A stretch of 60,494 nucleotides of DNA from a virus. Lineage: Duplodnaviria > Caudoviricetes. The DNA lies in the IMG/VR virus record IMGVR_UViG_3300032331_000843, positions 1 to 60,494 of that record; one strand, 5' to 3'. Under the pieces are notes generated by a model. That model had not been told where the DNA came from. It searched no databases and was given only the letters and a program-made list of their open reading frames with translations. Positions 1-60,494 of this stretch are shown piece by piece; the first letter of the stretch is position 1, and each line of letters begins with the position of its first letter. A program made the position numbers and the translations under genes.

Positions 1-8201: not shown

Positions 8202-8331
8202 AGACCGCTAGGATCTGTCGTTTCTAGGGGATAACACTGCGTAAATAGGCTCAAGAATACTTACGTAGTGCGAAACGGCAGACCATAACGGTCTATCTTG
8301 AGCCAGATTATAACACTGATACCCCTATCAG
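8202..8331 (-). ncRNA. C4/CI-like antisense RNA with upstream a1/b1 target boxes
   Basis: Long closing stem plus U-run; loop UCUUGAGCC complements upstream GGCUCAAGA; bulge CCCCUA complements upstream UAGGGG. Confidence 0.75.
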
Positions 8332-8338
8332 CTCGCCT

Positions 8339-8368
8339 AGTGTAATCTGAAAAGATTTATTTGTGCAA
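8339..8368 (-). promoter_or_regulatory. Sigma70 promoter for the RNA island
   Basis: TTGCAC-N18-TACACT. Confidence 0.65.
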
Positions 8369-8380
8369 GTGTTTTTTAAA

Positions 8381-8427
8381 ACGGGGACGGGGACGGGGAT
8401 TGCGGGGATTACGGGGAAGTTTCCCCG
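8381..8427 (+). repeat. CGGGGA x5 plus one inverted copy; G-quadruplex-capable
   Basis: GGGG at 8383, 8389, 8395, 8404, 8413; TCCCCG at 8422. Confidence 0.8.
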
Positions 8428-8465
8428 TTTCTGCCAAAAGCGACATCATGTCGTATTTGAAGACC

Positions 8466-8477
8466 GGTAACGTTACC
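8466..8477. promoter_or_regulatory. Recurrent 12-bp palindrome GGTAACGTTACC
   Basis: Exact copies at 23221 and 56294; 1-mismatch copies at 53944 and 57212. Confidence 0.65.
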
Positions 8478-8485
8478 ACCCATAT

Positions 8486-8537
8486 AAGGGTAAACACCTA
8501 CAGTAGGGACTCCCCTACTTCAATAGGTAATTCCCTA
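8486..8537. promoter_or_regulatory. Three imperfect TAGGG-N-CCCTA palindromes (operator-like)
   Basis: AAGGGTAAACACCTA, TAGGGACTCCCCTA, TAGGTAATTCCCTA. Confidence 0.55.
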
Positions 8538-8541
8538 CCTA

Positions 8542-8637
8542 CAAAAGACGAAACCCTCAGCGGAGGACTGAGGGTTTCTGAGGAAATGCACAAGAGGATT
8601 GTGCCTACGGAGGTCGTAGACTAACGGAGGGTTAGTG
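8542..8637 (-). ncRNA. Four-hairpin sRNA with anti-Shine-Dalgarno (CCUC/CCUCC) loops
   Basis: Extended -10 TGGTATAGT at 8643-8651; loops CCUCC, ACCUC, UCCUC, UCCUCCG; ends in a hairpin plus U-run. Confidence 0.75.
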
Positions 8638-8690
8638 CGCCAACTATACCATAGATTGATTTAGATGGATATGGACTAACTAAATCTAGT

Positions 8691-8770
8691 AAAAAAAGGG
8701 GGTGATCCACTTAGACCACCCCAAGCTCACGTTCTAAGGAACTGATGGGAAATGAAAGGGAACCCATCAG
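8691..8770 (-). terminator. rusA 3' UTR hairpins and intrinsic terminator (possible 3'-UTR sRNA)
   Basis: CUGAUGGG/CCCAUCAG hairpin; GGGGUGGUC/GAUCACCCC followed by U7. Confidence 0.7.
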
Positions 8771-9132
8771 CCACTACAGTTTACTAGATATTCCTTGATA
8801 GTAACTTGGCAACCACCACCTTTTTTCTTAGGCCCACGCTCTACCGTAATCTTCCAAACCTGTTGGTCATCTGTAAAACAGCCCGCGTCCTGGAGGCTGT
8901 CCCCAAGGCACTTCAGCATATTATCAATATCCATGAGACGGGAATCGCGGGGATACAGATAAACATTGAGTTCCACGGGATTATCCCCGAATCCCCCATG
9001 GCCGCACTGGCTCCATATATGAGCTACTGATTTCTTAAACTCTACCCCCCGCTTGGAAATATATCGGCGCTTACCAGATGCTAACCAGTAGGCGTTCACG
9101 CTGACGGGGTATGGCAGTTCTAGTGTAATCAT
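8767..9132 (-). CDS. rusA: RusA-family Holliday junction resolvase
   Basis: LPYPVSVNAYW; DIDNMLKCLGDSL..DDQQV. Confidence 0.92.
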   Translation of the reverse strand: MITLELPYPVSVNAYWLASGKRRYISKRGVEFKKSVAHIWSQCGHGGFGDNPVELNVYLYPRDSRLMDIDNMLKCLGDSLQDAGCFTDDQQVWKITVERGPKKKGGGCQVTIKEYLVNCSG

Positions 9133-9175
9133 GTGTTCCTAAATACAACTGTTGCATTTAATTGGGTACAACCTA

Positions 9176-9204
9176 TTGACATGCAGATTATACGGGATTA
9201 TATT
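9176..9204 (+). promoter_or_regulatory. Rightward sigma70 promoter overlapping a leftward -10
   Basis: TTGACA-N17-TATATT; TATAAT on - at 9187-9192. Confidence 0.7.
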
Positions 9205-9246
9205 GGCGGTGAGGAAATGTTTTTTAACGCACAACACGGAGGAAGT

Positions 9247-9411
9247 ATGGACTATTCAGAGTCAATTATTTACATTCGCACGTTCACTCGACGTTGCGAG
9301 GAATCAATCACTAAGAAAGACCTAGACAGGGCATTGGAAGATGCTGAGCATGTCGTTGCTGAGGCAATTCAATTGCGCTCCACCATCATGAAGATGAAGG
9401 AGTACGCATGA
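9247..9411 (+). CDS. Hypothetical protein (start 9247)
   Basis: ACGGAGG RBS. Confidence 0.65.
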   Translation: MDYSESIIYIRTFTRRCEESITKKDLDRALEDAEHVVAEAIQLRSTIMKMKEYA

Positions 9412-9512
9412 GAAAGATAGTGGGATTAATTACGTTTTTAATGTTGCCAATAGCGATTGTCATCACAGCTTTTCAATGCGCACTAGCATTTGTGGAGGAT
9501 TCAATTAGATGA
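9408..9512 (+). CDS. 34-aa membrane peptide
   Basis: MRKIVGLITFLMLPIAIVITAFQCALAFVEDSIR; ATGA overlaps at both ends. Confidence 0.5.
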   Translation: MRKIVGLITFLMLPIAIVITAFQCALAFVEDSIR

Positions 9513-10381
9513 AACTGACAAACAAATACAACTTACCCCAAACTTTCGTCAATGTGCTTAATCGCCCGACGTACACCAAGGGTAAGGCGCATTTGTCAGC
9601 TACGGAAATCATCACTAGCCCAAGGATTGTTCAGCTAAAGAAAATCCACTGGGATAACCTAGAAGAAGACGTAGCAGACAAGGTATGGGCTATCTTCGGA
9701 ACAGCCATTCATGCCGTGCTAGAGCTTGGCAAAGACGACCATCACATCATCGAGCAACGCCTACATGCCAACGTGGACGGATGGGATATCTCAGGTGCGA
9801 TTGACCTTCAGCGTGTAGAAGACGATGGCATCATTGTCGCCGACTACAAGACGACAGGCGCATGGGCGGTGATGAATGAGAAGTCTGACTGGGAACAACA
9901 GTTAAACATCTATGCGTGGCTCGTGGAGAAGGTCAAGAAGGTTCCAGTTAAGAAGGTAGAAATCATTGCAATCATTAGAGACTGGAGCAGAAGAGATGCG
10001 CAGGTTAAAGAAGGTTACCCAGAGGCGCCAATTAAAGTCATTGATGTACCTCTTTGGACGTTCGAAAAGCGGGAGAATTTTATTAAGGAGAGGATTCAGT
10101 TACATTCCAATGCGCTCTTCGCAGCCGAGACTTCTGATGATTTGCCTCAGTGTTCACCTAGCGAGATGTGGGAAAAACCAGCTTTTTGGGCGGTACGAAA
10201 GGTTGGTAACAAGCGTGCAACTACCGTGCTTGACACGGAAGACAAAGCGCTCGCCAAGATTGAAGAATTGGGTAAGGGATATGAGATAGAGTTCCGCCCA
10301 GGTGAAAGAACCCGTTGCGCAAATTTCTGCCAAGTCAGGGACTTTTGCTCTCAATGGAAGGAGTACAACAGTGGCAACTAA
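9509..10381 (+). CDS. PD-(D/E)XK exonuclease (RecB/Cas4-like)
   Basis: GTAIH, SGAID..VADYKTT, QLNIY, C-terminal Cys cluster. Confidence 0.88.
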   Translation: MKLTNKYNLPQTFVNVLNRPTYTKGKAHLSATEIITSPRIVQLKKIHWDNLEEDVADKVWAIFGTAIHAVLELGKDDHHIIEQRLHANVDGWDISGAIDLQRVEDDGIIVADYKTTGAWAVMNEKSDWEQQLNIYAWLVEKVKKVPVKKVEIIAIIRDWSRRDAQVKEGYPEAPIKVIDVPLWTFEKRENFIKERIQLHSNALFAAETSDDLPQCSPSEMWEKPAFWAVRKVGNKRATTVLDTEDKALAKIEELGKGYEIEFRPGERTRCANFCQVRDFCSQWKEYNSGN

Positions 10382-10646
10382 GAAGCTAAACCAACGTGAC
10401 TGGGAGCGCATGGGAGCGTATGCCTACGGATTCTTTTATGGTGCGGCAGGTTACGAGCTAAACGCCCCATACGGAGATGACGACCAAGACTACAACTTGG
10501 TTGTTCAAGGTTTTATTGACGGTCACGAAATATATCTCATGTCTGATGACGATGAGTACATACCGTATGAATTTGGCATTCCCGCAGATGAGGATGGCAA
10601 GTACGTACATATTCACCCCGAGCATGTAAGAAAGGAATGGAAATGA
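10371..10646 (+). CDS. Hypothetical protein (GTG start 10371)
   Basis: AAGGAG RBS; acidic ORF. Confidence 0.6.
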   Translation: MATKKLNQRDWERMGAYAYGFFYGAAGYELNAPYGDDDQDYNLVVQGFIDGHEIYLMSDDDEYIPYEFGIPADEDGKYVHIHPEHVRKEWK

Positions 10647-10849
10647 AAGATACTTTAATGAAGTTAGTTGGCATTCGTAATGAGGCCAAGAAGAAACGAC
10701 CAGTGTCATCACTAGCGATTGATACTGACTCTACGTTTGTCTATCAAACAGGCGCAGACGTTCAGAAGACATGGCGTAAGTTTGGATGGACACCCCCAAC
10801 GGAGTACCGTTCTGACTACGAATTTGCTAAAAATAGGGATACAAAATGA
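10637..10849 (+). CDS. Hypothetical protein
   Basis: DVQKTWRKFGWTPPTE motif typical of phage proteins. Confidence 0.65.
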   Translation: MEMKDTLMKLVGIRNEAKKKRPVSSLAIDTDSTFVYQTGADVQKTWRKFGWTPPTEYRSDYEFAKNRDTK

Positions 10850-11547
10850 GCGTACATAAGAAGTTAATGGCTGCCCGCCTTGATCTACAAGGTAGAAAGC
10901 TAAACAAGTCTGGCCACAACAAGTTTGCGGGCTACAAGTATTTTGAACTAGGTGACTTCTTGCCTACGATTCAGGAAATCTTTGCTGAACAAGGGTTGTG
11001 TGGCGTGGTTTCATACCTACCAGACGTGGCGGTATTGACAATCACAGACATGGATGATGGTACTTACATCCACATCAACAGCCCAATGTCATCAGCTGCG
11101 TTAAAAGGTTGCCATGAGGTTCAGAACCTTGGTGCCGTGCAGACATACCTACGCCGTTACCTTTGGGTGACAGCCATGGAAATCGTTGAGCATGACGCGC
11201 TTGATGCGACCACAGGAGCCAGCGAAAGTCCAAGCCTAAAGCCACCATTCAAGCCAGTCCCAAAGTCTGACGTGATAGTCCCAAAGGCTAAGGTTCATAC
11301 AGTAATGGAAGGCAAGGTAGGCGATTGGCAACTAAAGGTTACAGAAGATGAAGGCGGTAACTGGGCGACAGCAGTTAAGCTTGCCACAGAGGTTTGTTTA
11401 GGTTTTGCGGAGCAGGTAGAAGACGTAAATAACATCTTCAAGAACAACCGTGTGATCTATGACAAGTTGAAGGAAGAAAACAAAGTGGTCTATGACGAAA
11501 TCTTAGCCGCATTAAAAGCAACTAAAGAAAAACTAACTAAGGAGTAA
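10846..11547 (+). CDS. erf: ERF-family ssDNA annealing protein
   Basis: NKFAGYKYFELGDFLP; LGAVQTYLRRYLW..EHDALD. Confidence 0.88.
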   Translation: MSVHKKLMAARLDLQGRKLNKSGHNKFAGYKYFELGDFLPTIQEIFAEQGLCGVVSYLPDVAVLTITDMDDGTYIHINSPMSSAALKGCHEVQNLGAVQTYLRRYLWVTAMEIVEHDALDATTGASESPSLKPPFKPVPKSDVIVPKAKVHTVMEGKVGDWQLKVTEDEGGNWATAVKLATEVCLGFAEQVEDVNNIFKNNRVIYDKLKEENKVVYDEILAALKATKEKLTKE

Positions 11548-11550
11548 TAA

Positions 11551-11826
11551 ATGGAATACCCAAATACAGGCGCACTATTCAGAACACAAGAGAAGAAACA
11601 TGAGAAGGCGCCCGACATGTTCGGCGACATCAAGTTTGATAAGGCATTCTTGCTAGACCTGATCGAGAACTCAACCGAGCAACTGGTAACGGTAAAGCTT
11701 GGCGGTTGGTCTAAAGAAGGTAAGAACGGTAAGTTCCTATCCCTCAAAGTAGACACATACAAGAAACCTGAAAACAACGTGCGCCAAGATGCAGCGCCAA
11801 CGTCAGATGACGATTTACCATTCTAA
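11551..11826 (+). CDS. SSB-like protein
   Basis: NTGALF..APDMFG..KFLSLKV; acidic DDDLPF tail. Confidence 0.75.
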   Translation: MEYPNTGALFRTQEKKHEKAPDMFGDIKFDKAFLLDLIENSTEQLVTVKLGGWSKEGKNGKFLSLKVDTYKKPENNVRQDAAPTSDDDLPF

Positions 11827-11836
11827 GGAGAACAAT

Positions 11837-12211
11837 ATGCCAAGAACTAAAGGTGCAGTAGACAAGAAACCACGTAAACCATCAGTGAAAAAGATAATGA
11901 TTCTTAAGTCTGAGGCTAATTTAGCCGAGAAACTAGGCGTGCCAGTAGAGGCATACGCTAAAGAAAAGATTAAGTTATCTAAGCCACGCAAACCACGTAC
12001 CCCTAAGATTGACTGGGAGAAATTAGCCAAGAATCTACAACAGGCTCTTGCTTCTGAAATCAAAGAGAACGATTCATTAAGAAACGAGCTAGACATTGCC
12101 GAAGGAGCATTGCATTTAGCAACCGCTAAGAACGCCGTGCTTATCAAGCAAATTGAATTCGTTCAAGAAATGACTGCAAAAGTATTGGCAAACAAAAATG
12201 GAAACAATTAA
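11837..12211 (+). CDS. Basic/coiled-coil hypothetical protein
   Basis: MPRTKGAVDKKPRK; TAAGGAG RBS. Confidence 0.65.
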   Translation: MPRTKGAVDKKPRKPSVKKIMILKSEANLAEKLGVPVEAYAKEKIKLSKPRKPRTPKIDWEKLAKNLQQALASEIKENDSLRNELDIAEGALHLATAKNAVLIKQIEFVQEMTAKVLANKNGNN

Positions 12212-12629
12212 GTTTGAGGGCGTAAAGACGGCTCTGAAACAGACCAAGGATGGGTACTCCCTAACCTTGGCTGTTCATCCAGATGACTTGCCACAAGACC
12301 TTATGCGTGACTTTGTAGGTGCCAGGTACATGGTGGTAATGGTGCGCTTAGGCGATAACGAAATGCCACTAAACCGTGAGTCCTTCAAGAAGGATGATGA
12401 CAGTAAGCTCGTATCAATTGCTGGCATGTATTGCAGGGACAAGGAGTTTTGGGACTTTGTTTACGCACTAACAGAAGGCGAAGACGAGATTATGACTGAA
12501 GGTGAATGCGCTGAATGGATGAAGTATTACCTAAGCATTGACTCACGCAAAGAACTAAAAACAAACGATGAGGCGAAAGCTAAGTTCGTGCAACTAAGAG
12601 AAAGGTTTGACGCATGGAAAAGAAGTTAG
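12198..12629 (+). CDS. Hypothetical protein
   Basis: 143-aa ORF. Confidence 0.7.
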   Translation: METIKFEGVKTALKQTKDGYSLTLAVHPDDLPQDLMRDFVGARYMVVMVRLGDNEMPLNRESFKKDDDSKLVSIAGMYCRDKEFWDFVYALTEGEDEIMTEGECAEWMKYYLSIDSRKELKTNDEAKAKFVQLRERFDAWKRS

Positions 12630-12889
12630 TGCCGTACTCAATCTATCTGCCCGCTGAGTACATTGAAAAGCTAAAGGTATTAGCTCGAGACCGTAAAGCT
12701 TCCTCAATGATTCGTCACTCTATTGGCATGATGATAGAAGGCAATACCAAGAAAGATGGTGCGTACATAAAGGGGCTTAAGGACGCCATTAAGGTCGTTA
12801 AGGCAAACAAGGAATGCCAGATGATTTCCATTAACGGGAAGGCATTGCGGGCTATCTTGGCGGAAGAAATCATACAACTGGGGGAATGA
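12614..12889 (+). CDS. Ribbon-helix-helix-like regulator
   Basis: PYSIYLPAEYIEKLKVLA..ASSMIR. Confidence 0.55.
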   Translation: MEKKLVPYSIYLPAEYIEKLKVLARDRKASSMIRHSIGMMIEGNTKKDGAYIKGLKDAIKVVKANKECQMISINGKALRAILAEEIIQLGE

Positions 12890-13002
12890 TGGATCTACTA
12901 TTGAACATTGCATCCACGCTACTCCTTGGTATAGGCTTTGGGGCTGGCGTTTCGTTCGCCATTCTGTTTGCCTTATGGTTTGTGGAGAATAGAAATGAAT
13001 GA
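12886..13002 (+). CDS. 38-aa membrane peptide
   Basis: MMDLLLNIASTLLLGIGFGAGVSFAILFALWFVENRNE. Confidence 0.5.
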   Translation: MMDLLLNIASTLLLGIGFGAGVSFAILFALWFVENRNE

Positions 13003-13309
13003 TTTATTTGGCTATGAAATCGGTGAAAGAATGGCTTCTTTGGCCGCAGACCATGCAGGTGAAGAATGGAAAGCTTCTGCTTATAACGCTCTTATTTCTT
13101 ATGCAAAAACACATGACACATTCACCATAGAAGATGTCAGAAGAGCAAGCCATGATGTCCCAGTCGCACCAACAGAAAAGGCGTGGGGCTACATAACCAT
13201 ATCTGCAAAGAAGAACGGCGTTATATCTAGGCATGGAACAGCCAATGTTCAAGGTGGAAGAATGATTGCCGTATTGTGGAAATCAAATATAAAGGTAAAA
13301 AATGAATGA
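12995..13309 (+). CDS. Hypothetical winged-helix-like protein (start 12995)
   Basis: FTIEDVR..AWG..GVI pattern. Confidence 0.65.
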   Translation: MNDLFGYEIGERMASLAADHAGEEWKASAYNALISYAKTHDTFTIEDVRRASHDVPVAPTEKAWGYITISAKKNGVISRHGTANVQGGRMIAVLWKSNIKVKNE

Positions 13310-13496
13310 TGAAGACTTGAGAGATTGTTTTGCCATGTTTGCTTTGGTTGGCGCAGTCATTGCCAGTAAAGAACGAACGGCCCAAGAAGTGTGGCAGATT
13401 GCAGACGAAATGATGGAAGCACGTAAAAAGGAGAAGAGTGATGAAGAAGATACTGGTATTGCTGCTGTTGTCCCTAAGCGCCCACGTAAGCGCTGA
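13302..13496 (+). CDS. Hypothetical protein (LRDxFAM..IADEMMEAR family)
   Basis: Common small phage protein motif. Confidence 0.7.
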   Translation: MNDEDLRDCFAMFALVGAVIASKERTAQEVWQIADEMMEARKKEKSDEEDTGIAAVVPKRPRKR

Positions 13497-13764
13497 GACT
13501 GTTGCCACCCAACCTAACCAGGCGGGCGGCAAGATTGTGTTGACAGATGGCGTATGTAAGTACGATGGGCAAGTGTTTGATAAGCTTAATCGTGCCTACA
13601 ACTATGGCTCAGCAGGATATACAAGCGAAGGTTGTTGGGGTGTTGAGGATGAGACCGTGATTGTCTACTGGATTGATACTAACCAGAAGATGCGTTACCC
13701 AGTCACAGCTTTCACAATGAACGCCAACTACAACAAGAAAAAGAACAACGGGTATAAATACTGA
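13438..13764 (+). CDS. Exported protein with signal peptide
   Basis: MKKILVLLLLSLSAHVSA; two Cys. Confidence 0.7.
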   Translation: MMKKILVLLLLSLSAHVSAETVATQPNQAGGKIVLTDGVCKYDGQVFDKLNRAYNYGSAGYTSEGCWGVEDETVIVYWIDTNQKMRYPVTAFTMNANYNKKKNNGYKY

Positions 13765-14318
13765 TGAAACATAAAACTATCCTACTTGAAGGTGGCAAAC
13801 AAATTGACGTGTTTGATGATGTTTTTGACATGCAGTTCATAGCAGACACTTATCTATACGCCACGATGTCTAACTATAAGATTGGCTGGGGCGACACGGT
13901 GGACTTCAATGATCAGGTGCATAAGTTCTTGCACGCTAGTTACACGATGGAAGATGTCAACGCTCTCAAAATATTAGACAAGCTTGAAAACACGCCGATA
14001 GCATCCCTAGTTGATGGTCTTGAGCTACACAAAGCTATCGTGAACTTATCCGTCCCATCAGACTCGTATTTTGCTCACGTCCACCCAGAGTCAAAGGTAA
14101 TCCTGTATTACGTGAATACTAAGTGGCAAGATGGTTGGTTTGGCGACACCATGTTTTATGCTGACAACGGCAAAGACATTGCGTTTGCCTCGCCATACAC
14201 GCCTAACAGAGTGATTGTTTTTGATGGCCAAGTTCCTCATGCACTTAGACCGCAATCTCAAACTGCGCCACATTACAGATTTACTCTGGCATTAATCTAC
14301 GACAAGGTTAAATCATGA
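13764..14318 (+). CDS. 2OG-Fe(II) oxygenase
   Basis: HVH..LYYVNTKW..GDTMF..PNRVIVFDGQVPH..RFT. Confidence 0.85.
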   Translation: MKHKTILLEGGKQIDVFDDVFDMQFIADTYLYATMSNYKIGWGDTVDFNDQVHKFLHASYTMEDVNALKILDKLENTPIASLVDGLELHKAIVNLSVPSDSYFAHVHPESKVILYYVNTKWQDGWFGDTMFYADNGKDIAFASPYTPNRVIVFDGQVPHALRPQSQTAPHYRFTLALIYDKVKS

Positions 14319-14488
14319 ACAAAGAATGGATAGATAAACTAAAGAATTTCTTAACTATATTACTTATTGGCTTTGCCTTGGGTACCATTGTGACGAACGC
14401 CACATACACTTACCAGATCATGAAGGACTGTGAGCTGATGAAACAGTTCCGTGTTAACAACCTAGCATTTACGTGCATGGTGAAGTAA
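14315..14488 (+). CDS. 57-aa membrane protein
   Basis: Hydrophobic segment; ATGA overlap. Confidence 0.5.
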   Translation: MNKEWIDKLKNFLTILLIGFALGTIVTNATYTYQIMKDCELMKQFRVNNLAFTCMVK

Positions 14489-14561
14489 TGGACTGGGCGC
14501 TATTAATCTGCCTCATCGTGATTGTGTATCGCCTTGAGTGCATCTTGCAGGAGCTGAAGAA

Positions 14562-14840
14562 ATGAGAAAGGTAAGCATACGCACAGTTGAAATTGCTATC
14601 GGGATGGCGCGCAGTATGGCTAACGGCACAACCAAGTGGCCGTTCTTAGGTTACTGTGCTGACCTGATGGACAAGATGCTTAAAGAAATTAAAGAAGCGA
14701 GAAAGAAGTGGCAATACCTAACAGAAGATGAGATTAAAGAAATTGTTGGTAGCCATGGCGACGGTATTGGTGGTTATACCCGTGAACTGTTTGACAAAAT
14801 AGAGGCGAAGATAAAGGAGAAAAATGAAAGAAGACTTTGA
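14562..14840 (+). CDS. Hypothetical protein (WQYLTEDEI..IEAKIKEKN)
   Basis: AGGAG RBS; common phage C-terminal motif. Confidence 0.65.
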   Translation: MRKVSIRTVEIAIGMARSMANGTTKWPFLGYCADLMDKMLKEIKEARKKWQYLTEDEIKEIVGSHGDGIGGYTRELFDKIEAKIKEKNERRL

Positions 14841-15051
14841 ACAGTGGGCTGAAGGCAAAGTAGCCATAGATCATTACAAAGGCGAATACGCTAACCTAGA
14901 GGCGCAGATAGCCTGGCAAGCATGGCAACGTGCGTGGAATATAGCTGTTCGTGCGCAAAGAGAACGAGATGAGGTTGAAATCAAGGCGTTACATAACAAG
15001 CTAAGGTCAATAGTCAGCATAGCAAGCACTAAATTTGTAGGCGAAAGATAG
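14824..15051 (+). CDS. Hypothetical protein
   Basis: FEQW..AWQAWQ motif. Confidence 0.65.
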   Translation: MKEDFEQWAEGKVAIDHYKGEYANLEAQIAWQAWQRAWNIAVRAQRERDEVEIKALHNKLRSIVSIASTKFVGER

Positions 15052-15062
15052 AAAGGAAAATT

Positions 15063-15251
15063 ATGTTTAGACCACAAGGCAACGGCGGTAAGGGTGACTC
15101 CCCAAGACCTATACCAGACCGTGAAAAGTTTGAATCAAATTGGGATAGCATATTTGGGAAGAAAAAGGAGAAAACGAATGAACAAGAAGATACGAATACT
15201 GCATTACATAGCACTGAATCCGGGCAAGACAACAAAGGAAATAGCGAATAA
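15063..15251 (+). CDS. Hypothetical protein (GKGDSPRP..FESNWDSIFGKK)
   Basis: Motif familiar from small phage proteins. Confidence 0.65.
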   Translation: MFRPQGNGGKGDSPRPIPDREKFESNWDSIFGKKKEKTNEQEDTNTALHSTESGQDNKGNSE

Positions 15252-15468
15252 CTTAAACGCTAACCAGAAAACAACACGCACGTACATTTATGAGCTAAGT
15301 AAGGATAAAAAGATAACCTCCATGGGACTTCATAAATGGCGCCTATGCTCTCACATATCAGTAGAGTCACTGAATATCCCGCCAGAAGTAGTCAATCCTA
15401 GAAAGCCATGGGAGTTTGCTCAAGAAGCAATCATGAATATGATGAGGACGCACAGTGTACCGCAATGA
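15178..15468 (+). CDS. Winged-HTH protein
   Basis: ILHYIALNPGKTTKEIANNLN..TRTYIYEL. Confidence 0.65.
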   Translation: MNKKIRILHYIALNPGKTTKEIANNLNANQKTTRTYIYELSKDKKITSMGLHKWRLCSHISVESLNIPPEVVNPRKPWEFAQEAIMNMMRTHSVPQ

Positions 15469-15742
15469 GAAACTTCTAAAGATTCTCAGACAGTCACCAT
15501 GCCAGCACTGCGGTTGCCAAGACGGAACCGTGGTCGCTGCTCACAGCAATCAACTCAGAGACGGCAAAGGCAGAGGCATCAAAGCACATGACTTCCGCAC
15601 GGCAAGTTTATGCTACGGTTGCCACATGGAGCTGGATCAGGGAAAGAACCTATCTAAGGCTGAGCGGGAAGAGTTATGGGAAAACGCCCATCGGAAAACA
15701 ATAGGATGGCTGTTTGAGAACGGCCACCTTACTGTTTCTTAG
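15455..15742 (+). CDS. DUF1364/DUF968-like Zn-binding nuclease-like protein
   Basis: PCQHCG..VVAAHSN..GKGRGIKAHD..LCYGCH. Confidence 0.75.
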   Translation: MYRNEKLLKILRQSPCQHCGCQDGTVVAAHSNQLRDGKGRGIKAHDFRTASLCYGCHMELDQGKNLSKAEREELWENAHRKTIGWLFENGHLTVS

Positions 15743-18700
15743 ACGCTTTCCTTACTTCTTCAACCATCCTAGAAGTTTCAGATATTAGGATTCTAGTTCT
15801 AGCAATCTCAAGCTCTTTCTCTTCCTTGCTCATGCTAGGATCTCTAGTAATCATCTGAATGTATTTACGGTACTCAGCCAAGCTCTTAGATGTCTTGTCG
15901 TACATCTTCTGCAAGGTAATCAAGTCGCCCTTCTTCTCGTAAATCTCAGCCACTTTCTCCAAGTCACCAATCTCGGTGTAACGCTTCATGTCAGCGAACG
16001 CCTGGTTGATTTTCTTGTTGTTGTCATAGAAAGCTGTAGCAAACTTAGATTGAGTCTCTGGCATAGTCTTGATAAAGCCCATACCAACCGTGTCAATCAA
16101 CGGTTTACCTGGCTTCTCTACCTCACTCCAAGGCTGAACGGCTTTGTCAGAAACAGATGCTGCCGTGCCTCCAAGCCAACCAAGATAAGCTTTGACAGCG
16201 TAGTCAACCTGAACTGGAGACATGCCTTCTGCTTCAGGACTCATTGTAAGAACCCTAGTCGCTGCTTGGCTAATACCGCCCAACGCCTTAGCTAGTGCGC
16301 TTGTGCTGTCAGTGTAGCGCTCTTGCTTAGATAAACGCTCAAGACCAGCTGACTCAATCGGCGCGCCAGTAAAGCTGTCCTTATTTGCATACAAGTCAAT
16401 CAATGGCTTGGCAAACTGTGGGATTGGGTTCAATGAGAATGTATCTGAAAGGATAGAGTGCATACGGTTTGCAAACACTTTACCTTCAACGTTCTCATCC
16501 ATAACCTGTTCAATCGTGCGCTCTGCAATCGTACCCAAAGCACCAATCTCAAACGGCTTAGGAATACGGTACTGAACGTCATTAATCTTGAACCACCAGA
16601 AGTTATCTCTGTCCCAGTCCTCACGGCGCTGGAAGTCTTCATCATCCTTGAATGTCAAGTAGAGGAGCGTAGATGCCAACATAACAGCACTAGACACAAC
16701 CATGAAACTCTGCGCCTTAATCTTGTCAGATGCCTCAATAGGCTTGCCAGTTGCTGTGTTGTAGATAAGTCTATACGTTGGAGTAATACCGTCTCTACCG
16801 AGCTTATACAAGCCCTGTAAACGTGCGTTGAAGAACGGAACCACCTGGGAAAGAACCTTAACCGCACGGAATGAACCCTGTGATGAGAAGTTCATTAAGT
16901 CTCGAGCTGCAAAAGACGCTTCCAAATGAGTCTTGCCTTCGTCAATTAGCTTCTGGTAAAGGGTTAAACGGTTAGCATTTTCAAAGCGATTACCCTGTTC
17001 GTTGTACCAATCCAAGGCTTTACCAAACATACCTTTGATTTTCTCAGGCGTATCAAGGATTGTGCCGTAGTTAACGCCCTTGTCTATCAAGCGCTTAATC
17101 ATCTTGGCTTGGTCGCCTTCGTGTGCAACACCCATCTCAAATACGCCACCACCTACCAAAGCTGACATGAATGTAGGATTACCACGGTCAGACAACTTAA
17201 GACCGTTGTAGACGTTAGTCATGATGTTCATACCAATTGGGCTAACAGCCGCCGCCTGTACAGAGTCACGCATTAAGTTGCGAATCTTATAGGCTGGAGA
17301 CAAAGTAACACCATAACGCAATGCGTTAGTAAACCCTTTGGCTACATCCAAGAACGGTGACTTAGGGCCTAGGTAGCTGATAAGGGAGATGGAGTCCACT
17401 AGATCTGGGTCAGTTACAGAATAGGCAACCTCATTGCCCTTCTCCATAATCTTAACAACGTCCTTCTTATCCACAAATCTACGCTCGCCATCTTCGGTAA
17501 CGTAGTACTGGGTAACACCCTTAACGGTAGTCTGTTTAACCTTCTCGGCTGCACCTAAATCAGCGGCTGCCTTCAATGTACTTTGAGCGGCGGCGTTCTT
17601 CATAGACGCAGACAAGATATGTGACCAGTTCATTAGAACGTTTTCCATCAAGTCGTTGGTCTTCTTCTCTCCACCCTTAAGCTTCTTAGAGAAGTATTGA
17701 CCAGTTAACTTAGAGGACGCATTCACTGAACCAACTTGCCCGTCTTCCATCTCTGAGTAGAACGGGATGTAGTAAATGTCACTAGCAAAGCGGGCGTATG
17801 CCTCATCGTCAATGATGCCTTGAGCTTTAGCAATATCAAGAACAGACCTGTTTAGCGCGTTCTCTTCCTTAAGAGCTGTCTCGTAAACCTGCTTACGTGG
17901 CACGCCATTAATCTCACCTTTGACCAATTCATCCCTGTAACCAATTAAGTCTTGGAATGAACGCTTATCTGCTGGCATTCGAGCATCACGGTTCAAAGCT
18001 TTCCAGATCTGGTACTGGTCTACTTCCTTACCCAATGGCTCAAGGATATCCAATAGACCTTTGGTTCCCTTTTTGATATTCAAGGCGCCGTTATCTAGCT
18101 CAACTTGACCGTAATACAACAATCCCTCAAGTGCACCGTCTGTAGACTTAGATAGCACGGACTTCATGTAGGCTTCGTTGGAATACTTCTTGATAGAGCG
18201 GAACTCGTCAAACAATCCCTGAATCAAACGCTCCGCCATGTTAGGACGCAACTGTTTAAACTTTTCCTGAATCGTTGCAGGAGTTTGTGTGAACTGAGCA
18301 ATAATTCTCTTGGCAACATCTGGGTTAACGTTACTTAAGTCAGCCTTCAACCTCTTAGGCGTAGGGATTTCTGCTTTTGGTTGTTTTGTTTCTTTAACAG
18401 ATTTATTACCAAGCCTAGAAATAGCTGTCTTTAACTGAGGTGACAAGTCAAATGAAGTTGGCTCCTGAATAATTGCTAAAACAGCCTGATGTGGGTAGTC
18501 AAACCCAAGCATCCCGTCTTTCTTTAGCTGGCGTAAGATGTACTGCTCTTCTTTAGTAGCCTGTTCATAAGCAGATTCAAAAGCTTCGTCTGGAGAAAAT
18601 GATTCATCATACGAACCCTGCATTCTTTTGTACATTGAAGTTAGAGTAGTTTCACGACCAAACTGATTTGGTTCATCTCGTTCGCTCCAAGCAGGAATTT

Positions 18701-21700
18701 CAGCACGGATATCAGCATCAGCTTGACTGAAATCACCAACGTTTCCAGTTGAAGACTTAATGTTGCCTGGGTTAAATACCTGAAGAGATTCAATTCTATT
18801 GCCATCCAAATCGTAGTCATAATGGAAAATAGAATCAAACCCTTGTTTCTTAAGGTCGTTGATGACCGCATCAGAAACGTTCTTGTCTGTGTATGAAGAT
18901 GTATACAAATAACTGTCTTCAGCATTCTGGTCGTACAAACCAAGCTTCTTGGCTGTATTAAGTACATCATCAGCTGAGGCAATGTTTTCCGCTTTGATGT
19001 AAACAGGCAGGATGTTTGCACCCTTAATGCCTTCAGACTCACCATCAAATCGTGCGCCTTGCTCGTATTCTTCTTTCAAAGCGTAAGAATTAGCGGCCTT
19101 TGGAGAGAACGTAAAGAACTGGTTAGGAGAGAACTTGGTAATGTCAGTTGCCGTTCCGTGATACATAACACGTGGCGCACCGTTTTTATCAACGACTTTA
19201 GAATTACCAAACCACTTTGCAAAACTATCAGCTCGATCTGCACGAATGTCATTATCTTGAATATTGAATTCACCAATATTTCCAGTAGCAGACTTAAGTT
19301 GGTTAGGCTCAAACGCAACCGCTTCCCAAATTGTTCCGTCTGGGTTCTTAATAACAATACCGTCATAACCTTCTTGCTTGGCTTGTTCAGTAATGTATTT
19401 AGAATGTTGTGGGCTATGACGAACCATACCAGTAGGCAAAACTTCTTTCTCGCCACCTTGATATATCTTAGGGTTAATCATGCGAACATATAAAGGAAGA
19501 ATGTTTCCACCTTTTGGTGGCGTCTTATCAAAGCCACCCCAATAAAGCTTAGTTCTGTCAGGCATTCCTGTTAAATAAACGCCATACCCAAAAGCACCAG
19601 CACCAGGCTTGAACTCATTAAAATCCTTGCGTGTGCCATGATATAAAACCATAGGCGTGCCATCAGGATTAACAATCTTACTGTCACCAAACCATGCGTC
19701 AAAAGCTTCTTTTCTATCCGCTGCATTAAGAGGTTCTTTTGTCTTCTGCTTGGCGGGCGCTTTAACTTCAACAGGTTCAGTTTGTTTTAACTTGCCTTCC
19801 GCTGCTTCAGCAAAGATGTCGTCAGCAATACGGAAACCTCTTCCACGCAACACGTTACCAATACGCTTAAGCATATCCAAAGCTTTAGCAATGATTGATT
19901 TAACTACTGGTGGCTGTGTCTGTCTATCAGCAAAAGCATCAGCAATTGCTTCTTCAATGCGTTCTTCTTGGCTTAAATTAGGATAACGCTGTTTAACGTT
20001 GTATTTCTGCAACCACTGTTTAGTTGCCATGTCAGACAACATCTTCCAGTCAGCATCAGAGAAGAATCCTAACTCCCTCATTGCGTGAATTGATTCGTGA
20101 TTCAACGTGCGTAATATGTTGTCGCCTGACAATGACACCTGGATAAGCTTGTCAAAGTAGTTACCGTTAACCTCAGTCATTCGTCCGTTGATTAACTGAT
20201 AGATAGAATCTTCTAGGTTTAGACCTACACCCTTTAGCCCCATCTTATCTAATGATGCACGCATATTCTTAGCCAGCGTCTCGCCTTCAGCTATGAACTT
20301 GTCTGTGTAATAACCTTGCGGTTGACGCATCTCAGCTTTAGGCTCAGGAAGAACGCCTTGCTCTACAGCTTGCTTGTACTCCATCTCAAGCGGTGCTGTT
20401 TCAGCGGAAATTTCCTGTGCTACAGGGGCGCCTTCAGGAACGAACTGTTCTTGCGGAACAGCTTGTGCTTGCGCCAGTATGTCCGCCTCTAGTTCAGCGC
20501 CTTCTAGGGGTGCTAAATCAGCTTCTGTAGGGGTTGGTTCAGGCTTAATCAAGGCACGTCTTTGACGGAACGCTTCCTCTAGCTGGTCAACTTGGGCATA
20601 AGCATCCTGCATCTTTGGAGTAACAACCACTTCTCCACGGAACGCATCCTGAATCATTTCAGTTAACTTGCGTACACCACCAACATCACCAGCCGCATCA
20701 ATGTCAGCCTGTGTCATGAAACCAGAATCTCTAGCACGAGTAGCTAACTCATCTAACTGCTGGCCATCAGGACGGAAAAGCTTACGCTTGTCGTTATTGG
20801 TGCTGATAACCTTGTTTTTGTTCTTCTTAGACTCGCCAAGAACGTCCATCATTTGGTCAGCTTTGACGCCTTGCTTGGTTAACCAGTTAGCAAACTCGTT
20901 AGTACCAAAGTCAATCGTCTTCATGGCATTGTCGTACTCCAACTGAATGATGTCTTCTTCAGTTGGGTCAACCATCACCTTATCCATCTTACGGAAAGAT
21001 TTCTTACCGCTATCATCGTAATACTTAAGCCACTCTGAGCCGTCTTTACGAGTAACTTTTTCGCCCTCAGTAACCTTTACAGATGAGTCACCTTCAGGAA
21101 CAAAGCCGAATCGAGTAATCTTTTCGCTAGAAACCTCTGGGATTTCTGGCATAGGATTGAACTTGCTCAATACTTCATTGATGCCTTCAGTGCCTAGCTG
21201 TGGAGCATACTTGGCGGCAAATGCGGCCTCATCTGATGTAGCAACAGACCCATCAGGGAATACAAAGTATGGCTTGATTGTTGGCTTATATGGCAATAAA
21301 CCAGCGATAACCTGTTCTTTAGGGGGAACAATGTTACCTTGCTCATCAAACTCAGCTGTAGAAAACGCAGACCCCTCAGCCTTACGCAAGTCTTCTTCAG
21401 CTTGTTTTGCCCTAGCTTGTTGGTTTAATTCATCTAGCTTTTGGTATGCCTTAGAGTTCTTTCTAGCCTGTAAATCACGGAACGCCTCAACACGAAGACG
21501 GTCAGCTTCATCCGCATAAGCCTCTCGTGTACCAAGTAATCCAGTATCTATTTCTTCTTCAGGAATTCTATTCTGTTCTTCTTGTAAGCGGGCAAGTTCT
21601 GCTTCACGGCGCGCTCTTGCACCCAAGGCAACACCAGCTGGGGCGCCAAATAAAGCACCGCCTAATGCACCCATAGAACTAGCCGCGCCAACACCCTTCA

Positions 21701-22604
21701 GCAACTCAGTCTCAGGGAATACTTCTTGAATACCAATGTTGCTGGCAAACTTTCCACCACCCTCTTCAAGACCCTCACTGACCGCCTCACCAATAGTACT
21801 CTTAAGGAATCCGCCAGTACCAGGCAACCCTTTACCAAGCATCGCTCTTTCAATAGACGCACCGCCTGGTAACTTAGAAGAAGCCAAACTTAAACCAGCC
21901 GCCTCAAGAGCAGCAACACGACCTTTAGCTAAAGCAATGCCCTGAGCTTCCTCTTCAGGCGTGCCTTCTTCTTTTAACCGTGAATAAATCTGTAAGTAAG
22001 TGTCATAACCTATATCTGTGCCTTGCATAACAGCACCACCAGCAAGGGCAGAGCCAACGCCAACTTTAGATACAGCCTCTTCAGTAGCATTCTTTAGTAG
22101 TAACTTAGCACCACCCTTACCCAAGGCGCCAAAACCAAACGACCCAATTAGGTTAGGTATTTGTTCAGAAAAGAAAGATGATAATAACGCTGGATCAGTA
22201 GCTAATCCCTTTAGTTGAACTCCAGCTTCTTCAAAGAAACCGTCCGCCTTAGCTACATCTCTAGCCAATAACTTTTCTTTAGCTACTAATGTAGGCGTCT
22301 TTAGTCCTTGAGCATACTTCTCAAGTTCTTGACCGTAACCTTGAATGCCAGAGTCTTGACGTTCAGGTGAAGACATACCAGCAAGCGTACCAAGTTGACC
22401 TGGTAACTGTATAAGATTACCAACACCCGCTAAAAGACTGGCACCAATGTCTTTAGTACCACCTAATAAGCCACGGGGAGCTTTAGCTTGAATCTCTGGA
22501 AACTGAGGAAGTATTTCTGTTTCAATGGCCGTCTGAATTTGTTCATTAGACATCTCATCTGGGAAGCTGACTTGGCCAACCCCCTGAATATTTACAATCG
22601 GCAT
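15729..22604 (-). CDS. Large polyvalent ejection protein: zincin metallopeptidase, two ADP-ribosyltransferase-like domains, LPD38-like C-terminus
   Basis: HESIH..EEAIADAF; two WFGxSKxVxxxGxPxVxYHGT..KSxTGN domains; VPFFNARLQG..RIPKPFEIG. Confidence 0.85.
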   Translation of the reverse strand: MPIVNIQGVGQVSFPDEMSNEQIQTAIETEILPQFPEIQAKAPRGLLGGTKDIGASLLAGVGNLIQLPGQLGTLAGMSSPERQDSGIQGYGQELEKYAQGLKTPTLVAKEKLLARDVAKADGFFEEAGVQLKGLATDPALLSSFFSEQIPNLIGSFGFGALGKGGAKLLLKNATEEAVSKVGVGSALAGGAVMQGTDIGYDTYLQIYSRLKEEGTPEEEAQGIALAKGRVAALEAAGLSLASSKLPGGASIERAMLGKGLPGTGGFLKSTIGEAVSEGLEEGGGKFASNIGIQEVFPETELLKGVGAASSMGALGGALFGAPAGVALGARARREAELARLQEEQNRIPEEEIDTGLLGTREAYADEADRLRVEAFRDLQARKNSKAYQKLDELNQQARAKQAEEDLRKAEGSAFSTAEFDEQGNIVPPKEQVIAGLLPYKPTIKPYFVFPDGSVATSDEAAFAAKYAPQLGTEGINEVLSKFNPMPEIPEVSSEKITRFGFVPEGDSSVKVTEGEKVTRKDGSEWLKYYDDSGKKSFRKMDKVMVDPTEEDIIQLEYDNAMKTIDFGTNEFANWLTKQGVKADQMMDVLGESKKNKNKVISTNNDKRKLFRPDGQQLDELATRARDSGFMTQADIDAAGDVGGVRKLTEMIQDAFRGEVVVTPKMQDAYAQVDQLEEAFRQRRALIKPEPTPTEADLAPLEGAELEADILAQAQAVPQEQFVPEGAPVAQEISAETAPLEMEYKQAVEQGVLPEPKAEMRQPQGYYTDKFIAEGETLAKNMRASLDKMGLKGVGLNLEDSIYQLINGRMTEVNGNYFDKLIQVSLSGDNILRTLNHESIHAMRELGFFSDADWKMLSDMATKQWLQKYNVKQRYPNLSQEERIEEAIADAFADRQTQPPVVKSIIAKALDMLKRIGNVLRGRGFRIADDIFAEAAEGKLKQTEPVEVKAPAKQKTKEPLNAADRKEAFDAWFGDSKIVNPDGTPMVLYHGTRKDFNEFKPGAGAFGYGVYLTGMPDRTKLYWGGFDKTPPKGGNILPLYVRMINPKIYQGGEKEVLPTGMVRHSPQHSKYITEQAKQEGYDGIVIKNPDGTIWEAVAFEPNQLKSATGNIGEFNIQDNDIRADRADSFAKWFGNSKVVDKNGAPRVMYHGTATDITKFSPNQFFTFSPKAANSYALKEEYEQGARFDGESEGIKGANILPVYIKAENIASADDVLNTAKKLGLYDQNAEDSYLYTSSYTDKNVSDAVINDLKKQGFDSIFHYDYDLDGNRIESLQVFNPGNIKSSTGNVGDFSQADADIRAEIPAWSERDEPNQFGRETTLTSMYKRMQGSYDESFSPDEAFESAYEQATKEEQYILRQLKKDGMLGFDYPHQAVLAIIQEPTSFDLSPQLKTAISRLGNKSVKETKQPKAEIPTPKRLKADLSNVNPDVAKRIIAQFTQTPATIQEKFKQLRPNMAERLIQGLFDEFRSIKKYSNEAYMKSVLSKSTDGALEGLLYYGQVELDNGALNIKKGTKGLLDILEPLGKEVDQYQIWKALNRDARMPADKRSFQDLIGYRDELVKGEINGVPRKQVYETALKEENALNRSVLDIAKAQGIIDDEAYARFASDIYYIPFYSEMEDGQVGSVNASSKLTGQYFSKKLKGGEKKTNDLMENVLMNWSHILSASMKNAAAQSTLKAAADLGAAEKVKQTTVKGVTQYYVTEDGERRFVDKKDVVKIMEKGNEVAYSVTDPDLVDSISLISYLGPKSPFLDVAKGFTNALRYGVTLSPAYKIRNLMRDSVQAAAVSPIGMNIMTNVYNGLKLSDRGNPTFMSALVGGGVFEMGVAHEGDQAKMIKRLIDKGVNYGTILDTPEKIKGMFGKALDWYNEQGNRFENANRLTLYQKLIDEGKTHLEASFAARDLMNFSSQGSFRAVKVLSQVVPFFNARLQGLYKLGRDGITPTYRLIYNTATGKPIEASDKIKAQSFMVVSSAVMLASTLLYLTFKDDEDFQRREDWDRDNFWWFKINDVQYRIPKPFEIGALGTIAERTIEQVMDENVEGKVFANRMHSILSDTFSLNPIPQFAKPLIDLYANKDSFTGAPIESAGLERLSKQERYTDSTSALAKALGGISQAATRVLTMSPEAEGMSPVQVDYAVKAYLGWLGGTAASVSDKAVQPWSEVEKPGKPLIDTVGMGFIKTMPETQSKFATAFYDNNKKINQAFADMKRYTEIGDLEKVAEIYEKKGDLITLQKMYDKTSKSLAEYRKYIQMITRDPSMSKEEKELEIARTRILISETSRMVEEVRKASKKQ

Positions 22605-22617
22605 AAGAAGCCCCTAG

Positions 22618-24015
22618 TTATTTAAGTTTTTGTCCTGGTACGTATGTTAATACGTTTGGAGCAGAAGCGGCACCACCTGATGAAGCAGCCATCAAATCTC
22701 TAGCTTTTTGGACTTTATCAGCATCAGACAAGCTTGCATTTTTCAAGTCAGACGAAACTATCTTATAAGCCTCTTCAAACGTCATAATGCCAGCTTTACC
22801 TTGACCTTGAACCAATCGAGCCAACTCTGGGTTAGTTTTGTATAAATTAGCCAACTCAGTAATAGATGATGGTTTATTAGCCGCCATCTCTTGAACACGT
22901 AATAGCTTTGTTTTGTAGTCAATATCACCACGTTCTTTTTGGATTTCCATAAGGTCTTTGAGACGCTCACGCTCTTCTTTACGTAGTCCACGAACGTCTT
23001 CACCATAACCTTTAGCGGCAGCTGAGGCGCCTTTACCTATATTGGCAAGCGCATAAGGTGATTCTCCACCCATAATGTTTAAGCCAGCCTCTAATAAACG
23101 CATGTATTTTGCATCTTCACGAGCGTCTTTAGAAGACTCGCCAGCATCCATAAGCATCTTTTCATACTTAGATAAAGCATCTTCTTTAACTGCTTCAATA
23201 GGCTTTTCTTTGTTTTTAGTGGTAACGTTACCGGCTAAAGTGTTCGTATTAGCCGCTAATTTAGCTGCACGTTCTTTCTCAAAAGCAATAGTATCTTGGT
23301 CAAACTTCTTCATGGCATCATCAGCCAATCTCTTCTCAGCATTCTTAACTTCTTGAAGGTTTTGATCTGAACGCATTTTACCTTCAGCAACTAAGTTACC
23401 TTTTTCTGTAGGTTTATCTCCTACAAACATAGGTATTTCGCCAGTTCTTGCTTTGCGACCCTTTTCGTACGTACTCATACCGTCACCACTAAAGAGACCA
23501 GAAATCCCTTCACGGAACTTAGAACCAGTAATTGGGTTGTACTCTTTAATAAAGTCTGCAAAACCAGCTGGAATGTTTGCTATTGCTTGTGAACGCTGTA
23601 AATACGGGTTGTTTCTAATGTATTCAGCACGCTCTTCCTCAGTCATTTCCTCAACTAAGTCCCCTTTAGCAAAGGCAACGATACCGCCTCCAGCCATAGA
23701 CTGCTCTTGGAACATTCCTGGGTTTACAGGCAATTGACCGATACCAACATCTGTTTGCTGTTCTGGGGCTGGTTGTTCTGCAACTGCATTGCGTTGCATC
23801 AACTGCTCCATCACAGTAGGTTGTTGTCCTTGTGTCTTCAGTGCTTGATTACGCGCTGATGCTTCAGCCATTTCAGCTTTACGGGCAAGAATTGGAGCAA
23901 TCATATCCTCACGGATCTGCTTCTTTTGAGCCATCTGCATAATCATTGCTTGTGGCAATGCTGCTAGGTCATCTATTGAATCTGTTTGCGTTCTAAGTGC
24001 GCTAAGAATACTCAT
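22618..24015 (-). CDS. Putative ejection/internal virion protein
   Basis: Position before the polyvalent protein; MAGGGIVAF motif; helical composition. Confidence 0.65.
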   Translation of the reverse strand: MSILSALRTQTDSIDDLAALPQAMIMQMAQKKQIREDMIAPILARKAEMAEASARNQALKTQGQQPTVMEQLMQRNAVAEQPAPEQQTDVGIGQLPVNPGMFQEQSMAGGGIVAFAKGDLVEEMTEEERAEYIRNNPYLQRSQAIANIPAGFADFIKEYNPITGSKFREGISGLFSGDGMSTYEKGRKARTGEIPMFVGDKPTEKGNLVAEGKMRSDQNLQEVKNAEKRLADDAMKKFDQDTIAFEKERAAKLAANTNTLAGNVTTKNKEKPIEAVKEDALSKYEKMLMDAGESSKDAREDAKYMRLLEAGLNIMGGESPYALANIGKGASAAAKGYGEDVRGLRKEERERLKDLMEIQKERGDIDYKTKLLRVQEMAANKPSSITELANLYKTNPELARLVQGQGKAGIMTFEEAYKIVSSDLKNASLSDADKVQKARDLMAASSGGAASAPNVLTYVPGQKLK

Positions 24016-24023
24016 ATTAATCC

Positions 24024-25364
24024 TTACTTCATCATGTTATACAAGGACAAACCAGTCAACCCTGTGCCAGCAAGTTGACTTGCAAAGCTTGGGTTTGGTG
24101 TAGTAACTGTCTCAGACTTAGCCACATCGCTAACAGGAACTCCACGAAAAATGTTTGATAAGTTACCAATCTGTTCAGCACTAAAGCCAGCTTTACGTAA
24201 TACGTCTTGGTATCTAGCATCAATTTCTTGCTGAGCAACTGCACGCTCCAAGTCGCCGTAAGCACCAAGAGTTTTAAGGCGGTCAATGTCAGCGGCTTGA
24301 CGAGCAACGCCAGCTGATGTCTGATTTGCGCCTAGTGAACCTAAACCAGCAGCCACGGACGCGCGCTGTTTGCTTGCCTCTAGCTCAGCTAGTTGATTAG
24401 CTTTCTGTGCTTCCAATGACTGTGCAGACTCTAACTGTTGACGCTGTTGGTCAGCCAACAAGTTCTGTTTTGCAGCCTCTTGTTGCGCCGCTTGATTAGC
24501 TAATGAAGCCCGCAATCCTTCCTTTGTTCCTAAGTCTTGAACGCCTAACTGAGCAGCTAAGTTTTGCTCACCAACTTTTAAACCAGCCGTTTGGTTTGCT
24601 AAAGCTGCCTGTAGGTTTGCTGCACGCTGACCTTCAAAACCTTTCATGGCTTGCTCATAAGCGGATTGAGAACCAGTAGCCTGTGTCTTAGCCAATAAAT
24701 CCATCAAGTTACGAGTATTCTCTGCGCCAGCCAAAGCAGAAGCAGAACCACCGTATGTGCCAGATCTAGCTGAACCCAATGTCTGTGCTAGGTTTGCTCT
24801 TTGTGCGTCACGGATAGCTTGTTGCTTTTGAACCTCAACCACTTGATCCATGTAAGGAGACATGAATTGGTTCAAAGCTTGCTGATTAAACTGGTTTGCT
24901 GCAACATCGGCAGGGCCAGTCATTTGATAAGTGGTTAGCGGGCCAATACCAACATCCTTGGCAGCAGTCATATTTAGGTCTTGAAGACCCATTGCTTGAA
25001 CTTGCTGAGGAGTCAAATTAGATAGCTGATTGTATAGATTAGATGCACTGGTCATTGATGCTTGACCTTGACCAAACTCACTAGGAGTTCCTAGCGCTTT
25101 AATCTGGTTGCCTAATTGAACCTGTGTTGGAGATAAATCTGCAACTCGACCAGCACCACCAAGTCCGGCTGCATTAATAGCATTGCCGTACATCGTGTCA
25201 TAGTCTTTACTAAATATCTCTTGCGCCTTTGGCATTAAGCCAGTAGTGGCTGGTTTATACCCAGGAGTACCTGGAGTGCCTACTTCTGGCGTACCCGTAT
25301 AGTACGGCTCTAGTATCGTTGGGATTGATCCAGTTGAGACTGATGCGCTTGTTTGAGTTGCCAT
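24024..25364 (-). CDS. Putative DNA transfer/ejection protein
   Basis: Q/A/G-rich; FMSPYMDQV, GTYGGS. Confidence 0.7.
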   Translation of the reverse strand: MATQTSASVSTGSIPTILEPYYTGTPEVGTPGTPGYKPATTGLMPKAQEIFSKDYDTMYGNAINAAGLGGAGRVADLSPTQVQLGNQIKALGTPSEFGQGQASMTSASNLYNQLSNLTPQQVQAMGLQDLNMTAAKDVGIGPLTTYQMTGPADVAANQFNQQALNQFMSPYMDQVVEVQKQQAIRDAQRANLAQTLGSARSGTYGGSASALAGAENTRNLMDLLAKTQATGSQSAYEQAMKGFEGQRAANLQAALANQTAGLKVGEQNLAAQLGVQDLGTKEGLRASLANQAAQQEAAKQNLLADQQRQQLESAQSLEAQKANQLAELEASKQRASVAAGLGSLGANQTSAGVARQAADIDRLKTLGAYGDLERAVAQQEIDARYQDVLRKAGFSAEQIGNLSNIFRGVPVSDVAKSETVTTPNPSFASQLAGTGLTGLSLYNMMK

Positions 25365-25374
25365 GATTTACCCT

Positions 25375-26850
25375 TTACGCTGGTAAAAATTTATTAGGAT
25401 TAATTTGACGTCCTTGTTTCTTCGTGCCTGTTCTGGCGCTACGAACCTTGTCCATCATTGAATATAACTGTTTTGCACCTGCTTTAGATGACCCATTACC
25501 TAAATGAGACACCACATCAGCTGGGATAACAAACTCTCCATCTGCTAATCGAGCAGGTTGATTACCGTTAATTGTTGCTGGGATTGAATCACTCATGCCA
25601 TCACCGCCACCAGATAAATATCTTGGCTGTCCACCTGCTGCATAAGTCTCAGTTTCACCACCGTACTGCTCTGGTTTATTAACCAATGCTCTGATACCAA
25701 AACCAGGAACATCACCGCCAGCAGCATACATGTAAGGATTAGCTTGCATTGCAGCAATTGCGCTCTCTCTTCCTTTATTGATGCGGGCGTCAAACTCTGC
25801 TTGTTCAGCAGCAATTCTTGCGTTTTCAATGTCTTGTTCTTCTTTAAGCTTATCCATCTCATCAAGCGCTACAGTACCCGTGTAACCCATGTACATAGGT
25901 AGAGCTGTGTTTTGCATGGTTGCACCAGATGCTTTAAATGCGTCCATTGCAGCTTTTCTTATAGCAGGGTCTGAGCTTGTTAAGTTAGATATTCCACTGC
26001 CCATGTTGGACAATTTATCTGGAATAGCCATGGTTTTATCAGCTAAATTTGAGCCAATATTTGAATAAGTAGATGGGTTAGTAGCAGTATCAATGGCGTT
26101 AGAAACACCTGTACCAATTTTATCTATAAAACTAGCTGGTGGGGCATAAGAACCAGCCGATGCTGGTGCAATACTACCTAAACCACTAGTTGCTTCCCCC
26201 GCTGCGCTACCAATATTAAGTCCTGTTTCACCAATTGCACTTGGGTCAATTCCAAAGTTAGCCGCGCCACTACCTAAACCATAAGTTTGAGGGGCAGAGG
26301 ATAATAAATTAGTTGAAGCCGCAGCTGGATCTGGTACAGGTGGTGCGCCACCCCCAGCTTCACTCAAACCTTCTGCCAAGTTTTGTGCGCCATAAGCCAT
26401 AGCACCAGCCATAAGACCACGTTTGAAGTTAAACCCGTCTTCACCAGATAAGCCAGCATACGCAGCAGCACCAAGAGGCCCACCAAAATATGCGGCGGCG
26501 GCTTGACCAACTGGGCCAGTGGCTTTAGCTACATCCTGAACCACATCCTGAATAGCGCCAGTTATAGGCTGCAAAACTACGTCATCAAACTTACTTAATA
26601 TTTTTCCCGCTGATAGCTTGCCAACACCAATAATACCTTTTCCGCCAATACTAACGGGGCCAATCTTTAGAAACTCTGGCAAACCAGTTACTGGGTTAAT
26701 CGTACCTGAACCACCCAAACGCTTAAGTAAAGCCGCCTCTTGCGGGTTAATGTGCGCTAACATAGTGTCGCCACCACGCCCCATTTGTTGCATCTCTTGG
26801 GCGATTGACTTTAATCCGTGGGCTTGGCCGCCCTGTGCGTAATAGTTCAT
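25375..26850 (-). CDS. Putative ejection protein
   Basis: GRGGDTMLAHINP..NPVTGLPE; GDGMSDSIPA..LADGEFVIPADVVS. Confidence 0.7.
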   Translation of the reverse strand: MNYYAQGGQAHGLKSIAQEMQQMGRGGDTMLAHINPQEAALLKRLGGSGTINPVTGLPEFLKIGPVSIGGKGIIGVGKLSAGKILSKFDDVVLQPITGAIQDVVQDVAKATGPVGQAAAAYFGGPLGAAAYAGLSGEDGFNFKRGLMAGAMAYGAQNLAEGLSEAGGGAPPVPDPAAASTNLLSSAPQTYGLGSGAANFGIDPSAIGETGLNIGSAAGEATSGLGSIAPASAGSYAPPASFIDKIGTGVSNAIDTATNPSTYSNIGSNLADKTMAIPDKLSNMGSGISNLTSSDPAIRKAAMDAFKASGATMQNTALPMYMGYTGTVALDEMDKLKEEQDIENARIAAEQAEFDARINKGRESAIAAMQANPYMYAAGGDVPGFGIRALVNKPEQYGGETETYAAGGQPRYLSGGGDGMSDSIPATINGNQPARLADGEFVIPADVVSHLGNGSSKAGAKQLYSMMDKVRSARTGTKKQGRQINPNKFLPA

Positions 26851-26884
26851 ACGAACCTCATTGGGTTATTTATGTTGAATGTTA

Positions 26885-27559
26885 TCATGTTGTAAGCGCC
26901 GATACAAACGTTATTGAGCCAATAGCTGATGGAGTTGCTGGATATGCCATTGGCGTTGTTTGTGCAGCTTGTTGGTGAATGTAAACGCCTGTAGTTCCAC
27001 CAGATGTCGCTGCTAAAGCTGTCCCCCACCATAAACCTACAGTGTCTCCAGCGTTTAACTCAAAGACAACTTCTGAGTAACCACATACGTATGTAGGTAC
27101 ACCAGCGCTTTTACGAGCTGGCAAAGTAAAAATAGTGGTTGAATTCGGTACGTCTGCTGCTGATGTTGAGCCATTAATTCTTAACCAAACAATTGCATCA
27201 TTTATTGTGTTGTCGTTATTAGCAAACTGTAAGCTAAAAGTAATCTTATATACGCCAGAATATAGCGCAGTAGCTGTATTACCAACATTTAACGTAAACC
27301 CACTTCCAAAACTAGTGGTGTCCCAATTTACAATTGTTGCTGTGTTATTACCAGTTGCGTATTGTGTGGTGCTATCTGATGCTTCAATAAACGGGAAACT
27401 TAAAAAACTACCGCCGTCTGTGTTTGCTAATTGAGTTAAAGCCTCACTTAAACGATTGAAATACAAACGCAAAGCATACTGAAACTGATCCTGTTGATTC
27501 TTATCATAATCAATTGATGGTAATGGTAACGATGGAGCGGTTACGTTATAGAAACCCAT
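26885..27559 (-). CDS. Tail-associated protein (C1q/TNF-like C-terminus)
   Basis: SGVYKITFSLQF..LNAGDTV. Confidence 0.6.
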   Translation of the reverse strand: MGFYNVTAPSLPLPSIDYDKNQQDQFQYALRLYFNRLSEALTQLANTDGGSFLSFPFIEASDSTTQYATGNNTATIVNWDTTSFGSGFTLNVGNTATALYSGVYKITFSLQFANNDNTINDAIVWLRINGSTSAADVPNSTTIFTLPARKSAGVPTYVCGYSEVVFELNAGDTVGLWWGTALAATSGGTTGVYIHQQAAQTTPMAYPATPSAIGSITFVSALTT

Positions 27560-29445
27560 TATCGTTTTCCGTCCTTCTGACCATCAAGCCTTGGATTACC
27601 TAGTTGCCACTGAACATCTAAGTCAACTGAAGATGCCTTGAATGCCATCTGGCGCGCTCTTGCACGAATGAATACTTGGTTTGTGTACTGCTCAACAGGT
27701 ATAGATGTCGTCTCAACAACAGGCTCTTCTGCCTCTGTTTCATAGTTTGCACCAGGGAAGTTGCGCGGCTTCATGGTTACATAAGCTGTTGGCGTTGCTG
27801 CTGTTGACCCTTGGAAAGAAATGTCGGGAATAATTCTTTTAATCAACATAAACTCTGTACCGTCTTCTAAGTCAAAGTCTGATGACTGGATGTAAGACGA
27901 CATTGGTAATGTATCGTTATTTGTACCACGCTCTTGGTCGTAAATAATGCCTGTTTCCCAAGTGGTTGGGTCTGTATAAACGGCTTGAGGATATTGGCGT
28001 AACGGGCTATCTATCCATGCAGAACGCTCAATGTCTCCGTAGTACCATATCTTTTCCAAGTGGTTGTAGATAACGTATCTATTATTGTATTGAGAGTTTG
28101 CGCTAGGATAGAACCACCAAATCTCGTTCCATCCCTCGTTAGTCGAGCAGATAACCTGATCTATTTGACCGTAGTTGATGTCTTCAAAAACATAGTTTCT
28201 TAGCGTGCATGGTAATGTTTGAACGCTACCAGTGTAGTAGTAGAACTTATCTTTACCCATCCAGTATGTCGTGTTATTGACAACAGAGACAGCTCTAGGG
28301 CTAATGATTGATATATTGTCTGACATCTCTGTCAAGCTAAATACGGCTGTTGTTCCAGTAAACTGCATTGAATTCAACGTCGCATCAGTGAAAATCAATA
28401 TCTCTTGGCGTGTTGGAATACCTCTAATAATTTTAGAACCTCGAGAAACTCTCAAGAAACCAGCAGATGATGTTGGCCCAGGCGTCCAATTTTCAGGTGC
28501 GTTCTGGCTTGCCCATCTAATTAATAGAGGGTCAAAATCACCGCCTCCGTAAGGTGTAGAACCAAATGCAAGTAAATGCTTATCGTTCTGAGATACTAAA
28601 GCTTGAGTGACTTCTGTTGGAACGTCAGTGGCGCCACCAACAGCTGACAATAATATGGCATTAGTATCCAAAGCAGTTGACGGGTTTGAGGATGCTCCGC
28701 GTTCCCAAATGTAAAGTGGGCCATTACGGATGTTCATAATCAAGTCATTATCAAACTGGTCAAAGAACCAATCCTGCTGTTGGAATGAAACAGGAGTGGT
28801 TGATCCAGAACCCCATGCTCCACGCCCCCATGTTGATGTTCCCCAGCCATAACCAAACGTTGTGACTGGGTAGCCAACAGGAATCTGAAACTTGGCAATA
28901 ATTGCAGTGCCACCTTGATTGGAGGTGGTTGATGTAGCAGCTGTTGTGGTTTGAATCGTAAAGTTATTTACATCAACAATTGAAACAATCTTAAATGACG
29001 AATTAAATTCACTTTGCGGTATGCCAGCTATTGGGCCTACAACACCAGAAAACGTTACCCAATCCCCCACTGCTGCTCCATTGCCAGCAATATTGACGTT
29101 AATGGTTGTAGAACCGTTTGTTGTGTCAAAACAGTTATCAGTTGTAGGCGTTGTTAAAGTTGTTCTTAGTGGAGTGATATCGTATAAGTTACCACCAACA
29201 TCAATGTAAACCTTTTGGTTTGTTCCTAATGCTAGGAAGTTATCGCCAAATGTTGTAGTCCAACCAAACATTTGACGGCATGCACCGACAATGGTATTTA
29301 CAGTATATCTAAGCCAGCCACCTATCTTTTGAGGATAGCTTGATCTAAACCTAATTTTGTCGCACGCAAACCAACCACCCTCGTTAGCATAGTTTGTTTG
29401 GTCTCTATTAACGCCAGGCTTAAATTGTAGTTTCTGTAATGGCAT
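27559..29445 (-). CDS. Tail hub/stabilisation protein (P22 gp10-like) with ubiquitin-FCCH-like insert
   Basis: FKPGVNRDQT..KIGGW; IRWASQ; EIWWFYPS. Confidence 0.75.
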   Translation of the reverse strand: MPLQKLQFKPGVNRDQTNYANEGGWFACDKIRFRSSYPQKIGGWLRYTVNTIVGACRQMFGWTTTFGDNFLALGTNQKVYIDVGGNLYDITPLRTTLTTPTTDNCFDTTNGSTTINVNIAGNGAAVGDWVTFSGVVGPIAGIPQSEFNSSFKIVSIVDVNNFTIQTTTAATSTTSNQGGTAIIAKFQIPVGYPVTTFGYGWGTSTWGRGAWGSGSTTPVSFQQQDWFFDQFDNDLIMNIRNGPLYIWERGASSNPSTALDTNAILLSAVGGATDVPTEVTQALVSQNDKHLLAFGSTPYGGGDFDPLLIRWASQNAPENWTPGPTSSAGFLRVSRGSKIIRGIPTRQEILIFTDATLNSMQFTGTTAVFSLTEMSDNISIISPRAVSVVNNTTYWMGKDKFYYYTGSVQTLPCTLRNYVFEDINYGQIDQVICSTNEGWNEIWWFYPSANSQYNNRYVIYNHLEKIWYYGDIERSAWIDSPLRQYPQAVYTDPTTWETGIIYDQERGTNNDTLPMSSYIQSSDFDLEDGTEFMLIKRIIPDISFQGSTAATPTAYVTMKPRNFPGANYETEAEEPVVETTSIPVEQYTNQVFIRARARQMAFKASSVDLDVQWQLGNPRLDGQKDGKR

Positions 29446-29453
29446 GGTTTACC

Positions 29454-29930
29454 CTAAGATTCATATAGGGCTTTTTCGCCCCTGCGACGTTTATCTAGCC
29501 CTTTTAGCACTTTACCACCAGCTTTGTTCCACTTCAAGAACTCTTCTGCCGCAGCCTCAAATTCTTTACGGTTGTGCTTCATACGCAGGGTGCTGTTTTG
29601 TAGGTTGCCAAGACCTACGTTGAACGAAAAACTAACCAAAGCATCAAACTGACCCTGAGTCATTTCGCCTGGGCATAAGCGATGAACACCCGCCTCAAAG
29701 CGTGTTAGGTCTTTCTTAAGGATGTCGTTTACTTCATCCATGCTTAGAACCCTATCCCAACCTGTAGGAATAGGTAGTTGTTTTCTATCAGCCAGTTTAA
29801 CTTTAGCGTGATTGGGGTCAATAACGTGGCCCACGCCACAAGTCCAAAGCAAGGCTGGACACTGATACGGGGTTGTTCGGACGCCTTCATCATGCTTAAT
29901 CATTTCTATTAGTTTTTCACTTACTTTCAT
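29454..29930 (-). CDS. GH24 lysozyme (endolysin)
   Basis: EGVRTTPYQCPALLWTCGVGH; QFDALVSFSFNVG; GLDKRRRGE. Confidence 0.93.
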   Translation of the reverse strand: MKVSEKLIEMIKHDEGVRTTPYQCPALLWTCGVGHVIDPNHAKVKLADRKQLPIPTGWDRVLSMDEVNDILKKDLTRFEAGVHRLCPGEMTQGQFDALVSFSFNVGLGNLQNSTLRMKHNRKEFEAAAEEFLKWNKAGGKVLKGLDKRRRGEKALYES

Positions 29931-30462
29931 AAGCCCACCCAGATTTCTTACTAGCCCACTTTTTTGCTGTTATTTTGTTTATGTTATAAAAACGTGCCAC
30001 TTCACTAAACCCGTTAAAAACTCCGTCTGGCGTAGTAACTATGTTCTTGCATTTACCAGCAGACATTTTTTTAAGGGAGCTTTGTGTGTGCTTTTTACCG
30101 TGGAAAGGATTACCAATTCCGTTTTTGTCATAAGTCCAGCCTTGGTTTTTTCTTTGTTTGTAGTTAATAAACTTACTTCTATCCCCACCTAGACCACCAA
30201 CAGCCTCATTCCAACCAACTTGAAATTGTGGGCGAAGCTCTGTTTCTTTTAAGTAACATTCTTCTTTGGTTCCCGTAAAAACAATATCTTTTACTAAGTT
30301 ATCCCAACCGTGCTTATTTATAGCGTTTGCAAAATGGCAATCAAGTTTTGCAGTCACCTTTAAGTGTCTGTACATTCTTTCTTTAAAATTTAACGCAACA
30401 CCAATATAGCCTTGTGTAGCCATATCGGTATGCTCTTTTAAATGAACCCAGTAAACAATCAT
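29917..30462 (-). CDS. GIY-YIG homing endonuclease with NUMOD3
   Basis: IVYWV..GYIG..R..H; E; GWN; NPFHGKKHTQSSLKKMS. Confidence 0.85.
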   Translation of the reverse strand: MIVYWVHLKEHTDMATQGYIGVALNFKERMYRHLKVTAKLDCHFANAINKHGWDNLVKDIVFTGTKEECYLKETELRPQFQVGWNEAVGGLGGDRSKFINYKQRKNQGWTYDKNGIGNPFHGKKHTQSSLKKMSAGKCKNIVTTPDGVFNGFSEVARFYNINKITAKKWASKKSGWAYESK

Positions 30463-30962
30463 TTCTTAGACCATCCTCTTGAGCCAAACCAATACCCCAC
30501 GATTCCGCCCAGCATAGCCATCTCATCATCGCTAAAAATCTCATCAGAAATCTTCAACAAATCATCAATGTTTCCAATAACGCCAGGATGCGTAAATACG
30601 TATACACCGATACCTACGTTAATCACAAACAACTCAGCTACGAACAAGTAAGTCACCATCGGGCGAACTGTAGCTACGAATGTAGAAGCCCATGGAGCTG
30701 CCTTAGCCAACACCTTAGCGTCATGCTCATAAGCAGCCTTAGTCATTTCCGCATCAGTCTGCATCATTACTTGGTCAGTGCGAATCTCTTCTACCTTGGC
30801 TTGTGCAGCATAGCCGCGCTCTAGCATCTGTAGCTCACGCTCGGTTTGCATCTTGGCAAGGTCAAGCTCATGCGCCTTGTCAGACTTATCTTGGAAGAAT
30901 CCTAATACGCTTGGCAATCCTGAGATTAACAAGCCACCTAGTGTTGAAATTAACGATAACAT
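30459..30962 (-). CDS. Holin-like membrane protein (3TM type)
   Basis: TM segments; TVRPMVTY; GYWFGSR; next to the endolysin. Confidence 0.7.
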   Translation of the reverse strand: MLSLISTLGGLLISGLPSVLGFFQDKSDKAHELDLAKMQTERELQMLERGYAAQAKVEEIRTDQVMMQTDAEMTKAAYEHDAKVLAKAAPWASTFVATVRPMVTYLFVAELFVINVGIGVYVFTHPGVIGNIDDLLKISDEIFSDDEMAMLGGIVGYWFGSRGWSKK

Positions 30963-30963
30963 T

Positions 30964-31416
30964 TTATTGGCCCAATCTATTTGTAGTTGCGCGTTTAAGG
31001 GTATTCATCTCTGAACGTAACGTAGAACTTGTCACATCCAACTCAACTTTCTGTGCAGCTAGACCAGAGCGTAACTCTTTCTGTGTGCTTTCTGCAACAA
31101 TCTTAGCCTCACGAGCGGCCATCAACGCCTCAGCTAGACGCTCCTGCATCTTGGCAATTACTTCACGTTGGTCAGCTACCTTCTCTTCTAAGGCTTTTGC
31201 CTTACGCTCTGCACTTGATGCGGATGAAGCCGTGTCGCTGTAGCCTTCGTACATCTCTTTAACTTCGTTGAATTTGGTAATACCTGTATATCCAGCGCCT
31301 AAAATAGCAGGTACGCCAGCAATAATGAAGCCAGCCACCATGGTGTTTTGCTTGGCCCAAGTCACCCACTTATCTACGAATCCCTGTACTTTGTCTAATT
31401 TATCTAAATCACTCAT
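30964..31416 (-). CDS. TM plus coiled-coil protein (spanin-like?)
   Basis: N-terminal TM and long coiled coil. Confidence 0.55.
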   Translation of the reverse strand: MSDLDKLDKVQGFVDKWVTWAKQNTMVAGFIIAGVPAILGAGYTGITKFNEVKEMYEGYSDTASSASSAERKAKALEEKVADQREVIAKMQERLAEALMAAREAKIVAESTQKELRSGLAAQKVELDVTSSTLRSEMNTLKRATTNRLGQ

Positions 31417-32495
31417 TGCTCAAATCCTAAGTCTTGGTTATATGCTGGTTGGTTATAACTTGTCTGGCTGATTAAGCCCAACATGATTGTGTCCTGCGTC
31501 CACATCACATTCGGTATGTTCTGTACGATGCTCACTTCTGGAAAGAGATTCGGTTGCTGAAGTCCGGGTTTCACAAATAGCTCCAACGACAACGCAAGGC
31601 CAACCGAGCTTCTTACCTTCCCTTTTGGTGGTGGGGATAGGGATACCTGTGTACTCGAGGTTGTCTGAGAATCCGTCTTGCTCTGCGATGTCTCTGTGCT
31701 GGCGGTCGGGGTCGTTGCCGAGTTCAACACAGAATTTGGGGTCGGTGCAGTTACAGGTGAGGATTGGATTGTTGGGGCAGATATGGTCGAAGCTGGATTC
31801 AGGGGCGACACAGGATTGGTCGGGTTGTTTACCGACTTCTTGCACGTATCTTGCGTCGTTACCCATGGCCCAAAAACTGGTTGTCCGTACGGGTCTGGGC
31901 ATGTCGAGGAACGAGTCTGGGTAATGCTCCCCGTAAAGCCTGTCTGGCAAGCTAGAGTTTGTTGTTGGCTGCTTATTTGGCATGTTGGCTGGTTTTGGAC
32001 GCAGCTGTCTTGGATTTTGAACCAGTCGGTTTGGACTGGCTGACCATAGCTACCTGACGGGCAGTTGGTTTCTTTTTTCCAGGTTTGCGTGCCGCTGTAG
32101 TTAACGGGGCAGCTTCTTGTTTCTGTTTGCGCTGAGTAGGTGCAGGTGACTGAGTTTGGGGTGCAAGTGTTTTGGATGGTTGTCCAAGGTTGCCACGTGT
32201 TGTCTGGGCAGGTTTTGGTTCTGCTTTGCGTGACTTGACCACTATAGTTGGTTGGACAGCTTTGGGTTTGCGTTTGGGTTTCAACTTGGCATGTGCTTGG
32301 GCAACTGGTTGAGATCCCTGGGTAGTATTGACACGCAAGGGCTTGGCATTGAGCAAGAGTTGTTGTTCCATCGACAAAGAGCGACCCATAAATAGGCGCT
32401 CCATTAGCCCACGAACCTGCATAGCAAGCAGCTTGAACATCATTGACCCTCAGTAGACTGCACAGTAATAGTAACGATAGGAGGAACCGAACCAT
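31413..32495 (-). CDS. Exported Cys-rich repeat protein (start 32495)
   Basis: Signal peptide; three TQTxSCPxNYSG..TCP..W..QxTC repeats; S/T/P-rich linker. Confidence 0.75.
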   Translation of the reverse strand: MVRFLLSLLLLCSLLRVNDVQAACYAGSWANGAPIYGSLFVDGTTTLAQCQALACQYYPGISTSCPSTCQVETQTQTQSCPTNYSGQVTQSRTKTCPDNTWQPWTTIQNTCTPNSVTCTYSAQTETRSCPVNYSGTQTWKKETNCPSGSYGQPVQTDWFKIQDSCVQNQPTCQISSQQQTLACQTGFTGSITQTRSSTCPDPYGQPVFGPWVTTQDTCKKSVNNPTNPVSPLNPASTISAPTIQSSPVTAPTPNSVLNSATTPTASTETSQSKTDSQTTSSTQVSLSPPPKGKVRSSVGLALSLELFVKPGLQQPNLFPEVSIVQNIPNVMWTQDTIMLGLISQTSYNQPAYNQDLGFEQ

Positions 32496-32919
32496 ACAAT
32501 TTCTTAAACTTATCAGGATAACGCTTAATCCACTCGTTACGTGCAGCATCACCAACGAGACCGTCGATTGGACAAGGCGTACCGCTCATCATCATGGCAT
32601 CCCAGTTCTCTTCACGTGCTGAACAAGCAATTGATACAGCAGCAACTTTTAAACCAGAATCTGATAAAAATTTAGCCCATTTACGCCTTGAGCAATCTTC
32701 GTCCATCATATAGGATCCACCAGAAAATCCAATGACCGTAGAGCTAATAGCCCCAGAGACAGCGACCAAGCAGTTATCTTGGCTGAATGAACTTATGCTT
32801 GGAGCCATAGCGCCAGCTGGTGGCTGACCTTTGTAGTTGATAGTTGTGTCTTGGGCCATGGCTTTAGCAGCTAAACCACCTAGCAATAAACCAACTAAAA
32901 AGTAGGCAACGGTACGCAT
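32440..32919 (-). CDS. Exported Cys-containing protein
   Basis: Signal peptide; PPAGAMAPS..C..DEDC..GLKVAAVSIAC..GTPCP. Confidence 0.75.
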   Translation of the reverse strand: MRTVAYFLVGLLLGGLAAKAMAQDTTINYKGQPPAGAMAPSISSFSQDNCLVAVSGAISSTVIGFSGGSYMMDEDCSRRKWAKFLSDSGLKVAAVSIACSAREENWDAMMMSGTPCPIDGLVGDAARNEWIKRYPDKFKKLYGSVPPIVTITVQSTEGQ

Positions 32920-33137
32920 CACTGCCCCCAAATCTTCGTGCCAATAGGCTGAGAGGTAGCGTTAATTGAAACAGACTGTTTTGGTGCTGAAAGGTCTTGC
33001 CCACAATCATTGCATTTCTGCGCTGCTAACTCTGATTCATCTACATCACGACTACAACTTGGGCAGTAGATTTCAATAGTATGGCGTGGCTCAACCACCT
33101 GACCATCTAGTTTTACAGCTTCGTTTTGGATAATCAT
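32919..33137 (-). CDS. Zn-ribbon protein
   Basis: CPSC..CNDC. Confidence 0.65.
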   Translation of the reverse strand: MIIQNEAVKLDGQVVEPRHTIEIYCPSCSRDVDESELAAQKCNDCGQDLSAPKQSVSINATSQPIGTKIWGQ

Positions 33138-33877
33138 GGCCCGTACTTTCTATATTCAACAATAAAACCATAAGACTTTTGTGAGTAACCAACAATAGTG
33201 TTTTTATATGGAAACTGAATTAGCTTAACTTGTTCTTCAACTGGCAAGTCATCAAAGTGGGTCGCAACATACGTGTACACAACGGGTTGGCTTGGATCAA
33301 CAATTGAATATTTTGCAAACCCGCCTTCAACGTATTCATAATATTCTGTTGGTTGGTTTGTTGTATTGTCGTACATAACCCAAGGATAGGTAGTGCCGTT
33401 GTACTCTGTGTCTGAATAATAGTACTCAGTTACTTCACCGTTTCTAGAGCGAATTAAGTTATTATTGCCCCACGCAAAATAATTTGCCCAATCTTCTTCG
33501 GTATCAACGTTAAAGTTGGTATGGTCGTAAGTAACCCCGTTCATGTTGCCGTTTAGTTGCATATCTGCAATGCACTCATCCTTTGTTTTAACTGGCTGAG
33601 ATAAGAGAGCACATACTTTTTGGTAACACAAATACCAATCATCAATCAGTTGATACTCTAAAGGCAAAAAACCAAACGCCGTCTGGTATGCTTCAAAATA
33701 GGTGTACTGCCCTAAAGTTGGATTAGCCCAAATTTGTGCGCGGTCTACTGGGTTAGAACTAAATGGATTCCAAGTAGGGGATGTGTACACTATATTTTCA
33801 TAACCGTCGGGTATTGGTGGGCTTGTATAACCACCGCCTTGTGGAGCCTGGTCATAAACTAGTACGCTATATTTCAT
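33134..33877 (-). CDS. Hypothetical Tyr-rich protein in the tail-fibre region
   Basis: 247-aa ORF. Confidence 0.7.
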   Translation of the reverse strand: MKYSVLVYDQAPQGGGYTSPPIPDGYENIVYTSPTWNPFSSNPVDRAQIWANPTLGQYTYFEAYQTAFGFLPLEYQLIDDWYLCYQKVCALLSQPVKTKDECIADMQLNGNMNGVTYDHTNFNVDTEEDWANYFAWGNNNLIRSRNGEVTEYYYSDTEYNGTTYPWVMYDNTTNQPTEYYEYVEGGFAKYSIVDPSQPVVYTYVATHFDDLPVEEQVKLIQFPYKNTIVGYSQKSYGFIVEYRKYGP

Positions 33878-33886
33878 AATATACCT

Positions 33887-34459
33887 TTAACGGAAAGCTA
33901 AACCATTCATCCAACCAACAGCTGAATAACGTTCGCCTTTTGTAATTGGAGTAACTGTGTGTGGGATAAACGAAGGAAATACAAACACTGCACCTTGTTT
34001 TTTAGGTAATAAAACGTTATTACTACCGTGCCTATCCCCTAAAATAAAATCACCGCCAACGTAGTCTTTTGGGTCAGATAACTGCACACTTAACGATAAT
34101 TTGCGCTGCATTCCGTTCTCTTGTGCTGGGTAAGAGTCCTCATGCCAATCATAAAAACAGCCTTCAGCATATTGAGCAATTTGTATTGGCTCTAAATTAG
34201 ATATATTAAATAACCATTCAGCTTCTCTGTTAGCCCTAAAAAAAGCGGCTTCCATCATTTCTGCTAACACACCTTCCGGATTTAAAATAGTTATATTAGT
34301 TTTACGGATTTTATGGTCTGTTTTAGTGTCGTTTGGAATACCTACTTGAGCATCCATTATTTCTTGTTGCCTGTCTACCACACATTTTTTTACGATGTCG
34401 TTACACATATCTATAGGCATACCATCTTCAACATACCAATATAAATTTTTAACTAGCAT
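33887..34459 (-). CDS. 2OG-Fe(II) oxygenase (prolyl-hydroxylase-like)
   Basis: YDWHED..RKLSLSVQL..YVGG..VFPSFIPHTVTPITKGERYS. Confidence 0.92.
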   Translation of the reverse strand: MLVKNLYWYVEDGMPIDMCNDIVKKCVVDRQQEIMDAQVGIPNDTKTDHKIRKTNITILNPEGVLAEMMEAAFFRANREAEWLFNISNLEPIQIAQYAEGCFYDWHEDSYPAQENGMQRKLSLSVQLSDPKDYVGGDFILGDRHGSNNVLLPKKQGAVFVFPSFIPHTVTPITKGERYSAVGWMNGLAFR

Positions 34460-35078
34460 CTGTTATTTCCAATAGTTTAGTTGATAGGTCGTTTGTTAAT
34501 AATTGCATTGACTGTAATGAAACACCGTTAAGTATGCACGCTCTTGTACTTTCAATGTACGGCAACAATTCCGATTTAAACTCAGGGTGTTCGCGCATGG
34601 TTTCAAAATGGTCTGACGGAATGTGCCCATCAGTTAGTAAAAAGTTTTCTGCCCTACGCATTAGTTCAAACTTCCACTCCTCTTGTTGCATGGCTTGATG
34701 AGCTTCGGGCAAAGGTAAATGACCGTATTTTCTATGTGGCTCTAACCTAACCATACACTTTTGTATAAAATTCAGTTCATCCTGCGCGGCATCAATATTA
34801 CGTTGGGTGAGTTTTTTACTTAGTTTAATCTCTAGTAAATCTGCTTGCGCTTCTAGTACTTCATAGGGTTTAGATTCGGGGCTATTTATTGTTTCCTCTA
34901 GTTTCATTATATGGGCTTGTAGTTTCATGTCGCTGACTTGCACTCTACTTAAAGCCATTTCACGTTCTTCTTCTAAGTCACAAAGCAGTGAATACGCCGC
35001 ATCTGGAGTATGGCAAGAACCCACTAAAAAATTTAATATTTGAAAATTAGAATTTTGTCTATTATTTTTTGAAATCAT
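34449..35078 (-). CDS. Hypothetical coiled-coil protein next to the adhesin
   Basis: 209-aa ORF. Confidence 0.7.
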   Translation of the reverse strand: MISKNNRQNSNFQILNFLVGSCHTPDAAYSLLCDLEEEREMALSRVQVSDMKLQAHIMKLEETINSPESKPYEVLEAQADLLEIKLSKKLTQRNIDAAQDELNFIQKCMVRLEPHRKYGHLPLPEAHQAMQQEEWKFELMRRAENFLLTDGHIPSDHFETMREHPEFKSELLPYIESTRACILNGVSLQSMQLLTNDLSTKLLEITDAS

Positions 35079-36205
35079 TGAAGTCCACCGTTTACATTAG
35101 ATGCTGATGTACCAGCAACCATATTTCCCGTTACAGGGAAAGCCGTGCCCGCAGCCATAACGCCACTAGAATAAGTAAATTTTTTAACAGTAGTTATACG
35201 CCCTGATGGAGTACCAGCGGGCCAGTTACCGCCTGTAATAATTGCAACTGCGCTTCCAGAAATACCAACAGCTGTGATAAACCCATTACTTGGTTCATAC
35301 GAAGTAGAAGTCCCTATGGTATCACTAGAAAATGTGTATGTGTTTGTTGTAGTATAGTAATTAAACCCCGTTTGACCTCCATACAAATATCCAGTTGTAC
35401 TAGTACAGGTTGCCGCTTTGGAATTTGAAGGTGCAGGAGCAGTTAGCGAAGTGCCGGATGACACCACGTCCCCCGAGTAAGTGTATTTAACAGACGTTAA
35501 TAAAGTGGGGGCTGGATAACCTGTACCTGTACCGCCCTGAACAATACCACGAGTTGAATTACCAATACCCGCTCCGGTAGATACAACATAACTTAAAGCT
35601 GTCCCAGTAGTGAAAGAGTTTCCAGAATAGCTATATTTATTTACCACATTGCTAGATGTTACAGCGGCAGGGCTTCCACCGCAAGAATAACCGATAGTTC
35701 TTGTACATAAACCAATTGTTGAATTAATTGCTGTTGGTAAGTTAGTTTTGGTAACTCGGGCGCCAGTTGAGTAAGTAAACTCTTCATTTATTGTGGTGTA
35801 ACTTACACTTGGGCTAACCGAGTTATTAAATCCGCCCATTAAATACGCCGCAGTTTGGCTACTAACAGATTGGTATCCTACAGCTAGTCTAAATACACTT
35901 GTAGTGCCAGACATTGTAGACCAAGTATCCGAACTAAAAGTATACCTATATACCGCAGTTGAGCTTGTACCAGGGACTCCATAAACACCATTTTGAACTA
36001 GTCCATACGCAATAATAGCTGATGTGCCATAAAAACTAAATATACCAATAGCACCGCTAGATGGTACTGCGCCGTTAGTTCCAGTTGTACCAGAGGGGAC
36101 ATAAGTACCACCCGCATAATATTCACTTAAGCTTATGGGATTAGCGCCACCAAATTCGGTTTGTATGTCGTTTAAAGATAGTGGGCCAGACGATGGTAAT
36201 GGCAT
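35075..36205 (-). CDS. Tail-tip adhesin: fibre-anchoring N-terminus plus kelch-like propeller
   Basis: MPLPSSGPLSLNDIQTEFGG..SLSEYY; about six GG..YTxSxD repeats. Confidence 0.75.
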   Translation of the reverse strand: MPLPSSGPLSLNDIQTEFGGANPISLSEYYAGGTYVPSGTTGTNGAVPSSGAIGIFSFYGTSAIIAYGLVQNGVYGVPGTSSTAVYRYTFSSDTWSTMSGTTSVFRLAVGYQSVSSQTAAYLMGGFNNSVSPSVSYTTINEEFTYSTGARVTKTNLPTAINSTIGLCTRTIGYSCGGSPAAVTSSNVVNKYSYSGNSFTTGTALSYVVSTGAGIGNSTRGIVQGGTGTGYPAPTLLTSVKYTYSGDVVSSGTSLTAPAPSNSKAATCTSTTGYLYGGQTGFNYYTTTNTYTFSSDTIGTSTSYEPSNGFITAVGISGSAVAIITGGNWPAGTPSGRITTVKKFTYSSGVMAAGTAFPVTGNMVAGTSASNVNGGLQ

Positions 36206-36215
36206 TTAATACCCC

Positions 36216-37361
36216 TTAAAGTGTTTCGTAAGCAGATACGTCACCTTCGGCACGTAAATTACCAGAAGAATCTATTGTTAATATAACATTTGCGCCGTTC
36301 CTAATCCGCAATACACCGCCAGACTCTTCAATTGTAAAGTTTGTAGTAACCAATTTAGTGGCGTTAGTTGCATTTGTTGCATTTGTTGCATTTGTTGCAT
36401 TCGTAGCATTAGTAGCGTTAGTAGCGTTAGTTGCGTTATTTGCGTTTGTAACCGCTGTAGATCCAATTGCTGAAACTATCTCTGAGGCTGATGCGGCGCT
36501 AAAGTTGCCTATACCATTGCCATATACAACGCCTGTTAACGTTGCTACGCCAGTGCCGCCTCGAGCAACCGTAAGCGTTCCTGTTGTTCCACCTACAATT
36601 GGTAAAGATGTACAGCTTGTTAGAGTTCCAGAGCTAGGAGTTCCTAAAGCTGGTGTTACTAAAGTTGGTGATGTTGCAAATACCAAAGCACCAGAACCCG
36701 TCTCACCTGTCACTGCCGCCGCTAAATTGGCACTTGTTGGTGTTTCTAAGAATGTTGCCACACCAGTTCCAAGACCTGAAACACCTGTTGTTACTGGTAG
36801 ACCAGTACAGTTAGTCAATGTTCCTGAAGTTGGAGTTCCTAAAACTGGCGTTACCAATGTTGGAGATGTGCTTAATACGTTATTGCCTGATCCTGTTGAT
36901 GTTGTTACGCCCGTACCACCAGAGGTTACTGGAAGTGCAGTACCAAGGGTCAATGATCCAGCATAAGTTGTTACATCAACAACGTTTACGCCGTTGTTAA
37001 ATACAATCATTGACTTGCCAGCAGGAACAGCAACGCCAGTTCCAGTAGCATTTTTAATGGTGATTGTGTCAGCACACCCGTTATTTACGATGTATTGCTT
37101 TTCAATAGCTGGGACAATAAGGTTCTGTGCGCCACCTGATGTACCTGTAAGGTTTAATCTTAAGTTACGAGCTGTTTGAGATCCATTGTTATCAGACAGT
37201 GTAAGCGTAACTGTGCTACTAGCAAAAGTAACGTCTGCGCTACCAGTGATGGCCTCTTCAATTGCAGTGCCAAGGTTAGTGTTAGTTGTATCGCCCCAGG
37301 TGTTTGATTGCTCACCTGTTGTGATTAACTCTATCTTTAGTGCTGAGTATGTACTTGACAT
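36216..37361 (-). CDS. Tail fibre protein
   Basis: [13 protein letters not shown]; GGTG and [13 protein letters not shown] repeats. Confidence 0.8.
   Translation of the reverse strand: [381 protein letters not shown]
36358..36450 (-). repeat. 9-bp coding repeat (Ala-Thr-Asn)n
   Basis: [28 protein letters not shown]. Confidence 0.9.
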
Positions 37362-37370
37362 AATTTATCC

Positions 37371-38270
37371 TTACGCTGCTATCTCTATCCAGTTTGGCGT
37401 CTGAGTATCAGTTACCGCTGTCCATACTGGGGTTTGCCCATCATTAATATCCTGCCAATTTGGATTCTGATTATCTGGAATCTGACTCCAAACTAAAACT
37501 TGTCCAATGATACCCGTTCCTACAACGCCTATCGGATATACATTTCCTTTTGAAACTACTGTAACAGATCCTACCGCACCTGTAGCCTGAAGTCCAGTCA
37601 CATTTACGGTAGCTTTACCTGATACCTGCTCTTCACCAAGAACCGTTGTTCCTGCTACGCCCGTGACGCTGATGTAGTTATTGGTGATTAAACTGATCTG
37701 ACCCAATAATACCGTTCCAGCAACACCAGTAACATTGACTGTGGCACCCGCTGAGACCTGCTCTTCGCCTAAAACAACCGTACCTACGACGCCTGTGACG
37801 TTAACGATAGCCTTAGATTCGATCTGAACCGTGCCTACTTCGCCAGTGGCCTGAACGCCCGTGGTGTCTACATAAGCATCCGCCTGAACTACCTCTTCAC
37901 CAAGTATTGTAGTACCTTCAACCCCTGTGACGGAGATGTTGTTATTTGTTTGGGTTGTGACAGTGCCCGCAGTTACAGTGGCTTCAACACCAGTAGGAGA
38001 AACATTAGCCTTAGCTACTACAGTAACATCGCCAAGTTCCGTAGTGCCAACTACCCCAGTAACGCTGACCAAGGCTTTTGCGTCAATGTCTACAGTGCCT
38101 GTTTGTCCTGTTCCAACTACACCCGTGACCGCAGTGTTTGCCTTTGCAACTACTGTGACATTCCCTATAGCACCCGTAGCCTGAACGCCCGTTACATCAA
38201 CTGAGACGTTGACTACAGACTGCCCTACTGAGGCAAACGGTGCTCCGGCTAAGGGAAAGTCGGCAAACAT
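37371..38270 (-). CDS. Val/Thr/Gly repeat virion protein
   Basis: ~21-aa VTGV..G.VG.V repeats. Confidence 0.75.
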   Translation of the reverse strand: MFADFPLAGAPFASVGQSVVNVSVDVTGVQATGAIGNVTVVAKANTAVTGVVGTGQTGTVDIDAKALVSVTGVVGTTELGDVTVVAKANVSPTGVEATVTAGTVTTQTNNNISVTGVEGTTILGEEVVQADAYVDTTGVQATGEVGTVQIESKAIVNVTGVVGTVVLGEEQVSAGATVNVTGVAGTVLLGQISLITNNYISVTGVAGTTVLGEEQVSGKATVNVTGLQATGAVGSVTVVSKGNVYPIGVVGTGIIGQVLVWSQIPDNQNPNWQDINDGQTPVWTAVTDTQTPNWIEIAA

Positions 38271-41200
38271 TATTTAGCCTTTAAGAGTTCAATTTCTTTC
38301 TTAAGCTCAACAACTTGTTTTGCTAGTTCAATTGCAGCTACAAGCGCGGCGTTACCGTAAGCTAGGGATAAAGTGCCGTCTTCACCTGTTTGTACGGTTT
38401 CAGCTAATAGCTTTTGCATGTCTTGAGCAGACACACCAGCCTGAGTAACTTCCATATCTGTACGGTCATAAATACCAGACTTAATCTGAGCAAGTTTTTC
38501 AACAAAGTTCTCTTGTACAGGTCGCCAGTTTTTCTTTAAGCGTTCATCAGAATAAGCAGTTACGTTAGCAGTTGCTGTAAAGTTTCCTGACGTATCACAT
38601 TGAAGTAATGTACTCCCTGCACTATTTAAAAGATAAAAAACATTAGTCTCGTTATACAACGAAAAAGTTGTTCCATTAGTATCAGCAAAGAATAAACGAG
38701 GAGCAGTACTACTTACTGTAAAACCATTAACTGTATAGCTATTTGCTGTATTTAAAGCATTAGCCGTAGTAGCAGTAGTAGCTAATGTAGCAGTAGCAGC
38801 ATTACCTGTACAAGAACCTGAAGAACCTGTAGTGTTTTGATTAAGTGTTGGTACATCAGCTGCTTGGATTGCAGACATAACAACGTCAGTACCGTTGCCA
38901 CGCAAATACTGCCCGCTTGTGACCGCACCAGCCAAGGCGTCTATAGCAGCTTGGCGAGTTGTTTCACCTGTACCGCCGTTGGCAATAGCTACTGTACCTG
39001 TTACGTTTGTAGCATTACCACTTAAAGATGCTGTAATAGTACCAGCCGCAAAGTTGCCTGATCCATCACGAACAACTACCTTGTTAGCCGTATTGGCAGT
39101 ATCAGCATCTACCGCCCAAGTTGTAGCAGCAGAACCATTAAAGTTTGAGCCAGTTAAATAAGTGCCACGAGTAAGTGTGTTTGTAGTATTAGCTGTTACG
39201 GTAATATCCGCAGAGCCATTAAAGCTTGTGCCGTTGATGTTGCGGGCTGTTTGTAATACCGTAGCAGTAGCCGCGTTTCCTGAACAAGAAGCAGCTGTCG
39301 TAGCATTAGTAGCGTTCGTGGCGTTCGTGACCGCAGTAGTTCCAATGACAGCAACTACTTCTGCCGCAGTAGCAGCAGAGAAAGCAGCAGTACCATTGCC
39401 GTAAGCCAAGCCAGTCAATGTGCTTACGCCTGTACCGCCCTGGCTAACTGAGTTAGTTCCTGAAGTGTGTGTCCCAAAAACTACTTTACCGTAGCTAGGT
39501 GCCACGCCAGCGCCACCAGATAACAGTACGTTACCAGTAACAGCATCAGCTAAACCAGCTAAAGTTCCTGAAGCAGAAGCGTAAACAAGGTCGCCTGTTG
39601 TATAAGAACTTAAACCTGTACCGCCATTAACTACAGGAAGAACTCCTGAAGCAATGTCAGAGGCAGATAATGTTTCCCAAGAGGGAGCCTGAGAAGCTGA
39701 TCCAGTACCAACTTGACGTAGGTATTTTGGTGTAGTTGTTGTGTTTCCTGCTAATTTAGCTAGTGTGTTTGCGGCTGAGCTATAAAGAGTATCGCCAAGT
39801 GTGTATGTATTTAAACCTGTGCCACCGTTTGTAGTACCCAATGAACCAGAAACAGCTGCGGATTGATCAAGAGCAACAGCGTTCCACTCAACCTGAGTAC
39901 CGCCAGCATTAACAGTTAATGATTTATAGCCAACACCGATTGGTAACTTAGACCATGTATTAGTGGCTGAACCGTATAACAAGTCACCCGTAGTTACTGT
40001 ATTGACGCCTGTACCGCCGTTTGTAGCTGCAACTGTACCAGTCAATGAAATGACTTGGCCTGTAACGTTAATCGGAGCTGTGCCTGTATAAGCGGCTGGC
40101 TGAGAGAAAAGTTCAAAATGAAGCGGAGTTGTACCTACCGTTACGGTGCCTACTTGTGAAAAAATCCAAGAAGAACCAATATTTGTACTACCAGAGGTTA
40201 CGTAAACGTAAGCGTTTGTAGATATATTACCAGGGGCATAAGTATTAAAATCTGTTGCGCGCGTTAAAACCCATGGCGCACTACCGCTACCAGCCTCAGT
40301 TACAACATATATACCGTTGTGCTGTGAACTAACCTGATTTTTTATAAGAACACGTATGCCGTTATCTGTTGGCGATACAAGAGTTACGCCGTCTATAACC
40401 AATGCTGCATTTGCGTTTGCTGTGAGTGTTGCTCCAACTCCGCTTGTACCATTGTTATATGTCGGAGAATTAGGTAAGGCGGCAGCTGTAGCATAAACAG
40501 CTGAGTCGTGGACAATAAACCCAGTAGAAACTGCGCTATCAACGTATTGTTTTGTGGCAGCTTGTAAGCCTAAAGTAGGATCCGCATCTAAAAGAACTGT
40601 TGAGCCAAATTCTGCTGCGCCCGTAACATCTAATGCGCCACCAACTGTTAAATCTCCAGTTGTTGTTAAATCTTTGGTTGTTTTGTCAATGCGTAAAGCT
40701 TCGTCAGTAGTGTCAACACCACCAGCAAAAAACACTACATCATCTGTAGCACTACCAATAAGCAAATCACCGCCATCGTTGTATACATAACCTGAATTTG
40801 GGGAAAAAATTGGAAACGCTGCTTCTGTATAGTTTGAGCTACAAATGCCCATGTCAATAAATTTATTGGTACCGTCTCCAAGATTGTTGTAGGCAACAAT
40901 ATCCGTAGAGGCGGCAGCGCCATTATTCAAGTTCTGTACGTATAACTGCGCAAAGCTGTTGACGTTTGCGTACATTTCACCAAGAGCTGCACCAAAAGTT
41001 GTGTAACTTGTAACGCCACTACCTACAACCGTGATTGGGCCGCCGTCAATTAGTACGTTGCCACTTGGCTCTTCGTAAATAGCTTTTTCAGCAGGATATA
41101 CGCAGAAGACTTCTTTCGTGCCAGCTTGTAGATTGACAACACTGCCAGCATTAGATGAAGAAAGAATAGTTGTCCGGCTCAGTGTTGTACCAGAAGACGT

Positions 41201-41383
41201 GTATGTACCAATACCAACTTCCCAATCGCCCGTAGCTGGGTCAGTAATGGCATAGTACGTTGTATTACCATTTCCAATAGCGGCAAATGATTGGTACCCA
41301 GTTGAGGCACCAGCAAGGGTAAGAGTTCCCGTGCCAGTGGTCGTGCTGGTTACTTTAACACGGTCTTTTAATACAAGAGCCAT
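38270..41383 (-). CDS. Long tail fibre with C-terminal intramolecular chaperone (peptidase S74)
   Basis: [18 protein letters not shown]; GGTG repeats; YSDERLKKN. Confidence 0.88.
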   Translation of the reverse strand: [1037 protein letters not shown]

Positions 41384-41398
41384 GTGAGACTCCTAAAT

Positions 41399-41851
41399 TT
41401 AAGCGATACGAATAATGGCGTTTGATGAATCAGCAGCTGGGAAAATGATTGTGAAATCACCTGCCGTAGAAGTCTTATCACCACCGAAGGCTAGTACAGC
41501 AACAGACTTGTCAGCTTGCGTGCTGTTATAAATTAGCGCGCCATTAGCTGTAATCGTTGCGTTTGACCATGTTGTATCTGCAAAGTCCAACCAAGCTGTT
41601 GTGCTTGTTGATGTTGGCGCTTGAGAAACAGTCAAAGTGTTACCACCTGCTGAGTAGTTACCTGTTGAAGGTACTTCGTTAGAGGTAGTGTATGCAGTGG
41701 TTGAAGCATCTAAAGTCGCTGAGCTTGTATACAAAGCAATCTTAAAAGTATCAGCAGCCGTGGTTGCGCGTACTACACCTGTGCCAAAGTTATGTGTTCC
41801 AGTAAGGATTTGCACCTTAAAGGAAGTTGTCATTGCTTGTGAAATCGCCAT
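41399..41851 (-). CDS. Virion structural protein
   Basis: FKIALYTSSA..YSAGG..VAVLAFGGDKTST. Confidence 0.75.
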   Translation of the reverse strand: MAISQAMTTSFKVQILTGTHNFGTGVVRATTAADTFKIALYTSSATLDASTTAYTTSNEVPSTGNYSAGGNTLTVSQAPTSTSTTAWLDFADTTWSNATITANGALIYNSTQADKSVAVLAFGGDKTSTAGDFTIIFPAADSSNAIIRIA

Positions 41852-41861
41852 TTTTGGCTCC

Positions 41862-42149
41862 TTATTCGTTCAAAAGTTTAATTAATTCCGGATGACCAGC
41901 TTGAGTCAATCGGTTTGCTAAAGTAGTCCTGTCAGACTGGATTGCTTCTTTCATGTAACGCACCAATACGTGACGGATGTGTTCTCTGAAAGCTTGTGCC
42001 TGGTCTCGAATCACTGGGTGAGTTTCATTACCAATAGAAATAATTTTATCAAGCGCTCTTTCAGCTATCTCTTCAGGAGAAAAGCCACGTCCACTGGTGG
42101 TTTGAATTACCACGCCGCCTTCTAATATTGTGCTTTCTACGCTACTCAT
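41862..42149 (-). CDS. Hypothetical late protein
   Basis: ORF in the late operon. Confidence 0.7.
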   Translation of the reverse strand: MSSVESTILEGGVVIQTTSGRGFSPEEIAERALDKIISIGNETHPVIRDQAQAFREHIRHVLVRYMKEAIQSDRTTLANRLTQAGHPELIKLLNE

Positions 42150-42805
42150 CTAACTTGATCCCTAACTTGACCACTACGGTAAGCATCGCGACGGTTTTTG
42201 CCGTCAGCCAATTGTTTCAATAAAGTCATTGCTTCGTTGTAACGTTTCTCGTAATTAGCAATTACATCTGACTCGGACTTCATGAACGAAGCCGCTTCTA
42301 ATAACGATCCGTACAACAATGCTGACTCAAAATTATCACCCAACCAACTTGTACCAGCGGTAACAATTGATTGTGGGTAGTAAAAGTAATGTAATTCTAC
42401 TGCGTAATTAGCATCAGGAGTAGGGCCTAGAATGAATGTATTCTGGTCAAACTGTGCGTAATACTCGGGTTCGCCATAAAAGGCTGCATCTGTGTCTGGA
42501 AACGCTTCACGGATGAAGTTCACATCTTTATTAAGCAAGAACATGTATTCGTTATTTGCATTAATCACAGCCATGCTAAACGTTGCCAACCAATCTGATG
42601 GACATGCAAGGTATTTATTACCAGAGGTGCAATTGCCTGTTACGTTCTTACGAAGAGCAGGTAACTGTACTGAGTTATAAATACGTTCTTCAGCATTTTC
42701 AACAAAAGTAGCTATCTGGTCAGCAGATGTAAACGATCCAGCCGTAGCTGGAAAGTCATTCTCCGCATAACCTTTAATGGCTGATGTGAGCTGTGTGTAA
42801 TTCAT
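42146..42805 (-). CDS. Head-tail adaptor protein
   Basis: MNYTQL..AEERIY..GPTPD..LLYGSLLEA. Confidence 0.75.
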   Translation of the reverse strand: MNYTQLTSAIKGYAENDFPATAGSFTSADQIATFVENAEERIYNSVQLPALRKNVTGNCTSGNKYLACPSDWLATFSMAVINANNEYMFLLNKDVNFIREAFPDTDAAFYGEPEYYAQFDQNTFILGPTPDANYAVELHYFYYPQSIVTAGTSWLGDNFESALLYGSLLEAASFMKSESDVIANYEKRYNEAMTLLKQLADGKNRRDAYRSGQVRDQVR

Positions 42806-43065
42806 TAAGCCATCGGCCCTCTAGCTTTAGTGCCTTTGGTTGCTGCGCCTGTACCACGAATCTTGATTTCGCCGTTCTTGTTAATAGGCTCGCAGTTACC
42901 TTTGCTATAGCCACCAACAGACATGTTAACTTTATCAATGCCGTTACCAGGTTTAACCACCGCATCTTTAGCGTTATTCATCTTTTTACCATCCATAGTA
43001 TGTGGCTCAGCATATACAGAAGCTGGGCCTACTTCTTTACCGCCTTTTTTCATACTGTAAGCCAT
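42805..43065 (-). CDS. Small basic late protein
   Basis: C-terminal IRGTGAATKGTKARGPMA. Confidence 0.75.
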   Translation of the reverse strand: MAYSMKKGGKEVGPASVYAEPHTMDGKKMNNAKDAVVKPGNGIDKVNMSVGGYSKGNCEPINKNGEIKIRGTGAATKGTKARGPMA

Positions 43066-43067
43066 GA

Positions 43068-43262
43068 TTAACCTCTCTTTTGAGCGGCAACTTTAGCTAA
43101 GCCACGACCCATAGTCTTCATATCAATGTTGCGTTTACCGCCACCTGAAGTTTTTGTGCCTTTGCCTTTTAAAGCTGCTACTGTTGGGCCATCATTGCCC
43201 AAGTTTGTGCCGTCTGTCTTACCTTTTTTTGCAATACCATCAGCTGCTCGTTTGAATCCCAT
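43068..43262 (-). CDS. Small basic late protein
   Basis: ADGIAKKGKT motif. Confidence 0.7.
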   Translation of the reverse strand: MGFKRAADGIAKKGKTDGTNLGNDGPTVAALKGKGTKTSGGGKRNIDMKTMGRGLAKVAAQKRG

Positions 43263-43271
43263 GATTTACTC

Positions 43272-43700
43272 CTAAGAAGTTGTTACTGTGACTATACCGA
43301 CTTGTCCCGCTGCAATCAAGTCATTTGGTGTTAAAGGTGTATCAAATCCTCTAGCACCACCTACAGGATTCCAGCCCCACTGAAATACTCTACTACCACC
43401 TGATGGATCTCCAGTGGCATTAACACTTGGGCCTACAGTATCTGTTAACTGCAAGCCATTTAAACCAGACTGATAATAGCTTACATCAGGGCGCGGCTCT
43501 CGAACAGCTTGCGGGTCATTTACTGGGTATAAACCAAGTGATAACTGCGGCTGATCAGGTTCCCAACACTCTGGGCAAACCTTGATGCTGACTTGCTTTT
43601 GTTTAATTACCAGCTTTCTGAGCTGTTTAAGCTTATAGCGTTGTCCACATCTGTCGCACTCAGCAATTGAAAACTTACCGGATGCAAACTTATTAGGCAT
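43272..43700 (-). CDS. Late protein with CxxC..CxxC (start 43700)
   Basis: ECDRCG..VCPECWEPDQPQ..DPQAVREPRPD. Confidence 0.75.
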   Translation of the reverse strand: MPNKFASGKFSIAECDRCGQRYKLKQLRKLVIKQKQVSIKVCPECWEPDQPQLSLGLYPVNDPQAVREPRPDVSYYQSGLNGLQLTDTVGPSVNATGDPSGGSRVFQWGWNPVGGARGFDTPLTPNDLIAAGQVGIVTVTTS

Positions 43701-44448
43701 AGAAGTTCGCCCTTGGAACAAATCTTACTGGAGCTTTCTCACGGTCTTCGGTAGAAGCCATCGCCCACTGCTCTTCGTAAGACATTTTCAGCATTTCAAT
43801 ACGGCTTGTTGCCTCTGGAATCTTTAGTGACAAGTAATACGCCAATCCAGCAACCATACATGGCAGGAATCTGAATGGGATATCTTGTGTATTAAGACCG
43901 TTACCAGCGTCCTGAATACGTCTTAAACGCCAATAAACGAATGTATAGTACGGTGCAGCCAAGGTTCCTTGATCTGGTGATGGCCAGAGGTTTATCTGTG
44001 GGCTGTCTACGCCTGTTATAGCATCTGTCCCATTTGGCTGTCCACCAGCAGGATATTTAGCTCCAGACTGACGATTGACCCAAATTTGAATAGGACGGCC
44101 TGTAGCAAGTTTATTTGGGATGGTTGAGTAAGTAGACTCACTAATGCGGCTGATGTTAATGTCGGTCTGATTAGTGCCTGTTCCGGTACGAATAACATGG
44201 TCAAGAAGGTCAATAGTATCTACAGGAAGGTCATAAGTAATCTTGTTTTGATAAACAGGGAATGATCCTTGCTCAACTGTCCATAGATTAATTCCACGGT
44301 TAGCCCATTCAATGGTTAACAGGTTCAATGAACGACGCGCTGTACGCATATCGTAGCCTGAACGTAACTCTGTACCGCATCTCTCAAAAGCCTCTTCTAT
44401 GAGGTTATTAAGGTCTAGGTTGAACGAACTTGTTCCGCTTGTTGTCAT
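43693..44448 (-). CDS. Head-tail connector/tail tubular protein
   Basis: IEEAFERCG..RRSLNLL..WANRGINLW; AGLAYY. Confidence 0.75.
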   Translation of the reverse strand: MTTSGTSSFNLDLNNLIEEAFERCGTELRSGYDMRTARRSLNLLTIEWANRGINLWTVEQGSFPVYQNKITYDLPVDTIDLLDHVIRTGTGTNQTDINISRISESTYSTIPNKLATGRPIQIWVNRQSGAKYPAGGQPNGTDAITGVDSPQINLWPSPDQGTLAAPYYTFVYWRLRRIQDAGNGLNTQDIPFRFLPCMVAGLAYYLSLKIPEATSRIEMLKMSYEEQWAMASTEDREKAPVRFVPRANFYA

Positions 44449-44693
44449 TTAGCTGTCCTTGCTGACTTCTTAAATGCTTCGGCTGTAGGGGCGCCTTTAG
44501 TTCCTGGCTTTCTCATTTTCTCACCAGAACCCGCGGCTATGCGTTTTTTCTTCGCATGGATGTTTGAATAGAGACCGGTAACGGCACCACCTTCAGCATA
44601 CTGCGTAAAGTCAGTATCATCACGTCTAGCCTTTTTTTTACCAGAAGGCATCTTAGAAGGGGCTATAGCGCCCATACCTCGACTAGCTCTCAA
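44445..44693 (-). CDS. Small basic late protein
   Basis: YAEGG; GLYSNIHAKKKRIAAGSGEKMRKPG. Confidence 0.75.
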   Translation of the reverse strand: MRASRGMGAIAPSKMPSGKKKARRDDTDFTQYAEGGAVTGLYSNIHAKKKRIAAGSGEKMRKPGTKGAPTAEAFKKSARTAK

Positions 44694-45166
44694 GATACAC
44701 CTCTTCTTAGTTGATTAACAATTCTGCTAACTTGCGGTTGTTTAATATTAAACATTTTAGCTATTTTTGATTGGCTAATATCTTTATTTTTATACAAATT
44801 GCGCACGCTTACAACATCATCTGATGTTAATTTACTCATACCATTTGCCTCACCGTACTTAGAAACAAATTTTGTTCTGTTTTTCTTGACTCTATCAGCG
44901 ACATTATCTGCATTTGTACCAACAAAAAGATGTTTTGGGTTGCAACATTTTGTGTTGTCACATTTATGTAAAACATGTAAATCACTATTTATATCGTCAA
45001 TAAGACCAGACAATAAAGCAGAAACTCTATGCGCAAATTTTGGGCCTTCTTGTTTATTAAAAGAAAACCACCCGTATCCATTCATGAAAGCTGCATTCCA
45101 TTCCCAACAAGAATCATCTTCTTTTTTAGAAACTTTTTGCCAAAATCTTTCATCAAAAGATTTCAT
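44690..45166 (-). CDS. HNH homing endonuclease with C-terminal HTH
   Basis: CWEW..AHR..VLHKCDNTKCCNPKHL..N; SQSKIAKMFNI. Confidence 0.9.
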   Translation of the reverse strand: MKSFDERFWQKVSKKEDDSCWEWNAAFMNGYGWFSFNKQEGPKFAHRVSALLSGLIDDINSDLHVLHKCDNTKCCNPKHLFVGTNADNVADRVKKNRTKFVSKYGEANGMSKLTSDDVVSVRNLYKNKDISQSKIAKMFNIKQPQVSRIVNQLRRGVS

Positions 45167-45420
45167 ACCATCCTACCTTTCGTTTTGCCTTTAGTAGCGC
45201 AGCCATCAGCGCGCTTAGAGGCTGAAGATACTGAACCGCCCTTCGCCATCTTCTTTGGCTCTGGTTTAGGCTCTTTAGATTCTTCACGGCGCTTCTTAGA
45301 CTCTTCACGAGTCTCACCACCAAAAGCTTCGTTTAAAACTTCAGCAGGATTAGCTAGACCTTTTTTGTCTAAATAGTCACTGGCTTTATCGCTTAGGTCT
45401 TTTAGGACTTTCATTAGCAA
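45163..45420 (-). CDS. Small basic late protein
   Basis: MAKGGSV..RADGCATKGKTKGRMV. Confidence 0.75.
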   Translation of the reverse strand: MLMKVLKDLSDKASDYLDKKGLANPAEVLNEAFGGETREESKKRREESKEPKPEPKKMAKGGSVSSASKRADGCATKGKTKGRMV

Positions 45421-45911
45421 CTCCCGCCTTTTTTCATCTTAATCATAGATGTTTTAGTTTTACCACGGATTGCGCAACCGTCAATAGAGCCACCTTTAGC
45501 CATGCCGTGCATGCGCTTTTCGTGACCTTTAACTTCTTTTTTAGCTATAGTTTTGCACTCAGCCATACCACCTTTTTTCATGCCCTTAGCTTCAGCCATC
45601 TCATGCTTAATCATAGATTTAGGAGCGCCAGCTTTCTTCATGAAACCGATTTCTTTTTTAACCATTGCTTTAGACTCTTTCACATCGCCGCCTTTTTTCA
45701 TCATAGCTTGACGTGATGGTTTGCCAGTTAGGGCTTGTCTTGCATCCGCAAATTTTTTAATGACATCTTGAGACAAAGGTTGTCCACCACCTCGTGTTAA
45801 AGCTGGTTGTCTTGGGTTTGCTTGAATTTGTGTGGCAGCTTTATCAGCAGCTGCACGAACTGCGTTTGACATACCACCAAATGCTAATTTTTTAACTTTC
45901 TTAGTTGCCAT
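45414..45911 (-). CDS. Small basic late protein with repeated MKKGG/MAKGG
   Basis: Five xxxGG motifs; DGCAIRGKTK. Confidence 0.75.
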   Translation of the reverse strand: MATKKVKKLAFGGMSNAVRAAADKAATQIQANPRQPALTRGGGQPLSQDVIKKFADARQALTGKPSRQAMMKKGGDVKESKAMVKKEIGFMKKAGAPKSMIKHEMAEAKGMKKGGMAECKTIAKKEVKGHEKRMHGMAKGGSIDGCAIRGKTKTSMIKMKKGGSC

Positions 45912-45913
45912 GA

Positions 45914-46342
45914 TTACACCATCCTTCCGCGTGTTTTACCTTTGGTTGCGCATCCGTCCCCGCGACGAGATGCTGAAGATTTTACTGATCCACCAGCTTT
46001 GTAAGCCTTAACTTTACCGCCGCGCTTTAGTCCTAAACCAAAGTTTGTTGGAGCTGTTGCTGATGTTGTGTTTGTGTCTTCCTGACCTGGAGTTGACACA
46101 ATGTTAACCGTTGGAACTTCTGGTGTTTGTTGGTTAACTGGGCTAGACATGCGAACATCTCCTATTGGAGGTTGCTGGTCAAAACCACCTGTAATGCCAC
46201 CTTCGGCAAAACGTTTAGCTTTTTTATCTGCTTTCATGAAATCCTCTCCCACTGATTGTGGTACTTTAACTTGTTTGGCGAACTTTGGCGAGTGTGCCAC
46301 AGCGCGCATGAAATCTGCTTGTTTTTTACTAGTTGATGGCAC
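45914..46342 (-). CDS. Small basic late protein
   Basis: FAEGG, YKAGG..GDGCATKGKTRGRMV. Confidence 0.75.
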   Translation of the reverse strand: MPSTSKKQADFMRAVAHSPKFAKQVKVPQSVGEDFMKADKKAKRFAEGGITGGFDQQPPIGDVRMSSPVNQQTPEVPTVNIVSTPGQEDTNTTSATAPTNFGLGLKRGGKVKAYKAGGSVKSSASRRGDGCATKGKTRGRMV

Positions 46343-46577
46343 TTCGTTGATCCCTTATAAAGTCGTCTAACTTAGCTTCCATACGGTCTATTCTATCTAG
46401 AACTCGATTGATATCGTTATGTACATCAGCTTTGGTAACATATTCCTTGGCAATTTCTTCACGGGTTCTGTTTAACAGAATCTGAATACGACTAAGCTCA
46501 GCTGATTTTTCTTTTAAAAAGAAAGCCAGCATACCAACTAAAGTCGTAAGGACTAAGTTCCATAACATCATTTCCAT
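46329..46577 (-). CDS. TM plus coiled-coil protein
   Basis: N-terminal TM; TREEIAKEYVTK. Confidence 0.7.
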   Translation of the reverse strand: MEMMLWNLVLTTLVGMLAFFLKEKSAELSRIQILLNRTREEIAKEYVTKADVHNDINRVLDRIDRMEAKLDDFIRDQRSAIN

Positions 46578-46897
46578 CAGACCATCTTCCCTTTAGTCTT
46601 GCCACGGACTTCGCATCCACTACCACGAACAGCACCGCCTTCTTTGCAATTCCAAGCCCGTAAAGACTTATTAATGCGTGAGTCTGGATCATTCGCTGTC
46701 TTAGCTGAAGTTAACTTCTTCTTCATGCCCTTCATGCGGGCGCAAAAAGAATCACGGCGTGAGCCACCCTCTGGTTGAGGACGCTTAAGCCCAGGTTTCC
46801 CTGGGTTAGCTGCATTGTAGGAAGCCCTGCCTTTGGCGTTTAAGCCTCCGGATTCAGACTTACCTTCTTTGCGAGTCCAAGCAGGTGACTTAGCCAT
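46577..46897 (-). CDS. Small basic late protein (DUF6321-like)
   Basis: GGLNAKGRASYN..RRDSFCARMKG..SLRAWNC. Confidence 0.75.
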   Translation of the reverse strand: MAKSPAWTRKEGKSESGGLNAKGRASYNAANPGKPGLKRPQPEGGSRRDSFCARMKGMKKKLTSAKTANDPDSRINKSLRAWNCKEGGAVRGSGCEVRGKTKGKMV

Positions 46898-47396
46898 AGT
46901 ACACGTTGGCAGAAGTTAGGTTGGTCATGTTTAAGTAGATGCCATTTTGAACAAGCACTCCTTCGCCTGGAATCAGGGCAAAATTACCAAACACATCTGT
47001 TGCGCCAATATCATAACTGGCAATCCATCGTGATGCGTATAATGCTGCCGTTCCACCTGCAATCGTTCCAGAGTTAATGTCTGTAACGGTAAAAGTGTCT
47101 GCGCCTGTGCGTGTAATTGAGTAGTTTCCGTTTGTGCCAGATGATCCACTAGCGGTAGCAAATGTAATACCAATTACGTCTCCAGTAACCAAACCGTGAG
47201 CTACCTTTGTAACGGTAATAACTGCAGCATTTCTTGCATACGTAGCAGAAACAGGTGCGGTAGTGGTGTCAAAAATATCCAGCGTACCTGCCGTAGCAGA
47301 GCCAACTGTAGAGACAGCTTTTAGTCTGTTTCGTCCTAAAACAACAAAACCAGAGTTGTTAAGATGCCCCGCTTTTACGTCATATTGCATTGCCAT
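46890..47396 (-). CDS. Virion protein with FCCH-like insert
   Basis: VAHGLVTGD..IPGEGVL. Confidence 0.7.
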   Translation of the reverse strand: MAMQYDVKAGHLNNSGFVVLGRNRLKAVSTVGSATAGTLDIFDTTTAPVSATYARNAAVITVTKVAHGLVTGDVIGITFATASGSSGTNGNYSITRTGADTFTVTDINSGTIAGGTAALYASRWIASYDIGATDVFGNFALIPGEGVLVQNGIYLNMTNLTSANVYYG

Positions 47397-47398
47397 AA

Positions 47399-47557
47399 TT
47401 ATTGCTCCTGTGGCTCCTCTGGAGCCTCTAGCCTATTTAATAACATCTTGTAGGCAGCAACTGTGGCTTGAGCCTGAATCAGAAAGGTTTGTGCCTTATT
47501 TGACTCTTGCTCAAGCGACTGAATTTCTGCTTCAAGAAACTCTTTAGTTATCTGCAT
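47399..47557 (-). CDS. 52-aa coiled-coil protein (absent from the ORF track)
   Basis: MQITKEFLEAEIQSLEQESNKAQTFLIQAQ...; TAATG coupling. Confidence 0.65.
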   Translation of the reverse strand: MQITKEFLEAEIQSLEQESNKAQTFLIQAQATVAAYKMLLNRLEAPEEPQEQ

Positions 47558-48159
47558 TAGCTGAAGGTAGAGTAAGCAGGTACGTAGTAAACAGTACCAC
47601 CAATCATTACCTTAATTACTTTAGCTACTGTTGTAACTGAAGTTGCAGTAGGAGCAATGGTAGCAGCTGGGGCAGTTTCAATGTTCATAAACAAAGGAAT
47701 CTCACCAGTGTTTGTGCCACTGTCAGTCACACGAATAAACGAGGCTGTTGCTGGCAAAGTTGCATTAACTGTGTAGGCGGTGTCCAGCTGAATAACAGCC
47801 AATGTGCCACCTGGAGTAGCGTCTGATCCACCTAAAGTAGCACGGATTGCGTTAGCTGCGCCAGAAATAGTGGCTGATGCGCCGTCAACACTTAAAGAAA
47901 TGTGAGCGCCGTTGATTGTGCCAGCAGTAGCTGCGCCTGTACCTGTAACAACAGAGAAAGCACGGATAGTTTCACCAGAGCCTGTTGAGGTAAATGTTAG
48001 CTTGTTGTAGCTAAGACGTGTATCGCCAGTGGCGGCAGATGTCGTAGCGTAAGATTCAGAAATGTTGTCAGCAGTAGTTACTACGATTGGGTCTGTAGCT
48101 GTGCCACCAATAAAACCGTTTAATGATTTGACTGGGCCGCTAAATGTGGTTAATGACAT
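47557..48159 (-). CDS. Capsid fibre/decoration protein (start 48159)
   Basis: MSLTTFSGPVKSLNGF; AAGGA RBS. Confidence 0.7.
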   Translation of the reverse strand: MSLTTFSGPVKSLNGFIGGTATDPIVVTTADNISESYATTSAATGDTRLSYNKLTFTSTGSGETIRAFSVVTGTGAATAGTINGAHISLSVDGASATISGAANAIRATLGGSDATPGGTLAVIQLDTAYTVNATLPATASFIRVTDSGTNTGEIPLFMNIETAPAATIAPTATSVTTVAKVIKVMIGGTVYYVPAYSTFS

Positions 48160-48171
48160 AATAAATTTTCC

Positions 48172-48246
48172 TTCATACAAAGTTAAGCTTATTAGTCTTG
48201 TATGCGTCTGCCGGGGCAGTCTAATAAGCCGGTTCACCCGGTTTCA
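48172..48246 (-). ncRNA. Structured RNA downstream of the capsid gene (candidate Mu-gpT-DE motif)
   Basis: GCUUAUUAG/CUAAUAAGC stem, inner CUGC/GCAG hairpin, two possible pseudoknots. Confidence 0.6.
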
Positions 48247-48278
48247 GTAATATTACTCTATTTGTAAAAATATGCAAC

Positions 48279-48308
48279 AAAAAAGGGAGCCGAAGCCCCC
48301 TCTTTTTT
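48279..48308 (-). terminator. Intrinsic terminator after the major capsid gene
   Basis: AGGGGGC-UUCG-GCUCCCU followed by a U-run. Confidence 0.85.
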
Positions 48309-48320
48309 ACACTCGGCGTA

Positions 48321-49229
48321 TTAAGCGCCTTGTGAACCGAACATACCCAATGGATCTGACCAGCCGAATGAATAACGCTCACGAGACTTGTAACGAACGT
48401 TACCAGTATCGAAGTCGCCGTCCATGCTGTTCTGCAACGGAGTACGCACAAAGTGCTTAAGACCGTTAGGAACATCAGTAGTCAAGAACCAGCCGTTTGG
48501 ATCAGTCAAGAAGTTATTGATTGTGTAACCTTCAGCTACAGAACCATTGTTCTTAATTGCGTTGATGTCGTTATCAGCAGTACCAACACGCAATTCAGTT
48601 TCTAGCAAGCGAGTTGCAACGAACTGTAGTGCAGGTGGAACAACCAATTTCTTAGGTTTAGCAGCAATCAAAAGACCACGCTCATCTGTCCAAGCAGCGA
48701 TTTGAATAACAGCATTTTCCAATGAAGTTTCGTTCAAGTCAGCTTGAGTAGATGGAGTGTTGCTGTTAACACCACCAGAAACTAGTGGGTGCTGGGTAGA
48801 GAACAATGTCTGACCGTCACCACCAGTATAACCAGCTGTGAAGCCGTTATTTAACACGTTAGCAGCTTTAACTTGCTTTGTGTAAGCCATTGAACGAGCC
48901 AATGCCTTAGTGTAGCGAGCTGATAATGAGTCATACAAGTTATCTTCAATAGCTTCTTCAGTTAAGCTGAAGCCTTGAGCGATAGTCTCGTGGTTGTAAC
49001 GTGCAGTCCATGCTTCTTGACCATTGTCATAAGCAATTGCTGAACCTTCGTTTTTAACTGGAGCAGCTGAGAAACCTGACAACTTTGTTTCCTCTTCAAA
49101 GCTACGCTCTGAAGTTTCTGTTTCGTAGATTTCTTTATGTTGCTCACCATAACGAGCGTACTCTAATCCGAACAATGCGTTCAAACCGGGTAATAGCTCT
49201 TTTAAGAGTTGGGCGCGTGAAATAGCCAT
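48321..49229 (-). CDS. Major capsid protein (Mu-gpT-like, HK97 fold)
   Basis: MAISRAQLLKELLPGLNALFG; KKLVVPPAL; RERYSFGWSD. Confidence 0.9.
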   Translation of the reverse strand: MAISRAQLLKELLPGLNALFGLEYARYGEQHKEIYETETSERSFEEETKLSGFSAAPVKNEGSAIAYDNGQEAWTARYNHETIAQGFSLTEEAIEDNLYDSLSARYTKALARSMAYTKQVKAANVLNNGFTAGYTGGDGQTLFSTQHPLVSGGVNSNTPSTQADLNETSLENAVIQIAAWTDERGLLIAAKPKKLVVPPALQFVATRLLETELRVGTADNDINAIKNNGSVAEGYTINNFLTDPNGWFLTTDVPNGLKHFVRTPLQNSMDGDFDTGNVRYKSRERYSFGWSDPLGMFGSQGA

Positions 49230-49242
49230 TTAATTTCTCCTA

Positions 49243-49833
49243 TTAAGCTACGGCATTGCCGAGAGCTGTGTTGTATTGATGCAAGTTAATCTTAACGATT
49301 ACTTCGCAGAAAGTTGTAGCAGTCACGGCTGTGTCTGGAACAACATCAATAACACGGATTGGGAAAGTTGCATCAGCAGCTGGACTTGTGTTCAAAATAG
49401 ATTGAGCTGAGTCACCTGTTGTTGCAGACGGTGTGTTAACCAAGGCAGTTACGTTAGTACCGATAGCTGCACGAGTAACAGTAGAGATAGCACCACCAGA
49501 GGTAGTAACCGCTACTTTAAACGCAGCCATAGGATCGTCAACTACATAAGCTACAGCGTTAGTAACGCTAGAACCTGGGTAGTATTGAGCCTGAACTGTT
49601 TGGCCTGATGAGTTTGTATATTGGCAACCTACTAGAACGCCTAGCTTAGCGCCAGATGTCAATGAAGTTGCTGTGCCTACTACTCCACCTACGTCTAATT
49701 CAACTAAATCACCGTTGTAAATCGCAGCTGCCTGAGTAACAGACAGTTGACGAATAGCGCCAGCATAAGGCATGCCGTCTACACGATTGATCGGTTGAAA
49801 ACCGTAGGGTTTGCTAATGGTTGGATATGCCAT
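49243..49833 (-). CDS. Capsid cement/decoration protein
   Basis: PYGFQP..IYNGDLV..VVDDP; immediately before the MCP. Confidence 0.7.
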   Translation of the reverse strand: MAYPTISKPYGFQPINRVDGMPYAGAIRQLSVTQAAAIYNGDLVELDVGGVVGTATSLTSGAKLGVLVGCQYTNSSGQTVQAQYYPGSSVTNAVAYVVDDPMAAFKVAVTTSGGAISTVTRAAIGTNVTALVNTPSATTGDSAQSILNTSPAADATFPIRVIDVVPDTAVTATTFCEVIVKINLHQYNTALGNAVA

Positions 49834-49862
49834 TTAAAACTCCTAATTAAAAATTAATAAAA

Positions 49863-50315
49863 TTATTTACCCTTGCCAAATGATACGGTTGACTTACGTT
49901 CATTGAACAAAGGCATACGTGCATCACTTTGCTTCATAAGACTATTATCAATTGCTTGAGTCTGAGCTTCTGTTTGCTGGGCATAATGTGTATTACGCTG
50001 TTCAACAAACTCACTCGGAGTCTTGCACAATAATAATCCGCCAATCTCAATGCTGTCTTTAAAACGGCTATTGGGATCCACCAACAATTGAAACTTTGGC
50101 TGCTCTTCTACTGAAACTGGCTCCCAGCCTTCTCTCATCTTTGCAGATAAGTTACGCGGGTCAGCGTTATTCAACGTAGAAACACGAATCCAGCGATATG
50201 CAAATCCTGGCTGCTTGTCGGGTTCGGGCAACAATTCAGCTGGCATCCACTGTTTAGGACGCTCAGTTGTAGCGCGGGTTTGAATCTCTCTTTGTACTCG
50301 GTTTGATGCAGTCAT
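49863..50315 (-). CDS. Head morphogenesis-region protein (start 50315)
   Basis: YRWIR..REGWEPV..GGLLLCK. Confidence 0.75.
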   Translation of the reverse strand: MTASNRVQREIQTRATTERPKQWMPAELLPEPDKQPGFAYRWIRVSTLNNADPRNLSAKMREGWEPVSVEEQPKFQLLVDPNSRFKDSIEIGGLLLCKTPSEFVEQRNTHYAQQTEAQTQAIDNSLMKQSDARMPLFNERKSTVSFGKGK

Positions 50316-50316
50316 A

Positions 50317-51276
50317 TTAAGCTCCTGTCTTCGCAAATTCCGCAGCATATTGCTCCGGAGTTAATCCTAATTTCTTGGCCAGCTGTACTTGTGACGCTTT
50401 TAGCTTAATCTTTTTCGAAGATGTGCTACGTGTCGCAGGTGCTACCACATTACTAGGTTTGTTTACTCGTTGTGTTGTTTCCTGTTGTTCCTCGGCGCCG
50501 AAGTTCTCTGGGAAACGTTTACGCATTGTCGCGTCAATACGTTTGTAATACTCATCAGTCGTAGCATAAGCCATTCCGTTCTCTTTGACTAGCTTTTCGT
50601 GCAGTCCTAGAGCAAGACTCGTCATCTCTTCATCCTGACCAAACCATGTATTATTTTCTTGCCATGATCTAGCTTTAGTGTCGGGCTGTGGCCTTTGCTG
50701 TGCTGTTTGTGGGATTTTGACATCAAATTCTTCTTCTTGTAAAGCTTTTTGTGGAACAAAGCTGTTTACTCGTTGAAGTTTTAGCTTAGCATCAGTCATT
50801 TTTTCCTGAGCTTCTAGCAATTTATCTGTGTCACCAGAGTCATAGGCCTCTTTATATTCCTTGCGGGCCATCTCTAATTCACGGTCAGCAGTCTCTTTAA
50901 AGGAGCTGACCAACGCCTCATCACCAGCAGATAAGCGTGACTTAAGCTTTTTGTTTTCCTCAAGAATCTTTTGAGCCAAGGTAACGGCTTCTTGCTGTTC
51001 ACGTTCCGCAGCTTCTGCACGGCGACGCTCATCGTTCCATACCTTCTTAAACTCATTAATCTTCTTTTTGGCAGCCTCTGAGTATTCATCTAGCTCATCT
51101 GTTTCAAGCTTTTTTACAAACTCAGGCTCTGAAGGCTTACGTCCACGGTCTTCTTGCGGTGTGTCGTCTTCAATTTCTATCTCAAGCTTGCCTTCATCTT
51201 CGGCATCTTGATTAATCTGATCAACTGTCTTCCCTTCATCTACCTCGTCAGGGAACTTAAATTCTTCTTTATCCAT
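50317..51276 (-). CDS. Scaffolding protein (putative)
   Basis: Acidic coiled coil; WQENNTWFG; AKKLGLTPEQYA. Confidence 0.7.
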   Translation of the reverse strand: MDKEEFKFPDEVDEGKTVDQINQDAEDEGKLEIEIEDDTPQEDRGRKPSEPEFVKKLETDELDEYSEAAKKKINEFKKVWNDERRRAEAAEREQQEAVTLAQKILEENKKLKSRLSAGDEALVSSFKETADRELEMARKEYKEAYDSGDTDKLLEAQEKMTDAKLKLQRVNSFVPQKALQEEEFDVKIPQTAQQRPQPDTKARSWQENNTWFGQDEEMTSLALGLHEKLVKENGMAYATTDEYYKRIDATMRKRFPENFGAEEQQETTQRVNKPSNVVAPATRSTSSKKIKLKASQVQLAKKLGLTPEQYAAEFAKTGA

Positions 51277-51287
51277 CGTAATACTCC

Positions 51288-51692
51288 TTATTTACGTTTA
51301 ATTCCGCGCGGATCGTCCACTACGGCTTCAACGTTGTCATCGTTAATGATTCTAAATTCGCGGCCATGAATTACCAGACGTGAACCAGAGTTTGGTCTTA
51401 CTAAAATAAAATCACCCTTTTTGCACCATGCGCCATTAGGAAAACGAGCTTTATCCTGATAGCAATCCGAACCCATATCTACTACGAATAGAACTGTGGT
51501 TAAGACTTCTTCGTGGTGAATCGTTGTGTCAGCTTTAATAATCCCGCTGTCGTACTCTTTTTCAACTTCTGGGATGGCGCAAAGAATGCGGTAGCCAGAT
51601 GGTTTTGGGAGTTGTGTTGCCTTTTCTTCGTTTGATTTATCCATAAGCGCTGATAGATCTACCGCCTTGTTTAAATCTACTTGGTTACTCAT
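51288..51692 (-). CDS. groES: GroES/Cpn10-like co-chaperonin
   Basis: PSGYRIL..SGII..WCKKGDFI..RIINDDNVEAVV. Confidence 0.85.
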   Translation of the reverse strand: MSNQVDLNKAVDLSALMDKSNEEKATQLPKPSGYRILCAIPEVEKEYDSGIIKADTTIHHEEVLTTVLFVVDMGSDCYQDKARFPNGAWCKKGDFILVRPNSGSRLVIHGREFRIINDDNVEAVVDDPRGIKRK

Positions 51693-51876
51693 CGTCAGAG
51701 TTCTCCATTTTTTGTTTAAGGTCTAATATGTATCCCCTAGCGGTCAGCAGACCCTTAATCTCACCGCAGGTTGCTTTATAAGCCTCGAACGTATCGGCAC
51801 GCCCGCTTCCTATAAATTCTTGTAACTGCTTAATTTTGTTGTCCACTTCGTTTATTAGGACTTCAAAAGCTGTCAT
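51685..51876 (-). CDS. Hypothetical protein after the portal
   Basis: YKATCGEIKGL. Confidence 0.7.
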   Translation of the reverse strand: MTAFEVLINEVDNKIKQLQEFIGSGRADTFEAYKATCGEIKGLLTARGYILDLKQKMENSDDE

Positions 51877-54359
51877 TGTTTATTACCTTTCTTCGTAGCG
51901 TTAATGGCGGTTTTAATGCCATCAGCCTCTTGTTGGTCTCTATGCTTTTTCATATCCAGCTGTAGCTTGGCTTTTGATTTAGCAATTTCTGACCCTACTT
52001 TTGCGCCTTCAGCTTCTAGTTTTTCGCCTTCTAGTTGCTTTTTAACCATCAACGCTTGAGTGGCTTGGCGTTCTTGAGCGGCAATTCTCTCCCTCTCAAT
52101 TTGTTGCTGAGAAGCTTTAAGTTGAGCATCCGTCTGATCCTTAACTTGTTTACGTTGTACGTCAGCTTCCTTAATTGCAAGTTCTTTCTGCTGCATCTGG
52201 ATAATCGGATCCTGTTGCTGCTCTTGAGCTTGCTGTTGTGCGGCCTGTGCTTTATTGGCCTCTAATACCTGTTGAGAAGCTTGCGCTACTAAACGAGATA
52301 TCTGTACTTCGTACTCTTCTGGCATCTCTTCATTTGGCTTAGGCAATGGAGCGCCCATTTGCTGTTCAACCATGAGACGATACTTAAAGCCAAAGTGTTC
52401 AGCAATATGCGCGTGCATCGCTGCTGTAATCTGGCTTGCATTTGGATTCTGACCAATAATGGCCGCTGTTTGTGGGTCTTGCAAGAATGTTTGATGCGCC
52501 GTAATGTGGGCATCTTGATCCTGATACAGGAACGCCTTGACTGGCTGGCTATTCAATATATCCATATTCTCAGAAATAGGATCTTTTGGTTTCTGGTCTT
52601 CTTTAAGAGCCACCAACTTAGCCGCGTTCTTAACACCTAAAACATCTAACATCTGGCGGTGCAGTTGAGCCATGTCGTATAGCTGTGGTGCGCTTTGTGC
52701 CAATTGCAATACGGCCTGATACTGAACAATCTTCTGAGCCATCGTTGCTGCATTTGGGTCAGAGACTGGGATAACTGAAACCAAGTCATAGTCAGACTGC
52801 TTAGCAAAACGGTCACCTTCTACTGGTTCGTAGTTGTATTCTTCTGGCGTGTAATCACGGATGATTTCTTTAAGAAGTTTTAACTCTTGCTTCATTGAAT
52901 AGTGGACGCGCGCTTGAACAGCAGACATCACCTTCAACGTTCTTTCCAAGATAGCCAATGTTGTACCGACAGGAGCTTGTGAACTCATGTCGCTAATCTT
53001 CATGTCGGCAGCAGATGCAAAGCGACGACCTTCTTCAACAATAGTACCTAGCAAGCTGTACAAAACTTGGCTTGGTTCTTTATATGGAAGAGTCATTACG
53101 TTATCTTTGATAACGCCACTTGGTACGTCTACGTCACGGAACTCTCCTGGAGAAATAGGAGTGTCATCACCTTTGATTCTTAAGCCACGGGCTTTAAAGC
53201 CACCTGGCAAGTTAGACAATGTGCCAGCGTCAACAAGCTGACGAATGATAGAGGTACCAGACTTAGCAAAAGCGCCAACTAAATGAATCAAACCAAAACA
53301 GTAGAAACCGAATCCAGGTACGTATCCATAATGTACAAAGTGGTTACGCTTCTGTTTTGTTTCGTCTTCTGGGCGCCAGTTGCGGCGGATTGAAAGAATG
53401 GTTTGTGTACCCTTTTCAACCGTAACAACATAAGGTAATGCAATGCCATCTTCTTCTTCATAGCCTGGCAAATCTAAGTCAACGTGCATTTCCAATAACT
53501 TATAACGGTCATCAGATGTAGCGCTGAAGCCCATCTTTTCTGCAATCTTCTTCTCCACATCATCCAAAGAACCATCTGGAGTTGCAAGGTCAACATCTCT
53601 ATAGAAACCTGAAGCCTGTAAGCGTCTAACTTCATTCTCAGTCTTGCGCATGATATGAGTCACGCGTGGTGAAGACTCTAGGTTTGATGCGCCGTAAGGA
53701 ACAACCAAGTCTTCAGCTGGAATAAACACAGATACCTGACGATTTAGACCTGGGTCAAAATATACCTTCTTAAAGGCGTTACCAGATAAACCAAGTCCCC
53801 AGCACATACGCTCATGTTCAGGGCGATACTCAACCATCACATCAGTAATCTGATAGTTCATGTCATCTTGGACTCGAGCAGCCGCTTCTTTTTTCTCTTG
53901 AGTTTCTTTACCAATAATCTGCGTTTTTACTGGGCCAGATGCTGGTAACGTTTCCATCACAGTCTCGGCTTGGAACTTTACTAGAGCCTCTGATAGTAGT
54001 GGGTGGTAAACACCGCAAGCGCCTTCCCATGGTTCAGTGCGCTCTTCAATCTTCATACCTAACAACTCTAAGCCGTCAACGTATGTTTGAATCCAGTCTT
54101 TACGTGAGCTAACGTCTTCCTCAAACTCCCCAAGTAAATCCCCAGCTAACTCTGCCAATTCACCTTCAGACATATATTCAGCTAAGTTTGCTGAAAATTC
54201 TTCTTCGCTTTCTTCTTCTTTGCCAATCTCAATTTCAAGTCCATCAATGCCAATGCTGACTGATTCAGGATCCTCAATTTCAATTTCGATTTCTGGAACA
54301 TCTTCCACTAAATCCTCTATGCCTTGAGGGGCTTGATATAAACTTTTTTCGATAGCCAT
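51873..54359 (-). CDS. Portal protein (P22-like, with barrel)
   Basis: 828 aa after terL; GNAFKKVY; Q-rich coiled-coil tail. Confidence 0.88.
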   Translation of the reverse strand: MAIEKSLYQAPQGIEDLVEDVPEIEIEIEDPESVSIGIDGLEIEIGKEEESEEEFSANLAEYMSEGELAELAGDLLGEFEEDVSSRKDWIQTYVDGLELLGMKIEERTEPWEGACGVYHPLLSEALVKFQAETVMETLPASGPVKTQIIGKETQEKKEAAARVQDDMNYQITDVMVEYRPEHERMCWGLGLSGNAFKKVYFDPGLNRQVSVFIPAEDLVVPYGASNLESSPRVTHIMRKTENEVRRLQASGFYRDVDLATPDGSLDDVEKKIAEKMGFSATSDDRYKLLEMHVDLDLPGYEEEDGIALPYVVTVEKGTQTILSIRRNWRPEDETKQKRNHFVHYGYVPGFGFYCFGLIHLVGAFAKSGTSIIRQLVDAGTLSNLPGGFKARGLRIKGDDTPISPGEFRDVDVPSGVIKDNVMTLPYKEPSQVLYSLLGTIVEEGRRFASAADMKISDMSSQAPVGTTLAILERTLKVMSAVQARVHYSMKQELKLLKEIIRDYTPEEYNYEPVEGDRFAKQSDYDLVSVIPVSDPNAATMAQKIVQYQAVLQLAQSAPQLYDMAQLHRQMLDVLGVKNAAKLVALKEDQKPKDPISENMDILNSQPVKAFLYQDQDAHITAHQTFLQDPQTAAIIGQNPNASQITAAMHAHIAEHFGFKYRLMVEQQMGAPLPKPNEEMPEEYEVQISRLVAQASQQVLEANKAQAAQQQAQEQQQDPIIQMQQKELAIKEADVQRKQVKDQTDAQLKASQQQIERERIAAQERQATQALMVKKQLEGEKLEAEGAKVGSEIAKSKAKLQLDMKKHRDQQEADGIKTAINATKKGNKQ

Positions 54360-54367
54360 ATATATCC

Positions 54368-55861
54368 TTAATAGTATGCAGCTTTGCGTCTGAATGAGAC
54401 TATCTCATCCTTTTCGTCAGATTCTAACTTGATAAATCCACCTTTGCGGAACCTAATAAGCGCTTGCGTTGATGAGTCAACTAAGTCATCGTGATCAGAA
54501 TTTGGAAAAGCAGCCATTTCCTCTATCACTTCCTCAGCCCATCTTGTTCGCGGCGCCCACACTTTCCCCGAAGCGAATAAATCCGATACAGCGTTAATAC
54601 GAGCTATCTTATCATTGCCCCTTGTCGGTGTAAACTCTTGAACAGGTATTCCCATGTTTCTTAATTCAAATATAAGTGGCGCACCCGACGCCTTCGCTTC
54701 AACAATGAACGCATCTGGTTCATATTCCATGTAATGTTTATAGGCAACATCCTTTAACTCTGGAAATTCCATGCGTCTTTTAAAGGCGTCTAGCAAAATA
54801 ACGTTGGCATCATCAGGATTCTCATTTAAATAGAACACGCCCCATGTCGTACACGCAGAATAGTCCGACCTTTCGTTCTTAGTGAACGCCGTATCCCATG
54901 ATTGAATGACAAACTCGCATCTCGGCGGCTCCTCACCCTCCCACTCCTTCCACCACTCCCTCTTAACAATCGCCCCAGACTCAGAAGTAGGCTGTTGCAT
55001 GTACTGCGCGTTCCATTTACCGCTAGGAAGTTCGTTTCTTAGAGCCTCAAGTTCAACCAAAGGCCAGAATTCAGGCCAAAGCGGGTTTCCAGACGGCAAA
55101 ATTGCAGGAAAGTCGATAACTTCCCACTCTTCCCCGTCCCTTTCAACCACTCCTTGCAAAATCCTACCCGTTAAATCACGCTTTCCCCACCGCGTCATCA
55201 CCACAATGATAGAACCGCCTGGTTGCAAACGCTGACGTGGACCAGATGAGTACCATTCAAACACTTTATCGTACACAGACGGGTCAGTCGCAGCCAACGC
55301 CGCCTCTTGTTCTGAGTGCGGGTCATCAATAATCAGCAAATCCGCACCTTTACCAGTAACAGTACCGCCCACACCAATAGCAAAATACTCTCCACCCTCA
55401 TTAGTAGCCCATCGTCCCGCCGCCTTTGAGTCATGTCTTAGCGCCACATTAGGGAATATCTCCGCATACTGCTCACTGTCCAATAAGTTACGTACTTTCC
55501 TACCAAAACCTACAGCCAATTCAGCCGTATTCGAACACTGGATAATCTTTTTCTTGGGGAACTTTCCTAAAAACCAAGCTGGCAACATGTAACTCGCAAA
55601 CTCACTCTTCGTATGTCGCGGCGGCATATTAATAATCAGTCTCTTAATCTCTCCCTTTGCAACCCTCTCAAAAGCTTTTGCCATCACCTTATGATGTCGT
55701 CCATCAATAAACCCGGGCCACATAGCATGCGCAAACTTAATAAAATCTACTTGAGCTTTCTCTCTCTTTAAGGCGTGCTGGTACGCAGTCAACTCCTCCA
55801 TCAGAGATTCCTGCTCATGAACAGGTAACTGCTCAATAAACTCAATCAGCTTATCTGTCAT
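54368..55861 (-). CDS. terL: Terminase large subunit
   Basis: MPPRHTKS Walker A; LIIDD; SWDTA; HDDLVDS. Confidence 0.95.
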   Translation of the reverse strand: MTDKLIEFIEQLPVHEQESLMEELTAYQHALKREKAQVDFIKFAHAMWPGFIDGRHHKVMAKAFERVAKGEIKRLIINMPPRHTKSEFASYMLPAWFLGKFPKKKIIQCSNTAELAVGFGRKVRNLLDSEQYAEIFPNVALRHDSKAAGRWATNEGGEYFAIGVGGTVTGKGADLLIIDDPHSEQEAALAATDPSVYDKVFEWYSSGPRQRLQPGGSIIVVMTRWGKRDLTGRILQGVVERDGEEWEVIDFPAILPSGNPLWPEFWPLVELEALRNELPSGKWNAQYMQQPTSESGAIVKREWWKEWEGEEPPRCEFVIQSWDTAFTKNERSDYSACTTWGVFYLNENPDDANVILLDAFKRRMEFPELKDVAYKHYMEYEPDAFIVEAKASGAPLIFELRNMGIPVQEFTPTRGNDKIARINAVSDLFASGKVWAPRTRWAEEVIEEMAAFPNSDHDDLVDSSTQALIRFRKGGFIKLESDEKDEIVSFRRKAAYY

Positions 55862-55918
55862 ATTTATCTATATATTCTTTAACAACAAAATAAACAAAAG
55901 CCAAAACACAAATCAATG

Positions 55919-56143
55919 TCATTCTAAATTCCTAAACTTAATATATATAGGACGTACCGACCTCGCCCGATCAGGCAACCTCTTGCAAACTCCTAATTCA
56001 CATAACCTCTTCACTATCCTATGTACATTCCCCCTACCCCTGTCCCCAGTCATATACATAATATCGTCGATGGACGGCCCAAACCCATACCTAATCCACC
56101 ACTCATCAATAACTAAAAATATCTCTTTTTGCTTAGGCGTCAT
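55919..56143 (-). CDS. LexA-like DNA-binding domain protein (start 56143)
   Basis: MTPKQKEIF..GFGPSIDDI..VHRIVKRL..ARSVR. Confidence 0.75.
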   Translation of the reverse strand: MTPKQKEIFLVIDEWWIRYGFGPSIDDIMYMTGDRGRGNVHRIVKRLCELGVCKRLPDRARSVRPIYIKFRNLE

Positions 56144-56205
56144 CAGTCTTTCCAAACACTGGTCTTTAGAAGCGAATTTCTCAAAAAATATACCCCCCAC
56201 CCCTT

Positions 56206-57114
56206 TCATTTCCAATTACCTACCGGGGGGTCTTCCCCATCATCCAAACCCTTTTCCTTCCAGAAATCATCACTGGGGTACCCCTCTTCAGCTGGTAACG
56301 TTACCACCTCGTTTTTTTCCTCAGTAAAATCAACATCTTGCGAATCCGTATCCTTACACGGAACTGACTGAGTGGATTTAGAGTCGGATTGTTTGTGTGG
56401 AATACTATGTATAGCACTCCCCCCTACGGACGGGTCAATATCGGGGCCTACCCCCACGGTGGGGCCGCCAGGTTCGTGATCACTCGAGCCCGAAAACTCC
56501 TCGGAATTGTGCGGTGCGGTTAGTTCCTTGAGTAAGCTCTCGGCACTTCCCTCAGTGTTTACTTCTTTGCTCTCTACATCTATCACGGCTTTTAATTGAT
56601 TAAGCAAGCGGGCTTTTAATTCTCCGCTCTGATGTATGACAGTGGTTTCCTTCCGCTCCATGAAGACATCCACGCCCGCAACCTTCCCCAAAAGCTCCAA
56701 CGATTTGATGCGTTGGGCGGGATTGATATCCCCATCCAAGGCGTGTTGGGTAAGCTGATGGATTACAAGCCTCCTCAAGTCTGCGGGATTACGATAATCC
56801 TCCGCCTCTTTGGCTAGTCTATACGCCTCTATTTCCACTTGGATTCGGGTATCCTGTGCAAGACGACTAGCATTGTTGCCTACTGTCTTGGTGTTCCCCT
56901 CTGTGTTGTATGCCTCTCTATATGCATCTGCTTTAGTTTTACCGAGTGCAACATGGCGGGCGAATTGCTTTTGCTTGTGGGTGAGTTCCTTAGATTTGCC
57001 TACTCCGAGAAGAATCGTGTCCATTGGAATGCTATCTAATCCCTCTCTTATTTGCTTCCTAGATAAGCGAGGCAACTTCGGAAGATTAGCGGGCTTTTTG
57101 GTTTTCTCTGTCAT
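56206..57114 (-). CDS. terS: Terminase small subunit
   Basis: LTHKQKQFA..ADAYREAY..ASRL; KSLELLGK. Confidence 0.85.
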   Translation of the reverse strand: MTEKTKKPANLPKLPRLSRKQIREGLDSIPMDTILLGVGKSKELTHKQKQFARHVALGKTKADAYREAYNTEGNTKTVGNNASRLAQDTRIQVEIEAYRLAKEAEDYRNPADLRRLVIHQLTQHALDGDINPAQRIKSLELLGKVAGVDVFMERKETTVIHQSGELKARLLNQLKAVIDVESKEVNTEGSAESLLKELTAPHNSEEFSGSSDHEPGGPTVGVGPDIDPSVGGSAIHSIPHKQSDSKSTQSVPCKDTDSQDVDFTEEKNEVVTLPAEEGYPSDDFWKEKGLDDGEDPPVGNWK

Positions 57115-57396
57115 ATCTTTTATATGGGTATAAAACGGGAATATCTGAACAATACCAAAGAATCAACCGAACGCCAAAAATTGATTCTCATCACCTGGCG
57201 AGCTAACAAGTGGAAACGTTACCACCTAAACGAGTGTTTTACCCTCTGTTATCCCTCTACTGGATTAGTAAAAAGGCCACAGAATAAGCGGGCTTTTTTC
57301 ATCAACAATAACCCTCCAGATCAGTCAAGTATTTATATAATCTACAACTACAGAGCCTTATAAACAAAGGGATTGAATGAAATGTAAAATAAATAC

Positions 57397-57426
57397 TTGC
57401 ACAATTTAAAACTATTTGACTATAAT
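57397..57426 (+). promoter_or_regulatory. Early sigma70 promoter
   Basis: TTGCAC-N18-TATAAT with A/T-rich upstream sequence. Confidence 0.75.
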
Positions 57427-57454
57427 TAAAAGGCAACAACTAAACGGAGGATTT

Positions 57455-57679
57455 ATGCAACATTTACACAACTCAACGATTGAAGAATTGCACGAGCTAA
57501 CACGAGAGCAACTCATCACAATGTTAGTAAACCACGACCGAGACGGAGAGTATTCGGACGAGCAACGCACCGCATTGGGTGAGGACATTTTGAACCATCA
57601 AGAGGCTTTGAGCCTTGCAGTTTTCCACTTGAACGAAGTAATAGAGGGCGAAATTTTAAAAAACTTGGGAGGCAAATAA
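57455..57679 (+). CDS. Early hypothetical protein
   Basis: AACGGAGG RBS; TREQLI..DRDGEYSDE. Confidence 0.7.
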   Translation: MQHLHNSTIEELHELTREQLITMLVNHDRDGEYSDEQRTALGEDILNHQEALSLAVFHLNEVIEGEILKNLGGK

Positions 57680-58053
57680 TGGACGATTTAAAGATTAAAG
57701 AACGCAACATTAGGGAGGCTTTAGGGTCTTCCAAATTCGCAGTTGTTCACCCAACCAAAGGCGAGATATTTTTTAGCGGTTATCGCTTTGAGTGCAACGC
57801 TTTCATTTTGGGCTACAACATGAGCAAGAAGGAACAAGAGCAAAAGCAAGCTGAGCGGGATTTATGGACAAACTACGGCAAGCGTTTTGAAGTGATGGAG
57901 AAGGACAATCTCTTTTATGTTTACGACCACGCAACCCAAGTAATCTTGGAGGGCGAGTTATTCGCTAACGAGTTGGAGGCTCACGACTTGATGGAAGACT
58001 TCATTAAAGAAGAAAAAGAGCAAGAACAATACTTCAACCAATCAGGAAGATAA
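57679..58053 (+). CDS. Early hypothetical protein
   Basis: GGAGG RBS. Confidence 0.7.
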   Translation: MDDLKIKERNIREALGSSKFAVVHPTKGEIFFSGYRFECNAFILGYNMSKKEQEQKQAERDLWTNYGKRFEVMEKDNLFYVYDHATQVILEGELFANELEAHDLMEDFIKEEKEQEQYFNQSGR

Positions 58054-58057
58054 CCCC

Positions 58058-58219
58058 ATGAACACGAGAGCATTTTTAATCAACACTTACCTAGACTGGC
58101 GAAATAACTATTTAACCGTTGCCACATTTGCCGACCACAAAGAAATCACAGAAGAGCAAGCGAAGGCATTGATTGAACTCGCCCGCAATACTTTTAACAG
58201 TAACAACCCCCACCAATAA
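58058..58219 (+). CDS. 53-aa early protein (absent from the ORF track)
   Basis: YLDWRNNYLTVATFADH motif. Confidence 0.7.
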   Translation: MNTRAFLINTYLDWRNNYLTVATFADHKEITEEQAKALIELARNTFNSNNPHQ

Positions 58220-58232
58220 GGAAGAAAACAAA

Positions 58233-58559
58233 ATGAAAACGACCGTATATCTAAACGAATTCAGAGACTACTTCAACCAAGTCCGCCCTAATAACTTTTC
58301 TTATGAGGGCCTAGGCATTCTTTTTGAATACTTGGAGCAATACGAGGAAGACACGGGCGAAGAGTTGGAGCTTGATGTAATCGCCCTATGTTGCGATTTC
58401 AGTGAAGAGGACTTTACAGATATCGCCAAGAATTACGACATTGAGCTAGACGAAGAAGCGGACGAAGAAGACCAAATGCAAACCGTGGCGGACTATCTGA
58501 CAGACGAGGGAGCTTATATCGGTCAGACTGGAACGAGCATTATTTACCGTGTATTTTAA
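58233..58559 (+). CDS. Very acidic early protein (DNA-mimic candidate)
   Basis: NFSYEGLGILFEYLEQYEEDTGEELELDVIALCCDFSE; roughly a quarter D/E. Confidence 0.75.
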   Translation: MKTTVYLNEFRDYFNQVRPNNFSYEGLGILFEYLEQYEEDTGEELELDVIALCCDFSEEDFTDIAKNYDIELDEEADEEDQMQTVADYLTDEGAYIGQTGTSIIYRVF

Positions 58560-58571
58560 GGAGCTTAGACA

Positions 58572-58874
58572 ATGACTAATTACATGCACGAATTCCCCCG
58601 CTTTGATGACACCCTCCCAACCTTGGAGGGTTTTAATGATGCATCTTGGCACAATGACGCTTGCCCATCACTTGGCAAAGAGTTACCGAATGGCGATTTT
58701 ATTTGTATTTTTGTGGACTACAAGGACAAAGAACTAAGCGATTTTGCCGACCTTGAGGGCGAACGATACGCCCGCTTCAGAGTTGGCAATCATAAGGAGA
58801 ACGGAGAATATGAGGTTTTATTTCAGTCCAACGACTGGGCGGAGATTGAGGCATTTATTAAAAATTTATTTTAG
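58572..58874 (+). CDS. Early hypothetical protein
   Basis: DASWHNDACPS motif; AAGGAG RBS. Confidence 0.75.
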   Translation: MTNYMHEFPRFDDTLPTLEGFNDASWHNDACPSLGKELPNGDFICIFVDYKDKELSDFADLEGERYARFRVGNHKENGEYEVLFQSNDWAEIEAFIKNLF

Positions 58875-58923
58875 TCCGTCTGATGAGTTCTAAAGAGAAC
58901 GAAAACCCGCAAGGGTTCACGGA
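58875..58923 (+). ncRNA. Type I hammerhead ribozyme
   Basis: UCCGU CUGAUGA GUUCU-AAAG-AGAAC GAAA ACCC-GCAA-GGGU UC/ACGGA: complete core and three stems. Confidence 0.92.
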
Positions 58924-58944
58924 ATACAACCAACGGAGGAAATT

Positions 58945-59214
58945 ATGGAATACCCAATCGTTTTAACTGGTGATAGTCGCTCAATTTATGCGTGCGAATG
59001 GAATGGCGATATATACGAGATTCACACCCTTGAAAGCTTGCAGAAGGAATATGGCGAGACGAATCTTTTTGATACTGAACCTTCTTGGTTCTGCCCAAAT
59101 GCCCGAATCAATTTGACCTTTTTGGAAGTGATTGCAGAGCTAGAGGCGGGCGAGTATGACCGTATCACCAACGACAATATGACCATCACGATATTGAAAA
59201 GAGGTGAATTATGA
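58945..59214 (+). CDS. Early hypothetical protein
   Basis: AACGGAGG RBS. Confidence 0.7.
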   Translation: MEYPIVLTGDSRSIYACEWNGDIYEIHTLESLQKEYGETNLFDTEPSWFCPNARINLTFLEVIAELEAGEYDRITNDNMTITILKRGEL

Positions 59215-59399
59215 TTTTCCAATTTACTTTAAAACACGACCACGGCACGACAAAAGTCACACTCTACGGACACAACTCGGAGGAATCTGCCATCCAGTCA
59301 ATTATGAATCACGAGCGTTGCCCAAGGCGGGCGATTCTCAAAGTTGAAGACTTGACACCGACACCACGAACAACCGCAGAACAAACCCGCATCAGTTAA
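59211..59399 (+). CDS. Early hypothetical protein
   Basis: FTLKHDHG..ERCPRRAI. Confidence 0.7.
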   Translation: MIFQFTLKHDHGTTKVTLYGHNSEESAIQSIMNHERCPRRAILKVEDLTPTPRTTAEQTRIS

Positions 59400-59418
59400 A
59401 ACCTGAGCGGGTTTTTTA
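59383..59418 (+). terminator. Intrinsic terminator
   Basis: AAACCCGC..GCGGGTTTTTT. Confidence 0.75.
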
Positions 59419-59539
59419 TTGCCATCCCGCAAGGGAGGAGAGGACTTTTTGACACATTTTTTTAGGGCCGCCAGATCAGTTGGGCTCGAGTTCCGCTTTC
59501 CCGGGAGCTTGCCTGGAAGAGCTTTTGGAAAATTTCAGA

Positions 59540-59577
59540 CTAAAAGGGTCATGCTTGCCCTAAAAGGGTCATGCTTA
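59540..59577 (+). repeat. CTAAAAGGGTCATGCTT x2 (20-bp period); further copy at 1785-1800
   Basis: Exact matches read from the sequence. Confidence 0.85.
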
Positions 59578-59581
59578 TTTA

Positions 59582-59623
59582 TTTTACAATTGCTATTGTT
59601 TTTACAATTGTTATCGCTATAAT
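59582..59623 (+). promoter_or_regulatory. Second early promoter overlapped by TTTTACAATTGYTAT x2
   Basis: TATAAT 59618-59623; direct repeats across the -35 region. Confidence 0.6.
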
Positions 59624-59646
59624 GTAATTTACATACAGGAGGATAT

Positions 59647-59760
59647 ATGCGTTATGTATGCGGAGGCAGACTGTTTGACACGCTTGAGGAGGCGAAACAG
59701 TATGCTGATTTTATTCACAGAGTAAGTCGTTTAATTATAAGTATCACGGAGGAAGTATGA
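59647..59760 (+). CDS. 37-aa early protein
   Basis: FDTLEEAKQYA; AGGAGG RBS. Confidence 0.6.
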   Translation: MRYVCGGRLFDTLEEAKQYADFIHRVSRLIISITEEV

Positions 59761-59978
59761 AATTCAACTTAGTTATATATGTGCCTGATGAGGCTATTGA
59801 GCAAGCATCAAAAGAGTTTGAGATGCCTACTGATGAACTAATCAGCAAGATTGGTAACACTTGTTATTTAGGTCTTGATTGTATTAACGCCATGCTTGGT
59901 CGCCAGTATGAATTAGAGGCGGGCGACTGGTATGTCTCTTCCATTATGGGAGATGACGACACTGTTCACGCAGATTAA
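59757..59978 (+). CDS. Early hypothetical protein
   Basis: ACGGAGG RBS. Confidence 0.65.
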   Translation: MKFNLVIYVPDEAIEQASKEFEMPTDELISKIGNTCYLGLDCINAMLGRQYELEAGDWYVSSIMGDDDTVHAD

Positions 59979-59988
59979 CGGAGGAAAT

Positions 59989-60159
59989 ATGAATTACACA
60001 GAAAAAACTTGGGGTGAGTTATATGGTGACACTTACCCAACCGATAAAGAATTACCGATTGAGGTAATTGAACACCACGCACAAGCTCATGGCTTAATCG
60101 CAAGTGATGATTTGCTTATGTTTGCTCGTGCATTATGGACGGAGGGGAAATTGTCATGA
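59989..60159 (+). CDS. Early hypothetical protein
   Basis: TAACGGAGG RBS. Confidence 0.65.
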   Translation: MNYTEKTWGELYGDTYPTDKELPIEVIEHHAQAHGLIASDDLLMFARALWTEGKLS

Positions 60160-60413
60160 AAATATATCTAGCACAAGGCGAAAGCCGTAGTTTTGAATTC
60201 TCTGCCATTGGTTTGACTGAGGCAGAGGCAGAACACGCCATCATTGAAACATTCAAGGCCCATGCTCGGCACTATGCCCTACCCCTAGACTGGTGGAAGG
60301 AAAACGCAGACTTTTTCATTATGGAAATGGAGACGGGTCATTACTACCGAGACCGCTCTTTAATTAACCCGAAGTGGTATCACTCAGACGATCTGGAGGA
60401 ATCAAATGCCTAA
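60156..60413 (+). CDS. Early hypothetical protein
   Basis: ESRSFEFSAIG..EAEA; ACGGAGGG upstream. Confidence 0.65.
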   Translation: MKIYLAQGESRSFEFSAIGLTEAEAEHAIIETFKAHARHYALPLDWWKENADFFIMEMETGHYYRDRSLINPKWYHSDDLEESNA

Positions 60414-60494
60414 ATTTACTATTGAAATTCATGAGACACAAAACTGGACTTATTCCTATGATGTAGAGGCGAAGAGCAGTGAGGAGGCTCATCA

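Follow-up and report, generated by a model that had tools for sequence, protein, structure and literature searches.

The window analyzed here, by which we mean the whole stretch of DNA, spans a complete virus record (60,494 bp; G+C content, 44%) bounded by direct terminal repeats (DTR) of 123 bp. Ninety-seven genes were called in it with a heuristic ORF and Shine-Dalgarno (SD) caller, which also set the gene starts and is not a validated gene finder; four gene blocks were recognized from PHROG matches (Table 1). There were no tRNA genes in the window, and no integrase was found among the annotated genes of this DTR phage, which represent the part of the gene set that was scanned. The closest named phages were aquatic. 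The large terminase (TerL) was 58% identical to that of DSL-LC04 and 56% identical to that of Pelagibacter phage HTVC027P, RusA was 45% identical to that of Methylophilales phage MEP301, and the DNA runs containing the stretch were labeled as freshwater, lake, or drinking-water metagenomes. A blastn search with positions 8000–9200 against 50,697 phage records gave no match, and RusA alone found no relative among genome contigs. The RusA alignment led to a single genome contig, from a MAG labeled Bacteroidetes; because the strong SD usage of the phage argues against such a host, this contig was treated as a binning accident.

The element of interest lies downstream of the RusA gene, whose identity was taken from relatives annotated as RusA, in a non-coding stretch of approximately 700 bp that also contains palindromes, CCCCGU iterons, and further structured RNAs. 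The only tandem arrays near the element were made up of ACGGGG units. About 360 nt downstream, without overlapping the element, there was a match of 91.2 bits to the covariance model of the Betaproteobacteria-1 RNA (RF02932). No PHROG family was found for eight of ten small ORFs, and the remaining two matched only families of unknown function; in Pfam, the eight neighboring small ORFs had no family and no RNA-binding domain.

Table 1. Gene blocks, elements of the putative sRNA gene and its surroundings, and predicted target sites
Feature	Position	Strand	Basis or remark
Run of small ORFans	57,455 across the terminal repeat to 1,659	+	PHROG matches
Block with DNA methyltransferase, helicase, ParB-like protein, non-coding RNAs, and RusA	1,798–9,132	−	PHROG matches
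Recombination block: exonuclease, Erf-like annealing protein, endonuclease	from 9,247	+	PHROG matches
Structural block: tail fiber, head, portal, large terminase	15,729–56,691	−	PHROG matches
RusA gene	8767–9132	−	Relatives annotated as RusA
Separate terminator of the upstream RusA gene	8722–8699	−	Consensus scan
Putative sRNA gene	8651–8541	−
Extended −10 element TGGTATAGT	8651–8643	−	Sequence; no clear −35
Hairpin 1, ACUAAC/CCUCC/GUUAGU	8636–8620	−	Sequence and RNAfold
Hairpin 2, CUACG/ACCUC/CGUAG	8619–8605	−	Sequence and RNAfold
Hairpin 3, GCACAA/UCCUC/UUGUGC	8604–8588	−	Sequence and RNAfold
Single-stranded linker AUUUCCUCA, containing UUUCCUC, the fifth anti-SD motif	8587–8579	−	Modeled opening energy 0.0
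Terminator hairpin, 12-bp stem GAAACCCUCAG.../...CUGAGGGUUUC, loop UCCUC(CG)	8578–8550	−	RNAfold and consensus scan
Terminator tail GUCUUUUGU	8549–8541	−	Sequence
Tandem ACGGGG units	8381–8417
Possible next promoter, TTGCAC-17-TACACT	~8340–8310	−	Read by eye; not called by the consensus scan
Betaproteobacteria-1 RNA (RF02932)	8057–8182	−	Covariance model
UGCACAGGAGGAU at the ribosome-binding site of the 492-aa helicase gene (3778–5256)	5260–5272	−	Top-ranked predicted site, −11.6 kcal/mol
ACGGAGG ribosome-binding site of the 54-aa gene 9247–9411, first of the rightward recombination operon	9236–9242	+	Predicted target, −6.1 kcal/mol
Sigma-70-like promoter, TGCACA-17-TATAAT	57398–57426	+	Upstream of the first ACGGAGG gene of the small-ORF operon
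ACGGAGG ribosome-binding site of gene 57455–57679, first small ORF after the sigma-70-like promoter	57444–57450	+	Predicted target, −8.7 kcal/mol
ACGGAGG ribosome-binding site of gene 58945–59214	58933–58939	+	Predicted target, −6.7 kcal/mol
ACGGAGG ribosome-binding site of gene 59757–59978	59746–59752	+	Predicted target, −7.1 kcal/mol
ACGGAGG ribosome-binding site of gene 59989–60159 (UAACGGAGG, 9-nt match)	59978–59984	+	Predicted target, −10.2 kcal/mol
ACGGAGG ribosome-binding site of gene 60156–60413, spacing 10 nt	60139–60145	+	Predicted target, −9.2 kcal/mol

The element has the anatomy of a small RNA gene: an extended −10, three short hairpins, a linker, and a terminator hairpin. Transcription would start at about 8636–8638, giving an sRNA of approximately 95 nt that extends on the minus strand from about 8638 to 8543. 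RNAfold of the minus strand returned exactly the four hairpins listed in Table 1, with a free energy of −38.1 kcal/mol (z = −4.65), and none of 200 shuffled sequences was as stable. The loop of the terminator hairpin is UCCUC, or UCCUCCG when the last pairs open. A preliminary description made from the sequence had named an extended −10, four hairpins with the loops CCUCC, ACCUC, UCCUC, and UCCUCCG, a linker, and a terminator, and both the sequence and the fold agreed with it. The heptamer CCUCCGU that it read in hairpins 1 and 2 was also present, although it spans the loop and reaches into the 3′ stem arm. The canonical 16S tail is CCUCCU; in the sRNA, every CCUCC motif (3/3) is followed by G, vs. 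the U of the rRNA.

The clustering of these loops was far beyond chance. When hairpins on both strands were counted that had a stem of at least five Watson–Crick pairs and a loop of 4–8 nt containing CCTC, there were six in the whole window, and four of the six lay within the 87 bases from 8550 to 8636 on the minus strand. The largest cluster per 100 nt in any of 200 shuffled sequences was two, and the mean was 1.04. A search of the window with Rfam found no family on the element at E values up to 10. Metatranscriptome contigs from relatives (90–99% alike; four runs from two studies) covered 7919–8295 and parts of RusA and none covered 8308–8817; these were contigs rather than reads, and contigs rarely capture RNAs of 95 nt.

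Three other identities for the element were considered and rejected on anatomical grounds. A CRISPR-repeat-like anti-CRISPR RNA was rejected because the hairpin stems are mutually unrelated and there is no tandem repeat. A type III antitoxin of the ToxI kind was rejected on the same unrelated stems, on the absence of a tandem repeat over 8541–8651, and on the lack of a Pfam family in the downstream ORFs. A coding function was rejected because the plus-strand ORF at 8361–8624 and the minus-strand ORFs had no Pfam family and because relatives carry different sequence at the flanks.

The strand of the element was clear from its signals. Because the RusA gene has a terminator of its own upstream, the sRNA gene is a separate transcription unit, and the sRNA would be transcribed independently. 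The plus strand could form an equally stable fold (−38.8 kcal/mol, z = −3.73) with GGA in four loops and in the linker, and the preliminary description had offered as its alternative that this strand is a CsrA/RsmA sponge with GGA hairpin loops. The GGA loops were there, but the plus strand had no promoter upstream of the element and no terminator downstream of it; the sole plus-strand promoter call, at 9176–9204, lay beyond the element. In this phage, as in all the relatives that were read, the plus strand had A-runs before a GC hairpin and no U-runs after it, and in the relatives the U-tract and the −10 were on the RusA strand. There was also no Rfam match to families of the CsrB or RsmX/Y/Z type, even at E values up to 10. 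From the orientation of promoter and terminator and from the conserved TGnTAnnnT on the minus (RusA) strand, we rejected the sponge as highly improbable.

The same signals bear on a possible role in cis, in which the element would belong to the RusA transcript as its 3′ region or as a cluster of terminators, serve as the leader of the downstream non-coding RNAs, or be an operator or iteron feature acting at the DNA level. Its non-coding surroundings, with their palindromes, iterons, and structured RNAs, would suit such a role, and the U-tract of the sRNA terminator is weak in this phage, so that read-through is possible. However, the strong RusA terminator lies upstream, a conserved −10 is placed between that terminator and the hairpins, and the possible next promoter comes only after the sRNA unit. 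In addition, protein-binding sites in DNA would conserve the arms of the palindromes, and in this element it was the loops that were conserved. We therefore regard a role in cis as very improbable.

The conservation of the loops was determined from relatives of RusA gathered from viral contigs, metagenome contigs, and genome contigs, which gave 105 loci where the sequence continued for 120 nt or more past RusA. In 42 of these loci, representing 25 distinct sequences, there was a unit in which two or more CCUC motifs preceded an intrinsic terminator on the same strand as RusA. In 19 of the 25 distinct units, TGnTAnnnT was located no more than 52 nt ahead of the first CCUC, vs. 4.3% of background 52-nt windows, and 59 of the 69 CCUC motifs in these units were unpaired in the minimum free energy (MFE) structure, vs. 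46% of all nucleotides. The 43 motifs located in hairpin loops were closed by 17 distinct stem arms. The number of hairpins varied from one to four and the size of the motif-bearing loops from 4 to 12 nt, and motifs were also found in unstructured linkers.

The units fell into three groups, between which the stems had been replaced outright. Units of group A (this phage and L002–L007) have two or three hairpins and a terminator that also carries an anti-SD loop. Those of group B (L008–L013, L018, L020, L026, and others) have the hairpin AUACC/UUCCUC/GGUAU and a further hairpin that is variable and contains (U/C)UCCUC(U). In group C (L034, L053, L069–L074, L118, L145, and others), a hairpin with the loop UUUCUUCAUU is followed by the linker AUCCUCC(G/U/A) and by a hairpin GCAC/..CCUCC../GUGC, and the terminators keep the same loop, CUAAUCC, on five or more different stems. 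The group C loops UUUCUUCAUU and CUAAUCC are conserved and are not anti-SD sequences. MAFFT/RNAalifold alignments contained few compensatory pairs (two in group B, two in group C, and one in group A), because there are few distinct sequences and the variable stems misalign; motif placement and stem diversity were therefore counted directly in place of alignment covariation. Conserved loops on changing stems, with a promoter and a terminator on one strand, point to an RNA acting through its loops, since a DNA-binding palindrome would keep its arms.

Rfam scans of the loci from 13 relatives found no family on the element at E values up to 0.01, and the Betaproteobacteria-1 RNA followed the sRNA in 11 of the 13. 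No description of such a phage RNA was found in the accessible literature, as covered by main texts and passages of reviews. The name Betaproteobacteria-1 occurred in none of the relevant main texts, and its original description is presumably in supplements. As judged from these sequences, the units are a real, conserved, and previously uncatalogued family of phage sRNAs with anti-SD loops, found in uncultured freshwater phages between RusA and the Betaproteobacteria-1 RNA. The family thereby supplies a genomic partner and a phage setting for that orphan RNA.

Candidate targets were sought among the ribosome-binding sites of the phage. The heptamer ACGGAGG was present in 11 copies in the window, vs. 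3.33 ± 1.79 expected, and none of 100 shuffled sequences reached 11. Two of the copies are in the sRNA itself, three (1925+, 3141−, and 28550−) are away from starts, and the other six lie ahead of small ORFs on the plus strand, ending 4–10 nt from the ATG. These are the six genes upstream of which the preliminary description had noted the heptamer. It had also noted 8- to 9-nt matches at several of them, and four of the six sites do extend to 8–9 nt of exact complementarity to the sRNA.

Predicted binding was scored for translation initiation regions from −25 to +5 as contiguous helices, by combining the nearest-neighbor energy of the duplex with the cost of opening each partner. Whole-molecule duplexfold was not used for this purpose, as its duplexes were unrealistically long and contained large internal loops. 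With this accessibility-corrected helix model, all six ACGGAGG genes were among the nine best of 96 regions, with energies of −6.1 to −10.2 kcal/mol. The terminator loop UCCUCCG was the most accessible 7-nt match to CGGAGGA (duplex −11.3 kcal/mol, opening cost 1.9 kcal/mol), and the same duplex compares with −7.0 kcal/mol for CCUCC paired with GGAGG. For the heptamer in hairpins 1 and 2, two or three stem pairs must open, at a cost of 3.4–4.5 kcal/mol. The top-ranked site, at the helicase gene, would form 13 pairs (one of them G-U) with hairpin 3, which would have to open fully; this site was only partly kept in the relative G002.

Predicted binding differed between the gene blocks. Energies of −6 kcal/mol or lower were obtained for 6 of 18 genes in the small-ORF operon, 2 of 11 in the replication block, 1 of 17 in the recombination block, and none of 44 in the structural block; for the small-ORF operon vs. 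the structural block the difference had a Mann–Whitney p of 0.003. The SD sequences were distributed in the same way, with GGAGG within 20 nt of the start in 9/19, 2/11, 2/17, and 0/44 genes, respectively, and the concentration of predicted binding in the small-ORF operon follows from this dichotomy in SD type. The statement of the preliminary description that late genes mostly use AGGAG or AAGG was borne out by the 0/44 for genes of the structural region. The small-ORF genes may be an early class, an assignment made only from their position, their small and family-less ORFans, and the sigma-70-like promoter.

Taken together, these features suggest that the sRNA probably blocks translation of a subset of the phage genes. 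The explanation we favor, to which we give roughly an even chance of being correct, is that it is a trans-acting translational repressor that masks SD sites of the GGAGG/GAGGA type. The four to five anti-SD motifs (CCUCC/UCCUC) displayed in the pentaloops, the linker, and the terminator loop would pair in trans with such sites and block binding of the 30S subunit. The best candidates are (A)CGGAGG(A) sites in two places, namely in the small-ORF operon that adjoins the terminal repeat and ahead of the gene that opens the recombination operon; at these sites the sRNA would form 7–9 pairs, vs. five for the canonical 16S tail. Structural genes would be spared because their sites are AGGAG or AAGG and contain no GGAGG. 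The net effect would be a selective damping of one gene class with the accumulation of the sRNA.

Because the preliminary description had proposed that a single sRNA switches off a whole early regulon through a shared barcode in its ribosome-binding sites, we examined how much of the predicted binding depends on bases outside the anti-SD core. The CCUC cores and the secondary structure were kept, and the other loop bases and the stem pairs were permuted, which gave 1445 randomized sRNAs for this phage. The observed values (nine genes at −6 kcal/mol or lower, four at −8 or lower, and a top-10 sum of −78.2) were reached or beaten by 20%, 9%, and 5% of the randomized sRNAs, respectively. For the closest relative, G002, which has seven ACGGAGG sites, the corresponding values were 0.2%, 5%, and 2%; G000 and G002 are close kin and do not count as independent. 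The test was not significant for G003 and G005, and for G004 the value was 1.2%, a result inflated by the inclusion of an artefactual gene that lies antisense to the sRNA. When sRNAs and site sets from five genomes were cross-matched for matches of at least 7 nt, there was no clean diagonal, and the sRNAs of other clades matched the ribosome-binding sites of this phage about as often as its own sRNA did. The multi-loop anti-SD unit and the placement of the six sites within the top 9 of 96 regions stood up, but specificity beyond the CCUC core was weak, flank-randomized sRNAs being nearly as good. Our reading of the model is that most of the predicted binding is accounted for by the anti-SD core, and that the G after CCUCC, in place of the U of the rRNA, may sharpen binding in this clade as a one-base refinement.

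These results are relevant to two other ways in which an RNA of this structure might act. The first retains the RNA and its pairing and moves the main targets to host mRNAs: strong host SD sites would be masked, the host would be shut off or reprogrammed, and the matches in the phage would be a by-product. Predicted binding that comes mostly from the generic CCUC core and not from the flanks is what such an RNA would show, as are a loop motif that is conserved across the family while its flanks are not and the nearly equal matching of this phage's sites by the sRNAs of other clades. On the other hand, a generic mask would also strike the phage's own GGAGG genes, 9/19 of them in one operon, and all three CCUCC motifs with their following G fit the CGGAGG sites of the phage better than the AGGAGG consensus. 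We consider host mRNAs unlikely to be the main targets.

The second is that the CCUC(C) pentaloops are a decoy or scaffold for a host or phage RNA-binding protein and that any complementarity to SD sequences is a coincidence. Protein-sponge RNAs likewise show several similar small hairpins in which the loop is conserved and the stem is free to vary, the weak specificity of the flanks fits a protein site as well as a generic seed, and group C has the two further conserved loops that are not anti-SD. This role would be improbable in our judgment, because the location of motifs in linkers and the loop sizes of 4 to 12 nt are easier to reconcile with base pairing than with a fixed site for a protein, and the neighboring small ORFs contained no RNA-binding domain in Pfam or PHROG. 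We also know of no bacterial protein that recognizes CCUC loops.

Several known RNAs resemble the proposed SD-masking repressor in part. In the passages of the literature that deal with them, the alphaproteobacterial sRNAs cuckoo, RSs0680 (CcsR), and αr14 (NfeR1) have two to four adjacent hairpins, an anti-SD-like loop motif, free stems, and a terminator at the end (PMC4615179); the loop motif of this family is given there as CCUCCUCCC, in hairpins of 24–50 nt with loops of 9–27 nt. As far as those passages describe it, the family shares with the phage sRNA the adjacent hairpins without multiloops (here three plus the terminator), the variable number of hairpins, and the variable stems. It differs from the phage sRNA, which has 5-nt loops (CCUCC, ACCUC, and UCCUC) on hairpins of 17, 15, and 17 nt. 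The motif CCUCCUCCC was missing from the sRNA loops, and CCTCCTCCC had no match in the window. Moreover, the cuckoo family is located on alphaproteobacterial chromosomes in conserved neighborhoods, whereas the element is part of a DTR virus record of 60.5 kb, and no similarity in sequence or model was detected between them. C-rich seeds of another kind, carried in several hairpin loops (the UCCC loops of RNAIII and the Rsa RNAs), are described in a section of the same article as pairing with the ribosome-binding sites of many mRNAs (PMC4615179), and the 6C sRNA of Gram-positives is of the C-rich-loop kind in the portion of the text that mentions it (PMC6486639). Unlike these chromosomal Gram-positive sRNAs, the phage sRNA has different motifs, hosts, and genomic setting.

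Among phage RNAs, the c4 antisense RNA of P1 and P7 is the closest in principle; in the part of the source that treats it, its loops block the translation of a phage gene by pairing around the ribosome-binding site (PMC12197685). To that extent c4 and the element are alike, as phage-encoded small RNAs with (proposed) loop pairing at phage ribosome-binding sites. However, c4 is directed at a single specific target within its own operon and acts in the immunity of temperate phages, whereas the sRNA would have several generic anti-SD heads and many candidate sites. An Rfam model exists for c4; the element had no Rfam match, and no family-matched ORF followed the sRNA. In T4, by the account in the relevant passage, the RegB endoribonuclease inactivates early mRNAs at GGAG in the SD sequence, and late transcripts escape (PMC3014915). 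A class-selective, SD-based shut-down is likewise what we propose, and this phage has the same dichotomy in SD type as that passage describes; the proposed agent would be a masking RNA, unlike the cleaving enzyme of T4. The small RNAs of phages that are lytic or uncultured have hardly been explored. The family described here is easily recognized and conserved (25 distinct sequences from freshwater viromes), and the proposed mechanism is simple and testable. If SD masking is correct, phages could time or partition translation by one short RNA in place of a protein, and the type of ribosome-binding site would serve as an address.

A more specific form of the masking model is an RNA-only gene-class switch, in which the CGGAGG-marked genes would be distinguished because the CCUCCG heads out-compete the CCUCCU tail of the ribosome (7–9 pairs vs. 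five), the late genes with AGGAG or AAGG sites would be spared, and the one-base discriminator would co-evolve with the sites. Such a switch would correspond to T4 RegB but act by base pairing. We put it forward tentatively, as possible but doubtful. Covariation of the sRNA with its sites across relatives, the check suggested in the preliminary description, was examined with the gene for a small MDYSES... protein adjoining RusA (9247–9411 in this phage), which has orthologues in groups A and C. In four lineages the base before GGAGG is C, and the base after CCUCC in the sRNA is G in 10/10 motifs. Where the base before GGAGG is A, the linker motif has U in the L053/L069/L071/L146 type and in L145/L147, and A, a mismatch, in L118/L122. 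The group C linker motif thus complements the base before GGAGG in three of four lineages, which would occur by chance in about 5% of cases if the lineages are independent; covariation held in those three, and L118/L122 are a counterexample. In the L053/L069-type phages a second, neighboring gene uses AACGGAGGA although the sRNA has CCUCCU/CCUCCC, and the small-ORF operon of G003 uses AAGGAGCAAGC, which is unmatched by the G003 sRNA. We conclude that one RNA switching off an early regulon by a shared barcode is plausible as a reading at the level of this clade, where it is statistically marginal, and is not general across the family. By lineage, the discriminator pair was C/G in four and A/U in two of the three lineages with A before GGAGG.

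The type of Shine-Dalgarno sequence divided sharply between gene blocks when all gene starts in the window were considered. For the small-ORF operon, which runs on the plus strand from 57,455 across the terminal repeat, 9 of 19 genes had GGAGG within 20 nt of the start. None of the 44 structural genes (minus strand, 15,729–56,691) had GGAGG within that distance; their Shine-Dalgarno sequences were AGGAG, AAGG or AGGA. The features discussed here are collected in the table.

Among the predicted sites for the anti-Shine-Dalgarno sRNA, the top rank went to the ribosome-binding site of the helicase gene, with a 13-bp complementarity that includes one G-U pair. Pairing at this site requires hairpin 3 of the sRNA to be completely open, and the complementarity is only partly conserved in the close relative G002. 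In the group C sRNAs, an architecture class among the relatives, two more loops were constant while the stems around them changed. One, UUUCUUCAUU, belongs to the first hairpin; the other, CUAAUCC, caps the terminator, whose stem came in at least five different versions. Both loops may be additional seeds.

The Betaproteobacteria-1 RNA lies about 360 nt from the sRNA in the window, on its downstream side. An Rfam scan of 13 loci of relatives found it in 11, and because it recurs near the sRNA in this way, we conclude that this orphan Rfam motif is a phage RNA in the present setting. Metatranscriptome contigs 90–99% alike, from four runs in two studies, covered window positions 7919–8295. Between the RNA and a promoter is a long hairpin, which was kept in those relatives' sequences that were read. 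A match of this hairpin to mir-586 (E 0.011) was far below the gathering threshold and was rejected as spurious.

PHROG scanning of 30 window proteins revealed no phage RNA polymerase or integrase. The repeats and palindromes adjoining the sRNA lie not far from the ParB-like gene and may act as operators, as an origin or in partition; related palindromes, AGGGTAAACCCT and GTCAACGTTGAC, appeared again in relatives. The only related contig found in the genome collection, L053, is 9.8 kb long; on it are RusA, an sRNA of group C and the Betaproteobacteria-1 RNA. Its MAG is labelled uncultured Bacteroidetes, and the contig is probably of phage origin and was placed there by binning.

Features of the window and of related loci
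Feature	Position	Strand	Remark
Ribosome-binding site, 492-aa helicase gene	5260-5272	-	pairs with sRNA hairpin 3
Betaproteobacteria-1 RNA, RF02932	8057-8182	-	Rfam match, 91 bits
Long hairpin, nearly perfect, ~30 pairs	8192-8302	-	sequence reading
Promoter TTGCAC-17-TACACT	~8340-8310	-	sequence reading
CCCCGU repeats, iteron-like, three to four copies	8381-8417	-	adjoin sRNA
GGTAACGTTACC palindrome and two palindromes of TAGGGnAnTnCCCTA type	8465-8476, 8500-8540	-	adjoin sRNA
2291-aa protein	15729-22604	-	PHROG matches of unknown function only
Group C sRNAs showing both loops	L034:3111-3197, L053:4396-4483, L069:3396-3483, L071:3396-3481, L118, L145		
Relatives with Betaproteobacteria-1 RNA	L003, L006, L008, L009, L010, L026, L053, L057, L069, L118, L145

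Follow-up and report, generated by a model that had tools for sequence, protein, structure and literature searches.

In the phage genome analysed here (the window, a stretch of 60,494 nucleotides), 5.6 kb of continuous DNA at the early end are nearly free of eight 4-bp palindromes; the reading which we favour, with a probability of about 55%, is that selection has removed 4-bp palindromic restriction targets here, and only from the stretch that the host would meet before the rest (the end next to terS, the small early genes and, to a lesser degree, the gene block that follows), and that two site-rich clusters, one at its edge and one inside it, would be by-products. The original prediction is partly supported: its selected avoidance in the desert is borne out, its selection of the clusters themselves is not supported.

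Extent and Specificity of the Site Desert

The desert is real and larger than originally described. It starts at 56492, passes through the contig end and across the circular junction, and stops at about 1700, covering 5580 bp (9.2% of the genome); its first part (56492–60494) includes the 5′ two-thirds of terS, the divergent promoter region and small plus-strand early genes, while the second (1–1700) ends where the plus-strand early genes end. With expected counts derived from the local trinucleotide content of the region itself, eight palindromes are observed 0–6 times against 11–16 expected for each (GTAC, GCGC and CGCG are absent, ACGT and CCGG occur once and TCGA twice, against 11–13 each); the remaining eight 4-bp palindromes stand at 0.87–1.42 of expectation, GCNGC occurs once against 6.6, and CCWGG, found four times against 3.8, shows no depletion. 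Base composition was rejected as the cause of the desert, given this shortfall against the region's own trinucleotides and the normal counts of the other eight palindromes. The first sites met past the core are GCGC at 1834, GCNGC at 1853, GTAC at 2113 and ACGT at 2492.

Nine site kinds had been named as absent from 57330–59460, where several of each were said to be expected, and 56495–57190 had been called similarly clean. Both statements hold: these kinds number 1022 in the window, their largest gap (57319–59467, 2148 bp) spans the former interval and their fourth largest (56484–57194, 710 bp) contains the latter, and "several of each" is fair in view of a trinucleotide expectation of 2.6–5.6 per 4-mer in 57330–59460. 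A single GGCC lies at 58308; this kind was never on the list of those called absent.

The avoidance singles out palindromes and is peculiar to this region. Among the 136 strand-symmetrised 4-mers, the seven lowest in the desert are palindromes, every one, and 6-bp palindromes show no depletion when their core is not itself an avoided one (44 observed, 51.5 expected). The kinds specifically missing from the early region are GTAC (0 of 183 sites in the genome fall in the desert; binomial P 2e-8), GCGC (0 of 182; 2e-8), ACGT (1 of 185; 3e-7), CGCG (5e-3) and GCNGC; GATC, GGCC, CCGG and TCGA, already rare genome-wide, undergo no significant further drop there (P 0.13–0.42). In the late genes the observed/expected ratio is 0.94 for GTAC, 1.09 for GCGC, 0.78 for ACGT and 0.99 for GCNGC, and 0.45 for GGCC, 0.31 for CCGG, 0.45 for GATC and 0.61 for CCWGG. 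Avoidance of palindromes over the whole genome is a classic phage pattern, reportedly treated by Sharp in 1986, Rocha in 2001 and Rusinov in 2018 for restriction sites; CCGG, GATC, GGCC and CGCG, at 0.31–0.50 of expectation across the late genes too, conform to it, whereas GTAC, GCGC, ACGT and GCNGC, avoided in the early part only, do not.

Past the core, a partial desert (1701–9165) coincides with a minus-strand block encoding a C5 methylase, a helicase, a ParB-like protein and a RusA-like resolvase: roughly half the expected ACGT and GCGC sites are present and GTAC is nearly missing (in 2001–9000, 14 against 27, 10 against 19, and 1 against 22, respectively). GTAC returns to normal density at 9166; from 56492 up to that point it occurs once. 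The avoidance is therefore graded, being absolute over 5.6 kb, partial over a further 7.5 kb and lacking in the other 47 kb.

Genome Context and Deserts in Relatives

The window is the whole phage contig, which assembles as a circle with a 123-bp end overlap (positions 1–123 duplicate 60372–60494); such an assembly is also compatible with a permuted, headful-packaged genome. The source phage is uncultured and from freshwater. By terL, the closest cultured relatives are DSL-LC04 and the pelagiphages HTVC027P and HTVC023P (54–58% identity), and the closest better-known ones are Aaphi23 and Listeria B054 (32–35%), both of which we take to be headful packagers.

Of 30 relatives, 14 lack at least two palindromes on the early side that have a normal density on the terL side, and 16 lack at least one; the tests flagged comprise 39 of 467 for palindromes and 2 of 3600 for non-palindromes. 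Early-specific avoidance is not seen in 14 of the 30, many of these having a higher GC content. The avoided set varies by relative, GTAC and ACGT being common and AGCT, GATC, GGCC or GCGC being avoided in some only, so that early-region avoidance is a family trait whose site set changes between relatives. The selected, restriction-type avoidance that had been proposed for the desert is borne out: it lies where first-entering DNA would be, is palindrome-specific and region-specific, and is found again, with other sets of sites, in 14 of the 30.

The edge of the desert is conserved as well. In the window it lies at about codon 208 of the small terminase subunit gene terS (56206–57114, minus strand, 302 aa; phrog_51 over residues 39–175, E 1e-10), directly beyond the conserved domain; 13 loci entered the examination of the edge, and in 10 of the 11 relatives counted as having a long desert it falls in the 3′ part of terS or no more than 150 bp past its stop. 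In the eleventh (L057) it is about 225 bp earlier, within the conserved domain.

Early Genes, Promoter-Like Sites, and Terminator

Some 900 bp inward of the edge of the desert, and facing inward, lies a first early promoter-like site (57398–57426, plus strand, TGCACA-17-TATAAT; sigma-70-like, with 10 of 12 matches to the consensus), which points away from terS and precedes a first early operon (57455–59399, plus strand) of seven small ORFs of no known family. One of these encodes a widespread acidic protein of 108 aa (58233–58559), whose model is confident (pLDDT 87) and has no PDB match. The operon ends in a hairpin followed by a T-run (59384–59418, plus strand; stems AACCCGC and GCGGGTT, then TTTTTT), which was found by reading the sequence, being outside the loop limit of the automated scan, and whose equivalent occurs in relatives. 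Further on are two exact 17-bp direct repeats 20 bp apart (CTAAAAGGGTCATGCTT; 59540–59576, plus strand), conserved in relatives and probably operator sites, and a second early promoter-like site (59596–59623, plus strand, TTGTTT-16-TATAAT), likewise read from the sequence and unlisted by the scan, both hexamers of which are invariant in seven aligned close relatives. Among the early ORFs (20 searched in PHROGs, 12 in Pfam) no known anti-restriction family was matched.

The Two Site Clusters

Cluster 1 (56461–56491, GC 0.71) is where unpurged DNA begins at the edge of the desert and encodes ..SGSSDHEPGGPT.. in the variable Gly/Pro/Ser linker of terS; its sites are GGCC (56463), GCNGC (56464), CCWGG (56468), GATC (56478), CTCGAG (56483) and GDGCHC (56486). 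Cluster 2 (59464–59517, GC 0.65), which has the highest GC content of any 54-bp window in the desert and is possibly a small TTG-start ORF, carries GGCC (59466), GCNGC (59467), GATC (59474), GDGCHC (59482), CTCGAG (59485), CCCGGG (59500), AGCT (59506 and 59520) and CCWGG (59512); the desert's sole CCGG and sole GCNGC are both found in it. All the restriction sites named in the original prediction are present at the positions given there. GGGCCGCC occurs at 56462, at 59465 and also at 41037, and GCCGCCAG at the two clusters and nowhere else; the exact GGGCCGCCAG start is absent from 80 terL-anchored loci, bar one unrelated place.

It had been proposed that the clusters are selected as restriction-site clusters, serving as decoys, sensing methylation ahead of the second early promoter or providing programmed break points, and that they may list the targets of a multi-domain C5 methylase. 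Both are indeed among the eight 54-bp windows that reach the genome-wide maximum of six sites, and they have GGGCCGCCAG and CTCGAG in common; after allowing for GC content, however, they are only weakly above chance: dinucleotide shuffles give a mean of 2.15 sites for cluster 1, which has five (P 0.039), and of 3.47 for cluster 2, which has six (P 0.096), although the number of distinct kinds in cluster 2 is less readily matched by shuffling (P 0.013). The site number of the clusters is within the reach of composition (P 0.04–0.10).

The site content of the clusters changes among relatives. CTCGAG and GAGCCC of cluster 1 are limited to 2 of 7 aligned sequences (the window and L084), GGCC is mostly lost elsewhere (L001, L083, L084, L085–L087 and two near-identical strains, runs X2 and X3; L084 keeps GCNGC), and five of the six other sequences in the alignment (L001, L083 and L085–L087) do not conserve the cluster. 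The four versions of the element all have cluster 2 at the same place, after the first-operon terminator and ahead of the second early promoter; in close relatives the element consists of a variable core between an invariant GCCAGATCAG and GCCTGG. Each version has 3–5 of ten site kinds within an otherwise near-empty region, and GATC and CCTGG are retained in 4 of 4. This constancy speaks for selection; CTCGAG, CCCGGG and GGGCTC, on the other hand, are limited to the window and a 97%-identical relative (L082), the three further versions carrying other sequences, and in distant relatives with deserts of 6–9 kb their own avoided sites are nowhere inside the desert, hence no such island exists there. 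Other GC-rich windows of the desert (0.57–0.63) contain 0–1 sites each, and late-region windows of similar GC content average 3.6 and never reach six (18 overlapping windows qualify). Cluster 2 is the one unpurged GC-rich patch in the desert, a small residue that stands as an unexplained exception.

As to the methylase, a C5 cytosine DNA methylase of 575 aa is encoded at 2054–3781 on the minus strand (PF00145 in two stretches, E 5e-54; phrog_116), and DNA similarity to its gene is found in L019 and L024 only. The Bacillus phages SPR, phi3T, rho11s and H2 have multispecific C5 methylases, which it resembles in the long insert separating its conserved blocks. The kinds held by the clusters are mostly avoided genome-wide (GGCC, CCGG, GATC, CCWGG), which is not expected of sites protected by the phage's own methylase and disfavours the clusters as a list of its targets. 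The clusters contain no GCGC, a kind that is not avoided in the late genes, and one GCNGC each, likewise not avoided there.

Alternative Explanations

An unlikely alternative is that the desert is selected for reasons other than the order of entry, avoiding either the targets of the phage's own methylase, which type IV nucleases would attack, or those of an early phage nuclease that degrades host DNA. GCGC (1.09) and GCNGC (0.99) are at expectation in the late genes, as their methylation would predict, yet are missing early, the C5 methylase gene adjoins the early genes, and a restriction-enzyme role has been proposed for the A1 protein of T5 (10.1101/866236); no restriction-type nuclease gene was identified among the early ORFs, however, and either version works only if the late DNA is out of reach or shielded at that stage, whereby entry order or an early protective function returns.

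Somewhat less probable still is that clusters 1 and 2 mark the boundaries of a direct terminal repeat of about 3 kb (56.46–59.52 kb) of the kind found in T5 or SPO1, with the first early operon inside it; the terminase would cut related sequences at both, and cluster 2 with the 17-bp repeats would correspond to the injection stop region of T5. Several observations agree with it: a 10-mer and CTCGAG are common to both clusters in the window, L086 and L087 have GATCAGTTG at both places instead, and GCCAG and GATC are found at both places in every aligned relative; the conserved desert edge is at the position of cluster 1, and cluster 2 comes directly after the first-operon terminator; a distance of 6 bp separates the end of a 48.6-kb relative contig from its counterpart of cluster 1; and a collapsed long repeat would yield a circular assembly, as observed. 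The T5 boundary region is noncoding and rich in repeats and palindromes (10.1101/866236). Nevertheless, the absolute desert goes on unaltered for 2.5 kb past cluster 2, the likeness of the two places is short, dependent on the relative and chosen post hoc, and contig ends elsewhere scatter, tracking hypervariable DNA; moreover, no T5-type DnaA-box array is present (the genome has three matches, all outside cluster 2), and homologues of the T5 pre-early proteins were not detected among the early ORFs in PHROGs and Pfam.

Very improbable is a purely historical signature, in which a mobile module (the 5′ part of terS and the early genes), swapped among phages of many hosts, would have gathered avoidance of the union of their restriction systems, the structural genes keeping to one host range. 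The early region is indeed mosaic and hypervariable (close relatives are 69–97% identical in patches, with replaced segments), many short contigs break within it, and the edge at the terS domain boundary is a plausible recombination joint; but restriction hits the whole incoming molecule, so that a module purged to zero beside 180 persisting sites would seem to need shielding, and the avoided set changes in step with each genome rather than with a common module. Selection of the clusters for their sites is the least probable of all, as their site number is near that given by composition, their content shifts among relatives, their GGGCCGCCAG start is not shared by the terL-anchored loci, and a cut between the two early operons would presumably still be fatal to the phage.

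Proposed Explanation and Known Systems

The comparison with known systems agrees with avoidance tied to entry order, as favoured above. Against this reading stand the circular assembly and the headful-packaging terL relatives, the lack of matches to known anti-restriction families among the early ORFs searched, the 14 of 30 relatives in which early-specific avoidance is not seen, and cluster 2 as an exception. [quoted passage not shown] The window is similar in that its desert is 9.2% of the genome, with small function-unassigned genes followed by a noncoding stretch with direct repeats, and differs in its 60-kb genome and gene set, in the lack of detected pre-early homologues and of a DnaA-box array, and in an avoidance graded over three zones, not two. 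In T7-like phages (Autographiviridae, gene 0.3/Ocr), motifs of the leading region alone decide restriction sensitivity, and this region is hypervariable, with anti-defence genes; according to PMC12455610, T7-like Marinomonas phages evade a type I system when its motif is missing from the leading region only, an escape predicted not to hold for headful packagers. Unlike that published case, which concerns one type I motif, the window purges eight 4-bp palindromes; searches of it turned up neither an Ocr-like nor any other known anti-restriction protein, nor, in the subset of its genes whose proteins were scanned, a phage RNA polymerase. [quoted passage not shown] Earlier bioinformatic surveys, as the discussion in PMC12455610 puts it, ignored site location.

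The early promoters of T7 point inward, as does the first early promoter-like site of the window. A fixed physical end of the genome would coincide with, or lie close to, the sharp and conserved edge in the 3′ part of terS, cluster 1 being the first ordinary Gly/Pro-rich coding DNA beyond the purged zone and cluster 2 a GC-rich, fast-changing spacer whose palindromes may be due mainly to its composition. The genome would enter end-first, slowly or stepwise, as in T5-like and T7-like phages, and early proteins would disarm host nucleases before the remaining DNA arrives, so that only the leading segment must lack sites; most likely, then, the early end has been swept of them because no other part of the genome is exposed as early in the host.

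The restriction-site desert

The nine kinds of restriction site which the original prediction had described as absent from the region around and upstream of terS occur 1022 times in the window overall, and every site that it had listed was recovered at its position; the largest gap between sites of these nine kinds extends over 57319-59467 (2148 bp), and the fourth largest over 56484-57194 (710 bp). The window is a complete genome record in one contig of 60,494 bases, of which bases 1-123 are identical to the last 123, indicating a circular assembly of 60,371 unique bases; since 123 is the largest k-mer in one common assembler setting, the overlap is taken to stem from the assembly rather than from a repeat in the physical genome. 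On this circle the desert crosses the contig end: it starts at 56492, stops at about 1700 and covers 5580 bp.

Against expectations calculated from the trinucleotide content of the region itself, eight 4-bp palindromes are depleted in the desert: CGCG (0 observed, 11.9 expected), GCGC (0, 13.4), GTAC (0, 11.4), ACGT (1, 12.1), CCGG (1, 12.6), TCGA (2, 12.9), GATC (4, 14.3) and GGCC (6, 15.9); the remaining eight are found at 0.87-1.42 of expectation. When the 136 strand-symmetrised 4-mers are ranked, palindromes take all of the bottom seven places and eight of the bottom nine. GCNGC is also rare (1 observed, 6.6 expected), and no depletion is seen for CCWGG or for 6-bp palindromes free of the avoided cores (44 observed, 51.5 expected). 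In this genome, 4-bp palindromes are selected against in a sub-genomic segment: as expected for avoidance in first-injected DNA, the sites are missing from one contiguous region yet present elsewhere in the same genome, and the depletion is restricted to restriction-type words, and composition does not account for it.

The avoided sites fall into two classes. GTAC, GCGC, ACGT and GCNGC are missing on the early side only, the desert containing none of the 183 GTAC and 182 GCGC sites of the genome and one of its 185 ACGT sites (P 2e-8 to 3e-7), with levels in the late genes of 0.94, 1.09, 0.78 and 0.99 of expectation for GTAC, GCGC, ACGT and GCNGC, respectively. CCGG, GATC, GGCC and CGCG are scarce throughout the genome, at 0.31-0.50 of expectation in 9001-56000, and GATC, GGCC, CCGG and TCGA show no significant further reduction on the early side relative to the rest (P 0.13-0.42). 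The density of sites follows a gradient, with a zone of absolute absence that extends to about 1.8-2.5 kb, a zone up to 9166, where the plus-strand middle block of genes begins, in which GCGC and ACGT occur at about half density and GTAC once, and normal density beyond that point. Among the 79 GATC sites left in the window, G is the next base in four and T the preceding base in 36; avoidance seems to reach CGATCG- or GATCG-type words, beyond GATC itself.

Genome organisation and early genes

The terS gene (56206-57114), terL (54368-55861) and portal (51873-54359) lie on the minus strand, and the desert edge falls at about codon 208 of terS. Upstream of terS, a promoter-like site (57398-57426) is located in the intergenic region between divergent genes. 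About 20 small ORFs follow on the plus strand, the first starting at 57455 and the last ending, past the junction, at about 1660; they sit behind sigma-70-like promoters as judged by consensus match. A minus-strand block (2054 to about 9130) encodes a 575-aa C5 methylase, a helicase, a ParB-like protein and a RusA-like resolvase; the plus-strand middle block (9133-15742) includes a PD-(D/E)XK nuclease and an ERF recombinase, and the structural genes are again on the minus strand. The final gene of the structural block (15729-22604, minus strand) encodes a polyvalent protein of 2291 aa, in which residues 981-1113 make up an ADP-ribosyltransferase domain (ART-PolyVal) and residues 1988-2160 an LPD38 domain; polyvalent proteins of this kind are regarded as being injected along with the DNA so as to counter host defences.

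A 17-bp element, TGG(T/A)AACGTTACCACCT, probably an operator, is built around the palindrome GGTAACGTTACC and present on both sides of terS (56293-56309 and 57211-57227); the desert's sole ACGT lies in the copy at 57211. Between terS and terL, directly outside the desert, lies the gene for a conserved 98-aa winged-helix protein (55919-56215, minus strand; LexA DNA-binding domain, E 4e-5; phrog_3502). Within the minus-strand middle block, 8057-8182 (minus strand) matches the Rfam family Betaproteobacteria-1 sRNA over its full length (91 bits, gathering score 49), a hint of a betaproteobacterial host or of the capture of a host RNA gene.

The closest cultured relatives by terL are phage DSL-LC04 (58%) and the pelagiphages HTVC027P and HTVC023P (54-55%). 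The listed runs containing this DNA come from freshwater, drinking-water or unspecified metagenomes, with the exception of one coded organism. Early-region DNA gave no match against 50,697 phage records, and the search with terL/portal DNA against phage records gave two weak matches and nothing more.

None of the early ORFs scanned against PHROGs and Pfam matches a known anti-restriction family. An acidic 108-aa protein (58233-58559, plus strand) has 2485 relatives at E <= 0.001, in a family without an informative name, and contains two invariant adjacent cysteines; it has no Pfam family, and its AF2 model, confident at a pLDDT of 87, has no match in the PDB at E <= 0.001. The first early operon contains a hypervariable patch (57430-58232), to which the IMG/VR relatives align in patches only; among strain variants, taken from contigs of four of the 22 listed runs, one contig has 57431-57442 replaced by 701 other letters and 57575-58231 by 70. 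About ten short terL-bearing contigs stop 1.9-2.1 kb upstream of terL; the ends of IMG/VR contigs were set aside as evidence of genome termini, as they scatter and concentrate at hypervariable DNA.

The same contrast in relatives

A terL-anchored scan yielded 80 loci, of which 30 (25 and a further 5), with about 4.8 kb or more upstream of terL and at least 1.5 kb from the terL start onward, were used to compare the early and late sides; a word was flagged when its ratio of observed to expected was 0.15 or lower on the early side and 0.5 or higher on the terL side. At least two palindromes are flagged in 14 of the 30 loci and at least one in 16, flags being raised in 39 of 467 tests of palindromes vs 2 of 3600 tests of non-palindromes; the 14 loci without a flag are often of higher GC. 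The flagged set varies among relatives, GTAC and ACGT being usual, with AGCT flagged in 8 loci, GCGC in 3, GGCC in 3 and GATC in 1, which is what changing repertoires of host enzymes would produce.

The position of the edge was examined in 13 loci, and in 11 of them the desert is long, extending over 5-9 kb with zero avoided sites; DSL-LC04 and HTVC027P were left out on account of their different layout, terS lying 4-5 kb from terL. In 10 of these 11 long deserts the edge is located either in the 3' portion of terS or at most 150 bp past its stop codon, and the conserved terS domain is inside the desert, as it is in the window; in the remaining locus, L057, the edge is about 225 bp earlier, within the conserved domain. 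The desert of the original prediction is thus borne out and extended, being 5580 bp long across the circular junction, specific for palindromes and recurrent in relatives, and its proposal that first-entering DNA avoids restriction sites is well supported by the comparative data (14 of 30 relatives, conserved edge).

The two site clusters

Two dense groups of sites, cluster 1 (56461-56491, in terS) and cluster 2 (59464-59517), had been proposed to be selected as natural polylinkers. This is not supported by the comparison with relatives at equivalent positions: the arrangement of cluster 2 recurs, its site content differs, and between relatives only GATC and CCWGG persist, the 6-bp sites being lineage-specific.

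Cluster 1 encodes part of the variable Gly/Pro/Ser linker of terS. Among seven aligned sequences, CTCGAGCCC is present only in the window and in one relative, L084; the other five have a different wording, in which CCAGG and GATC are kept and CGCG is gained. In two near-identical strains from other samples, a C>T change at 56466 removes the GGCC. Five sites are seen against a dinucleotide-shuffle mean of 2.15 (P 0.039), and cluster 1 is read as the first unpurged GC-rich coding DNA beyond the desert.

Cluster 2 lies between a hairpin followed by a T-run (59384-59418) and the promoter-like TTGTTT-16-TATAAT (59596-59623), with two exact 17-bp repeats directly downstream; the same arrangement is found in five other contigs and in one short metagenome contig. 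In close relatives TTTTTGACA, GCCAGATCAG, GCCTGG, both 17-bp repeats and the promoter are invariant, and the core of 30-40 bp exists in three distinct GC-rich versions. A fourth version is carried by L206, the sole informative locus added by a metagenome scan with a 73-aa early protein, in which the terminator, TTGAC, CCGCTTTCC, CCTGGAAG and the repeats are still recognisable. Such a quick turnover of the core between well-conserved flanks suggests recent replacement and not retention. The versions carry three to five of ten site kinds, GATC and CCTGG being present in each; CTCGAG, CCCGGG and GGGCTC are restricted to the window and its 97%-identical relative. The number of sites in cluster 2 (6, composition mean 3.47) gives P 0.096, and that of distinct site kinds is somewhat high in a shuffle test, with P 0.013 for cluster 2 and P 0.013-0.022 across both clusters. 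Cluster 2 is the 54-bp window of highest GC in the desert and holds its sole CCGG and its sole GCNGC; other GC-rich windows of the desert (0.57-0.63 GC) contain 0-1 sites each, and cluster 2 stands out as an only partly explained exception.

As to what the two clusters have in common, GCCGCCAG occurs in the genome at these two places only; in the relatives L086 and L087 the shared word is GATCAGTTG instead, and GCCAG plus GATC is present at both places in all aligned relatives. This could reflect a protein that binds at both places, or occasional conversion linking them, although the words are short and the pair was picked post hoc. A possible TTG-start ORF behind GGAGG (59449-59622, plus strand) spans cluster 2, the 17-bp repeats and the second promoter: in all four versions its frame runs for 47-79 codons without a stop, the indels that separate them from L206 come, by reading, in multiples of three, and the window and L206 both keep RFP and PGRA in frame, with FFR or RFC and PGRA or PGTA in the other versions; a small basic peptide is possible.

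The further proposal that the clusters list the targets of the phage C5 methylase fares poorly against the site counts, which argue indirectly against it: the late genes avoid GGCC (0.45 of expectation), CCGG (0.31), GATC (0.45), CCWGG (0.61) and TCGA (0.71), and of the cluster site kinds only GCNGC (0.99) fits. Because the cluster site kinds are mostly avoided genome-wide, they are probably not protected by the phage methylase; GCGC and GCNGC, which are not avoided in the late genes, would be better candidates for its targets. A structured RNA or tRNA-derived site at cluster 2 was rejected, as folding on both strands showed none of the four versions to be unusually stable (z-scores -1.2 to +1.6) and Rfam and ARAGORN gave no RNA-family or tRNA match at either cluster. 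Reading of the sequence from the conserved TTGACA gave no acceptable -10 or -12 element for a sigma-70 or sigma-54 promoter. The pattern GCCAGATCAG-gap-GCCTGG was discarded as too unspecific, matching at least 117 stretches in a scan of the collection, with one recognised relative among the matches listed (L123, on the same contig as L083).

Proposed order of DNA entry

Avoidance of sites in DNA that would enter first is well supported as a reading of these sequence comparisons, and the desert is an unusually clean case of a known phenomenon. Experiments have shown restriction to act mainly on the DNA segment injected first in T5-like phages, reported to resist type I, II and III systems as well as CRISPR unless a site lies in the first-step-transfer DNA (PMC10644984; 10.1101/866236), and, in 2025, in T7-like phages, those of Marinomonas evading a type I system when the leading region alone lacks the motif (PMC12455610); according to the authors of the latter study, escape through the leading region cannot apply to headful packagers. 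A literature search on early-region site avoidance, palindrome avoidance and first-entering DNA found nothing directly on point, and the transcriptome paper on HTVC027P does not mention genome ends or restriction.

Under such avoidance, the terS-proximal end would enter the host first, transcription of the first operon would start at a host-type promoter located about 900 bp inward of the desert edge, and the products of that operon, perhaps together with the injected polyvalent protein, would disarm nucleases ahead of the late DNA; the three zones of the gradient would correspond to successive stages of entry.

In and just upstream of terS, AAGCGGGCTTTT or TAGCGGGCTTTT is found three times on the plus strand (56606-56617, 57087-57098 and 57286-57297), with a near copy at 59406; the genome has six matches of this type with at most one mismatch, a number reached in none of 100 shuffles. 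These boxes could be terminase-binding (pac-type) boxes or half-terminators.

A more ambitious reading, considered improbable as a whole, takes the desert as a sequence-only footprint of injection order in this uncultured freshwater phage family: the genome end would be fixed inside terS, about 9% of the DNA would enter ahead of the rest as in T5, the end of a terminal repeat or an entry pause would be marked by cluster 2 and its 17-bp repeats, and both clusters would be related terminase or stop sites; if true, deserts on metagenomic contigs could directly reveal genome ends and entry polarity. At the end of its first-entering DNA, T5 has an injection stop region, a noncoding block that is conserved and combines ordered repeats and palindromes with an array of DnaA boxes. 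The two 17-bp direct repeats are present in the window; however, the three DnaA-box matches of the whole genome form no array and none is in cluster 2, the core is not conserved, and the desert runs on past cluster 2, which does not match a T5-type injection stop.

According to the discussion in PMC12455610, surveys of site avoidance had ignored where the sites lie. In this uncultured phage family the rule established in T5- and T7-like phages appears as a near-absolute footprint, readable from sequence alone, with a sharp edge conserved across relatives and a set of sites that shifts with the presumed host. Some caution is needed, as dense site clusters beside deserts can simply be unpurged GC-rich DNA. 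If the footprint marks the leading end of the genome, it would provide a cheap prediction of genome ends and entry polarity for metagenomic phages, and would also point to candidate early anti-defence genes and predict the 4-cutter enzymes of their hosts.
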